In this document: one piece after another, positions 1 through 64,000 of the stretch
Position numbering within the stretch: the stretch's first letter is position 1
Layout: every line of letters starts with the position of its first letter
Assembly (NCBI GenBank): GCA_030390025.1
Contig: CM059431.1
Span: 121,274,001 to 121,338,000, forward strand
From: Squalus acanthias
Lineage: Eukaryota
DNA: 64,000 nucleotides
Direction: 5' to 3'
Translations under genes and position numbers: made by a program
Notes under the pieces: model-generated
What the model was told of the DNA's origin: nothing
The model's input: the letters and a program-made list of their open reading frames with translations, nothing else
The model's database searches: none

Positions 1-310
1 CAATAGCCCTTGTTTGCACCTGGGGGACCGATTTCAGTATTTATGTTTAAAATGCAAACCCATCATGTCTTGTCAATTATCTCAAATGTGCTGAGTCCTG
101 TCCGATCTTGCTGAAATGTTTATTGAAGCGCCATCTTGTCTGCCTACTGAAAGTCTAGAACTTTCTGCCACGAGGCGTGGCGGCCATTTTACAGGCTGTT
201 TGTGTCCGTTTTGAAACCTGACAGCATTCTGCTGAAATAAAGCTGTTTATACAAAACTTTATGTCTCCTTCTTATTTTTATAAAATCGCGATAATTTTGC
301 GAATTCTACA
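1..310 (-). mobile_element. Terminal part of an LTR (cut by the window edge), related to the solo LTR at 47133-48761, inserted in exon 1 of the dead Harbinger Myb gene
   Basis: Reverse complement starts TGTAGAATTCGCAAAATTATCGCGATT and shares colinear blocks with 47133 onward (AATTATCGCGATT, GCCTGTAAAATGGCC, CAAGATGGCG, AATAAACATTTCAG, GTTTGCATTT). Myb coding sequence resumes at 311. Confidence 0.8.
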
Positions 311-677
311 GTCCTCTACCCGCAGGGGGCCAGGAGTCCCTCCAGAGTGACTGCAGTGGGAGGAGATAGCTGAAGCGGTCAATGCCAGCAATCATGCCCC
401 CAGGAACTGGATCCAGTGCTGAAAGAAGTTTAATGACCTCACACAAGTAGTCAAGGTCAGTGAATACATCTTCAAATGTCATATCCCACCAACTGCACCA
501 CTAGCCTCACACACTGCTCAATGCACCACTCCCCCATCACTCACCTACTAACAATCTGTAGCAATCACGACTCATACCTCACAATCATAGCTTTACCTCA
601 CCCTCACACTCTTACCACTGCTGCAAGCCTCACACCCACATCTCACACCTTGCACACAATGCCAGCTATTCAACTAT

Positions 678-3600
678 GACAGGCACATCACCCAGACACA
701 TTGCACCACACGCACTGGCACACTTCACCCAAACACATTATATCACATTCACTGACACACTTTACCCAAACACATTGCACCACACTCACTGACACACATC
801 ACCCAAACACATTGCACCACACTCACTGACACACTTCACCCAAAAACATTGCACCACACTCACTGACACACTTCACCCAAACACATTGCACCACACTCAC
901 TGACACACTTCACCCAAACACATTGCACCACACTCACTGACACACTTCACCCAAACACATTGCAGCACACTCACTGACACACATCACCCAAACACATTGC
1001 ACCACACTCACTGACACACTTCACCCAAACACATTGCACCACACTCACTGACACACATCACCCAAACACATTGCACCACACTCACTGACACACATCACCC
1101 AAACACATTGCACCACACTCACTGACACACTTCACCCAAACACATTGCACCACACTCACTGACACACTTCACCCAAACACATTGCACCACACTCACTGAC
1201 ACACATCACCCAAACACATTGCACCACACTCACTGACACACTTCACCCAAACACATTGCACCACACTCACTGACACACATCACCCAAACACATTGCACCA
1301 CACTCACTGACACACTTCACCCAAACACATTGCTCCACACTCACTGACACACTTCACCCAAACACATTGCAGCACACTCACTGACACACTTCACCCAAAC
1401 ACATTGCACCACACTCACTGACACACTTCACCCAAACACACTGCTCCACACTCGCTGACACACTTCACCCAAACACATTGCACCACACTCACTGACACAC
1501 TTCACCCAAACATATTGCACCACACTCACTGACACGCTTCACCCAAAAACATTGCACCACACTCACTGACACACATCACCCAAACACATTGCACCACACT
1601 CACTGACACACTTCACCCAAAAACATTGCACCACACTCACTGACACACATCACCCAAACACATTGCTCCACACTCACTGATACACTTCACTCAAACACAT
1701 TGCACCACACTCACTGACACATTTCACCCAAAAACATTGCAGCACACTCACTGACACACATCACCCAAACACATTGCTCCACACTCACTGATACACATCA
1801 CCCAAACACATTGCACCACACTCACTGACACATTTCACCCAAAAACATTGCACCACACTCACTGACACACTTCACCCAAACACATTGCAGCACACTCACT
1901 GACACACATCACCCAAACACATTGCACCACACTCACTGACACAGATCACCCAAACACATTGCTCCACACTCACTGATACACATCACCCAAACACATTGCA
2001 CCACACTCACTGACACATTTCACCCAAACACATTGCACCACACTCACTGACACACATCACCCAAACACATTGCTCCACACTCACTGACACATTTCACCCA
2101 AAAGCATTGCTCCACACTCACTGACACATTTCACCCAAAAACATTGCATCACAGTCACTGACACACTTCACCCAAACACATTGCTCCACACTCACTGATA
2201 CACTTCACCCAAACACATTGCACCACACTCACTGACACACATCACCCAAACACATTGCACCACACTCACTGACACACTTCACCCAAACACACTGCTCCAC
2301 ACTCACTGACACACTTCACCCAAACACATTGCAGCACACTCACTGACACACATCACCCAAACACATTGCTCCACACTCACTGATACACTTCACCCAAACA
2401 CATTGCACCACACTCACTGACACACTTCACCCAAACACATTGCACCACACTCACTGACACACACATCACCCAAACACATTGCACCACACTCACTGACACA
2501 CTTCACCCAAACACATTGCACCACACTCACTAACACACACATCACCCAAACACATTGCTCCACACTCACTAACATACACATCACCCAAACACATTGATCC
2601 ACACTCACTAACACACACATCACCAAACACATTGCTCCAGACTCACTGACACACATCACCCACACACATTGCACCACACTCACTAACACACACATCACCC
2701 AAACACATTGCACCACACTCACTGACACATTTCACCCAAAAACATTGCAGCACACTCACTGACACACATCACCCAAACACATTGCTCCACACTCACTGAT
2801 ACACATCACCCAAACACATTGCACCACACTCACTGACACATTTCACCCAAAAACATTGCACCACACTCACTGACACACTTCACCCAAACACATTGCAGCA
2901 CACTCACTGACACACATCACCCAAACACATTGCACCACACTCACTGACACACATCACCCAAACACATTGCTCCACACTCACTGATACACATCACCCAAAA
3001 ACATTGCATCACAGTCACTGACACACTTCACCCAAACACATTGCACCACACTCACTGACACACATCACCCAAACACATTGCTCCACACTCACTGACACAT
3101 TTCACCCAAACACATTGCACCACACTCACTGACACACATCACCCAAACACATTGCTCCACACTCACTGACACATTTCACCCAAAAGCATTGCTCCACACT
3201 CACTGACACATTTCACCCAAAAACATTGCATCACAGTCACTGACACACTTCACCCAAACACATTGCTCCACACTCACTGATACACTTCACCCAAACACAT
3301 TGCACCACACTCACTGACACACACATCACCCAAACACATTGCAGCACACTCACTGACACACATCACCCAAACACATTGCTCCACACTCACTGATACACTT
3401 CACCCAAACACATTGCACCACACTCACTGACACACACATCACCCAAACACATTGCACCACACTCACTAACACACATCACCCAAACACATTGATCCACACT
3501 CACTAACACACACATCACCAAACACATTGCTCCAGACTCACTGACACACATCACCCACGCACATTGCACCAAACTCACTAACACACACATCACCCAAACA

Positions 3601-6600
3601 CATTGCACCACACTCACTAACACACACATCACCCACACACATTGCACCACACTCACTGACACACTTCACCCAAACACATTGCACCACACTCACTGACACA
3701 CATCACCCAAACACATTGCACCACACTCACTGACACACTTCACCCAAACACATTGCACCACACTCACTGACACACATCACCCAAACACATTGCACCACAC
3801 TCACTGACACACATCACCCAAACACATTGCACCACACTCACTGACACACTTCACCCAAACACATTGCACCACACTCACTGACACACTTCACCCAAACACA
3901 TTGCACCACACTCACTGACACATTTCACCCAAACACATTGCACTACACTCACTAACACACACATCACCCAAACACATTGCTCCACACTCACTGACACATT
4001 TCACCCAAACACATTGCACCACACTCACTGACACACATCACCCAAACACATTGCAGCACACTCACTGACACACATCACCCAAACACATTGCTCCACACTC
4101 ACTGATACACTTCACCCAAACACATTGCACCACACTCACTGACACACTTCACCCAAACACATTGCACCACACTCACTGACACACACATCACCCAAACACA
4201 TTGCACCACACTCACTGACACACTTCACCCAAACACATTGCACCACACTCACTAACACACACATCACCCAAACACATTGCTCCACACTCACTAACATACA
4301 CATCACCCAAACACATTGATCCACACTCACTAACACACACATCACCAAACACATTGCTCCAGACTCACTGACACACATCACCCACACACATTGCACCACA
4401 CTCACTAACACACACATCACCCAAACACATTGCACCACACTCACTGACACATTTCACCCAAAAACATTGCAGCACACTCACTGACACACATCACCCAAAC
4501 ACATTGCTCCACACTCACTGATACACATCACCCAAACACATTGCACCACACTCACTGACACATTTCACCCAAAAACATTGCACCACACTCACTGACACAC
4601 TTCACCCAAACACATTGCAGCACACTCACTGACACACATCACCCAAACACATTGCACCACACTCACTGACACACATCACCCAAACACATTGCTCCACACT
4701 CACTGATACACATCACCCAAAAACATTGCATCACAGTCACTGACACACTTCACCCAAACACATTGCACCACACTCACTGACACACATCACCCAAACACAT
4801 TGCTCCACACTCACTGACACATTTCACCCAAACACATTGCACCACACTCACTGACACACATCACCCAAACACATTGCTCCACACTCACTGACACATTTCA
4901 CCCAAAAGCATTGCTCCACACTCACTGACACATTTCACCCAAAAACATTGCATCACAGTCACTGACACACTTCACCCAAACACATTGCTCCACACTCACT
5001 GATACACTTCACCCAAACACATTGCACCACACTCACTGACACACACATCACCCAAACACATTGCAGCACACTCACTGACACACATCACCCAAACACATTG
5101 CTCCACACTCACTGATACACTTCACCCAAACACATTGCACCACACTCACTGACACACACATCACCCAAACACATTGCACCACACTCACTAACACACATCA
5201 CCCAAACACATTGATCCACACTCACTAACACACACATCACCAAACACATTGCTCCAGACTCACTGACACACATCACCCACGCACATTGCACCACACTCAC
5301 TAACACACACATCACCCAAACACATTGCACCACACTCACTAACACACACATCACCCACACACATTGCACCACACTCACTGACACACTTCACCCAAACACA
5401 TTGCACCACACTCACTGACACACATCACCCAAACACATTGCACCACACTCACTGACACACTTCACCCAAACACATTGCACCACACTCACTGACACACATC
5501 ACCCAAACACATTGCACCACACTCACTGACACACATCACCCAAACACATTGCACCACACTCACTGACACACTTCACCCAAACACATTGCACCACACTCAC
5601 TGACACACTTCACCCAAACACATTGCACCACACTCACTGACACATTTCACCCAAACACATTGCACTACACTCACTAACACACACATCACCCAAACACATT
5701 GCTCCACACTCACTGACACATTTCACCCAAACACATTGCACCACACTCACTGACACACATCACCCAAACACATTGCACCACACTCACTGACACATTTCAC
5801 CCAAAAGCATTGCTCCACACTCACTGACACATTTCACCCAAAAACATTGCATCACAGTCACTGACACACTTCACCCAAACACATTGCTCCACACTCACTG
5901 ATACACTTCACCCAAACACATTGCACCACACTCACTGACACACATCACCCAAACACATTGCACCACACTCACTGACACACTTCACCCAAACACACTGCTC
6001 CACACTCACTGACACACTTCACCCAAACACATTGCAGCACACTCACTGACACACATCACCCAAACACATTGCTCCACACTCACTGATACACTTCACCCAA
6101 ACACATTGCACCACACTCACTGACACACTTCACCCAAACACATTGCACCACACTCACTGACACACACATCACCCAAACACATTGCACCACACTCACTGAC
6201 ACACTTCACCCAAACACATTGCACCACACTCACTAACACACACATCACCCAAACACATTGCTCCACACTCACTGACACACACATCACCCAAACACACTGC
6301 ACCACACTCACTGACACACACATCACCCAAACACATTGCACCAAACTCACTAACACACACATCACCCAAACACACTGCACCACACTCACTAACATACACA
6401 TCACCCAAACACATTGATCCACACTCACTAACACACACATCACCAAACACATTGCTCCAGACTCACTGACACACATCACCCACGCACATTGCACCACACT
6501 CACTAACACACACATCACCCAAACACATTGCACCACACTCACTAACACACACATCACCCAAACACATTGCTCCACACTCACTGACACATTTCACCCAAAA

Positions 6601-9600
6601 GCATTGCTCCACACTCACTGACACATTTCACCCAAAAACATTACATCACAGTCACTGACACACTTCACCCAAACACATTGCTCCACACTCACTGATACAC
6701 TTCACCCAAACACATTGCACCACACTCACTGACACACACATCACCCAAACACATTGCAGCACACTCACTGACACACATCACCCAAACACATTGCTCCACA
6801 CTCACTGATACACTTCACCCAAACACATTGCACCACACTCACTGACACACTTCACCCAAACACATTGCACCACACTCACTGACACACACATCACCCAAAC
6901 ACATTGCACCACACTCACTGACACACTTCACCCAAACACATTGCACCACACTCACTAACACACATCACCCAAACACATTGATCCACACTCACTAACACAC
7001 ACATCACCAAACACATTGCTCCAGACTCACTGACACACATCACCCACGCACATTGCACCACACTCACTAACACACACATCACCCAAACACATTGCACCAC
7101 ACTCACTAACACACACATCACCCACACACATTGCACCACACTCACTGACACACTTCACCCAAACACATTGCACCACACTCACTGACACACATCACCCAAA
7201 CACATTGCACCACACTCACTGACACACTTCACCCAAACACATTGCACCACACTCACTGACACACATCACCCAAACACATTGCACCACACTCACTGACACA
7301 CATCACCCAAACACATTGCACCACACTCACTGACACACTTCACCCAAACACATTGCACCACACTCACTGACACACTTCACCCAAACACATTGCACCACAC
7401 TCACTGACACATTTCACCCAAACACATTGCACTACACTCACTAACACACACATCACCCAAACACATTGCTCCACACTCACTGACACATTTCACCCAAACA
7501 CATTGCACCACACTCACTGACACACATCACCCAAACACATTGCTCCACACTCACTGACACATTTCACCCAAAAGCATTGCTCCACACTCACTGACACATT
7601 TCACCCAAAAACATTGCATCACAGTCACTGACACACTTCACCCAAACACATTGCTCCACACTCACTGATACACTTCACCCAAACACATTGCACCACACTC
7701 ACTGACACACATCACCCAAACACATTGCACCACACTCACTGACACACTTCACCCAAACACACTGCTCCACACTCACTGACACACTTCACCCAAACACATT
7801 GCAGCACACTCACTGACACACATCACCCAAACACATTGCTCCACACTCACTGACACACTTCACCCAAACACATTGCACCACACTCACTGACACACACATC
7901 ACCCAAACACATTGCACCACACTCACTGACACACTTCACCCAAACACATTGCACCACACTCACTAACACACACATCACCCAAACACATTGCTCCACACTC
8001 ACTAACATACACATCACCCAAACACATTGATCCACACTCACTAACACACACATCACCAAACACATTGCTCCAGACTCACTGACACACATCACCCACGCAC
8101 ATTGCACCACACTCACTAACACACACATCACCCAAACACATTGCACCACACTCACTAACACACACATCACCCACACACATTGCACCACACTCACTGACAC
8201 ACATCACCCAAACACATTGCACCACACTCACTGACACACTTCACCCAAACACATTGCACCACACTCACTGACACACATCACCCAAACACATTGCACCACA
8301 CTCACTGACACACATCACCCAAACACATTCCACCACACTCACTGACACACTTCACCCAAACACATTGCACCACACTCACTGACACACTTCACCCAAACAC
8401 ATTGCACCACACTCACTGACACATTTCACCCAAACACATTGCACCACACTCACTAACACACACATCACCCAAACACATTGCTCCACACTCACTAACATAC
8501 ACATCACCCAAACATATTGATCCACACTCACTAACACACACATCACCCAAACACATTGCTCCACACTCACTGACACACATCATCCACACACATTGCACGA
8601 CACTCACTGACACACATCACCCAAACACATTGCACCACACTCACTGACACACTTCACCCAAACACACTGCTCCACACTCACTGACACACTTCACCCAAAC
8701 ACATTGCTCCACACTCACTGATACACTTCACCCAAACACATTGCACCACACTCACTGACACACTTCACCCAAACACATTGCACCACACTCACTGACACAC
8801 ACATCACCCAAACACATTGCACCACACTCACTGACACACTTCACCCAAACACATTGCACCACACTCACTAACACACACATCACCCAAACACATTGCTCCA
8901 CACTCACTGACACACACATCACCCAAACACACTGCACCACACTCACTGACACACACATCACCCAAACACATTGCACCAAACTCACTAACACACACATCAC
9001 CCAAACACACTGCACCACACTCACTAACATACACATCACCCAAACACATTGATCCACACTCACTAACACACACATCACCAAACACATTGCTCCAGACTCA
9101 CTGACAGACATCACCCACGCACATTGCACCACACTCACTAACACACACATCACCCAAACACATTGCACCACACTCACTAACACACACATCACCCAAACAC
9201 ATTGCTCCACACTCACTGACACATTTCACCCAAAAGCATTGCTCCACACTCACTGACACATTTCACCCAAAAACATTACATCACAGTCACTGACACACTT
9301 CACCCAAACACATTGCTCCACACTCACTGATACACTTCACCCAAACACATTGCACCACACTCACTGACACACACATCACCCAAACACATTGCAGCACACT
9401 CACTGACACACATCACCCAAACACATTGCTCCACACTCACTGATACACTTCACCCAAACACATTGCACCACACTCACTGACACACTTCACCCAAACACAT
9501 TGCACCACACTCACTGACACACACATCACCCAAACACATTGCACCACACTCACTGACACACTTCACCCAAACACATTGCACCACACTCACTAACACACAT

Positions 9601-12600
9601 CACCCAAACACATTGATCCACACTCACTAACACACACATCACCAAACACATTGCTCCAGACTCACTGACACACATCACCCACGCACATTGCACCACACTC
9701 AATAACACACACATCACCCAAACACATTGCACCACACTCACTAACACACACATCACCCACACACATTGCACCACACTCACTGACACACTTCACCCAAACA
9801 CATTGCACCACACTCACTGACACACATCACCCAAACACATTGCACCACACTCACTGACACACTTCACCCAAACACATTGCACCACACTCACTGACACACA
9901 TCACCCAAACACATTGCACCACACTCACTGACACACATCACCCAAACACATTGCAACACACTCACTGACACACTTCACCCAAACACATTGCACCACACTC
10001 ACTGACACACTTCACCCAAACACATTGCACCACACTCACTGACACATTTCACCCAAACACATTGCACTACACTCACTAACACACACATCACCCAAACACA
10101 TTGCTCCACACTCACTGACACATTTCACCCAAACACATTGCACCACACTCACTGACACACATCACCCAAACACATTGCTCCACACTCACTGACACATTTC
10201 ACCCAAAAGCATTGCTCCACACTCACTGACACATTTCACCCAAAAACATTGCATCACAGTCACTGACACACTTCACCCAAACACATTGCTCCACACTCAC
10301 TGATACACTTCACCCAAACACATTGCACCACACTCACTGACACACATCACCCAAACACATTGCACCACACTCACTGACACACTTCACCCAAACACACTGC
10401 TCCACACTCACTGACACACTTCACCCAAACACATTGCAGCACACTCACTGACACACATCACCCAAACACATTGCTCCACACTCACTGACACACTTCACCC
10501 AAACACATTGCACCACACTCACTGACACACACATCACCCAAACACATTGCACCACACTCACTGACACACTTCACCCAAACACATTGCACCACACTCACTA
10601 ACACACACATCACCCAAACACATTGCTCCACACTCACTAACATACACATCACCCAAACACATTGATCCACACTCACTAACACACACATCACCAAACACAT
10701 TGCTCCAGACTCACTGACACACATCACCCACGCACATTGCACCACACTCACTAACACACACATCACCCAAACACATTGCACCACACTCACTAACACACAC
10801 ATCACCCACACACATTGCACCACACTCACTGACACACATCACCCAAACACATTGCACCACACTCACTGACACACTTCACCCAAAACACATTGCACCACAC
10901 TCACTGACACACATCACCCAAACACATTGCACCACACTCACTGACACACATCACCCAAACACATTGCACCACACTCACTGACACACTTCACCCAAACACA
11001 TTGCACCACACTCACTGACACACTTCACCCAAACACATTGCACCACACTCACTGACACATTTCACCCAAACACATTGCACCACACTCACTAACACACACA
11101 TCACCCAAACACATTGCTCCACACTCACTAACATACACATCACCCAAACATATTGATCCACACTCACTAACACACACATCACCCAAACACATTGCTCCAC
11201 ACTCACTGACACACATCATCCACACACATTGCACGACACTCACTGACACACATCACCCAAACACATTGCACCACACTCACTGACACACTTCACCCAAACA
11301 CACTGCTCCACACTCACTGACACACTTCACCCAAACACATTGCTCCACACTCACTGATACACTTCACCCAAACACATTGCACCACACTCACTGACACACT
11401 TCACCCAAACACATTGCACCACACTCACTGACACACACATCACCCAAACACATTGCACCACACTCACTGACACACTTCACCCAAACACATTGCACCACAC
11501 TCACTAACACACACATCACCCAAACACATTGCTCCACACTCACTGACACACACATCACCCAAACACACTGCACCACACTCACTGACACACACATCACCCA
11601 AACACATTGCACCAAACTCACTAACACACACATCACCCAAACACACTGCACCACACTCACTAACATACACATCACCCAAACACATTGATCCACACTCACT
11701 AACACACACATCACCAAACACATTGCTCCAGACTCACTGACACACATCACCCACGCACATTGCACCACACTCACTAACACACACATCACCCAAACACATT
11801 GCACCACACTCACTAACACACACATCACCCAAACACATTGCTCCACACTCACTGACACATTTCACCCAAAAGCATTGCTCCACACTCACTGACACATTTC
11901 ACCCAAAAACATTACATCACAGTCACTGACACACTTCACCCAAACACATTGCTCCACACTCACTGATACACTTCACCCAAACACATTGCACCACACTCAC
12001 TGACACACACATCACCCAAACACATTGCAGCACACTCACTGACACACATCACCCAAACACATTGCTCCACACTCACTGATACACTTCACCCAAACACATT
12101 GCACCACACTCACTGACACACTTCACCCAAACACATTGCACCACACTCACTGACACACACATCACCCAAACACATTGCACCACACTCACTGACACACTTC
12201 ACCCAAACACATTGCACCACACTCACTAACACACATCACCCAAACACATTGATCCACACTCACTAACACACACATCACCAAACACATTGCTCCAGACTCA
12301 CTGACACACATCACCCACGCACATTGCACCACACTCACTAACACACACATCACCCAAACACATTGCACCACACTCACTAACACACACATCACCCACACAC
12401 ATTGCACCACACTCACTGACACACTTCACCCAAACACATTGCACCACACTCACTGACACACATCACCCAAACACATTGCACCACACTCACTGACACACTT
12501 CACCCAAACACATTGCACCACACTCACTGACACACATCACCCAAACACATTGCACCACACTCACTGACACACATCACCCAAACACATTGCACCACACTCA

Positions 12601-15600
12601 CTGACACACTTCACCCAAACACATTGCACCACACTCACTGACACACTTCACCCAAACACATTGCACCACACTCACTGACACATTTCACCCAAACACATTG
12701 CACTACACTCACTAACACACACATCACCCAAACACATTGCTCCACACTCACTGACACATTTCACCCAAACACATTGCACCACACTCACTGACACACATCA
12801 CCCAAACACATTGCTCCACACTCACTGACACATTTCACCCAAAAGCATTGCTCCACACTCACTGACACATTTCACCCAAAAACATTGCATCACAGTCACT
12901 GACACACTTCACCCAAACACATTGCTCCACACTCACTGATACACTTCACCCAAACACATTGCACCACACTCACTGACACACATCACCCAAACACATTGCA
13001 CCACACTCACTGACACACTTCACCCAAACACACTGCTCCACACTCACTGACACACTTCACCCAAACACATTGCAGCACACTCACTGACACACATCACCCA
13101 AACACATTGCTCCACACTCACTGACACACTTCACCCAAACACATTGCACCACACTCACTGACACACACATCACCCAAACACATTGCACCACACTCACTGA
13201 CACACTTCACCCAAACACATTGCACCACACTCACTAACACACACATCACCCAAACACATTGCTCCACACTCACTAACATACACATCACCCAAACACATTG
13301 ATCCACACTCACTAACACACACATCACCAAACACATTGCTCCAGACTCACTGACACACATCACCCACGCACATTGCACCACACTCACTAACACACACATC
13401 ACCCAAACACATTGCACCACACTCACTAACACACACATCACCCACACACATTGCACCACACTCACTGACACACATCACCCAAACACATTGCACCACACTC
13501 ACTGACACACTTCACCCAAACACATTGCACCACACTCACTGACACACATCACCCAAACACATTGCACCACACTCACTGACACACATCACCCAAACACATT
13601 GCACCACACTCACTGACACACTTCACCCAAACACATTGCACCACACTCACTGACACACTTCACCCAAACACATTGCACCACACTCACTGACACATTTCAC
13701 CCAAACACATTGCACCACACTCACTAACACACACATCACCCAAACACATTGCTCCACACTCACTAACATACACATCACCCAAACATATTGATCCACACTC
13801 ACTAACACACACATCACCCAAACACATTGCTCCACACTCACTGACACACATCATCCACACACATTGCACGACACTCACTGACACACATCACCCAAACACA
13901 TTGCACCACACTCACTGACACACTTCACCCAAACACACTGCTCCACACTCACTGACACACTTCACCCAAACACATTGCAGCACACTCACTGACACACATC
14001 ACCCAAACACATTGCTCCACACTCACTGATACACTTCACCCAAACACATTGCACCACACTCACTGACACACTTCACCCAAACACATTGCACCACACTCAC
14101 TGACACACACATCACCCAAACACATTACACCACACTCACTGACACACTTCACCCAAACACATTGCACCACACTCACTAACACACACATCACCCAAACACA
14201 TTGCTCCACACTCACTGACACACACATCACCCAAACACACTGCACCACACTCACTGACACACACATCACCCAAACACATTGCACCACACTCACTAACACA
14301 CACATCACCCAAACACACTGCACCACACTCACTAACATACACATCACCCAAACACATTGATCCACACTCACTAACACACACATCACCAAACACATTGCTC
14401 CAGACTCACTGACACACATCACCCACGCACATTGCACCACACTCACTAACACACACATCACCCAAACACATTGCACCACACTCACTAACACACACATCAC
14501 CCAAACACATTGCTCCACACTCACTGACACATTTCACCCAAAAGCATTGCTCCACACTCACTGACACATTTCACCCAAAAACATTGCATCACAGTCACTG
14601 ACACACTTCACCCAAACACATTGCTCCACACTCACTGATACACTTCACCCAAACACATTGCACCACACTCACTGACACACACTTCACCCAAACACATTGC
14701 AGCACACTCACTGACACACATCACCCAAACACATTGCTCCACACTCACTGATACACTTCACCCAAACACATTGCACCACACTCACTGACACACTTCACCC
14801 AAACACATTGCACCACACTCACTGACACACACATCACCCAAACACATTGCACCACACTCACTGACACACTTCACCCAAACACATTGCACCACACTCACTA
14901 ACACACATCACCCAAACACATTGATCCACACTCACTAACACACACATCACCAAACACATTGCTCCAGACTCACTGACACACATCACCCACGCACATTGCA
15001 CCACACTCACTAACACACACATCACCCAAACACATTGCACCACACTCACTAACACACACATCACCCACACACATTGCACCACACTCACTGACACACTTCA
15101 CCCAAACACATTGCACCACACTCACTGACACACATCACCCAAACACATTGCACCACACTCACTGACACACTTCACCCAAACACATTGCACCACACTCACT
15201 GACACACATCACCCAAACACATTGCACCACACTCACTGACACACATCACCCAAACACATTGCACCACACTCACTGACACACTTCACCCAAACACATTGCA
15301 CCACACTCACTGACACACTTCACCCAAACACATTGCACCACACTCACTGACACATTTCACCCAAACACATTGCACTACACTCACTAACACACACATCACC
15401 CAAACACATTGCACCACACTCACTGACACACTTCACCCAAACACATTGCACCACACTCACTGACACATTTCACCCAAACACATTGCACTACACTCACTGA
15501 CACACATCACCCAAACACATTGCACCACACTCACTGACACATTTCACCCAAACACATTGCACCACACTCACTGACACACATCACCCAAACACATTGCTCC

Positions 15601-18600
15601 ACACTCACTGACACATTTCACCCAAAAGCATTGCTCCACACTCACTGACACATTTCACCCAAAAACATTGCATCACAGTCACTGACACACTTCACCCAAA
15701 CACATTGCTCCACACTCACTGATACACTTCACCCAAACACATTGCACCACACTCACTGACACACATCACCCAAACACATTGCACCACACTCACTGACACA
15801 CTTCACCCAAACACACTGCTCCACACTCACTGACACACTTCACCCAAACACATTGCAGCACACTCACTGACACACATCACCCAAACACATTGCTCCACAC
15901 TCACTGACACACTTCACCCAAACACATTGCACCACACTCACTGACACACACATCACCCAAACACATTGCACCACACTCACTGACACACTTCACCCAAACA
16001 CATTGCACCACACTCACTAACACACACATCACCCAAACACATTGCTCCACACTCACTAACATACACATCACCAAACACATTGCTCCAGACTCACTGACAC
16101 ACATCACCCACGCACATTGCACCACACTCACTAACACACACATCACCCAAACACATTGCACCACACTCACTAACACACACATCACCCACACACATTGCAC
16201 CACACTCACTGACACACATCACCCAAACACATTGCACCACACTCACTGACACACTTCACCCAAACACATTGCACCACACTCACTGACACACATCACCCAA
16301 ACACATTGCACCACACTCACTGACACACATCACCCAAACACATTGCACCACACTCACTGACACACTTCACCCAAACACATTGCACCACACTCACTGACAC
16401 ACTTCACCCAAACACATTGCACCACACTCACTGACACATTTCACCCAAACACATTGCACCACACTCACTAACACACACATCACCCAAACAGATTGCTCCA
16501 CACTCACTAACATACACGGTGGCATAGTGGTTAGCACTGGTGCCTCACAGCGCCAGAGACCCGGGTTCGAATCTGACCTCGGGTGACTGTCTGTGTGGAG
16601 TTTGCACATTCTCCCCGTGTCTGTGTGGGTTTCCTCCGGGTGCTCCGGTTTCCTCCCACAGTCCAAAAATGTGTGGGTTAGGTTGATTTGGCTATGATAA
16701 ATTGACCCTTAGTGTTAGGGGGGATTAAATATGTGGGGTTATGGGGATAGGATGGGATATGTTAGGGGGGAATTAAATACGTGGGGTTACGGGGGTAGGA
16801 TGGGATATGTGTACTGTGGGGATTAAAGCAGGGACAGGGTACTGGATTTGGATGATCAGCCATGATCGTATTGAATGGCGGAGCAGGCTCGACGGGCCGA
16901 ATGGCCTACTCCTGCTCCTAGATTCTATGTTTCTATGTTTCTATGTTTTACACATCACCCAAACATATTGATCCACACTCACTAACACACACATCACCCA
17001 AACACATTGCTCCACACTCACTGACACACATCATCCACACACATTGCACGACACTCACTGACACACATCACCCAAACACATTGCACCACACTCACTGACA
17101 CACTTCACCCAAACACACTGCTCCACACTCACTGACACACTTCACCCAAACACATTGCTCCACACTCACTGACACACATCATCCACACACATTGCACGAC
17201 ACTCACTGACACACATCACCCAAACACATTGCACCACACTCACTGACACACTTCACCCAAACACACTGCTCCACACTCACTGACACACTTCACCCAAACA
17301 CATTGCAGCACACTCACTGACACACATCACCCAAACACATTGCTCCACACTCACTGATACACTTCACCCAAACACATTGCACCACACTCACTGACACACT
17401 TCACCCAAACACACTGCTCCACACTCACTGACACACTTCACCCAAACACATTGCAGCACACTCACTGACACACATCACCCAAACACATTGCTCCACACTC
17501 ACTGACACACTTCACCCAAACACATTGCACCACACTCACTGACACACACATCACCCAAACACATTGCACCACACTCACTGACACAATTCACCCAAACACA
17601 TTGCACCACACTCACTAACACACACATCACCCAAACACATTGCTCCACACTCACTAACATACACATCACCCAAACACATTGATCCACACTCACTAACACA
17701 CACATCACCAAACACATTGCTCCAGACTCACTGACACACATCACCCACGCACATTGCACCACACTCACTAACACACACATCACCCAAACACATTGCACCA
17801 CACTCACTAACACACACATCACCCACACACATTGCACCACACTCACTGACACACATCACCCAAACACATTGCACCACACTCACTGACACACTTCACCCAA
17901 ACACATTGCACCACACTCACTGACACACATCACCCAAACACATTGCACCACACTCACTGACACACATCACCCAAACACATTGCACCACACTCACTGACAC
18001 ACTTCACCCAAACACATTGCACCACACTCACTGACACACTTCACCCAAACACATTGCACCACACTCACTGACACATTTCACCCAAACACATTGCACCACA
18101 CTCACTAACACACACATCACCCAAACACATAGCTCCACACTCACTAACATACACATCACCCAAACATATTGCTCCACACTCACTGACACACATCATCCAC
18201 ACACATTGCACGACACTCACTGACACACATCACCCAAACACATTGCACCACACTCACTGACACACACATCACCCAAACACATTGCTCCACACTCACTGAC
18301 ACACATCATCCACACACATTGCACGACACTCACTGACACACATCACCCAAACACATTGCACCACACTCACTGACACACTTCACCCAAACACACTGCTCCA
18401 CACTCACTGACACACTTCACCCAAACACATTGCAGCACACTCACTGACACACTTCACCCAAACACATTGCACCACACTCACTAACATACACATCACCCAA
18501 ACACATTGATCCACACTCACTAACACACACATCACCAAACACATTGCTCCAGACTCACTGACACACATCACCCACGCACATTGCACCACACTCACTAACA

Positions 18601-21600
18601 CACACATCACCCAAACACATTGCACCACACTCACTAACACACACATCACCCAAACACATTGCTCCACACTCACTGACACATTTCACCCAAAAGCATTGCT
18701 CCACACTCACTGACACATTTCACCCAAAAACATTGCATCACAGTCACTGACACACTTCACCCAAACACATTGCTCCACACTCACTGATACACTTCACCCA
18801 AACACATTGCACCACACTCACTAACACACACATCACCCAAACACATTGCTCCACACTCACTGACACACACATCACCCAAACACACTGCACCACACTCACT
18901 GACACACACATCACCCAAACACATTGCACCACACTCACTAACACACACATCACCCAAACACATTGCAGCACACTCACTGACACACATCACCCAAACACAT
19001 TGCTCCACACTCACTGATACACTTCACCCAAACACATTGCACCACACTCACTGACACACTTCACCCAAACACATTGCACCACACTCACTGACACACACAT
19101 CACCCAAACACATTGCACCACACTCACTGACACACTTCACCCAAACACATTGCACCACACTCACTAACACACACATCACCCAAACACATTGCTCCACACT
19201 CACTGACACACACATCACCCAAACACACTGCACCACACTCACTGACACACACATCACCCAAACACATTGCACCACACTCACTAACACACACATCACCCAA
19301 ACACACTGCACCACACTCACTAACATACACATCACCCAAACACATTGATCCACACTCACTAACACACACATCACCAAACACATTGCTCCAGACTCACTGA
19401 CACACATCACCCACGCACATTGCACCACACTCACTAACACACACATCACCCAAACACATTGCACCACACTCACTAACACACACATCACCCAAACACATTG
19501 CTCCACACTCACTGACACATTTCACCCAAAAGCATTGCTCCACACTCACTGACACATTTCACCCAAAAACATTGCATCACAGTCACTGACACACTTCACC
19601 CAAACACATTGCTCCACACTCACTGATACACTTCACCCAAACACATTGCACCACACTCACTGACACACACATCACCCAAACACATTGCAGTACACTCACT
19701 GACACACATCACCCAAACACATTGCTCCACACTCACTGATACACTTCACCCAAACACATTGCACCACACTCACTGACACACTTCACCCAAACACATTGCA
19801 CCACACTCACTGACACACACATCACCCAAACACATTGCACCACACTCACTGACACACTTCACCCAAACACATTGCACCACACTCACTAACACACATCACC
19901 CAAACACATTGATCCACACTCACTAACACACACATCACCAAACACATTGCTCCAGACTCACTGACACACATCACCCACGCACATTGCACCACACTCACTA
20001 ACACACACATCACCCAAACACATTGCACCACACTCACTAACACACACATCACCCACACACATTGCACCACACTCACTGACACACTTCACCCAAACACATT
20101 GCACCACACTCACTGACACACATCACCCAAACACATTGCACCACACTCACTGACACACTTCACCCAAACACATTGCACCACACTCACTGACACACATCAC
20201 CCAAACACATTGCACCACACTCACTGACACACATCACCCAAACACATTGCACCACACTCACTGACACACTTCACCCAAACACATTGCACCACACTCACTG
20301 ACACACTTCACCCAAACACATTGCACCACACTCACTGACACATTTCACCCAAACACATTGCACTACACTCACTAACACACACATCACCCAAACACATTGC
20401 TCCACACTCACTGATACACTTCACCCAAACACATTGCACCACACTCACTGACACACATCACCCAAACACATTGCACCACACTCACTGACACACTTCACCC
20501 AAACACACTGCTCCACACTCACTGACACACTTCACCCAAACACATTGCAGCACACTCACTGACACACATCACCCAAACACATTGCTCCACACTCACTGAT
20601 ACACTTCACCCAAACACATTGCACCACACTCACTGACACACTTCACCCAAACACATTGCACCACACTCACTGACACACACATCACCCAAACACATTGCAC
20701 CACACTCACTGACACACTTCACCCAAACACATTGCACCACACTCACTAACACACACATCACCCAAACACATTGCTCCACACTCACTAACATACACATCAC
20801 CCAAACACATTGATCCACACTCACTAACACACACATCACCAAACACATTGCTCCAGACTCACTGACACACATCACCCACGCACATTGCACCACACTCACT
20901 AACACACACATCACCCAAACACATTGCACCACACTCACTGACACACTTCACCCAAACACACTGCTCCACACTCACTGACACATTTCACCCAAACACATTG
21001 CACCACACTCACTGACACACTTCACCCAAACACATTGCACCACACTCACTGACACACATCACCCAAACACATTGCACCACACTCACTGACACACTTCACC
21101 CAAACACATTGCACCACACTCACTGACACACATCACCCAAACACATTGCACCACACTCACTGACACACATCACCCAAACACATTGCACCACACTCACTGA
21201 CACACTTCACCCAAACACATTGCACCACACTCACTGACACACTTCACCCAAACACATTGCACCACACTCACTGACACATTTCACCCAAACACATTGCACC
21301 ACACTCACTAACACACACATCACCCAAACACATTGCTCCACACTCACTAACATACACATCACCCAAACACATTGATCCACACTCACTAACACACACATCA
21401 CCCAAACACATTGCTCCACACTCACTGACACACATCATCCACACACATTGCACGACACTCACTGACAGACACATCACCCAAACACATTGCACCACACTCA
21501 CTGACACACACATCACCCAAACACATTGCACCACACTCACTGACACACTTCACCCAAACACATTGCACCACACTCACTGACACACATCACCCAAACACAT

Positions 21601-21736
21601 TGCACCACACTCACTGACACACATCACCCAAACACATTGCACCACACTCACTGACACACATCACCCAAACACATTGCTCCACACTCACTGACACACTTCA
21701 CCCAAACACATTGCTCCACACTCACTGACACACTTC
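678..21736. repeat. About 21-kb minisatellite, 37-bp unit CACATTGCACCACACTCACTGACACAC(A/T)TCACCCAAA with 38/39-bp variants; roughly 550 units by length/unit estimate
   Basis: Directly visible tandem array with strong C/A strand bias. All Val/Cys-rich minus-strand ORFs here are translations of the repeat. Confidence 0.99.
16518..16948 (+). mobile_element. tRNA-derived V-SINE (HE1-like) inserted in the minisatellite
   Basis: A box GGTGGCATAGTGG, B box GGTTCGAATC, V-domain TGTGTGGAGTTTGCACATTCTCCCCGTG...GGTTTCCTCCCACAGTCCAAA, CR1-type tail GGGCCGAATGGCCTACTCCTGCTCC(TTCTATGT)n. Flanking TACAC direct repeats at 16513-16517 and 16949-16953. Confidence 0.93.
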
Positions 21737-23281
21737 TCTTTCTCTTGCAGGGCAAGGTGGCACATAACAGGTGCCAGCAGCAGCTAACCGGCGGGGTGAC
21801 AGGCACGGCTGCATATCCTGACCCAGCTGGAGGAGAGAGAGCTAAACATTGTTGGAGGGACCACCACTGAGGCCGTGGTGATCAGCGAGTCTGAAAACAT
21901 TGATGATGATTGTGTGCTCATACCTAATCTGCTTCTCACATCCCACTTCCCCCTCATCCCACAATCTCTCCTCACTTACAAGCTACTGATGGTGTAAGCA
22001 TGCACATCTTGTTTCCCCCCCACCTCTCCTCATCACAACCATACCCTTGTGCCTTTCTCCTTTCAGATACCCAAGAACTTCAAGCTTCAAGCCAGTGCAG
22101 GAAGAAGAGGAGAATGATGGAGAAGAAGAGACACAGTTACATGATCTGACACTCCCAGGCACCAGCTCAGAAACTGGCACTGCGCGTACTTTTGAGGGTA
22201 GTATAGAGGCAGATCTGCACGTGGTGAGTCACCGGGCATGAGTGGGCTGCAGCAAGGGCAGAGGGAAAGGGTAGCGTAGGTGCCAGCTCCCCGAAGGGCG
22301 AGGCCACACACGAGTTCTGCTGCAGAGAACTCAGATGAGGACTTTGATGGGGCGGCCTTCAGAAGAAGGGTGATGGGCATGCACACAGAAATGCTTGGTG
22401 CAGTGGCAGGCCTGCCAGAGAGCCTGTTGTCACTGTCAAGGAGCATGGAGGAGTCCAGCTCCAACCTTGCACAGTGCTTTGCAAAGAGCTTGGAGCCCAT
22501 GATTTCCAGGAAGGAAGTGATAGCAACTCCATTAGCACACTTGTGGACCCATCCATGATGCAACGTCTGATGGGCGATGTCGCGGCTTCCACTACAGCAC
22601 AAGCGAAAGCGACCCAAAGTCTGAGTGCTGCAGTGGAAGCTCAGACTGCTGTTATGAAAGCTCAGCTTGCTGCCATCGTGGCTGCATTTACCAGTGTGGA
22701 AAGGGGCTTGCAGAGTGTCACAGCTGTCCAGCAATCTGTCCTCCAACAGATGGCTAGGAATGCTGAGGCACCGCCCCGGGGGAGTTGCAGTGGGTCAGTG
22801 GAGCACGAACCTGCTGTCCTCTCTCAGGATGACAGCATTTGTACTTCCACCACTGCCACTCCACCAGTGCCCTTGCTGTTGCCTGTCAGCCAGCCAGCCC
22901 AGACTGCTGCCGCCAATGCCAAGGTGGTGCAGTCTACAGCCGGGCCTTCTAGGCCCAGAGCTGCTCAAGGTCATCCTGCAAGGCCATCTGCAGTCTCGCC
23001 CACTGAAACTCAGCAGCCTTCCACCAGCCATGCTGCAGCCACTGGGGTAGCACAACATAGGCGCACTAGGACAAGCAAAGGCACATGGAAGACAGGCACT
23101 AAGGGAATGCACAAGGGCGATTAGTTGACTTTGTTGTGGAGTTTTGCAATGAATCATTTAAAAATGATGTTTGTTTTGTGGTGGCTTTCATTTCAGCTTT
23201 GTGGCCAAGAGGATGCTGTGATGTTCCGTGACAGAGTAATGTTAAGGTGGGGAAGTTTTGAGCAACAGGGATCTGGAGTTT

Positions 23282-24621
23282 CATTGAGGGGAAGCGGAGT
23301 CTAATGTTGCGTTAATGGACAGCCCGTCTGGAACATGGATCTGCTGCCTACCTCCTCCTCTTCCTCCTCCTCTTCCTCCTCTTCCTCCTCCTCCTCCTAC
23401 TAAGCTGGTCACAGAACCCATGGTGGCAAGGGCTGCGCCTCATGATGGCAAAATTGTGGAGCATGTAGCAGACCAACATGAATTGGGACACCCACTCCGG
23501 CGATTACTGCAGGGCTCCTCCCGAGCGGTCAAGGCAGTGGAACTGTTGTTTCAGTACCTCGATGGTCTGCTCGATGACGTTCCTCGTGGTTGCATGACTC
23601 TCATTATATGACTGCTGGCCACGAGTGGTGGGGTCATGGAGGGGTGTCATTAGCCAGGTATAGAGCGGATAGTCCTTGTCACCTAACAGCTACCCTCAGG
23701 TTCAATGTGGTGGCTGGAAGATTGCTGGCACAGTGGACTGGCGCAGGATGAAGGCATCATGACTGCTGCCAGGATACTGGGCATTCACCGTCATGATGTG
23801 TTAGGCGTGATCACACCCAACTGCACAATAAGTGAGTGGTAACCTTTGCAGTTACTGAAGATCTCACCATTAAGATGCAGTGCCCACAAAGCCATGTTTT
23901 TTTTAATTTGTTTTTTTTATGGGGATGTGGGCGTCGCTGGTAAGGCCAGCATTTATTGCCCATCCCTAATTGCCCTTGAGAAGGTGTTGGTGAGCCGCCT
24001 GCTTGAACTGCTGCAGTCCGTGTGGCGAATGTACTCCCACAGTGCTGTTAGGTGGCGAGTTCCAGGATTTTAATCCAGCGACGTGTGTGCCGTCGATGGC
24101 GCCCTGCACCACGGGGAAGCCCGATATCCTGGCAAAGCCACGTGCATGCTTCTCCTGCTTCTCTCTAATTGAAGAGAAGGCAATGAAGTCCCCTCTCCTA
24201 AAGTATAGAGCCTCTGTGGCCTCCTGGATGCAGCGATGGATGGCGAACTGCAAAATGTTTGCTACGTCAGCTGTTCCAGCCTTGAAGGATCCTCTGGCAA
24301 AAAAATTCAGGTCCACGGTCCCCTTGAGGGGCACTGGCAGAGCTGTTGTCGCCCTGCTCTGAGGCTGCAGGTCTGGTTCCAAGAAGTGGCAGAGTTCTGT
24401 GACCACCTCCTGGTGAAGCGGAGCCACCGAACACACTGCTCCTGGCTTAGTTGCAGGTAGGAGAAGTGCTCCCTGAAGACCCTAGGTGGTTAAGGCCTCC
24501 TGCTAAGAGCCCTCCTCCTCCTCCTCCTCCTCCTCCCTCTGCGAGCAGCTTGTCTTTGCTGCCTTTGCTCCATCTCCCTGTCACGCTGCAGCGTGAAGGG
24601 TACTGCAACTAGAGCCTCCAA
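23282..24621 (-). pseudogene. Degenerate Harbinger DDE transposase, convergent with the dead Myb gene
   Basis: ORF 23966-24436 (EVVTELCHFLEPDLQPQSRA...GFARISGFPVVQGAIDGTHVA) aligns with the intact transposase. Frameshifts, stops and an insertion at about 23897-24078. Confidence 0.93.
23897..24078. mobile_element. Interspersed retroposon-like fragment interrupting the dead transposase; same family at about 61950-62240
   Basis: T-rich edge then GGGATGTGGGCGTCGCTGG...CATCCCTAATTGCCCTTGAGAAGGTG, repeated near 61950. Breaks the THVAL motif. Confidence 0.7.
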
Positions 24622-24739
24622 TCACGTGGTATACTCAGATGCCTTCCAGTAGCAGCCAACGCCTTCCGAACATCCAACTGCACCTCCTGCATGCTTTAAC
24701 AACTTTTTAAATGTCTTCCAGCAATATATAACAATGATG

Positions 24740-25065
24740 GACCTGAAACTTTAACCCTCCCTTCCTTTCTCTACAGATGCTTCCTGACCTGCTTTGTACT
24801 TCAAGCATTTTCTGTTTATATTTCAGATTTCCAGCATCTGCAGTATTTCACCGATTGTTTTATTGTATATTGAAATGCAACTGCATTTCAAATAAACTTG
24901 AAAAATATTGCAGAGATGAAACGAAAATGCTTGAAGTACAAAGCTGGGCCATCAGCTTCGAAAAAAAGGATGAAGGGTTTCTATCTGACATATGACTCTG
25001 AAATCTCTTTTCAGATGCCAATGAACTTGCTTTGTTTATCCAGAATTTCTGTATTTATTTTAAAA
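24740..25065. repeat. Three short decayed copies of one repeat in alternating orientation, possibly Penelope-related
   Basis: CAGATGC..TGACCTGCTTTGTACTTCAAGCATTTT on + near 24775, its reverse complement near 24925-24950, and a weaker + copy near 25010-25060. Family call is from recollection only. Confidence 0.45.
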
Positions 25066-25524
25066 ATAATGTAAGCATCCTGAATTAGAGCACTCCAAAA
25101 GTAGAAGTACAGGATTACTCGGTGGAGAAGTGCCTGTGGACCAGGCATGCATTAGGCTCATTAAGGCCTCAAAACAGAATCACCTACCTAACAACTTATT
25201 TACAGCACTGCATAGTACCTCTGAGCTTTTAATTTGCTTCATATTGTGCTTGCTGTGTGATTAAATATTTTGTGAGTAATGGTAGGTAATGGAGGAGCAC
25301 TCCATACACAGTAGCTTTTGGAATATTCGAGTGTTGTCCTGCATATCAACGTCATAAATAATCCTCTCAGCAAAACATTTCTGTTTTGTTTACTGCCTCT
25401 GTGCCACTTACTGTTTCATAATCTAATTCTATTAATTTTTGAGATGGGCTGGCAAAACAATAAACTTTTATAATGGAGATATGTTTAGGATCTAGCCACC
25501 AATATTGCAAGAATATGTCATATT

Positions 25525-25800
25525 GCTGTGGGTTCAAGTCCCACTCCAAAGACCTGAGCACAAACTCTAGGCAGACACTTCAGTGCGGTACTGAGGCAGT
25601 GTGGCACTGTAGGAGGGGCCGTCTTTCAGATGAGATGTTAAACTGGGGCCCCATCTGCCTCTCAGGTCGACGTAAAAGATCCCGCGGCACTTTTCAAAGA
25701 AGAGCAGAGGAGTTTTCCCCAGGGTCCTGACCAATATTTATCCTTCAGCCAACACCTAAAAACAGATTATCTGGTCATTATCACATTGCTCTTTGTGGCA
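25525..25800 (+). mobile_element. Deu-domain SINE (SacSINE1-like), partial
   Basis: B box GGTTCAAGTCCC and body GTAAAAGATCCC..GGCAC..TT..AAGAAGAGCAG shared with four other copies in the window. Confidence 0.75.
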
Positions 25801-26249
25801 GCACATCCACAATGATCAAAAAACTTTTACTTTCTTTGCTTCAGACGTCTTACTTACTGTTACCAGCATTTACCATAATTCTCTAGCTCACTGGAATAGA
25901 CTTTAGCTCCTCACCATTATCATTGCTTGTCTTATTCTTTGGTTCCAGTGACTTTCTTCCATGGCTCCTTTCTTTACCCAAATCTTCCTTTTTCTTTCAA
26001 CATCTGCTACACTTTGCCACTATTTCTTTCATTCCTTTTTCTTTCTTGTTGCTGCAAACCGTTGTTGGTTTTCTAACACCTTAGCACTTTGTTTTGAATT
26101 CCATACTGTTGATTTTTCTGTCAGGTGAGAAAGCCAGTGCCACATTGGAGTAACAGATCAGTTAAAGTTTAGAATACAGACAGTATTCTTTTTGTTTATT
26201 GGTAGTTTGCAATCTACACTTCAATATACTGGAACAGTAACAACTACTG

Positions 26250-28233
26250 CACTCTTCCTTAACTCCAGGTGGATTCCCCGCTCAGGCCTGAGTTAAAATT
26301 ACAGTCGGGTCTCAATGATGGGCTCAGAGTGCGGGATTGGAGGCGGGTCCGCTGTCAAACCCGCCTCCTTGTCAGTTTCCCAAGTGTCGGGTCTGTCATC
26401 CCTGAACAGACCCGACACCAAGCGGTGGGTCAGCCAATTTAGATAATTAAAAGCTTATTAAAAGGTAGTTAAGAAACATTTCCCCATGTACTTACCATTT
26501 TAGCAGGTTTTCAATGAGGATCCCGGAGAGTGGCTATCATGTCAGGTAAGTATGTCGGGTTCTCAATGACTGTGGATTGCTGTGAATAGGTGAAAGCTGC
26601 AAAAGTGGTCTAAAACCTACCAGTTCACAGCTGTTCACTTCCCAATCTTAGAAGCTGGAGTATTAATGATTGGAACCCACTTTTGAGCTGTATGAACTTT
26701 TGAAGTGTTTGCAGTAATCTCTCTATCCACTGTCACCTCCTTGGAACAACCTATCTCACCATTGACAGATCGATTTTGTCATCTTATCCTCACCTGCCAT
26801 CTATTACATCAGCATCGGTGCCCTTGAAAATATTTCACCTTGGTCCTCAGAATCCCACCACGATCAGCCCCAACACCAACATCACCAGGCACAGCAGCAT
26901 CACCAATAACAACACCAATTTGCTCCGTAATCACCTGATGCTGCACAAGACACAGGATGTCAGCACCTGACCACATTGCTGCCCAGGAGGCCAGGGATTT
27001 ACTTCACTTGACACTGTACACCCTGGCTGCCACATGATGCGCCAGGTTGGCACCACCCCATACCAACACCATAAAGCATCCCTACAATGCCCAAGCCATT
27101 CCTTTCACACACATCACCATTGCGGGAGTTAACATTATGTCTCACCATTCACTGCAACTCACGAAGCCACTTCCAAAGATGCACACAAATCTGTCCAAGA
27201 ACGGAAAGTGTTGAAAATAAAGGTTTCAATGTTTGGCAGCACATCAACAGAAACTTTACATGAATATTGGCGAAAACACCCAAGTGCCTACCCTTGTGTG
27301 TTGTTAGTTGGTATGATTGGACAAGAGTGAGATTGAGTGTGTGGGGTGGCTAGGGAGATGTGGATGTGATAATGTAGATAGAGAGGGATGGGTGGAAGTA
27401 CAAGGTAAGTTGGTGTGAGTAAGGATGTGCAGGATTAGGGTAGGGAAGGCAGAGTGATGGGGATGTGATGAGTGGCTCAGCAGGATGAGGCTGAGTGTGA
27501 CTTTGCAGTAATGTTTTGTGATCTACTGAGATCATGGAAAGGTTTGCGCCACTGCAGCCTGGTCCTCCTGATGACGTCCCTGCTTGTGCCCTCCTGTGCA
27601 ATGTGCAACCAGGCTGCGTTGGTGTCCTGGGGAGGTCTCTTCCGTCCATTGGAAGGGAAGGGAACCTCCCTGCGCGCTGTGACTCCCTCCATAATCATAT
27701 GGAGGGAGTCATGGGAGAGCCTGGATGCAGCCGTGCACCTTTGTGCAGTGCTCGTCAGTATTTGCAGCACCTCAATGCTGTAGAACACTGACAGCACAAA
27801 TGTCAAAATGATTGTGGACATGGTCCCTTTAAGGAAACCGGGGGATGACGCCTCATCAAATGATGTCATCAGACCCGCTTCCTTTTAATTGGCCGAGAAC
27901 CTCGCAGGATGGGCTTAACAAGTCCAATCAATGGAAAATTCTTGTCACAGAGTGGGATGGAGCCGGGAGCAGGGTCACAACCCACCACCTACCTCGGCCA
28001 CACTGAGCCTGCCTCGGTAGGAGAAATCGCGGCCGATGTCATCGGGCCGCAACATGCATATGTAACGAAGGACCCTGTTGGCTCCGGCGCTTGTCCTTGC
28101 TGCCTGCTCAGGAGAGCAAGTTAAAATTGCAGATTTTGCAATCAGGGTGGCTTTCGGACAGGTAAAAGCCAGGCCGATTTTAACTGCCCACCCGCCAGGT
28201 TTCTGCTGAGCGAGTAGGGTTAAAATCACCCCC
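26250..28233 (-). mobile_element. Non-autonomous Harbinger deletion derivative, copy 1 (left boundary approximate)
   Basis: Decayed Myb exon (SLHMIMEGVTARREVPFP...WLHIAQE...LQWRKPFHDLSRS), colinear with 44574-46655 and 57561-59076. Right end TAAAATCACCCCC. Confidence 0.8.
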
Positions 28234-29729
28234 ATGGTTTCCAATCTTCAAAGGGCAAATAATGAGTCATTAAACTATCGGTTTATAATTGAAATCACAC
28301 TGTATAAGAGAATATTGCCACAGAGGTCATCTGCATTTGAAAAGTAGTATTCAGTTGTCAGTATTTTTAATAAACCATAAGCATATTTAAAGAACAATTA
28401 AAAAAACACCATCAGCCCATTTTTAAAAATGAGTTAAAAAGGTGCATGAATGCACTTCAAATGCGGTTCTGCTCATTCTTTCAACGAAGATTAAATCTCA
28501 CATAAAGAGGTTGATTTTCAAGCATCCACTTCCATTGGGCGTGAGGTGGGCAGAGCGAGCACGATGGGATTGGTCTGAGGCCCGTTCAAGGTTGGGCCTC
28601 ATTTGCATTGCATCACTGAGCTGCTTACACTTTTCGAGCAGCTGACCAATTGGAAAGGGTGAGAAATCCAGTGGCTCCATTGCGGACACCAGCTGGTTCA
28701 GGCAAGTTAAAGGGGCGGGGGGTCGATCCCGGGAGAGAGCGACAGAGGGTTATGCATTGGGTGAGGGGACAATTATGCAGGGATTTCTTTTTCAAAAAGG
28801 TGAAAAATCACTTAGACCACTAGGAATGCTGATGACTTCTCAGGTTATTAAAAAAAAATTAAATCACCACTAACTTAGGCCTATGAGACACAGAGGTATC
28901 ACTCTTAAGTTAAATAAAATTATGTTAATAAATTGTGGTCCGTGCCCAGTCACTACCTATTTAAAAGCAACAATAATAATGGTGCACGATATGATTCACT
29001 ATTTTTAGAGGTTTAACACAACATTGCAAGGCACAGGAGTAGGAAGAACGTGACATATTATTTGCACATCACATATTTGTGATGCAAATAGAATTATATG
29101 CTGAGACTTAATGATAGAAAACATCACGAATACCTTTGCGATCGGGTTAGATATGTCTTATGCTTATTTTATTTTGTACCTGAGTGAAGCGTTTAGTATT
29201 TGAATATTCAAACATGTCTGAGGTACATAGTGTTCAAATAAATGATATAAATGAAAACCTTAAATAACCAATTGCATATTAGTGTTTTTGTTCAGACTTA
29301 TTTCTTCCCTACCAGACCCCCCAAAATTGGGGATGTATGACATTAAAGCCCTTTAGAAGCACTTTATGTCATCCTGGTGAGAATGGTGCCAAATATTGCA
29401 ATGCTGGTCACCCGTGGCACTGATGCACATCGAGCTCAAGCAACCCGTAGGATCAGGCCGGCCGTGCACCCATTGCGCATAGCACAGGATTACACAGTGG
29501 TGAAATGCCTGTGTACCAGGCATGCACTAGGCTTACTGAGACCTCAACACAACGTTCCCTAGGATCTTGCCTCATAATATGGTCTCAGCACTTGAAAAGA
29601 ACTGCTGGGGCTCAGCCCCCATATAAAAGGGATGGTTGTCCCATTCAATCAAGTTGGTTCCTGTTCCTTAAGAGGATGTCTGCTTGCTAGTTGCATCAGG
29701 TAGCCACATGCTGATCCAGCGATTTCACT

Positions 29730-30481
29730 GGCCCGTAATTTCCGATAGGAGGCTTCCTGCGTGCGGAGGCCTGCTATCAGGAAAAAATCTATGCCCTTAC
29801 CTGAGGGCTCCCGAGGTCCGGACTTTTCTGCTCCTGGGCCTCTCCTGGTGTGCGCACGCAGAGGCCCGGTAATCCCAGGGGCGCAAGTGGTTCGCAAGCG
29901 TCCCTGGGATCACGTGGGCCAGGTGAGCCAATGGGAGAAGGGAATCCCCCTTCATACTTAAGACCTGTCAAAAGTATGAATGGGGATCACTGAAAAAATA
30001 CATCAAAACATTAAATAAATTTTAAAAAACCATCACATTTTTAAAATGAGTTAAAATTACATTAAATTAAATATTTTAAACAAAACTTTAATTTTTTGAA
30101 AAAATAATTAAAGTTTTTTACAGGGCTGAAAATAAACTTACCTTTTTTAAAAGTATTTTTAAATTATAAATGAGTGAAAAATAATTTTTTTTTTTACTTT
30201 TTTAAACTCTTATGCTGGTAAAAGCAAGCCTTACGCAGGCTTTTACCAGGCGTAAGATTTTTAAATGTTTTCAGCGGGCAAGGTTGTGCAGAAAGCGGAA
30301 CTCTCCACCCGCAGAGGCCCTTCTCCAGAGCAGGCGGAGGATCTGGCAAGAGGATTTTTGACAGATCGGAAGTGCCGGTTTTCAGCGCATGCGCTTCGCA
30401 TGCCTGAAGCCGGCACTTGCGAGCTCCCTACGGGTGTGTACACAGCTCGTACACACCCGTAGGGATCGGAAAATACAGGCC
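29730..30481. mobile_element. About 750-bp Harbinger-type MITE related to the host MITE 38228-43210 (opposite orientation)
   Basis: Ends GGCCCGTAATTTCC / GGAAAATACAGGCC, AT-rich core, shared block CCCTGGGATCACGTGGGCCA..GAGCCAATGG. TSD not clean. Confidence 0.75.
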
Positions 30482-32164
30482 AGTGTTTATTTCACACTGC
30501 CTTTGGATTCCAGTACTCCACCTATTCAGACATTCCAAGAGCTGCAACTCATCTGCCACCTACGGGTGTTCGTCAAGGGATCTGTAATTTCCCTAAATAG
30601 GAGCAATGGATATACTCCTGGTCTCCATTCAGCATCAGGGCAGACATACAGTACAGACCAGCCTAGGTATCTGAGATGATTACAACCTGATGAACCCACT
30701 CTGTAGAGAGCCATTGCCAAAAAACAGCTGGTGAAGAAGAAAACTTGCCTCAGTCAGTGGCAAAAGAGGTCCTAGACTTCAATTACCTTGAGTGAGTCTG
30801 TGAACATGCAGCATGCAGGTACCTTATGTTGACTGTGTGCATAGGCCACAGGGAAAACAGATTGACGTGTTGGCAAGACAGCAAAACAGAATGAAGTTCT
30901 AAAACAACAGCCATCCCTGTGCAGTCATAAAATAGCTGAATAGTTGCTATCGAGCTGTGTATTCTCCTTTAGTACTGCGCCGCCAGGGATACAGTGAAGT
31001 GTTGTTACATCAACAATGTGCTTGAGCAAACTTAACAGGAGATTGTGGATTCTTCTCCCCAGATGGATGCAGAGGACAATTTCTCCTTGCCTATGTATTC
31101 CTTGCCCCGGATGATTCCTCAGTGCCCTCCAAAATGAAAATGGCCTCTGCAATGGATGGGGCTGATAGTTGATAAACTATTGCGTGAAGTAAACGGGATC
31201 CACAGTGAACCTGAACACATTTACAATATGGTCCTAAATAGGCCAAAGATTCCACTGAACTTTCTTACAATGGCAACAACGATGAAACTGCAACTTAAAT
31301 TGTTTGTGGGAAAAGGCATAATTTGTAAAAATTCTAACTGAAGAAAGCAGGTAACATGGTTTTGTCTCTGCATATAATGCTGACAACAGATATATGAATT
31401 AATGGAAATAAATACTTTGAAATGTTTGGAAATTTGAATGACCTTTCAGTAAATTGCTAATGGGAACTTTTGTTTAAATTCTGCAAACCCTTCGGACAAT
31501 ACAAAAGAGAACTTGCTGTTTTCAGTACTTCACTATGGTCTAATGCAAATCATGAGGGTGAGTGTCAACCCATTTACTATACCATCAGCGTCATGAGTCT
31601 CCAAATTTGTGAATCCCTAGTAATTATTTGGATCAATTAATTTTCAGTATAATCTCATTTACACACTGTTACATGATGCATGGCATTAATCCACTAACAA
31701 TGAACAGACATGCTGCAGCAAATTAAACCAATGGGGTTCCCATCAAACCTCTCCGAAGATTGGTGTCAGCTTGCAGGTCAATTCTCAGTTTAACCATGGG
31801 TTATACATTTTAGACAGAAAACTAGTGCATAGTCCAAAGCTTAGAAAAATAAAGGGTAGTCGAGCTAAGATTATCTACTAGCTTTCTGTGCAAAAAAGAC
31901 TTGAACCTAATCAAGAACTGATCTGTTGAAACACTGTTAGATTAAGCAACAGAAATTGACGTTCCATACATCATGATTTTTGGACGGACATGGGGCATAA
32001 TGGAGCAGACGAATAGGTAGAGAACAGTACTGGCATAGCTCCACCCATTTTCCACCTGATATGCATTTCCACTTAAGTTTTCAACAGGGGATAAAATATC
32101 CCACGAGAAATGCACAGGAGCTTCGAGAAAATATTATAGCATAACAGAGATCACATTACTTTAT

Positions 32165-32597
32165 GGGGGCGAAATTAGGTGCCTTTGCACCTCCTGTTAG
32201 TGCCCCCAGGGGGTGCTAGCGGGGCGCAAATGGCTTTGCGACCGGGCGGCGCACTGACATCGACTCCCGCCATATTTGGCAGGAGTTTTGCGGCAGCGCT
32301 ACGGCGTTGCGCCCCGATCTCCTTCGCCTGGCGATCATGACGTCATCGCCATACACATCGCCCGGTAGTGCCCCAGACCTGAAATTGACTTCCGCCCCCT
32401 GCAGCATCGCCGGTCGGAAACACCAACAGCTGCAGGAGCTGTGTATCGGGCTGCCGGCCACTTCGGGGGCGATAATTAAAGGCGAGGTGGCCGAGGTACG
32501 TAAAAAAAAAAACTTACCTTTCTTGTTCCAGTTTTTTTCACGGGTTCCTGCCCGTGATCGATCAGCCCGGCACTCTGCTATAATGAATTTCTCCCCC
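32165..32597. mobile_element. Harbinger-type MITE or terminal remnant related to the left end of the intact element
   Basis: Starts GGGGGCGAAATTAGGT..TTGCACCTCCTGTTAGTGCC (compare 38413 onward), ends AATTTCTCCCCC. CpG-rich block in AT-rich flanks. Confidence 0.65.
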
Positions 32598-33149
32598 TCT
32601 GGCTTTTATGCTGAAGTATATATTTTCATAATTTCACTCGTATAGCTTGAGCACCACAGGTTGCCAGGCTACATTTTTCAATGGAAAACAATTTAAAGTG
32701 ACAGGAGTAATTGTAACAGTTCTTTTGGATTTTGTTTTGTGGTCAAGTGGATTTATAGGAAGGTTTTCAGTGCACCCATTTTTTCAAATCAACCTAATTT
32801 TCGGAGCAATGTGTGTCCCCATTAGAATACCTTTTTATTGATATTATTTGAACAAATAGGAAGAAGAACACAGGGATGCAAATTAAGTCATACTACATGA
32901 TAGGTGGACCGTGCCTTCCTGCTATTACTGTCCTCACACATAGATATTCAATGTCAGACTTATCTGGACTCATCAGAAAAACAATGACTGTGGATTGCAG
33001 TGAATAGGTGACAGCTGCAAAAGCTTCAATTAACCAGGAAGTTGTGACAGAGCTGTGTTGCATGATGCAAAACTGAGGTGTAGCCAAACTCCAGACCTTA
33101 CACGGCACTTCCAGTCATCTCAGACTCATTCTAGATTGCCATCTCAGTG

Positions 33150-33445
33150 TCCCGTCCGCACTCTCAGTTAGGACGTAAAAGATTCCTTGGCACTATTTGA
33201 AGAAGAGCAGGGGAGTTCTGCTGGTGTTCTGGCTAGTAGTTATCCCTTAACCAGCACCTAACAACAGATGGTCATTTATTTCATGCTGTTTTGCTGTTTG
33301 TGGAAGCTTGCAGTGTGCAAATTGGCGGATCCATTTCCCTCATTTCAACAGTGACTACACTTCAAAAGTATTTAATTGGCTGTAAAGCGCGTTGGAAAAT
33401 CTTGAGGTTGTGAAAGGCGCTATATAAATGCAAGTTCTTTCTTTA
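33150..33445 (+). mobile_element. Deu-domain SINE (SacSINE1-like), 3' part
   Basis: Body and tail GAAAGGCGCTATATAAATGCAAGTTCTTTCTTT shared with other copies. Confidence 0.75.
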
Positions 33446-34584
33446 TTTCAAATACCTCACTTTCAGTAGTTAATGAAGTTAAATTCAATCATTACAAGTG
33501 AATTCTGATGGGATATAATTTTGATTGTGTTTGTGTCATCATGGTTGAGGATGCAGTGGAAAATGGCAGCTGTTACTTTTTCCTGTGAAAACTTGTCAAA
33601 AATCCACATGATTGATTTTTCATACAGAATCCAAAAGATGTTGCCCATGTCTTTTTATTGTCTATATATAAACATACTCAATTAGAAAATGGTAAATCAT
33701 ATTTTGGCATGTTATTACTGCTGTCATTATGGGATCGGAGCATGCATGCTAATGCAGTACAATTTTGTTCTCATTTATCAAAAAATATTCCTCCAGCTAA
33801 AAACAAAATCACTTGTTCTTTCACCCCCTCTATTCCATGACAGCAGTTTTAAATAAAACACTCAGTTCCAATCCCTCATATTGCCCTAGGGGTCCAATTA
33901 GTTGTCAGAGTTGTAAAAGTATGCTGTCTGCTTAGGGATTCATTTTAAGGTCACTCAACATTTTCAAAACGTACGAAGTAATCTTATCTTTTCTAATCTC
34001 CTTCTGTCTGTACATGTAGGCAAAACATAATTTTGTGCCCCTTTCTCGCAATAACATTTTAATAGAACAATTCCATTTGCTGCTGGTTATAGCCATTCTA
34101 CCCCTCGACGGGCCGAATGGCCTCCTTCTGTGCTGTAACCATTCTATGATTCTATGGTCTGGATATTCTGCGTGGGTTCACCCCGATCTCTGACTGTAAC
34201 ATTGGCGGCTGACCGGTGGAATCAGCAGACTTCTTCACCCACTCGGCCTCACTCAACTGTGCCCTGCATGTCAACTCCCTGTCACCCCTTGACCTTTTGT
34301 CATGCAAGGCCTCATCAGATTCAAGCTTTGATCATTTCTGATCATCTTCTCACCTCTTTCACTATCACATCTCCCTCTCCATCTTCACCTCCATTAACCT
34401 CACTATCTGCCCCTGGAAAAAGCATTCCCCCTCCTCTCCCTCACCAGTCCAGAATCTCCCAAGTTCCTTTGCTCTGCCCTGGACTTCCGCCTGCGAGGAC
34501 ACTGCTGCCTCTGTTGATCTGCTCAACAGCTCCAATGGTTCTGGTTTTGAAGGATTTATTGTGGTCAAGTCAATTACAGTCTCT

Positions 34585-34932
34585 TAGATGCTGAGAGGCT
34601 GTTTCCCCTGGCTGGAGAGTCTAAAACTAGGGGTCATAGTCTCAGGATAAGTGGTCGGCCATTTAGGACTGAGATGAGGACAAATTTCTTCACTCAGAGG
34701 ATTATGAATCTTTGGAATTCTCTATCATAGAGGGCTGTGGATGCTGAGTCATTGAGTGTATTCAAAACTGAGATCAATAAATTTTTGTACACTAAGGGAA
34801 TCAAGGGATATGGGGATCAAACAGGAATGTGGAGTTAAGGTAAAAGGTCAGCCATGATCTTATTGAATGGCAGAGCAGGCTCAAGGGGCCGTATACTCCT
34901 GCTCCTATTTATTAAGTTCTTAAGTTCTTATG
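34585..34932 (+). mobile_element. 5'-truncated CR1-type LINE 3' end
   Basis: End of RT region (LFPLAGESKTRGHSLRI..FFTQR), 3'UTR GGTCAGCCATGATCTTATTGAATGG and short repeat tail. Confidence 0.85.
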
Positions 34933-35399
34933 TCTCCTGCCCCACTCTTTCCTGGTACGGTTCCCATCTCCACACCATCAAGCAGAATTGAAGAGCTTAT
35001 ACTTGCCACATGACTGACGCTGGCCATCCACCACAGCACTTTGCTTGGCCATGTCAACCTCCCCTACCACAGCCAAATCCTTTCACTACTGGCATACAAT
35101 GATAGCATTTTCAAAATACTTCTTTGCTGACCTGCAGTGTTACACCCTGTGGTTCCACATGTTTTCTGACATCTGAAGCTCCAGGAAGCTAGAGCGATAC
35201 TGGTGAAAATTTGAATTCAGGTTTGGAATCCCCAAATGCTAGGAGTTTCAATTCATATGTAGTGACCACTGGAGTTAGATCCGCCATCTAATTCCAGAGT
35301 TATATTAACATTTGTGCATGGCTTTGAAGTAGTTTTCACTTCACAAAAAATCCAAAAGTGCCAATATAACTATAGATTCCAATTACTTTGGAACAATTC

Positions 35400-35757
35400 G
35401 GCCTGGAAATTCCAAGTGTTTGCGCTGGCTGCTAAGGCCCGTTTTGGGGGAAAAAATGACGGCCGCCTCACTTCCACCCGCTGCCGGCGGGTCCCATGGC
35501 GGCCACCATTTTCGGCAGGTCGGCAACGTCTGCCGTTGCCTGCGCTCGCTGAAACTATTGTAATTAGTCGGAGCATGAAAAACGGAGTTGACGCCCGCTC
35601 ATCCATTTTGGATCTCGCCGCGCCTCTTGCCGCCCTCTCCAAAGCACGCCCGCTGACGTTAATTAGCAGGCAGCACCAAAATACCGGCGCTGCCTGCGCT
35701 CTCTCTGCGGGTGGCCATTAGCCTTGCCTGCCGCTGTTACTGGCAGGTTTCCAGCCG
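35400..35757. mobile_element. Probable GC-rich MITE
   Basis: Imperfect inverted ends CGGCCTGGAAATTCC / GGTTTCCAGCCG; abrupt CpG-rich block. Confidence 0.5.
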
Positions 35758-38700
35758 ACTCGAATTTCAAAGTCTGTGTTTTTAAAATAATCCTATGGAA
35801 ATTCATCTAAAATCAATGGGCTGGATTTTCCTTGGGAATGTGGGTTCAGAACATAGGAACATAGGAACAGGAGTAGGCCATTGAGCCCCTTAAGCCTGTT
35901 CCGCCATTCAATGAGATCATGGTTGATCTGCGACCTAACACCCGACTTTGGCCCATATCCCTTATTACCTTTAATTAACAGAAAGATATCAATCTCTGAT
36001 TTAGCATCAGTTTCTGTTTGCAGAAGAGAGTTCCAAACTTCTACCACCTTTTGTGTGTAGAAGTGTTTCCTAATTTCACTCCTGAAAGGCCTGGCTCTAA
36101 TTTTTAGACTGTACCCCCTAGTCCTAGACTCACCAACCAGCGGAAATAGTTTCTCTCTATCTACCCCATCTGTTCTCCTTAATATCTTGAAAACTTCGAT
36201 CAGATCACCCCTTAAACCTTCTAAATTCTAGGGAATACAACCCTAGTTTGTGTAATCTCTCCTCGAAACTTAACCCTTGAAGTCTGGGTATCATTCTGGT
36301 AAACCTACGCTGCACTCCCTCCAAGGCCAATATATCCTTCCTAAGGTGTGATGCCCAGAACTGCTCACAATACTCCAGGTGTGGTCTAACCAGGGTTTTG
36401 TACAGCTGCAGCATAACTTCTACCCCCTTGTACTCCAGTCTTCTAGATATAAAGGTCAGCATTCCATTAGCCTTTTTGATTATTTTCTGTACCTGCTCAT
36501 GACATTTTAATGATCTATGTACCTTGACCCCCAAGTCTCTTTGGACCTCCACTGTTTTTAGCTTTTCACCATTTAGAAAGTACACTGTTCTATCCTCTTT
36601 AGGTCCAAAGTGGATGACCTCACATTTGCCTACATTGAAATCCATTTGTCACAGTTTTACCCATTCACTTAATCTGTCGATATCCCTTTGTAATTTTATG
36701 CTTTCATCTACACTGCCTACAATGCCGCCTATCTTTGTGTCATCGGCAAATTGGGATATATGACCTTCTATGCCATCATCTAATACATTAATAAATACTG
36801 TGAATAATTGAGGCCCCAACACAGATCACTGCGGGATACCACTAGTCACATCCTGCCAGTTAGAGTACCTGCCCATTATCCCTACTGCCTGTCTCCTGCC
36901 GCTCAGCCAATTTCTTAACCAGGTCAATAATTTGCCCTCAGTACCGTGGGCTTTTACCTTAGTTCACAGGCTCTTATGTGCGACTTTATCCAATGCCTTC
37001 TGGAAGTCCATATAAATAACATCCATAGACATTCCCCTATCCACTACTTTAGTCACCTCCTCAAAAAATTCATCAGGTTTGTCAGGCATGACCTACCTTT
37101 CACAAATCCATGCTGGCTCTCTCTGATCAACTGAAAATTTTCGAGGTGTTCAGTCACCCTATCCTTAATTATAGACTCTCGCAATTTCCCCACAACAGAT
37201 GTTAGGCTAACCAGTGGAAATAGTTTCCCTCTATCTAGCCCATCTGTTCTCTCTCGCCATTCTTAAATAGCGGAGTGACATGCGCAATTTTCCAATCTAA
37301 AGGAACAATTCCTGAATTGAGAGAACTTTGGAAGATTATAGTTAGGGCATCTGCAATGTGCTTACCTACTTCCTTTAAATCCCTGGGATGGAAACCATCT
37401 GGTCCTGGGGATCTGTCACTCTTTAGTGCCATTATTTTCTTCATTACTGTTATTTTACTTATGTTGATTTTATTGAGTCCCTGTCCCTGAGTCAATATTA
37501 GTTTCCTTGTGATTTCCGGCATGCTATCCTCTTCCTCTACTGTAAATACTGATGCAAAGTAATTATTCAACATGTCCGCCATTTCCTTATTATCATTGAC
37601 AATATCAATGCTTTAAGTTTTTAAGGGGCCAACATTGCTCCTGACTACTCTCTTTTTCCTAATATAATTGTAAAAATTCTTTGTGTTGATTTTGATATCC
37701 CTTGCACGTTTCTTTTCAGACTCCCTTTTTGTAGCTCTTACTATCTGTTTTGTGACCCTTGGCTGTTCTTTGTATTTTTCCCATTCACCAGGATCTGTGC
37801 TATATTTTGCATTTTCGTATGCTTTTTCTTTTCGTTTTATGCTGTCCCTTACCTTTTTAGTCGTCCATGGCTGTTTTTTTTGGCAAGTAGAGCTCTTGCC
37901 CCCTCAGGGGTATAAACTTGCTCTGTATCACATTAAATTCTTTTTTGAACATCTCCCACTGATCTTCTGTCATTTTGCCCATTAACAGATTTACCCAGTT
38001 TACTGTGGACAGGCTCTGTCTCATCCCTTTGAAGTCGGCCTTACCCAAATCTAGAATCTTAGTAGCTGTTTTGTATTTCTCCCTTTCAAATGCTACGTTG
38101 AACTCAATCATGTTATGATCGCTATTAGATAAATGTTCACGCACAGTTAGGCTGTTAACTAAATCTGGTTCATTACTCATTACTAAATCTAATATAGCAT
38201 GCCCCCTTGTTGCCTCTAGGATATATTGGGCCAAAAATTCGGCACTTGCCGGGTGAGTACGTGTTGTGTACTCACCCGTAAGGCCTCCTGAAGTGCCGGT
38301 TTCCTGCATGCACTGCGCATGCGCGGGAAACCGGAACTTCCGGTCTCGTGAAGAGAGGGGTTGAGAGGTGAACCGCGTGCGCGGTAGAGGCTGCGCGCAT
38401 GCAGCGAACTTAGGGGTAAAAATTCAGTTGGTTGCGCCTCCCGTTAGCGCCTTAAGAGGGCGCTAATGGGGTGCAAAGCCGCTAGCGCCCGGGCGCAGCG
38501 ATGTTTGCGCCGCTCGGGAACTTAACTAGACATTGTGCGGCGGCGCTAAACTTTACCGCTGCGACCACCTGCGCGCGCAGATTGTGACGTCATTCCATGG
38601 TGCAACGCCCTTGTGGCGCCCCGGAGCGGAAATTGAGTGGCGCCCCCTGCCTTACCGCCTGGCGCATCCAACGACCGGAAGACTGGAACGCTATCAATCG

Positions 38701-38855
38701 CTGTGGGGCTGGGGGGGGGCGCTATTTAAAGGGGGCCTCTTCCTGTCTTTTTCTGTGGTTGACATTTTTGCACCACTCGTTCTGAGAGAGAGAGAGAGAT
38801 TCGGAGAGAAAGAAAGAGAGACTTCTGCATTGAGTCAACGCTTTGTGAAGTAGTT

Positions 38856-40085
38856 TTGCCTACTGATCCTAACTTCGCTGGTACTTTGGTTGCAGTCCTT
38901 CATAACTTTGCTTGCAAAGAGACTCTGGGGGCTGCACTGAATGGGGATATCATCCTGCTCCAGCTGAATCGGAGGACACAGAGACGCAGAGAGAGAGTGG
39001 CAATGATGGACAGACGGAGGAGGGCCAACAGGCGTATGTACAGGAGAGCTTACCCTCCCAGGGTATATCGTGAACAGCTCTCCTACATTCATTTGTCTGA
39101 GGAGCTGTGTTTGCGAAGGCTGCGATTCAGCAAGGAGGTGGTCACTGAGCTCTGCCACCTGCTGCAGCCAGATCTGCAGCCTCAACTGAGGTCCAGGACA
39201 TCTCTGTCGGTGGCAGTGAAGGTCACAGTGGCTCTCAACTTCTATGCTACTGGCTCATTTCAAGCTGCTGCTGGGGACCTCGCCAATATCTCCCAGTTCG
39301 CGGTGCATTGCTGCATCCGGCAGGTCACAAATGCCCTCTTTAAAAGGAGACGAGAGTTCATCTCTTTCCCCATGACCCTAGACAAGCAGCGTGACCGCGC
39401 TCTGGGCTTTGCGAGGATAGCGGGCTTCCCCATGGTGCAGGGCGCCATTGACTGCACGCATGTGGCTTTGCGTGCTCCACATGAGAATGCCGAGGAATTC
39501 CGGAACAGAAAGGGGTTCCATTCCTTGAATGTTCAGTTGGTCTGTGACCACAGACAGCTGATACTCGCTGTCAATGCCCACTATCCTGGCAGCTGCCACG
39601 ATGCTTTCATCCTGCGCCAGACTACTGTGGCAGAACTTTTTGAGGCACCGCATCAGCCAGTTGGTTGGCTTCTCGGGGACAAGGGGTATCCATTGAGCAC
39701 CTGGCTGATGACACTGCTCCGTACGCCCAACACCCCTGCTGAGCTGCGGTACAATGTGAGCCATCAAGCTACCAGGAACATCATTGAGCGCACAATCGGC
39801 GTGCTGAAGCAACGGTTCCGCTGTCTCGACCATTCTGGAGGAGCCCTGCAGTACTCGCCTGAGCGAGTATCCAACTTCGTAGTTGTGTGCTGCATGTTGC
39901 ATAACATGGCAATCGTCAGGACCCAGCCAATGCCACCAGGCGTTGGAGCACCACCAGAGGAGGAGGAGGAAGAGGAGGAAGAGGACGAGGAGGATGATCA
40001 TCAGCAGCACCAAGGAGGGAGGGCGGCCCACAATGGTGAAACTGCAAGGGCCGTCCGTCAACGGCTGATAGCAAGCCGCTTCTAG
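38856..40085 (+). CDS. Harbinger (HARBI1-family) DDE transposase; open from 38856, first in-frame ATG at 39003 gives 360 aa
   Basis: Catalytic motifs GAIDCTHV, LLGDKGYP, RNIIERTIGVLKQRFRCL; also NRKGFHSLNVQLVCD, YPGSCHDAFIL, CCMLHN and an acidic tail. No stops. AATAAA at about 40265. Confidence 0.95.
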   Translation: MPTDPNFAGTLVAVLHNFACKETLGAALNGDIILLQLNRRTQRRRERVAMMDRRRRANRRMYRRAYPPRVYREQLSYIHLSEELCLRRLRFSKEVVTELCHLLQPDLQPQLRSRTSLSVAVKVTVALNFYATGSFQAAAGDLANISQFAVHCCIRQVTNALFKRRREFISFPMTLDKQRDRALGFARIAGFPMVQGAIDCTHVALRAPHENAEEFRNRKGFHSLNVQLVCDHRQLILAVNAHYPGSCHDAFILRQTTVAELFEAPHQPVGWLLGDKGYPLSTWLMTLLRTPNTPAELRYNVSHQATRNIIERTIGVLKQRFRCLDHSGGALQYSPERVSNFVVVCCMLHNMAIVRTQPMPPGVGAPPEEEEEEEEEDEEDDHQQHQGGRAAHNGETARAVRQRLIASRF

Positions 40086-40397
40086 GGCCCCTGCTGTGGA
40101 AATGGCTTCTGCCATTGCTAACAACATCAATGAACCCAGCACGCAACCCCTAAGCCGGCCAAGGCACCAATGATTCCAAACACCAAACATGTATATTTTT
40201 AATACAAAAACTTATTTATTTTACAAACTCTGTGTGTTTCATTTCCTCATGACAAACTCATAGAAATAAACACAAAAAAACAGTCATTAACATAACTGGT
40301 TCTCACAACCTGGAGATAATGTCCAAAACACTAGACAAAAGTTGGACCACGAACCTCGGCCTTTAATAAAAAAATGACCAGCATTTTGTCACACATC

Positions 40398-42270
40398 CTA
40401 CTTTTTGCCCTTCGAGGGTGAACTCCTTCCCTTGCGCACTTCCCCCCTTCTAACCCTACTGCTCCTCCGTAATGGGACCTCAGTGGCTGCAGCAAGGCTG
40501 GTGGAAGGCTGCAGATTGTCAGACCCTGACAGTGCAGATGCCCCTGAAGGACGGCCTCGACCAGTTCTGGGCCTGGAGGGCCCGGCTGCAGACTGCACCA
40601 ACTCTGCATGGGCGGCAGCAGTCTGTCCTACAGGCGGTGGCAAGTGCAGTGGAGAAGTGACAGTGTTGGCAGCAGGAATGCTGTCATCGTGATAGATGAC
40701 AGCAACTCCCTGCTCGCTCGACACACTGGCACTCCCACGGGGCAGCACTTCAGCATCGGGAGCAATCTGCTGGAGCACAGATTGCTGGCCTGCTGCGGCG
40801 CGGTGAGAGCCCCGGGGACATGTGAACGAACCATCGAGGTTGGCAGCAGTCAGTGCTCGCGTGGCCTCAATCTGAGTCTGCATGAGAGCTGTCAGAGATG
40901 GGATCACGGCAGTCAGTGACTGAATTGCAGCACTAAGCGTTAGTGTGGCATCCGCCTGTGCTACAGCGAAGTGCTCCACACTCCTTGCCAGTGACTCAAT
41001 GCATTCGGGCACCCTTCCCACTGCACCCATGAGTTCAGTGTGCATGCCCACCGCCTGGGTGTTCATTTCTGCGATCATCTGCTCCTCCTCTGCGTCCATT
41101 GCAGTAGGAGTCGCTGGCATACTCTCCCTCTGGGGAGAAGGCCCCCGTTCTTCCCTACCCCCATGGCGTTGCTGCAGCCCGCTGGGTCCTGGAGCTTCAC
41201 CCTCATCAGACCCTTCCCCCCTGCTCCCCTCCAGGGAAGGCGTGTTGCCAGTGTGGGCATGGGCTTCCTCGGGAGAGGGTGGCACTGATGCTCCGGCTTC
41301 CTCTTCCACCTCGGCTGCAGCTTCACTCCCACTGGCAGCTTCAGGGCCCGTCTCCTCAGCTGGTGAATCACCATCTGAAAGCAGGATGGTACAAGAGTGG
41401 CTTTAGCGTGAGGACAGGGTGGCAGTAAGGGAGGAATAAGTGCAGCGAGTTAGCAAGTTGGATTGAAAGTGTCAAAGGCTGGTGTTGTGAGGGACAAGTG
41501 GAAGGACAGAGGACAAAAAGGTGATGACCTTACCATTGCTGTCCAGAACGGGGTCGGCGTCTCCAGTGGCGACGGGACCGATCACCCGGCTTGCCACAAT
41601 CCTGTGGACGCGCTCCTCAAGATCGCTGAGGGGTTGCAGCTGAGGCCGCCCTCCACCTGTCCGTTGCTGCTGTCTCCTATTATGCGCCAGCTTGGCCTGC
41701 AAGTAAAAGGACAGCATCTGAGTAAATATACAGCCATGGTCTTGCCTGATGTGCCTCCCATAGGTGAATAGCCCTTACTGTATGCAGCCATGGTCTTGCC
41801 TGATGTGCCTCCCATAGGTGAATAGCCCTTACTGTATGCAGCCATGGTCTTGCCTGATGTGCCTCCCATAGGTGAATAGCCTTACTGTATGCAAAGTGTG
41901 GAATGTGTGTGTGTGTTTCATGAAAGGGCCATAGGTGTTGGATGAGTGTTGTGCATTGGGGTTTTAAGACCCTCTGGTCATAGAGTGAGGTTGAGATGGA
42001 GGGATGGAGAGGTATTGAGAAAAAGCCACTCACCCTGACGACCCGAGTGAGGTCGTTGAACTTTTTGCGGCATTGAACATGGGTCCTGAGCACCATGCTC
42101 CTGGAGGAGACGCTCTGAGCCACCTCCCTCCACACTCTTCTGTACTCGCGTGGCAAAGGCCTCCTGCCACTCTCAGGGAAGAGTATACATCTTCTGTGCT
42201 CCACCGCGCCAACCAGAGCATCCAAGGCCCGCTCGGTGAAGCGCTGAGCTCGTTCTCTCACCCTCTCCAT
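40398..42270 (-). CDS. Harbinger Myb/SANT-like DNA-binding protein, 3 exons join(42270-42034, 41696-41534, 41374-40398), 458 aa
   Basis: Exon 1 RFTERALDALV...WREVAQSV...RTHVQCRKKFNDL (trihelix/Myb-SANT pattern). Donors GTGAGT and GTAAGG, acceptors TTTTACTTGCAG and CTGCTTTCAG. 237+163+977=1377 nt, in frame to TAG. Confidence 0.9.
41731..41893. repeat. 3 x 54-bp tandem repeat in intron 1 of the intact Myb gene
   Basis: CAGCCATGGTCTTGCCTGATGTGCCTCCCATAGGTGAATAGCCCTTACTGTATG starting at 41731, 41785 and 41839; third copy lacks one C. Confidence 0.97.
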
Positions 42271-44860
42271 CCTTGGCAGCAAAATGGATTCACAGGTCTC
42301 TCCAGGCCGAGATTCAAGGCTGCAATGAGCAGGGTGTGGCTGGGGAGCAAGTTGGCCCCCCCGCTTTAAGAACTGGCCGGCGCCAGTGTGTCTGTGTTCC
42401 CTCGCTAACTGGCAGCACCTGCGCTGCGCTCGCGCGCTGAGTTAGCGCCTCACTGCTCGGCCTTTGCGCCTTAAGACAGGCGTGCAGCGCCTGATTTAGC
42501 GCTCCACTCACCTCCCGGGGCGGTAAAAGTGAAGTTTCCAGTCAGTGGCGATAATTAGCGCCAGGCGCTAATTTTTGCGTCCAGACGATATTTGCGCCCC
42601 AAATGGGGCGCGACCTAATTTTTCCCCCTTAGTGTTTTTTTCAGGTTTCTCTGGGAAGATAAGTATGGAAGAAGCTGCACATTTAAAAAGGAGGCGCAAG
42701 ACCCATTTTTAACAAGGTAAGTGGTTAATTAATTACAATTTAAAAAATTTTTCAATAGGTTTACCTTTTTTAGATACTTTAAAGAAAGGTAAGTTTATTT
42801 CTGGCACTGTTAAAAAGTATTTAAATTTTTTCAAAAATTTAAATTTTTGTTTAAAGTCGTTAATTTATTTAACTTATAGTTATTTTAAAAATGTGATGTT
42901 TTTTTTAAATTTATTTGAAGTTTAGGTGTTTTTTTGGGGCCGATTTCAATTCATAGATTTGACAGGTCTTCCTGTCAAATCTATGAATGAAAGATGGTCT
43001 GCTGCCATTGGCTCTCCATGGCCCACGTGATCCCAGGGGACGCATCGCACTAACTACGCCCCTGGGATACACAAGCACTGCACGCTGGCAGCTGCAGGAA
43101 GCCCAGGAGCTGAAGTCCCCGTGGGCCCAGAGGTCAACGGCAGGCGCGGTAGGTAGGTGCGCGCGGGATCCTTGCACCCGCGGGAAGCCAGGGAGCCTAA
43201 TTTCTGGGCCATTGTTGTAGAAAACTATCCTGGACACACTGGAGAAATTCACTATCTTTCTGACAAGTGCTTGTCTGCTTATCCCAATCCAGATGAAAGT
43301 TAAAATCCCCCATTAAAACCATTCTGTTTTTAATACATGCTTGTCTAATCTCTGCATTTATACAATCTAGCACTTTACAGCTGCTACCAGGAGCCCTATG
43401 CACAACTCCCACTACAGTCTTAAATCCTTTCCTATTTCTTAATTCTACCCAAAAAGTCTCCACTGCCTGCTTACCTCTCATTATATCCTCTCTTATCATT
43501 GAAGTGATTTCATCCTTAATCACTAAGGCTACTCCTCCCCCTCTGCCATTTTCCCTATCTTTCCTGTAGACGTTATAACCTGGTATATTTAGTTCCCTGT
43601 CTTGACCATCTTACAGCCATGTCTCAGTAATGGCTACCATGTCATACCCTTCAATTTGAATTTGTGCCTGCAGTTCATTCAATTTATTCCTTATACTCTG
43701 TGCATTTGTATAAAGAAGGCTTATTTGGACCACACACCCTAGCCTGTCCTTCAGCTCTAATGTTTTACTCACATGTTTCTTATTTCCCTCTCCTGGTTTA
43801 ATCACTTTACATCTTTCAGTTTTCCGTTTACCTGTAGTGCCTAAAGCACAATTTCTGACTGTTACTCTACTCTCTTCCCTTTCATTTGACTTTGAACTAT
43901 TATTTATGCTACATTTTCCGCCTGAGCCCTCCCCCCATTTATTAGTTTGAAATCCTTGTGATTGCCCTATTTATCTTTTCCACTAGGACCCTGGTCCCAG
44001 ACCGGTTCAGACGGAGCCCGTCCCAACGGTACAGTTCCTTCCTGTCCCACTACAGGTGCCAGTGCCCCATTAAATGGAACACCTCTTTCCCACACCACTC
44101 CTTTAGCCATGTGTTCACTTCCATAATCAGCTTATCCCTACTGCAATTTACACGTGGCTCAGATAATAATCCAGAGATTATAACCCTTGCTATCCTGTTC
44201 TTTAATTTAGCTCCTAGTTCCTCATACTCCCCAAACAGGGTTTCTTGCCTACTGTTTCCTACGTCATTGGTCCCAACATGGACCACAACAACTGGATCCT
44301 CCCCCTCCCTCTCCAATCTCCTTTCAAGCCAGTTCGAGATGTCCCTCACCCTGGCACCAGGTAGTCAATTTACCATGTGGAACTCTCGATCTTGCTTACA
44401 AAGGATGCTATCTGTCCTGCTAATTATAGAATCCCCTCTAACTACCACATTGCTCTTCCTCTCCTCCCCTCCTCCTCCCGTAGGACAACCTCCTGCTCCA
44501 ACGTGCCATGGTCCTCATTCTGGCTGTCCTTCCAACAGTCTTTATCCTTATTGTTACAGGTAGCAAGTACATTGGCCGCGATTTTGCTGACCTCAGTGGG
44601 TCCGTGGCGGGCGAAGTCAGTGGCGGGTCCCGACCCTGCTGCTGGCTCAATTCCGGCCTCTGAAATGAATTTACCGTGATTGGACCTGCGTTTCCCAGCC
44701 AATTCGAGGTGACGTTAGCTGATGATGCGTCATCAGTCAGTTTCCTTAAAGGGACCATGGCCAACTTTATTTTGATGCGGAGATGCCGGTGTTGGACTGG
44801 GGTGGACAAAATTGAGAGGTCGCACAACACCAGGTTATAGTCCAACAGTTTTATTTGAAA

Positions 44861-44898
44861 TCACAAGCTTTCGGAACTATCGCTCCTTCCTCAGGTGA
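44861..44898 (-). ncRNA. Putative minimal type I hammerhead ribozyme, inverted twin
   Basis: Exact reverse complement of 45060-45097. Confidence 0.65.
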
Positions 44899-45059
44899 AG
44901 TAAATTGGATACAGAATCGTCAGAGCATATATAGATGGAAAAAAAAAGCATGTGTACTTTACAATTGCAGACCAATAAATTATTGGTCTGCAATTGTAAA
45001 GTACACATGCTTTTTTTTTCCATCTATATATGCTCTGACGATTCTGTATCCAATTTACT

Positions 45060-45097
45060 TCACCTGAGGAAGGAGCGATAGTTCCGAAAGCTTGTGA
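45060..45097 (+). ncRNA. Putative minimal type I hammerhead ribozyme
   Basis: Stem I TCAC/GTGA, core CTGAGGA, stem II GGAGC-GATA-GTTCC, GAAA, palindromic AGCT in place of stem III. Confidence 0.65.
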
Positions 45098-46790
45098 TTT
45101 CAAATAAAACTGTTGGACTATAACCTGGTGTTGTGCGACCTCTCAACTTTATTTTGACATTTGTGCTGTCAGTGTTCTACAGCATTGAGGTGCTGCAAAC
45201 ACTGACAAGCACTGCACAGAGGTGCACGGCTGCACATAGGCTCTCCCATGACTCCCTCCATATGCTTAAGGAGGAGTCACAGCACGCAAGGAGGCCCTCT
45301 TCCCTTCCCATGAGCAGAAGAGACTTCCCCAGGAGATCAACACAGTCTGGTTGCACATTGCAGAGGAGGGCACAAGCAGGGATGTTGTCAGGAGGACCTG
45401 GGTGCAGTGATGCAAATGTTTCAATGATCTCAGTAGATCATGAAATGTTAGTACAAAGCCACACTCAACCTCATCCTGCTGTGCCACTAATCAAATCCCC
45501 ATCACTTTGCCTTCCCTATCCTACTCCTGCACATCCTTACTCACACCAACTTACCTTGCACCTCCACCCATCTCTCTCTATCTACATTATCACATCTCCA
45601 TCTCACTAGCCAACTCTCATACTCACCCTAATCCTAGTGCAATCATACCAACACACACACAAGGGTAGGCACTTGGGTGTTTTAGCCAATGTTCATGTGA
45701 AGTTTCTGTTAATGTGCTGTCAAACATTGAAATCTTTATTTTCAACACTTTGTGTTCTTGGACAAATTTGTGTGCACCTTTGGAAGTGGTTAAGTGAGTT
45801 GCAATGAATGGTAAGACATAATGGTGATGAGTGTGAAAGGAATGGCTTGGGCATTGTAGGGATGCTTTATGGGGTTGGTGTGGGGTGGTGCCAACCTGGA
45901 TCAGCATGTGGCAGCCAGGGTGTACAGCATTAAGTGAAGTAAATCCAGCCATGGTGATGACATCCCTGGCATTCCGGGCAGCAATGTGCTCGGGTGCTGA
46001 TGCCCTGTGTCCTGTGCAGCCTCGGTTGATTGAGAAAAGATTGCTGTTGGTGCTGCTGGTGTTTGGGTTGATCGTGGTGGGATTCTGAGGACCAAGGTGA
46101 GATAGTTTCAAGGGCACCCATGCTGATGGAATAGATGGCAGGTGAAGTAGAGATGACAGAAGCGATCTGTCAATGGTGAGAGAGGTAATGAGGTGAGACT
46201 GGATGGACGCTTGTGTGAAGACTTGCAGCATGGTGAATCTATTGTGGATATGCAGTTAGGAAGAGCTTGTGGCTGAGGGAAGATATCACTGTACGGTGGG
46301 AGCTTTTACTTGACATTTGAAGCTGTCAACTCAACAGCTGATTCAATGGCCACTGATCTCCCACCTCAGCTGAACAGATGTGATCTCCGAGCAGTGAAGA
46401 CCCTGTGGGCGAGCACGTAAAATCAAAAGTTGAGCTCAAATGTGTTCTTAATCATCTCTAAACAAGGTCATAATAACCTGAATTGGGTCCCCCGCTACTG
46501 CGTGTCGGGTCTGTTCAGCGCTGACAGACCCGACATTGGGGAACGGCACATGGTGGTGGGTTCACAGCGAGGTCCCGAACCGCTGGGGAAAAAAAACACT
46601 TTCCCACCCAACCCATCACTGATTGCGCCCACTAATCCCCTGGAATGTCCAGCCCATTGTACCTGTTGGATAGGATCAGTTTCTGTGGATCCTCGTCCCC
46701 TTTCTTATCTGGGTTCCCCTTACTCGGCACACTATCGGTCACACCAACCCCATTCTGAACCTGCACCTCTCTATGAGGTGTGATCGAAGT

Positions 46791-48911
46791 CTGGAGCCAG
46801 CCAGATGGAGAGGAAGATCCGAGCTTTCAGTGGATCGGGCGGGCGGAGGGGCGGTCGGAGAATGATCGTGGCCGGCCACTGCAGGATCGTGGCCGGCCTC
46901 AGGATGATCGTGGTGGGTGCGGGGTAGGGAAGAGAAGATCGTGACCGGCCTCAGGATCATCGGTGGGGTGGGGTTCGGGAAGGCGATCAGAGGCCTCATG
47001 AGGTGGTCACCAATCGCGGGGGGTGGCTAAAACCTGACCAGATAGAATTAAAAACAAAATGGAGGTTAAGAAGAGGCTTCCAGCCTCATTATAATATTTA
47101 AATTGACGTCCCTCCTCCTGGCAGTGGGTTGTGTAAAGTTTCGCAATTATCGCGATTCAAAATAACAAGAGAGAAGCAGATTCGTTTGATCAGTTTATTT
47201 AAATGAAATGCTGTCATGATTATAAAGTACACAGAAGCCTGTAAAATGGCCACCGCGCATCGTGCCAGAAGCTTCCAGAAATACAGTGGGCAGGCAAGAT
47301 GGCGTCGAATAAACATTTCAGTATAAAGACTGGATCATACTCGGTAAACATTGATAAAGACAGGATGCAACCTGTTTGCATTTGAAACAATAGCAAAGAT
47401 ATAAGTGCTGGAATCGTTTTCCATGCACAAGTAAGGATCATTGTACTGGGCAATCGAAGGCCCATCCAGACACATCAATACACAAATACCCCCACGGCTC
47501 TACAATGAGAGAGACATTGACGGGTGATTAAGCAAGTATTCGGGGGCCCCCAAAACCAGTCAGGGAGATGATTCATACAATCCTGGCTGGGTCAACTATG
47601 GGGAAAACATTAACGGGTAGTTGGCCAGTTTCAGGTGCTACCGAAACCCGTTAAAGGAAAGAATCGCCCCATGCTGGGAGTTTTGTGCACCAGTATTTCA
47701 CAAAGGACAAACATTAAGATTTGAGCGGGAGATAAGGGAACACAGCACTATAACTATAGTGAACAAACGTCCATCGGCCTCTTATTCTCCGGGCTCTTGA
47801 CTCTCTTATCTTGCTGATGATTGCTGAAGCTCTTCCTTAGGGCTGGACATTCTTGACTCTTGACTTTTAGCCGTACTTTTCGGTTACTCGAATGTTGGGT
47901 GGAGCTCAAACGGAACGAGCCGCCCCGACGAGGGCAAGTAGCCGGGTGCACCATCCCGAGAGTCGGTAAACGGTGTCTGGACCCGAAGGCCCGAAAAGAC
48001 AAGACGAAATGACAAGAAAAGAAGAAGAATCCACGTGCCGCCACGGTCAGTAAACCCCAACCGCGCCCGAAAATACATGAAAGACTCTTCATTGAAATCT
48101 ACCGACAACTGGTGTCGGGCACAGGAAGGCTCTTCTTTGAACCGTGTCCGAGTTCTGTCGAGTTCTTCATGACAACAGGGAGCCCAGCCTGCTTGTCGCA
48201 GCAGCGAAGATAAACAAGTGGGGTACAGAGACCCCTCCAAACACGTGACAGTCAGGCGCTGCAGCGAAACGAGCCGAGTGCCTCACTTTAAAATTCTCCG
48301 AAGTATCACGAGTGGTGAGCATGTTTCCCGATCCTACAAATCTAGACGTAGTGTAGGTATTGATAAGGGAGGGTGGTTTTATTAAGGATAAAGTATAATG
48401 TGTTCCCCTTTTTACGATGTGCCGTGCGTTCTTCATTACCATAGACCAAGCTTTATGAATGTATGTATACTTGTACTCTCGTTAATTTGCGCCTATGACA
48501 TGTACTTCATGATCTTGGACGCTATGCAATAAAGATTTCCATTTCGTACTATTCAACCGGGTCTATTTGAGTTTTTCTCTGCATTACTGCTTCTGCACCT
48601 AAGTCCAGTGTTAGAACCGTAAGGGTGAGTGGGTCGAACCACTCACAGGTGCTTATTGTAATAAGGCTGGCCGGAGACCAGAGCAAGCAATAGTATTAGG
48701 CAACGAAGGCCTAACCTCGCACCAGCACCGTCTGTGATACAAGCACGACAAAAAACTTACAGTTGGCTGCCCACCCCCCCCCCCGTCCCGCCTCCGTTAA
48801 AACCGGAAGTGGGCGGGTTGGTGGCGGGTTCAGGTTGGGATTCTGATTTTTAACAACTTCACTACTCCCCCGCTCCAAAACCATCCATTTCTTTAGGTTA
48901 AAATTCCCCCC
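46791..48911 (-). mobile_element. Harbinger-type MITE (same family as 50416-51230) split by a solo LTR
   Basis: Reverse-complement match to the 50416 copy on both sides of the LTR (CCGGTTTTAACGGAGGCG; ACGTCAATTTAAATATTATAATGA; TTAACCTCCATTTTGTTTTTAA); end GGTTAAAATTCCCCCC. Confidence 0.8.
47133..48761 (+). mobile_element. Solo LTR, 1629 bp (Gypsy-like or endogenous retrovirus)
   Basis: TGTAAAGTTT...AAACTTACA termini; GTTG 4-bp TSD at 47129-47132 and 48762-48765; AATAAA at about 48528; removal restores the host MITE. Confidence 0.88.
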
Positions 48912-50230
48912 AGTGTATCTGGAATGTTGAAGTGATATAGGTCTAGGTAATTTCCTTTGAGCCTATCCAATTCCTCATTTAAAGCAGAGTTAATATATCA
49001 GTTTAGCTTTACATTGTACTATGTTAAAGTATAGAGCTGGTAAGGCTAGAAAAGTGTTTTCCCTCCTATGCTTTGAAACAATGTATATATATAATTTACA
49101 GAGCATAACAACGACTCTCCTCCCTCAGGAAGGTGGAATAGCTAGTGTACAGCTTCCAGGTAAATCCGCAGTATAGAGGTCCAGGATATGTAGGCTCACT
49201 CGGGGTGGTCTCTTTGACTCTTTACACATGTTTAGATCTTTGGTACGTGTCCAGGTAACCACAGAGTGGGAATACTCGTCCACCAGTTCACTTGAAAACT
49301 GATGGGCACCACAGGAGCTTTACTGCCTCATCAACCCTAATTGATAAATAAACCTGCTTATATGTAATCTTTAGTTTAGGCAGGCTGTCAATAATTGTAT
49401 TAGTGGTACTTTCCTAAATATAGGATGATGCGCATAGAATGTATTGGTGATATTGGACACACTTAATGCCACCCTTCAGCTTAGACAAAATGGCACTTCC
49501 AGGGGCATCCAACTCCAAGGTTCAGGGTGAAGATATTGCTCAATGGGGGTCAAATTGGCAGGTGGGAGAGGGATATGCCCCCGTACCCTCCCCTACAGTT
49601 GGGGAGGTCCCTTGCAGGGAAGCAGAGGCATTTTTGGGTAGGAAATCTGCTCCATGTACAGAAACAAGTCTGTGAAAGAGGCTGTTAACTGGGTCTGCAG
49701 ATAGAAGCCTTTCCTCAATCCCTCAGGTTTGCAGTGATTCTGTGAAATGATCCTTGTTTGTACATGGCTAAAGTTTGTTGAGGAATTAAATGCCTATGCA
49801 GTTGTTGTAAATAAACCTGTTTTAGTAGTTTTAAGAAAATCCACTCTGACTAGTGTTAATTGCTTTGCGCCATTTGATATTTAGAGCCTTGGGTGAACCT
49901 AACTATATATCCCCAATAAATAGATTCTGCTCTTTACACTACCTGAAGGAAACAGATGTATTCCAAGAGCTTCCAATAGCTCACATCAATCTAGTGAATC
50001 TTTTTATGTGTTTAGCTTTCAAATGAAAAACACAGGGCTCCAAAGGCAAGCTCACAAATAAAATTATTCCTAAATCAATACACATTTTGGTTCAAATGCA
50101 GAAGTAAGTACATATCGCTAGATTCACCCTTGGAAGCCCAACGACTTGAGGGCCGCACCTGCACCTCAGCGAGCTGGCCTTGCGTGATAATGCAAAGTCA
50201 GCTCATTAGCAAATCTTCATGATACTCCTG

Positions 50231-50329
50231 GGGGGCTAACGGGAGCGCTAACGGGGCGCAAATCAACTAGCGCCTGGGCGCGGTGCCGCTAACGCCTCCC
50301 GCGAAATTCAGCTACTGAATTTTTACCCC
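50231..50329. mobile_element. 99-bp mini-MITE related to the intact Harbinger
   Basis: CTG direct repeats at 50228-50230 and 50330-50332; right end ACTGAATTTTTACCCC is the exact reverse complement of the first 16 nt of the element at 38413; internal GCGCTAA / TAGCGCC motifs. Confidence 0.7.
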
Positions 50330-50415
50330 CTGGTGTGTAATGCATGACGTACTGGGAACACCAGGATTATTGAGCACCAGTAATCAGCTGTTTGCTGCTC
50401 TTTTAGTGTTACTAT

Positions 50416-51230
50416 GGGGAGAATTTTAACCTAAAAAAAGGGTGGGTTTGGAGCGTGGGGGTAGTTAAATTGTTAAAAATGGGATTCCCGAAATGTTCCC
50501 GCCTCCAAGCTGCCCACTTCCGGTTTTAACGGAGGCGAGACGGGGAGTGGGCAACCAACCCGCCCCCAGGGGGCGGAACGTCAATTTAAATATTATAATG
50601 AAGCTGGAAGCCTCTTTTTAACCTCCATTTTGTTTTTAACTGCATGTGGACAGGTATCACACAAAATTTCTGAAACCCGGAAATTACAGCAAGGCAGGGA
50701 CTGCTTGATCCAGGTTGTAAGTGCCTTTACACCTACCTCCTGGATCCAGGGTCCCTACCTAACCCTGCCCCCGTAATCAGAGACGCCACCACGAGGCCTC
50801 CGATCACCCCCCACCCAGGCCACCCCCCCCCCTCCCCCGAATGATGAGGCCGGCCACGATCCTCCAGTGGCTGGTCACGATCTTCCCTTTCCCCCCAATG
50901 ATCCTCCGGTGGCCAGCCACGATCTTCACTTCACCCCCCCAGCTTCCCAACATCCGGCCCCGATCCTCTCTCTCCCCCATCAATCGTCTACCTGACCCCC
51001 GATCCTCTCTCTCCTCCCCACACCCCCATCCATTTAACGTCCCGACCCTCACTCAAACCCTCCCTCCCTCCTCTGTTCAGCTGAAAGCCTCTCAAACTGG
51101 CTGGCTGCAGGCAGGAAACAGAGGCCTCGCATGCAAATCAGGCCCTGCCATTAAAGTCGGCAGCTCTTAGTCACCCCGCCCCCATCCGGCCTTTTTATTA
51201 GGGATCCAGGTGGTGGCAAACTAAGTCCCC
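50416..51230 (+). mobile_element. Harbinger-type MITE, uninterrupted relative of 46791-48911
   Basis: Starts GGGGAGAATTTTAACCTAAA; internal GC-rich short repeats (GGCCACGATC); right end approximate. Confidence 0.7.
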
Positions 51231-51580
51231 TTTTCAGGATTCAACAATTTAAGGTAAAAAAAGCCAGAGGCGATAAGCAACGAGCTTTTTATTTTAGCGG
51301 CAGGCCTCCACTGCAGCACCAAAACAATGCTTGGCATGTGGATTGCTGCTGAAGTGCTCCAGCTTTATTATGGAGCTTTTGCTTAATTTGCATGGAAAGC
51401 AGGGGCCAAATAAGCAATGTGGCTCAATGTGGCGATTACAAAGTGGGCATACATTAACGAGCACAAAGTGCATAGGACATTGGACAGGCCTCTGCGCCCA
51501 AAATATATCTAACTATCTTTGAGGGCACTGATGAAGTTGGATTCAGCTTTGGCATAAAAGTTGAGTATTATAGTTAGTAG

Positions 51581-52036
51581 AATAAAGAAAGAACTTGCAT
51601 TTATATAGCACCTTTCATGACCTCAGGATGTCCCAAAGCGCTTTACAGCCAATGAAGTACTTTTGAAGTGTAGTCACTGTTGTAATGTAGGAAATGCAGC
51701 AGCCAATTTGCACACTGCAAGATCTGACAAACAGCATGTGATAATGACCAAATAATCTGTTTTTGTGACACTGGTTGAGGGATAAATATTCACCACCAAG
51801 GAGTACTCCCCTGCTCTTCTTTGAAATAATTCCATTGAACCTTTTCCGTCCACCTGAGAGGGCAAACAGGGCCTCGGTTTAACATCTCATCTGAAATACG
51901 GTACCTGCGACAGCGCAGCACTCCCTCAGCACTGCGCTGGAGTGTCAGCCTAGATTATGTGCTCAAGTCTCTGGAGTGGGACTTAAACCCACAACCTTCT
52001 AACTCAGAGGTGAGCGTGCTACCACTGAGCCACAGC
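51581..52036 (-). mobile_element. Deu-domain SINE (SacSINE1-like), near full length
   Basis: tRNA-like head (reverse complement GGCTCAGTGGTAGC..GGGTTTAAGTCCC), shared body and tail. Confidence 0.8.
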
Positions 52037-53667
52037 AATATATTCTGTGCAATGATGGCAACCTGTCCATAAAATTATTGAAACACATTAGCGAATAGAT
52101 GTAGCATACAATTCACCAGAAATCAGTCAAACAAGCTAGGGCTATAAAGTTCCATGTAGTTACAAGGCTCAAATCTTATGTATTTGACGTAATGGACATG
52201 CGCTCCATAATGGGATTTAATTGGATGGCTCAATGATATTTGCTTGATAGCTAACAGAAAAAAAAAGAAAAATAATAATTTCAGGCTATGCACAAGAAAA
52301 TATATTTAACCGAAACTGCAACAAATGCCCTTTTGATTTGTAATTTTTTTTTTTAGTATCTTTCTAAGTTAATAAATGTATCCACAAGCTCTGTAAGCTG
52401 TTAGTTATAATCCATTACGCACATTATTGTAAATCAGAGTCAGTAATGTTTGGATGAGAAGTCTATGTTTGACATTGAGCTTCACAGGCAGCTAAATGAT
52501 TTACATTGTATGGCCATTTAAACCTTCCCTTGGCATTAATTCTGGTGCAAATCTGGAAAGATGTAGTTAATAAAATGTGATTACAAATCAATCATATTGC
52601 ATTTTAAATTGAGAACTATATGTCATTAAAGTTGTAATGTACATTCGTTAACATCAATGACTCTCAGAAATGGTTGTGTTTGCTGGTTTATTTTCTTTGC
52701 TGAATATGTGTTACCACTTTGTTAGAAACCCATCAAAGTTTTAACAACTAAACAATGACATAAGCAAACTTTCAGTTTCATTGAGATGTTACTTACTCCA
52801 TAGTACTGTAAGCATGCTAAGATACTTTTGAGTTCATTTAAAAGTTTACGGTTTAATATTCATGATATATGTCTAAGAATTTCTCTATGTATGGACTGGT
52901 CTTGCACTACTAAAAACAAAATACATGCTATCGCAATGGGTCCTTTTCTTGACTGCAATTATACTGTGGCTACCAGTCTCAGATCAGTCTTCATTGGAGT
53001 TTGGTGCACCAATGGCAGACTGGAGTTAAACTGCTAACACCACATCACTGTAGGTCATGCCACAAATGGTCTTGCTGCAGCAAGACCTATTCAGAAAGGC
53101 CCTCCACTATAGGGTGCTAATGCTAAGGGGATTTTGGGGTAAAACATCCTGAATGGTGCAATAATGCTATGGATAACAAATCTCTAGATCTGCCGGATGA
53201 TGTGGGCTGTAGCATTCTGAATCTCCCCTCCCCTGAGATCCATTTTTTGCAGTACTAGTTCCAATTGCAGTGATTTGCTTGAGCTAGCATATGCTCAGAT
53301 CTAAGGGTCGGGAATCATTTGATGACTGACCATCTACCAGTCGTGCTTACAGAAATGTTTTTCCATGTTGGGGCTTTTACGCCAGGTATTATCTTGGGTG
53401 CAGCATCACTGGCTATTTTGGGAAACACAGAGCATGTCTTTACCTGACCAGTATCTAGTTATTTGTAGTGACACCCTAAGATTGAACAAACAACCCTTGT
53501 CTGGTTTACTGGAAAATATCATGTGCTATCGCATGATCTCCTTGTCGTCAGAAGGTGGAAGAATAAGCCATATATCTAACCATAGATCAGGCTACAAATC
53601 ACTTAATTAATTTATTTACTATTAAACAATTTATTTAACATAAACAATACCTATTACAAACAGCATG

Positions 53668-53930
53668 GGGTAGATTGTTTTCTTTACCATCGGGCACTAA
53701 GCATTGCCTGGGTGGAATGCCGATAGGATAATTGGGTAGAGAGGATCAAATGCCCATTACAGAACCTGCTTGATTTTCATTGCCAAACGCCAGTTGGAAG
53801 ATCATTTAAATTAATGGAAGGAAAATCAGGCAGGTTCTGTAACAGGCGTGTGATCCTTTATGCCCGTTTCCTCTCTCTGCTCCTCCCAGGTGATGCTTAA
53901 TGCTCAGTTGGTGAAGGCATAAATCTACCT
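53668..53930. repeat. About 260-bp decayed fold-back (old palindromic MITE)
   Basis: GGTAGATT/AATCTACC, TAAGCATTGCCTGGG/CCCAGGTGATGCTTA, TTACAGAACCTGCTTGATTTTC/GAAAATCAGGCAGGTTCTGTAA. Confidence 0.75.
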
Positions 53931-54037
53931 GTATAGTTACAGTAATCATAGGCTTTACTAATCTCCTCAAAATGTTAAGGGCAACAGGGGTACTTTCCCT
54001 GCACTGACCTTCAACATTAAACTGACTCTCGAAACAT

Positions 54038-54875
54038 GGGGGTGATTTTCCCAGCCCTGGGGAGGCGGGTATGGAGGCGGGACTGCTGGGTAAATGGCAG
54101 AATCTGGGGGCGGGTACTCATCCCGCCCCTAACCCGCCTCCATGCCATCTTCCCAGGAGGCGGGTACCCGACCCGTGCTGGGAGCCGCCTCCTCGAGGCG
54201 GGAAGGGGATTAGTGCCAATTAACTGCCTGTTAATAGGTAGTTAACAGGCAGTTTTTTGGATAATCCCTATTTTGCCACCTAAAGTGTGGTCTTTCCGAT
54301 GGCTCCGAACTTCGCCAGGGTCAGCGAGGTGAGCCGTGGGTCTGCAGGGGTCGGAGGGGCCGAGATGTCCGGTGTGTAGGTGAGTGATGGGTGCATGTGT
54401 GCAGAGGTAAGTGTATGAGGTGAGTCTTAAGTGTTTTAAAAGCTTTACTTACCTTTGCTTCTTCCTCCAGGCTTCAACCCTTCAGGTCTCGGGAGTCCCT
54501 CATCTCACCGGCACAGAAAGCAGAATGGCCGCTGCATTCTCAAATACATCAGCCTTTCTGCTCAGGAGAGATCTCTAATAAGCCTGTTTCCCAGGTCTCA
54601 ACTTAGAAGACAGATTGTCAGTGTTTGACAGCTTCACAGAGCTCTCAAACGATGACAATTCATCTGTCAAAAGCTCTTGACAGATGAAACGTCACTTGCT
54701 GACGTCACCAGTAACCGGCTTTCCCTTAATTGGCCTGCTAAGCCCACTGGGCAGGCTTAATAAGGTCAATCAAGGGAAAATAGCATGGGTTGGCCGGACG
54801 TTGATGGTGGCGGGACTAAAACCCGACAAGCAGCAGTCCCCACTCCATCACGTCCCCATTGGCAAAATCATTCCC
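54038..54875. mobile_element. Non-coding Harbinger-type MITE
   Basis: CAT TSD at 54035-54037 and 54876-54878; TIRs GGGGGTGATTTTCC / GGCAAAATCATTCCC. Confidence 0.8.
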
Positions 54876-57560
54876 CATGGTTACTTCTTATGTAGCGATA
54901 CACTGCTGCAGAGTTGCTGACCAGCCCCTTATGTCTGATGGCTTCAGAATGACTGCTGTCTGGTTGCAATACAGCCTTGCGATAGCTCCCAAATTCTTTG
55001 AAGAAAGTACAGAACAAAAGGATTTGTTTTAATCTACATTAGATGCTCAAACCATTTGCAGGGTTCAAAATGGAGTTTGCCCACACAAATACAGCTGACA
55101 AATGTACCAGAACTGAAAACTTCCCCACAGGATGCTTGTATGTGAATGGAATGGCTTAACCCATTGATTAGTTCTCAAACACTTTGAATGATCTGTTAGA
55201 TTCCTATCCAATGCAAATGGCAGCAATTCATCCACACACATCAATGAGCCTGCAATATGTATTCTCTACAACCTGCAGAAATAAGTGACAGTGGCTAATT
55301 TCAGTCCTGTTTGTGCCTTCAGCAGCAAGAAAGAATAAATCATAGACAGAAATGCTCTACTTTCATCAGAAAAGCTTTCTGCTTGTCTATAACCACCTGG
55401 AACATTAGGCTTGGATTACAAATGAGTTGACTACACTGCATTCTGCATTTAGTTGAAAACGTCTTTCTTCCTGTGACTTGCAAAACCCCAGCTAAAATAA
55501 AAGGGGACATTACAAAGGCTGTAATATGAGCAGCAAAGACAGCAGTGCCAGTGGAAAAGCACTTTTACTGAGATTCATAAAGTTAAAAAAAAACTCCTGA
55601 GGGATTGAAACACACCCCTTGCTATTAGTCGTCTCCAAGTCTCGTCACGTCTTATAAACAGACTCCACAAAATAATTGGACCATTTTGTCAAAAGGCTCG
55701 GCAAGAGGAGGACACTAAACACTTCTGAAAATAAATTCAGCAGGGATGCAGGCCAGAACCAAAACAAAGGCCAACCAATGCTGCATACTCTTGGCAGAGA
55801 TAGACATAAACAAAAAGAAAGCTCAGCGCTTAAAGGATCTTCTCAGTGGTGCTCATACTAAACCAATCCACGAAGAATTGATAGTTTCTGCGAAGGTGAA
55901 GTTTGTAACTATATCAAAACTCAATCAGAACTGTTTCAGTTATTAGAAATACCTCATGCAAACAGCAAGGCAAATGTTTTATCTGGTTTAAGTAACACCT
56001 TACTGCAGCTGAAGCTCAGAAACATGCATGAGAAAGCAACGGCAAAAGATGGTATTACAAAACGCATGCTGAGCAAACTATCTGACATGACAATGGCTGA
56101 GGTCTTCCTGAAGCTCCCAGTGCTGGGTTACTGTCTCAGCTGTTGGAAGTCAATGGTACATAAACCAGGCAAGGATTCAAGCGCCCCGAGCAACTACCAT
56201 GCATTAGCTTGCTGAGATTAGAAACGTGCAGCCAGCAATTGAAAATTGCCCCCAATGAATCCCAGATGCAAACACATTTTAACCATGCCAGTTTAGAATA
56301 TGTAATGAAGGCCATCTATCAGATAGTCATGAGGCAGTGGAATAAGAAATTACTGGTAGCAAATCTGGAGCTTTTACCTGAGGGAAAAACAATTAAACTG
56401 GATTGAAAGTACCAACAAATTAGAAAAGTGCAGGAAGCCTTGGACCATCCTAGCCAGGTTCTCATTGTTATCAATATTCTGCAGATTGGGCTGTTCTTAT
56501 GTGTTTGAACACATGTGCAGAGCATCACTCTCTGACCAGCTATTTGTTTAATGTTCGAAGGGAGCAGGTGGGAGTATCCGTTTTCTCTTCACATTAGAAA
56601 TGTTGAAAAGTAAGTTCATAAAGTGCCGAGGAGGTCTTTTGTACTTCTTGGTACTTTTAGAATGCATCTTCACGCTGAGCTGGAATTATATTGCCCCAAG
56701 TCCAAAATTAAACGAGTGTGTCATAGAGGTCCCAGCTTTAGTACAGGCAAAGTCAATGTTAGTGTCAGTGCATCCAAACTGCTTTGTAACAGCATTATAA
56801 TTAAACACTTTCTGAAATAGAAGGTATCAAGTGAAGTGCTTTCAGTGTAATGTTCTTACATTTTCATTGTTACTTTGTAATAGTTTCCTTTATTTTGGGG
56901 GAAATTCTTTGTTGAAGTGTTTACGTACAGGACACAGGACATAGGCAAGTAAAAATAAATCAGAACGTGCAGTTGATGTCAGGCATGGGGTCTTAGCAGA
57001 ACAAGTCTGTTATCTGTCATTTATTTCTACATAGTTGTCTTACAGGCCATTTGGGATCCGTCTCTTTAATGCAGATTTTGCAGGAAAGCATGCTGAGGAT
57101 GGGCATTTAGAAAGGAAAAAGGACAGGTCTCAATTAAATAGAAAAGTTGTTGAAAATAAATGCTGACTGGTCGATATATTTTGCTGGAATCTCCCTGCCA
57201 GAAAAAAAGACTCCACATGTTTCACGTCCACTTCAATTATACAGGTTTATTCTGCTCTTTGTGGAGGAAACCATCATCAAAAGATTTCCCTGATAAATGA
57301 AAGGGATAGGAATTTACCAAGGGGTCAGTAATGCAAAGTATTTATATGCATTAAAAAGATTATTAGCCCTACAAAAGTGCTATTCAATGGTTCATACAGC
57401 AGCAACTCCAGTATCACATCTGCACCAACACAAACATTTTCCGCAACCGTTAGGTTAGCTGTGAAAATTACATTTTCAATACAATTTGTTGCTGACTTTC
57501 CAGGAACAGAACCTGCCTGAAAACTCCTTGAGAGACCTTGATGTCTTGATCACAAATAAT

Positions 57561-59076
57561 GGGCTGAATTTTCCGGGGGGGTCAGTGGGCGCGAGCGGTG
57601 GCCGGTCGGGTGGGAAAGTGGGTTTTTTCCCCATCGGGTCGTAACCCCGCTGTGAACGCGCCACCACGCACTTTTACCAAATGTCGGGTCTGTCAACGCT
57701 GAGCTACCTGACACGCAGCGGCAGGGGAGGCAATTAAAATCATTAGTGGCTTGTTTACAGCCAATTAACAATGGTTTTTTCCCAACCTTTTGGATTTGAC
57801 AGGTCGCCCACCAGTTTCTCGCTGTGCCTAGGCTTTCATGGGTGCCCTTGAAACTCTCTCACCTTGGTCCTCAGAATCCCATCACGATCAGCCCCAACAC
57901 CAGCAGCACCAGGCACACCAGCAGCACCACCAACAATACCAACCTTCTCCACAATCAACTGATGCTGCACAGGACAGAGGGCATCAGCACCTGACCACAT
58001 TGCTACCCGGGATGCCAGGGATGGCCTCACCATGGCTAGATTTACTTCACTTGACGCTGTACACCCTGGTTGCCACATGATGCACCAGGTTGGCACCACC
58101 CCACAACAACACCATAAAAGGATCCCTACAATGCCCAAGCCATTCCTTTCACACTCATCACCATTGCGGGGGGTACCGTTATGTCTCACCATTCACTGCA
58201 ACTCACTAAGCCACTTCCAAAGGTGCACACAAATCTGTCCAAGAACGTAAAGTGTTGAAAATAAAGGTTTCAATGTTTGACAACACATTAACAGAAACTT
58301 TACATGAACATTGCATAAAACACCCAAGTGTCTACCCTTGTGTGTTGTTAGTTGGTATGATTGCACTAGGATGAGGGAGAGTGTGAGGGGTGGCTAGTGA
58401 GATGGGGAAGTGATAATATAGATAGAGAGGGTTGGGTGGAGGTCCAAGGTAAGTTGGTGTGACTAAGGATGTGCAGGAGTAGGGTAGGGAAGGCAGAGTG
58501 ATGGGGATGTGATGAGAGGCACAGCAGGATGAGGTTGAGTGTGGCTTTGTACTAACGTTTCATGATCTACTGAAATCATTGAAATGTTTGCCGCACTGCA
58601 CCCAGGTCCTCCTGACCACATCCTTGCTTGTGCACTCCACTGCAATGTGCAACCAGGCTGTGTTGGTTTCCTGGGGAGGTCTCTGCTGCCCATGGAAAGG
58701 GAAAAGGACCTCCCTGCGTGCTGTGACTCCTTCCATAAGCATATGGAGGGAGTCATGGGAGAGCCTGGGTGCAGCCCTGCACCTCTGTGCAGTGATTGTC
58801 AATGTTTGCATCATTTCAATGCTGTAGAACACTGACGGCACAAATGTCAAGATAAATTTGGCCATGGTCCCTTTAAGGAAACTGACTGATGACGCGTCAC
58901 CAAATGACATCATCAGACCCGCTTCCTCTAATTGGCCGGGAAATGCGCTGGGTGGGCTTAACAAGCCCAATCTCGGGAAATTCATTTCAGAGGCTGGGAT
59001 GGAGACAGCAGCGGGGCCGGGACCCGCCACCAATGTCGCCCGCGACGGACCCGCCAAGGTTCGTAAAATCAAGCTC
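57561..59076 (-). mobile_element. Non-autonomous Harbinger deletion derivative, copy 3
   Basis: AAT TSD at 57558-57560 and 59077-59079; TIRs GGGCTGAATTTTCC / GTAAAATCAAGCTC; Myb exon AAPRLSHDSLHMLMEGV...WVQCGKHFNDFSRS is still open. Confidence 0.88.
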
Positions 59077-59226
59077 AATGATATCATAGATTAAAAGTAG
59101 ATTTTAAAAATTCATGCTCCTGTTGCAAAAAGGTCCACGGAGAGTGTGAATTTGTTAAATCCTTTCAATGTATTGCAGTCAATGTTGCATTCATGCTTAA
59201 TGTTAGGGCTATGTAGATTGGCAATC

Positions 59227-59640
59227 ATAGGATCATACAGCACAGAAGGAGGCCATTCGGCCCATCATGCCTGTGCCGGCTCTGTGAAATTAGTCCCACT
59301 CCCCTGCTCTTTTCCCATAGCACTGCATATTTTACCTTTTTAAGTCTATATGTAATTCCCTTTTGAAAGTTATTATTGAATCTGCTTTCACCACCCTTTC
59401 AGGCAGTGCATTCCAGATCGTAACAAATCACTGTGTGAAAAGAAGTTCTCCTAATCTCCCCTCAGCTTTTGTACCAATTATCTTAAATCTGTGTCCGCTG
59501 GTTACTGACCATCCGGCCAGTGGTAACAGATTCTCATTATTTACTCTATTAAAACCCCTCATAATTTTGAACACCTGTATTAAATCTCCCCTTAACCTTC
59601 TCTGCTCTAAGGAGAACGACCCCAGCTTCTCCAGTCTCTT
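59227..59640 (-). mobile_element. CR1-type LINE 3' fragment
   Basis: RLEKLGSFSLEQRRLRGDLIQVFKIMRGF plus 3'UTR GGGCCGAATGGCC. Confidence 0.88.
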
Positions 59641-60410
59641 CACTGTCAGTTTATTTTGACAATGTGCACTTTTTTATTGATGAACCCGCTTATGTTAATA
59701 TCAAAGATTTTCAATAAATAAGAAGCTTATTCTATCTATATCCTGGCCACTTAGTAAGTATCTTTATATGTAATAATTCTTGTTCGACTTTGCGTCCCTC
59801 TTGGTGCCTTAATCTGGCAGGAGTGGTTTTAGGGATTGCACCCATTGAAATTTAAAGAGGAAAACAGTCCCATAATTCTGTCCAAAAATCTCGCCAAACC
59901 CGATGAACAGTTCCGGTAGTGAGTAAGATCGGTGAGTGTAAGAAACTACACTTTAGATAACACATGAAAGACATGTCACAACAACACATTTAGAAAAAAA
60001 AATACACAAATATTTTTGGCAATGACAGGTCCAAAAAAATGTCATCAGTGCAACATGGGAACAAAGAGCATTCAAATCATCCATGCGTATGCAAGTATTA
60101 TAGAATGATAAAAATTTCAGAATAAAAACACACATCTGGCTCATTGTGCTAGTTCCACATCAGTGATATCTAATCTAATCCTATTTCTTGTTATTTCCCC
60201 ATACACTTTTCCACTTCAAGTGTTTATCTAACTCCCTCTTGAATGCCATGATTGACTCATTTTCAGTAGCCACTTAAGTCCACTCCATCTGAGTGGCTCC
60301 CGATGCTGTCCTACATTGTCCCACCTGTCATTCGCTGCAATGCCAACGTGCTCCATGAGATGGAAAAAATCATGAGCAACATCTATCTTCCCATTCACGA
60401 AGTCTTGAAA

Positions 60411-60903
60411 AAAAAAGACTTGCATTTATATTGTGCTTTTCACGACCACCAGACGTCCCAAAGCGCTTTACAGCCAATGAACTACTGTTTGAAGTGTAGT
60501 CACTGTTGTAATGTAGGAAACGCCGCAGCTAATTTGCACACAGCAAGCTCCCACAAACAGCAATGTGATAATGACCAGACAGCCTGTTTTAGTGATGTTG
60601 ATTGAGGGATAAATATTAGCCAGGACACCGGGGATAACTCCGGTGTCCTAGCCAATGGGGATAACTCCCTTGCTCTTCTTCGAAATAGTGCCACCAGATC
60701 TTTTACGTCTACCTGAGTGGGCAGGCGGGGCCTCAGTTTAACGTCTCATCCGAAAGGCGGCACCTCCAACAGTGCAACACTCCCTCAGTACTGCCCTGGA
60801 GTGTCAGCGTAGATTTTTGACCTCAAGTCTCTTGGAGTGGGATTATGAACCCACAACCTTCTGACTCAGAGGCGAAGGTGCTACCAACTGAGTCACAGCT
60901 GAC
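60411..60903 (-). mobile_element. Deu-domain SINE (SacSINE1-like), near full length
   Basis: Colinear with 51581-52036; small internal duplication near 60620-60670. Confidence 0.8.
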
Positions 60904-61149
60904 AGTCTCAGGCCATGGAACACATCACATAAACCTGCTGACTATGATCTGTTGCGGGATGCACCTCATTTCTCCACTCAGCATCTCAGGTGGCCATCGA
61001 ATGGATAGCCAAACTAGACATTCCATTCTAAGCTTTTCCTGTCATACAAAAGTAGTAGTAGCAGCCACTTGCAAAAACACATTTACTATTCTAATAAGTC
61101 TTTCAGAAAATATGTCTTCTAACTGCCCCCTTTTTAGTACTAAATTAAA

Positions 61150-61550
61150 ATAAATGCCCCGTTGATTCCAATTCACTGACCAAAGCAAATAATCTTTTAC
61201 TCTTTCTCAAAACTTTTCAAAACTTTAAACGCTTCTATTAGATCTTTCCTTAACTTTCTCTGCTCCAGTGAACATAGTCCTAGCTTTTTAATTCTCCCAT
61301 TATAACTATATTCTCTCACCGCTGGTGTTAACTTAGTAAATCTATATTGTACTTCTTCCATGATTTAAATATCATTTCTATAATGGAATGCACAAAACTG
61401 CACACAACTCTCCCACTGTGACCTAATTAATATCTATACAGATTCATTATCATCTCCTTGCTTTTCTATTTACTGTTCCTAAATATAAAACCCAGAATAC
61501 CATTTGAGTTTTTTAAAGCCTTTTTCACCTGCAATGCTACTTTTAAAGAA
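61150..61550 (-). mobile_element. Old degraded CR1-type LINE fragment
   Basis: Weak colinear similarity to 36150-36500 (AACTGCACACAACTCTCC, TTAACTTTCTCTGCTCC). Confidence 0.55.
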
Positions 61551-62449
61551 CTGTTTATCTTATTTTTATTCATTCTCAGGGTGTGGGCATCGCTGCCCAT
61601 CCCTAGTTGCTTTGTGAATGCATTGGTGGGTCGAGTGGGTTGCTATACCACTTCAGAGAGCAGTTAAAAATCAATCACATGGCAGGTTTCCTTCCCTGAA
61701 GGACATTAGTGAACTAAATGGGTTTTTATGACAAACTGATAGCTTCATTAAAACTTCTTTACTGATATCAGTTTTTTATTTCCAGATTTTTTAAAAACTG
61801 AATTCAAATGAAAGATTCTGTACCTCTAGATCTCTTCCCCCCACCCCCCCCCCCCCCCCCCCCCACTCAATTGACAGTTTTACTAGTTACGTTATACTTC
61901 CATTCTCTGTTCTTTTTTCAAAAATGTGCATTTATCTTGTTTTCATTGTCGGGATGTGGGCATCGCTGACAAGGCCAGCATTAGTTTCCCATCCCTATTT
62001 GCCCTTGAGAAGGTGGTGATGGGAATTCTTGAACCGCTGCAGTCCGTGTGGTGAAGGTACTCCCACAATGCTGTTAGGTAGGGAATTTCAGGATTTTGAC
62101 CCAGCGACGATGAATGAATGGAGATATATGTTCAAGTCGGGATGGTGAGTGACTTGGAGGGAAACTTGGAGGTGATGGTGTTCTCATGCACCTGCTGCCC
62201 TGTCCTTCTAGATGGTGGAGTTGCTGGCTTAGGAGGTTGAATTTCATTTGTCGTAAATATATCCACTCTCCTGACTTGTTTATCTTCTCTTTCCTTTACC
62301 CAGGTCTCAGCCTAACATAGTCATCAACATTTAAACTCCTCCATATGTCCTATTCCACTAACAGGATAGACCCACCAGAGGTGGAGGCACAGTAGTATAC
62401 AAACAAGTAATCATGAATCCTCTATATTGATTCTGGACCTTATGATGCT

Positions 62450-62830
62450 TCTGAATCAGAAGGTTGTGGGTTCAAGTCCCACTTCTGAGCACATAATCTA
62501 GACTGGCACTTCCGTGAAATACTGAGGGAGCGCTGCGCTGTTGGAGTTATTAAACTGAGGCCCTATCTGCCCTCTGAGGTGGATGTAAAAGATCCCACGG
62601 CACTATTCAAAGAAGAGCAGGGGAGTTCTCCCAGTATCTTGGCCAACATTTATCACTCAACCAACACCTAAAACCGACGATTTGATCATTCATTTCATTG
62701 CTGTTTGTGGGAGCTCGCTATGTGCAAATTGGTTGCTGCATTTCCTACATTACAATACTTCAAAAGTACTTCATCGGCTGTAATGCACTTTGGGGTGTAA
62801 ACGGTGCTATATAAATGCAAGTTCTTTATT
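62450..62830 (+). mobile_element. Deu-domain SINE (SacSINE1-like)
   Basis: B box GGTTCAAGTCCC, shared body, tail GCTATATAAATGCAAGTTCTTT. Confidence 0.8.
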
Positions 62831-62959
62831 TTTTTTCTATGCAGTTGACTTTGAATGCCCTATAAGGTGGCTTAGCAAGCATTCATTTTTAAAACAACCG
62901 CTACCATAAAAATAATAAGAGAAGCATGGGACTGATCTATCTGCAGTGGCCCAGACTTT

Positions 62960-63720
62960 GGATCAGAACAAGACTCAAGCAATCTCAGTCCCGCCAAATA
63001 TGCCAAGTTCTCTTCACCAAACTCTGCCGCCTGGCATCTTAGGTGGGAGAGCTGTTCCACGGACTACTCAAGCAGCAGTCTAACATAGCCATCAACATTT
63101 AAACTCCTCCATATGTCCTGCTCCACCAGCAGGTTAGACCTACCAGAGGTGGAGGCATCGTGGTATACAAGCAGGTAATCATGAATCCTCAATAATTTTT
63201 CTGTACCTTATGATGTCTCATGGCTTCAGGTCAAACAAGGTCAAGGAAACCCCCTGCTAACCACGACTTACCCCCCAACTTTGAATCAGTACACTTCCAT
63301 GGAGGAAGCACTGAGGGAAGCACAAACACAAAATGTACTCTGGATGGGGGATTTCAATGTCCACCACCAAGAGTCGCTCAATAATATCACCATTGACCAA
63401 GCTGGCCAAGTCCTGAAACATATAGGTACTAGACTGGGCCTGCATCAGATGGTAAGGGAACCAACATGAAGGAATAAACCACTTTATCTCATTTTCACCA
63501 CCTACCTGTCGTAGACATGTCTGTCCATGATAGCATTAGTACATTCTCTATCGTGTAGTGTGGCACTGTCATGGTGTTAAATGAACAGATATAGCAGCCA
63601 ACAGTTGGCATTCAGGAGGTACCGTGGGCCATCAACAGCATAAGTGCATAGCACTGCAAGTTGTAACCTCATCACCCAATGCATCCCTTACTGCTCTATC
63701 TCCAATGTTCAATGGAGAGT
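62960..63720 (+). mobile_element. Decayed non-LTR retrotransposon endonuclease fragment
   Basis: NVLWMGDFNVHHQE...LGLHQMVREPT and DxPTRGGG-like motif; many disruptions. Confidence 0.7.
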
Positions 63721-64000
63721 GAAGAAGGGTAAACCTTTTTATTATGCTTCTGATATTTCTCATGTATTTTCTCATATTCCTTATTATCTAGTCATTCCTT
63801 TGCTCTTTATGTATCCTTACTATGCACAAATTGACTGTTGTGTTTGTCTATATTACAACAGTGACTGCCCTTTCAACAGTAATCTATTGGTTATAAGGGG
63901 CTTTTGGACAGCCTGAGAAGATGAAAGGTGTTAGAAATGCAATTTTTCTTTCTTGGATTTTGTTTTTTGACTTAATCTCCTTATTCACCCATGGATCTGT

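Follow-up and report, generated by a model that had tools for sequence, protein, structure and literature searches.

The window, which is the whole 64,000-nt stretch of DNA that was analyzed, contains 2 Harbinger elements, designated elements A and B, each of which carries a tandem repeat in the predicted first intron of a Myb/SANT gene (Table 1). Element B is a PIF/Harbinger: a transposase, a Myb/SANT gene, inverted ends, and a 3-bp target duplication, which is the rule for PIF/Harbinger, are all present. The inverted arms of element B (38408–38424 and 42617–42633) are 17 nt long and 88% identical, and its copies elsewhere in the genome are 98–99% identical. Comparison of 4 public runs with element B revealed the spliced joint for B intron 2 in contigs of 2 runs, both guessed to be RNA; these contigs, which cannot demonstrate absence, gave no joint for intron 1. 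Close relatives of the region 41450–42300 of element B are found in public runs from at least 8 other organisms.

Element A, on the plus strand, is a decayed Harbinger, the left end of which is probably upstream of the window start. Its transposase and Myb genes are homologous to those of element B, with nucleotide identities of 69–75% in pieces. The 2 elements represent 2 subfamilies of one Harbinger lineage, and the stretches that match between them both fall within the predicted Myb intron 1. This intron is 285 nt long in typical copies of A (18 of the 30 best genomic matches). The tandem array of element A is interrupted by a SINE-like insert, and a second case of such an insert inside a 37-mer array was observed at another locus (L004); these inserts may resemble the shark HE1 family.

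Table 1. Positions of the elements, genes, and repeats (window coordinates except in the first row)
Feature	Position	Strand	Remarks
Window	C7 121274001-121338000		In the 3.7-Gb genome
Intron 1 of element A Myb/SANT gene (predicted)	456..21750	+	GT..AG read from sequence; inflated by the array
26-nt motif, single copy	665..690	+	-76..-51 from the 3' splice site in the collapsed intron
37-bp tandem array, also 38/39-bp variants	684..21733	+	About 550-560 units (37 bp x 561)
tRNA-type SINE-like insert within the 37-mer array	16518..16949	+	A/B-box-like start, 8-bp tandem tail
Exon 2, intron 2, and exon 3 of element A Myb gene	21751..23120	+	Decayed, with an approximate end; piecewise identity to B of 71-75%
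Decayed transposase of element A	23356..24502	-	69-70% nucleotide identity to the B transposase; convergent with the Myb gene
Intact young Harbinger element B	38413..42628	.	Terminal inverted repeats; TTA flanks on both sides
DDE transposase open frame of B	38763..40085	+	Pfam DDE_Tnp_4, E 1.3e-38
Intron 1 of B Myb gene (predicted)	41697..42033	-	337 nt; collapsing the repeat to one unit leaves 230 nt
Three 54-bp units, whole motif in each	41727..41893	-	x 3.1; the ends carry a 6-bp direct repeat at a spacing of 54 bp
Exon 1 of B Myb/SANT gene	42034..42270	-	Pfam Myb_DNA-bind_5, E 1.7e-9

A shared motif in a homologous intron

An earlier note on this DNA reported that the sequence leading into the array of element A matches the core of the 54-bp repeat of element B at 23 of 26 positions. 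We reproduced this match: residues 665–690 (plus strand) differ by 3 mismatches from each of 41772–41747, 41826–41801, and 41880–41855 (minus strand). The likeness extends upstream, as the note also stated, with 631–690 and 41913–41855 sharing 78% identity over 60 nt in a self-BLAST comparison (E 4.5e-5). That the match might be due to chance or to an assembly artefact is an explanation of negligible probability: the intron is C/A-rich, and a block of 60 identical units in the array could be a mis-assembly that affects array length, but 0 of 100 shuffles gave any match to the motif, the likeness is collinear to the splice site, and it recurs at hundreds of loci. For the match itself, this explanation is already refuted.

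Relative to the 3' splice site, the motif spans −76 to −51, the 37-mer −57 to −21, and the 54-mer −90 to −37. The motif is wholly inside the 54-mer of B, and only its last 7 bases are included in the 37-mer unit of A, where the motif occurs once, next to the array. The 2 units cover distinct windows with 21 nt in common, and therefore the inference of 2 separate duplication events stands. The 37-mer unit has no AG or GT dinucleotide and presumably includes the likely branch point, by the yUnAy consensus.

The rest of the introns, which by eye did not align obviously, does align: over their last 110 nt, the A intron and the collapsed B intron run collinearly with no gap, and intermediates allow the intron to be aligned in full, although a direct A–B alignment confined to the 5' part scores no higher than shuffles. 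Genome-wide, 12,899 exact matches to a degenerate exon-1 pattern were obtained, and the introns behind this pattern, fetched by position, gave a ladder of subfamilies A, C, D, E, F, G, and B (the consensus of D is based on 1 locus, that of E on 2, and that of F on 3). The 7 consensus introns align end to end with one 58-nt indel. Aligned through the 5 intermediate subfamilies, the introns of A and B are identical in 127 of 225 columns (56%), identity being 43% over the 5' part, 63% in the segment immediately before the motif, and 22 of 26 positions in the motif itself. The motif is the best-kept window of the intron, but only by a marginal lead after correction, with permutation p values of 0.023 for A–B identity and 0.07 for changes among the 7 subfamilies, all windows allowed for; in the seven-subfamily comparison, it has 0.38 changes per site versus 0.91.

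The earlier note had regarded equal conservation of the whole intron as a sign of simple relatedness. The intron is indeed homologous throughout and relatedness largely explains the match, but a weak excess of conservation in the motif remains. The alignments show that the match mostly reflects shared ancestry within an intron that is homologous along its whole length. The consensus fold of the motif region was within the range of column shuffles (13–17% of which were as low), and no conserved fold of the motif was seen. An Rfam search of 4 loci returned no relevant match and a single chance-level match outside the intron.

A distant second Harbinger clade (L141–L159) has 4,873 exact exon-pattern matches and an intron 1 of 283–344 nt. 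An ungapped profile of the motif, compared with shuffles, had no consistent match in 13 introns of this clade; 2 of the 13 reached p 0.04, at different places. No tandem duplication was found in these 13 introns. In all subfamilies and in the distant clade, intron 1 has a strong strand bias, the sense strand having only 8–17% G and 31–41% C.

Intron 1 also differs from the exons in its rate of change. Between Harbinger lineages, the Myb introns resemble one another much more than exons 1 and 2 do, even when only transversions are counted. Transversion differences per ladder step range from 0.047 to 0.167 in intron 1 versus 0.116 to 0.395 at third codon positions of exon 2; that is to say, the intron changes 2–5 times slower than these positions, and no faster than the first and second positions. 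Within subfamily A, intron 2, which was not involved in choosing the loci, likewise shows greater similarity between copies than exons 1 and 2 do. Exon 3 of the Myb gene has a rate intermediate between those of the introns and exons 1 and 2, and therefore fast DNA-binding exons are as likely as slow introns. The pattern, which extends across the whole lineage, may reflect constraint on the introns, exchange limited to the introns, or rapidly changing DNA-binding exons. A stronger reading, which we consider unlikely, is that intron 1 would be a constrained or laterally exchanged non-coding module and the motif a putative protein-bound or nicked site, the repair of which yields deletions and register-specific duplications. 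If this were true, the transposon would be a sequence-programmed minisatellite generator with thousands of natural replicates in one genome.

Duplications in the last 90 nt of the intron

As the idea of a repeat hotspot within the elements had anticipated, repeats are not uniform along them: when Tandem Repeats Finder (TRF) was applied to A and B loci spanning the Myb half of the elements, every recurrent duplication fell within the final 90 nt of the intron. Among 29 A loci, a query-biased sample, the 37-mer is the only recurrent minisatellite that varies between loci (7 of 29), and among 30 B loci, the 54-mer alone recurs. Apart from these, the 29 A and 30 B loci contain triplet runs and, in exon 3, a degenerate 21-mer that is inherited. 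In one E locus, a 10-mer is repeated close to the branch point.

The suggestion that these Harbingers spread minisatellite seeds held on a scale far beyond the window, with 23,077 exact 37-mer junctions (214 of them within the window) and 14,632 54-mer junctions genome-wide. In B, the 54-mer is an inherited variable repeat of 2–6 units: among 40 B-type loci picked by the exon pattern, 2 had one unit, 24 had two, 11 had three, 1 had four, and 2 had five or more, so that 38 of 40 had at least two. Among the 39 true B copies, only 1 has fallen back to one unit. Subfamily G has its own 54-mer arrays in 3 of 6 loci, with G-specific bases in every unit, which suggests either 2 origins in one register or a single origin followed by losses. 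The 6-bp direct repeat at −90 and −36 is present in G (6 of 6 bases) and in B and is imperfect in E and F, and 0 of 5 E and F loci have the 54-mer.

The 37-mer ranges from 2 to about 560 units across array loci, and in most copies of A the unit is present once. Patterns for the first unit, with up to 2 mismatches, matched 160 array starts versus 1,274 single copies, and the first-unit matches are on at least 19 large contigs among the 100 matches listed. Arrays make up 11% of A copies by these pattern counts, 3 of 19 in a sample chosen through exon 2, and 0 of 12 in a sample chosen through exon 1; because the samples disagree, we infer 5–15% as a fair range for array-bearing copies. (From the sampled loci, L160, L158, L145, and L142, which lack a full intron, and L069, which has an insertion, were left out, as were L149, L153, and L175, and L143 was assigned to subfamily C.) A second 37-mer array of more than 20 kb is located at 38.57 Mb of C1 (G000:C1:38565996-38587652). 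The 37-mer, a repeat for which a source can now be named, occupies at least 0.85 Mb of the genome (23,077 × 37 bp), and perhaps 1.4–2.2 Mb if exact junctions are 39–60% of all. On a small scaffold (G000:C2406), 5 exact array starts are spaced 70–110 kb apart, probably as a segmental repeat.

The units of the window array show expansion in place, apparently by unit slippage and large unequal exchanges, because they include recurrent locus-private variants and identical multi-unit blocks; the array also holds the SINE-like insert. The largest blocks noted, of 60 units (6059 vs 11330) and 33 units (2319 vs 4041), reflect either recent large unequal exchange or mis-assembly.

Origin of the 37-mer arrays and the role of the motif

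We consider it probable that the repeats arose by common ancestry of the introns, 2 duplications, transposition of the seeds, and expansion in place in A, and that the motif was not the trigger. In this account, the 54-mer duplication arose in the G/B branch and the 37-mer duplication in the A branch, both within the last 90 nt of the intron, and short direct repeats would have initiated each of them through slippage or unequal exchange. Active elements could carry either repeat because the 3' splice site is outside both units, and the 37-mer would be tolerated because, in addition, its unit is free of AG and GT. Transposition would then have scattered the seed; the young B family keeps 2–6 units as an inherited variable repeat, and in old A copies the 37-mer kept expanding in place to arrays of more than 20 kb. 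At the ends of the 37-bp register, just 5 of 6 bases are alike, several unused registers score better, and microhomology alone does not explain the choice of register.

The earlier note had proposed the motif as a conserved cis-element that is also prone to duplication. Most tests speak against the motif as the amplified unit or as the cause of amplification. The motif is not the unit of A. Subfamily C carries the motif, and its 37-bp unit differs from that of A by 3 bases; one exact pattern for 37-mer junctions of C had 0 matches, compared with 1,130 exact intron ends. In A, a 51-bp register that would copy the motif has a direct repeat with 10 of 11 bases alike, better than that of the 37-mer, and the search for its junctions returned 1 match, which is ordinary non-junction sequence. 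In a discovery batch, the 5' half of the motif was intact in 17 of 19 array loci versus 7 of 20 single copies, but in a replicate with the criterion fixed beforehand, and slightly tilted against the association, the motif was intact in 8 of 20 array loci versus 7 of 20 singles (p 0.5). When the ancestral T at −66 was allowed post hoc, the replicate counts were 13 of 20 versus 8 of 20 (p 0.10). From these comparisons, the 26-nt motif does not appear to be either the unit or the trigger of 37-mer amplification.

A related explanation, that the motif is a bound or nicked site causing local breaks, the repair of which duplicates adjacent or overlapping DNA, is in our judgment quite improbable. It would fit the status of the motif as the best-conserved window, the confinement of the recurrent duplications to the last 90 nt, the association in the discovery batch, and a cluster of small indels at −89 to −56 that holds 8 of the 19 events found in 46 single A introns (a post hoc result, with p about 0.003). 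Against it are the failed replicate, the absence of junctions from C, the unused 51-bp register, and the distant clade, in which the motif was not detected; moreover, the indel cluster was not cleanly repeated in later loci. The indel cluster leaves the idea of the motif as a trigger alive at low odds. Small deletions with differing ends over the motif region were seen in L065, L071, L072, L075, L090, L129, and L134.

Within subfamily A, 2 histories of the arrays were weighed. The first, to which we give an even chance, is a single early 37-mer duplication that was carried by master copies or passed between lineages by intron-limited exchange, with most A copies having reverted to one unit or never having had an array; this history requires no hotspot. 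It is favored by the use of one weak register only and by the composition of the units: array units are near the family consensus, with about 0.5 mismatches per 30 nt versus a mean of 2.4 for single units (28 loci), and 0 of 10 arrays had a private change fixed in all units. Such consensus-like units seem contrary to the expectation of a simple late duplication. In addition, the B family demonstrates that masters can carry arrays, 2 array loci separated by 1.1 Mb on C8 form a supported sister pair, and across 29 loci, intron variants are nearly unlinked (mean r2 0.06–0.08), in contrast to exon variants, for which linkage persists along the gene (0.19–0.36). However, r2 does not fall overall with distance, reversion to one unit was rare among the true B copies, and contraction chimeras, a search for which has low power, numbered 0 at 80 array starts, with 2 doubtful ends.

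The second history, somewhat short of even probability, is that each array starts anew once its copy has inserted, growing out of the single unit of that copy, with a preference for intact seeds and permissive chromosome regions. On a tree of 91 A loci, 28 with arrays, the arrays are scattered, requiring 23 changes versus 24.2 for shuffled labels, with at least 7 changes forced by supported branches; this tree, from which 9 loci without an anchor were left out, is built on the intron, the variants of which may be shuffled. Along the chromosomes, 33 of 53 neighbors of arrays are also arrays versus 38% expected (p 0.0008), but local hopping or segmental duplication could produce such clustering. 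Arrays are also enriched in the outer tenth of chromosomes (11 of 49 array loci versus 5 of 80 single loci, p 0.011), in a comparison of groups that are unmatched for mismatches and from which loci on small scaffolds (13 with arrays, 5 single) are excluded. The second units of two-unit arrays are almost free of mutations in old loci, which favors this history, but the fresh-origin history is at odds with the better registers that stay unused and with the lack of fixed private changes in the arrays.

Relation to known transposon-derived repeats

Minisatellites and satellites that derive from transposons and arise at hotspots within the element are a well-described class (PMC3389668, PMC9659126, PMC6947457, PMC4079207). 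They include the Alu- and LTR12-derived minisatellites of mammals (PMC3389668) and the mouse minisatellites derived from B1 and MaLR (PMC9659126, PMC6947457), and the model of Haber and Louis places initiation between short flanking direct repeats (PMC3389668, PMC6947457). From these accounts, the repeats described here resemble the mammalian cases in that (i) a short internal piece of an element became the tandem unit at many loci; (ii) regions of the element act as hotspots; (iii) some repeats spread by transposition and others began after insertion; and (iv) in the mammalian cases short direct repeats (5–10 bp) flank the progenitor unit, and here the corresponding bases agree at 6 of 6 positions for the 54-mer in G but at 5 of 6 for the 37-mer, which is weaker than in unused registers. 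They differ from the mammalian cases in that an intron of an autonomous DNA transposon with two genes supplies the unit, the likely branch point falls inside it, almost exclusively one register is used, and the arrays exceed 20 kb.

Tetris of Drosophila virilis is likewise a DNA transposon whose internal repeats (TIR-220) gave rise to satellite-like arrays of kilobase size, favored by the genomic setting; it is described as a non-autonomous foldback element with 220-bp repeats in its inverted ends (PMC4079207). By contrast, the units here are 37 and 54 bp long and lie in a predicted spliceosomal intron, where in most copies the unit occurs once. The Helitron minisatellites of C. elegans are also transposon-borne and dispersed in the genome, but they belong to another element class, and an insulation function is claimed for them (bioRxiv 10.64898/2026.08.08.743475). 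The autonomous PIF/Harbinger elements of fish share the pairing of a DDE transposase and a Myb-like gene; in the text of that study, the words tandem and satellite are absent and no Harbingers were found in elephant shark (PMC9179366). The word Harbinger is absent from a review of transposon-derived repeats (PMC9659126).

A search of literature titles and the beginnings of abstracts returned no Harbinger-intron-derived tandem repeat. Judged by this search, the Harbinger intron is a new source of tandem repeats, and the class of transposon-derived minisatellites and satellites to which they belong is known. An amplification-prone cis-element would matter more, but the claim of such an element is not supported. 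The thousands of seed copies, ranging from a single unit to more than 20 kb, together with the sister family C, which differs by three bases in the unit and shows no such junctions, form an unusually clean natural experiment that bears on how minisatellites and satellites begin.

The window also contains 3 copies of another repeat (26722–27989, 45144–46207, and 57837–59031), which are 83–87% identical. By eye, these copies include Myb-like coding remnants on the opposite strand and probably belong to a further Harbinger family. Finally, a 343-bp near-perfect palindromic insert (99%) is located at 44808–45150, and locus L095 has similar ends.

Follow-up and report, generated by a model that had tools for sequence, protein, structure and literature searches.

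The window analysed here, a 64-kb stretch of the Squalus acanthias genome, contains a minisatellite of 549 units that fills intron 1 of a pseudogenised Myb gene, which belongs to a Harbinger DNA transposon. We consider it probable that the repeat unit is the branch-point segment of this same intron, that the segment was likely duplicated in the ancestry of the transposon family, and that the array likely expanded in place by unequal exchange after the gene had decayed.

The intron runs from GT to AG between positions 456 and 21750 of the plus strand, giving a length of 21,295 bp in the assembly. Its donor side at 456 reads GTCAGT, and the acceptor side, ending with the AG at 21749-21750, consists of a pyrimidine tract followed by CAG. 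A sequence-only reading of the window had placed the whole array between these two sites, and its coordinates and arithmetic hold. The same reading took the flanks of the array to be exons 1 and 2 of a Myb gene, which is borne out by protein alignments with the corresponding gene of a second Harbinger element in the window. When frameshifts are allowed for, the segment 311-455 shares 21 of 48 residues with residues 29-79 of the reference Myb protein, the segment 21754-21907 shares 21 of 51 residues with its exon 2, and intron 1 interrupts the same codon in both Harbinger copies. The exon 1 stretches of both elements match the Pfam family Myb_DNA-bind_5 (PF13873; Myb/SANT-like second gene) above its cut-off, at 357-455 in the array-bearing copy. 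The exon 1 remnant (311-455, plus strand, codons ~29-79) carries one frameshift and two stops and is cut at ~311 by another repeat. This repeat (111-303) abuts the exon, runs towards the start of the window and is 76% alike to 47321-47140.

Both genes of the array-bearing element, Myb and transposase, are dead. Four frameshifts and at least three stops were counted in the Myb gene by frameshift-aware alignment to the protein of the second element, with three of the frameshifts and at least one of the stops in the remnants of exon 2, intron 2 and exon 3 (21751-23125, plus strand). The broken transposase (23355-24531, minus strand) has three frameshifts, seven stops and a foreign insert of ~180 bp (23896-24076), bringing the two genes together to seven frameshifts and at least ten stops. 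The left end of the element lies off the window or is interrupted, and no match to the arm of the second element was found beyond 24502. As the host Myb gene is a pseudogene, the array is not a giant working intron, and this interpretation was rejected on the strength of the four frameshifts and at least three stops.

Tandem Repeats Finder (TRF) describes a single array at 684-21733, with a period of 37, 89% matches and a score of 30523. Parsing yields 549 units arranged head-to-tail on the plus strand, 548 of them whole and one split by a SINE, and these fall into 58 distinct strings. Most units are 37 bp long (388), followed by lengths of 39 bp (137) and 38 bp (22), and one terminal unit measures 34 bp; the mean substitution from one common unit is 4.6%. 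A branch-point-like motif CTRAC (CTGAC or CTAAC) occurs 509 times, and CTGAT another 38 times. The array (20.6 kb) contains 84 AG and 17 GT dinucleotides, and for none of the array AGs tested do the 12 nt upstream include nine or more pyrimidines.

Superimposed on the basic period is a higher-order structure, with two copies of a 46-unit block (1,722 bp) and about four of a 70-unit block (2,635-2,672 bp). The 70-unit repeat (6376-18467, plus strand) comprises three near-identical copies, blocks 0-2, and a fourth that is rearranged and contains the SINE. Blocks 0-2 start at 6376, 9011 and 11647 and are 3-5 substitutions apart in 2.63 kb, while the fourth block (start 14319) differs from them by 11-14 substitutions plus rearrangements. 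The identity of the duplicated 46-unit and 70-unit blocks is 99.5-99.9%. Private substitutions are present in every 70-unit block, and block 2 has an extra unit. The most divergent units are the leftmost ones, which grade into a motif upstream of the array, and 7 of the 24 singleton units are located within 702-1923.

The SINE is a tRNA-type element of 431 bp (16518-16948, plus strand) with an A- and B-box-like head and a TTCTATGT tail. It splits one array unit, is flanked by a target duplication of 4-5 bp (TACAC at 16513-16517 and 16949-16953) and is present in the fourth 70-unit block only, which suggests that it inserted after that block was last copied. Its 3' end is 83.5% identical to the 3' end of a LINE at 35928-35850, and a 48-bp tandem duplication of its own (2.4 copies, 86%) lies at 16713-16827. 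An Rfam search with the SINE returned nothing meaningful, with one chance match at an E value of 0.88. It may belong to HE1, the shark and ray V-SINE that is tabulated in PMC3747384.

The second Harbinger element (38228-43210, minus strand) has open frames for both genes, a Myb protein of 458 amino acids in three predicted exons and a transposase of 360 amino acids counted from its Met. Its transposase frame (39003-40082) matches PF13359, a DDE_Tnp_4-type transposase family, with 133 bits. The element is bounded by imperfect 12-bp terminal inverted repeats (10 of the 12 terminal bases match) and a 3-bp target duplication, and it sits inside a LINE endonuclease frame; it is a candidate young autonomous copy. 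A protein search with its Myb domain gave one match, at 49%, to an uncharacterised protein of the ray Narcine bancroftii, and no match of similar length.

Intron 1 of this element (42033-41697, GT to AG) is 337 bp long, as the sequence-only reading had reported, and we recomputed the ratio of 21,295 to 337 bp as 63.19. The further claim, that one 337-bp intron had grown 63-fold, is not supported. The two elements are 69-75% identical in their aligned coding DNA, with 170 of 371 Myb residues and 206 of 328 transposase residues in common, and the cousin's intron 1 contains a different repeat, 3.1 copies of a 54-bp unit (41727-41893, minus strand, 98% matches by TRF). Judged by these comparisons, the reference is a distant cousin from a different subfamily, neither sibling nor ancestor, and its role as true ancestor was rejected. 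As the reference is a cousin with a different repeat of its own at an overlapping position, the 63-fold ratio is not a measure between ancestor and descendant. The SINE, the higher-order blocks, the decay of the host gene and this 54-bp repeat had all escaped the sequence-only reading.

The two introns point to the origin of the 37-bp unit. A 51-bp motif (651-701, plus strand), upstream of and overlapping the start of the array, is homologous to the cousin's 54-bp unit, and the alignment of 631-690 with 41913-41855 of the cousin reaches 78% (E = 4.5e-5). At the opposite end, the terminal unit passes into what would be the original 3' splice region (21712-21750, plus strand), where CTGAC stands 22 nt before the end, followed by the pyrimidine tract and CAG. 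The unit is bounded by two 6-bp near-repeats, a left seed CACATC at 684-689 and a right seed CACTTC at 21731 that leads directly into the pyrimidine tract. These seeds differ by one base, a likeness that could also recur by mutation; among 547 units the seed reads CACATC in 300, CACTTC in 182 and CATTTC in 58. After removal of the extra units in silico, introns of 285 and 229 bp are obtained that are colinear. Their last 100 nt align over 67 of 99 positions with a score of 74, compared to 4 ± 7 (maximum 27.5) for 1000 shuffles, and in a separate local-alignment test, 74 compares to 40 ± 6 (maximum 63.5) for 500 shuffles. The comparison supports the view that the unit is native to the Myb intron 1 position of the Harbinger family, and the general consensus suggests that its motif is the branch point. 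Since the collapsed introns are colinear and yet carry different repeats, it follows that each subfamily duplicated a segment of its own at the same intron end, and that the two segments overlap without being identical. Each of the cousin's 54-bp units contains an AG and a donor-like GTAAG, which weakens a general argument that such units are splice-neutral.

For comparison with sibling copies, 21 contig-set runs from six organisms were listed, and four of these were compared: X5 and X18 from organism A, X8 from organism B and X16 from organism E. Contigs were placed on 21645-22450 at 80% likeness; X18 is only guessed to be RNA. The contigs are too short for unit counts per sibling, and the figures given here are among the matches listed, with another 2,279 loose ends as well as 59,740 pieces beyond them. 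Loose ends before 21657 were found in all four runs, in at least 112, 127, 149 and 7 contigs among those listed at the top, and read by eye they agree with window positions 654-683 in 27, 28, 26 and 27 of 30 letters. The presence of these ends in all four runs implies that many loci in three species have the upstream motif and the unit connected in register. Among the matches listed for X5, X8 and X16, the DNA-type runs, there are joints that go back 39 and 76 bases, which implies that tandem copies exist in other species, and a 39-bp AC variant of the unit is present in four of four runs. In X18, the alignment of one contig starts exactly at 21694 and continues through exon 2, preceded by 28 unaligned letters, which would fit a sibling with one unit. 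Siblings lacking the unit at this intron position would have spoken for an array inserted from elsewhere, but they carry it there in the same register. The sequence-only view of a minisatellite grown within a Harbinger Myb intron is thus upheld as to the intron position to which the unit appears native and corrected as to its birthplace: a unit that other family members and species already carry in tandem did not originate here. We infer that the Harbinger family has carried and spread the 37-bp repeat as a tandem repeat of variable number.

In the DNA-type runs, contig depth on exon 2 (21780-21914) is ~0.5-6 thousand, up to ~100-fold below the peak over intron 2 (21932-22076). Between 208 and 301 contigs have a different sequence before 21932, and at 80% likeness exon 2 is less widely shared than the introns. 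Single-base indels at 21797 and 22210-22211 are peculiar to the array-bearing copy relative to the sibling contigs.

Timing can be approached by setting the divergence of the element against that of its blocks. At 23 places within 21737-22450 (714 bp), at least 85% of the X5 depth differs from the array-bearing copy among the 40 of 336 rows listed, which amounts to at least 3.2%, a figure that mixes subfamily difference with decay. The higher-order block copies are only 0.1-0.5% apart. With the element at least 3% from its siblings, this suggests that the array probably underwent its large expansion once the copy had inserted and decayed, and the large duplications are likely much younger than the separation of the element from its siblings. 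The order of events would begin in the ancestry of the transposon family with a first duplication of the branch-point segment between the near-repeats CACATC and CACTTC. The tandem unit would then have been carried and spread by the Harbinger family, and the array-bearing copy would have inserted here and lost both of its genes to decay. With the host gene dead, there would be no selection on intron length, and recent unequal recombination could have duplicated the 46-unit and 70-unit blocks and brought the array to 21 kb in place, before the SINE inserted.

Growth in place has to be weighed against an import of unit blocks by gene conversion or break repair, the donor being a second long array of this family and the few resident units serving as homology. 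In its favour, copies of the unit and of its main variants abound throughout the genome and in other species, and in the three DNA-type runs the contig depth summed over the unit bin reaches 7-14 times that of the intron-2 peak, a weak hint that does not represent a copy number. We nevertheless regard such ectopic exchange as unlikely, since the blocks are locally nested (the 46-unit pair, the 70-unit series and sub-blocks reused) and the gradation of the divergent leftmost units into the upstream motif likewise fits growth in cis. The length of the array, or its number of blocks, could also be an artefact of assembly, if higher-order copies were over-expanded or collapsed. Identity among blocks 0-2 is 99.8-99.9%, with exact matches over 800 bp, and the length is that of the assembly; however, the private substitutions of each block, the extra unit in block 2 and the SINE with its target duplication in a single block speak for true copies, and we hold an error of this kind to be quite improbable. 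That the whole array is an artefact was rejected, as it is flanked by consecutive, similarly decayed exons of one element and no N is present anywhere in the 64-kb window.

It is also conceivable that the element moved with an already long array, or that the gene once worked and had its long intron spliced. In favour of this, the two splice sites are canonical, a branch-point-like motif is retained 22 nt from the AG, only 17 GT occur in the array, and the AGs tested there have no pyrimidine-rich run before them. Against this stand the frameshifts and stops of the Myb gene, an exon 1 cut by a repeat and a broken transposase, and the blocks are far younger than the divergence of the element from its siblings. 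We therefore find both possibilities highly improbable and retain expansion in place, after decay, of a unit inherited from the family.

A broader reading, which we offer tentatively and think has a modest chance of being correct, is that in these shark Harbingers repeats arise recurrently at the 3' end of Myb intron 1, which would act as a cradle for them. The 37-bp and 54-bp repeats would then have arisen independently, splicing would hide the units so that active copies scatter them, and thousands of such seeds could swell to satellites in dead copies. Only two subfamilies have been seen, and the 54-bp unit with its AG and GTAAG is not obviously splice-neutral, both of which count against this proposal. 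If it were true, a single transposon intron would be a major source of tandem DNA in elasmobranch genomes, and a datable one.

Several other features of the window were recorded. Three copies of another Harbinger-like family, 83-87% alike, lie at 26722-28039, 44569-46207 and 57558-59070, each with a decayed Myb exon 1 (at 27.5, 45.4 and 58.6 kb) followed by a C/A-rich stretch; TRF detected no tandem repeat at these three exon-1 fragments. A near-perfect palindrome of 343 bp (44808-45150, 99%) is associated with the copy near 45 kb. The short non-autonomous element at 29745-30483 has both arms in common with the cousin Harbinger (29872-30223 with 43068-42707, 74%; 30363-30459 with 38346-38250, 78%). 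The segment 25846-26124 is pyrimidine-rich on the plus strand between acceptor-like and donor-like motifs and K/E-rich with stops on the minus strand, and it is possibly a host exon or pseudo-exon. A Pfam search of 16 other ORFs in 32-61 kb gave no matches, although several read by eye as LINE fragments, and with the ORFs of 32-61 kb examined no host gene around the element was established. Non-vertebrate metagenome contigs returned 622 matches to a transposase pattern, none of which was confirmed, and these collections are uninformative for a shark element. Likewise, an exact 26-nt unit pattern was found in neither metagenome nor viral contigs, blanks without meaning in non-vertebrate collections.

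Giant introns filled with satellites are known in working genes, for example in the fertility genes of the Drosophila Y chromosome, from which the shark array differs in that its host gene is not intact. Because satellites that arose within transposons are well documented, the array does not define a new class and is a clear example of an already known process. No report of this Harbinger repeat was found in the literature searched, which lay mostly outside subscription papers and Repbase and consisted in part of titles and the starts of abstracts. In the text available, the word "tandem" does not occur in the fish Harbinger survey PMC9179366, nor "Harbinger" in the reviews PMC6947457, PMC12628747 and PMC9659126. 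The value of the locus is that of a clean worked case, with the founding segment, two seed repeats, a cousin's independent repeat, higher-order blocks and a dating SINE in one window. The family would also offer many replicate loci for measuring what makes short internal repeats run to tens of kilobases.

For fish PIF/Harbinger elements, a DDE transposase, a Myb-like second gene, a 3-bp target duplication and terminal repeats of 25-50 bp have been described (PMC9179366). The cousin shares the first three of these features but has terminal repeats of only 12 bp, which are imperfect. According to the same survey, the elephant shark lacks Harbingers, and an examination of other cartilaginous fish was proposed (PMC9179366).

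Internal tandem repeats ranging from one unit to satellite-sized arrays are reported for miDNA4, Xstir and Helentrons (PMC12628747, PMC9659126). In miDNA4, a Tc1/mariner MITE of Xenopus tropicalis studied by Scalvenzi and Pollet, the internal satellite consists of one monomer or of an array of variable length, the unit is flanked by short direct repeats of 5 bp or more, long arrays arise as the element ends decay, and the proposed source of the unit is the capture of a repeat that already existed (PMC12628747, PMC9659126). The shark array resembles it as a DNA transposon with an internal unit of variable number and short flanking direct repeats, but its host is a two-gene Harbinger and its unit is the intron's own segment, with a non-repeated homolog in the cousin. 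The central repeats of Helitrons and Helentrons (oyster; Drosophila DINE-TR1) form dispersed arrays of variable length that are occasionally satellite-sized (PMC12628747, PMC7492417). These are likewise borne by a family, dispersed and variable in length, as in the shark Harbinger, but belong to rolling-circle elements with a non-coding centre and no intron.

A further parallel is offered by the model of Haber and Louis (1998), in which a first duplication takes place between flanking repeats of 5-10 bp and is followed by slippage, conversion or unequal crossing-over (PMC6947457). Transposon-derived minisatellites of this kind include those of Alu, B1, MaLR Ms6-hm and Gmr9/Ogre, all cases being retroelements or MITEs, and minisatellites are given as having ~100 units (PMC6947457). 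The shark array agrees with the model in its head-to-tail order, its founding unit between 6-bp repeats and its position inside a transposon. The unit also lies at the same place in siblings in variable number, with junction contigs in four of four runs, tandem joints in three of four and one contig that fits a single unit. It differs from the earlier cases in its 549 units, well above ~100, its higher-order blocks and its Harbinger host.
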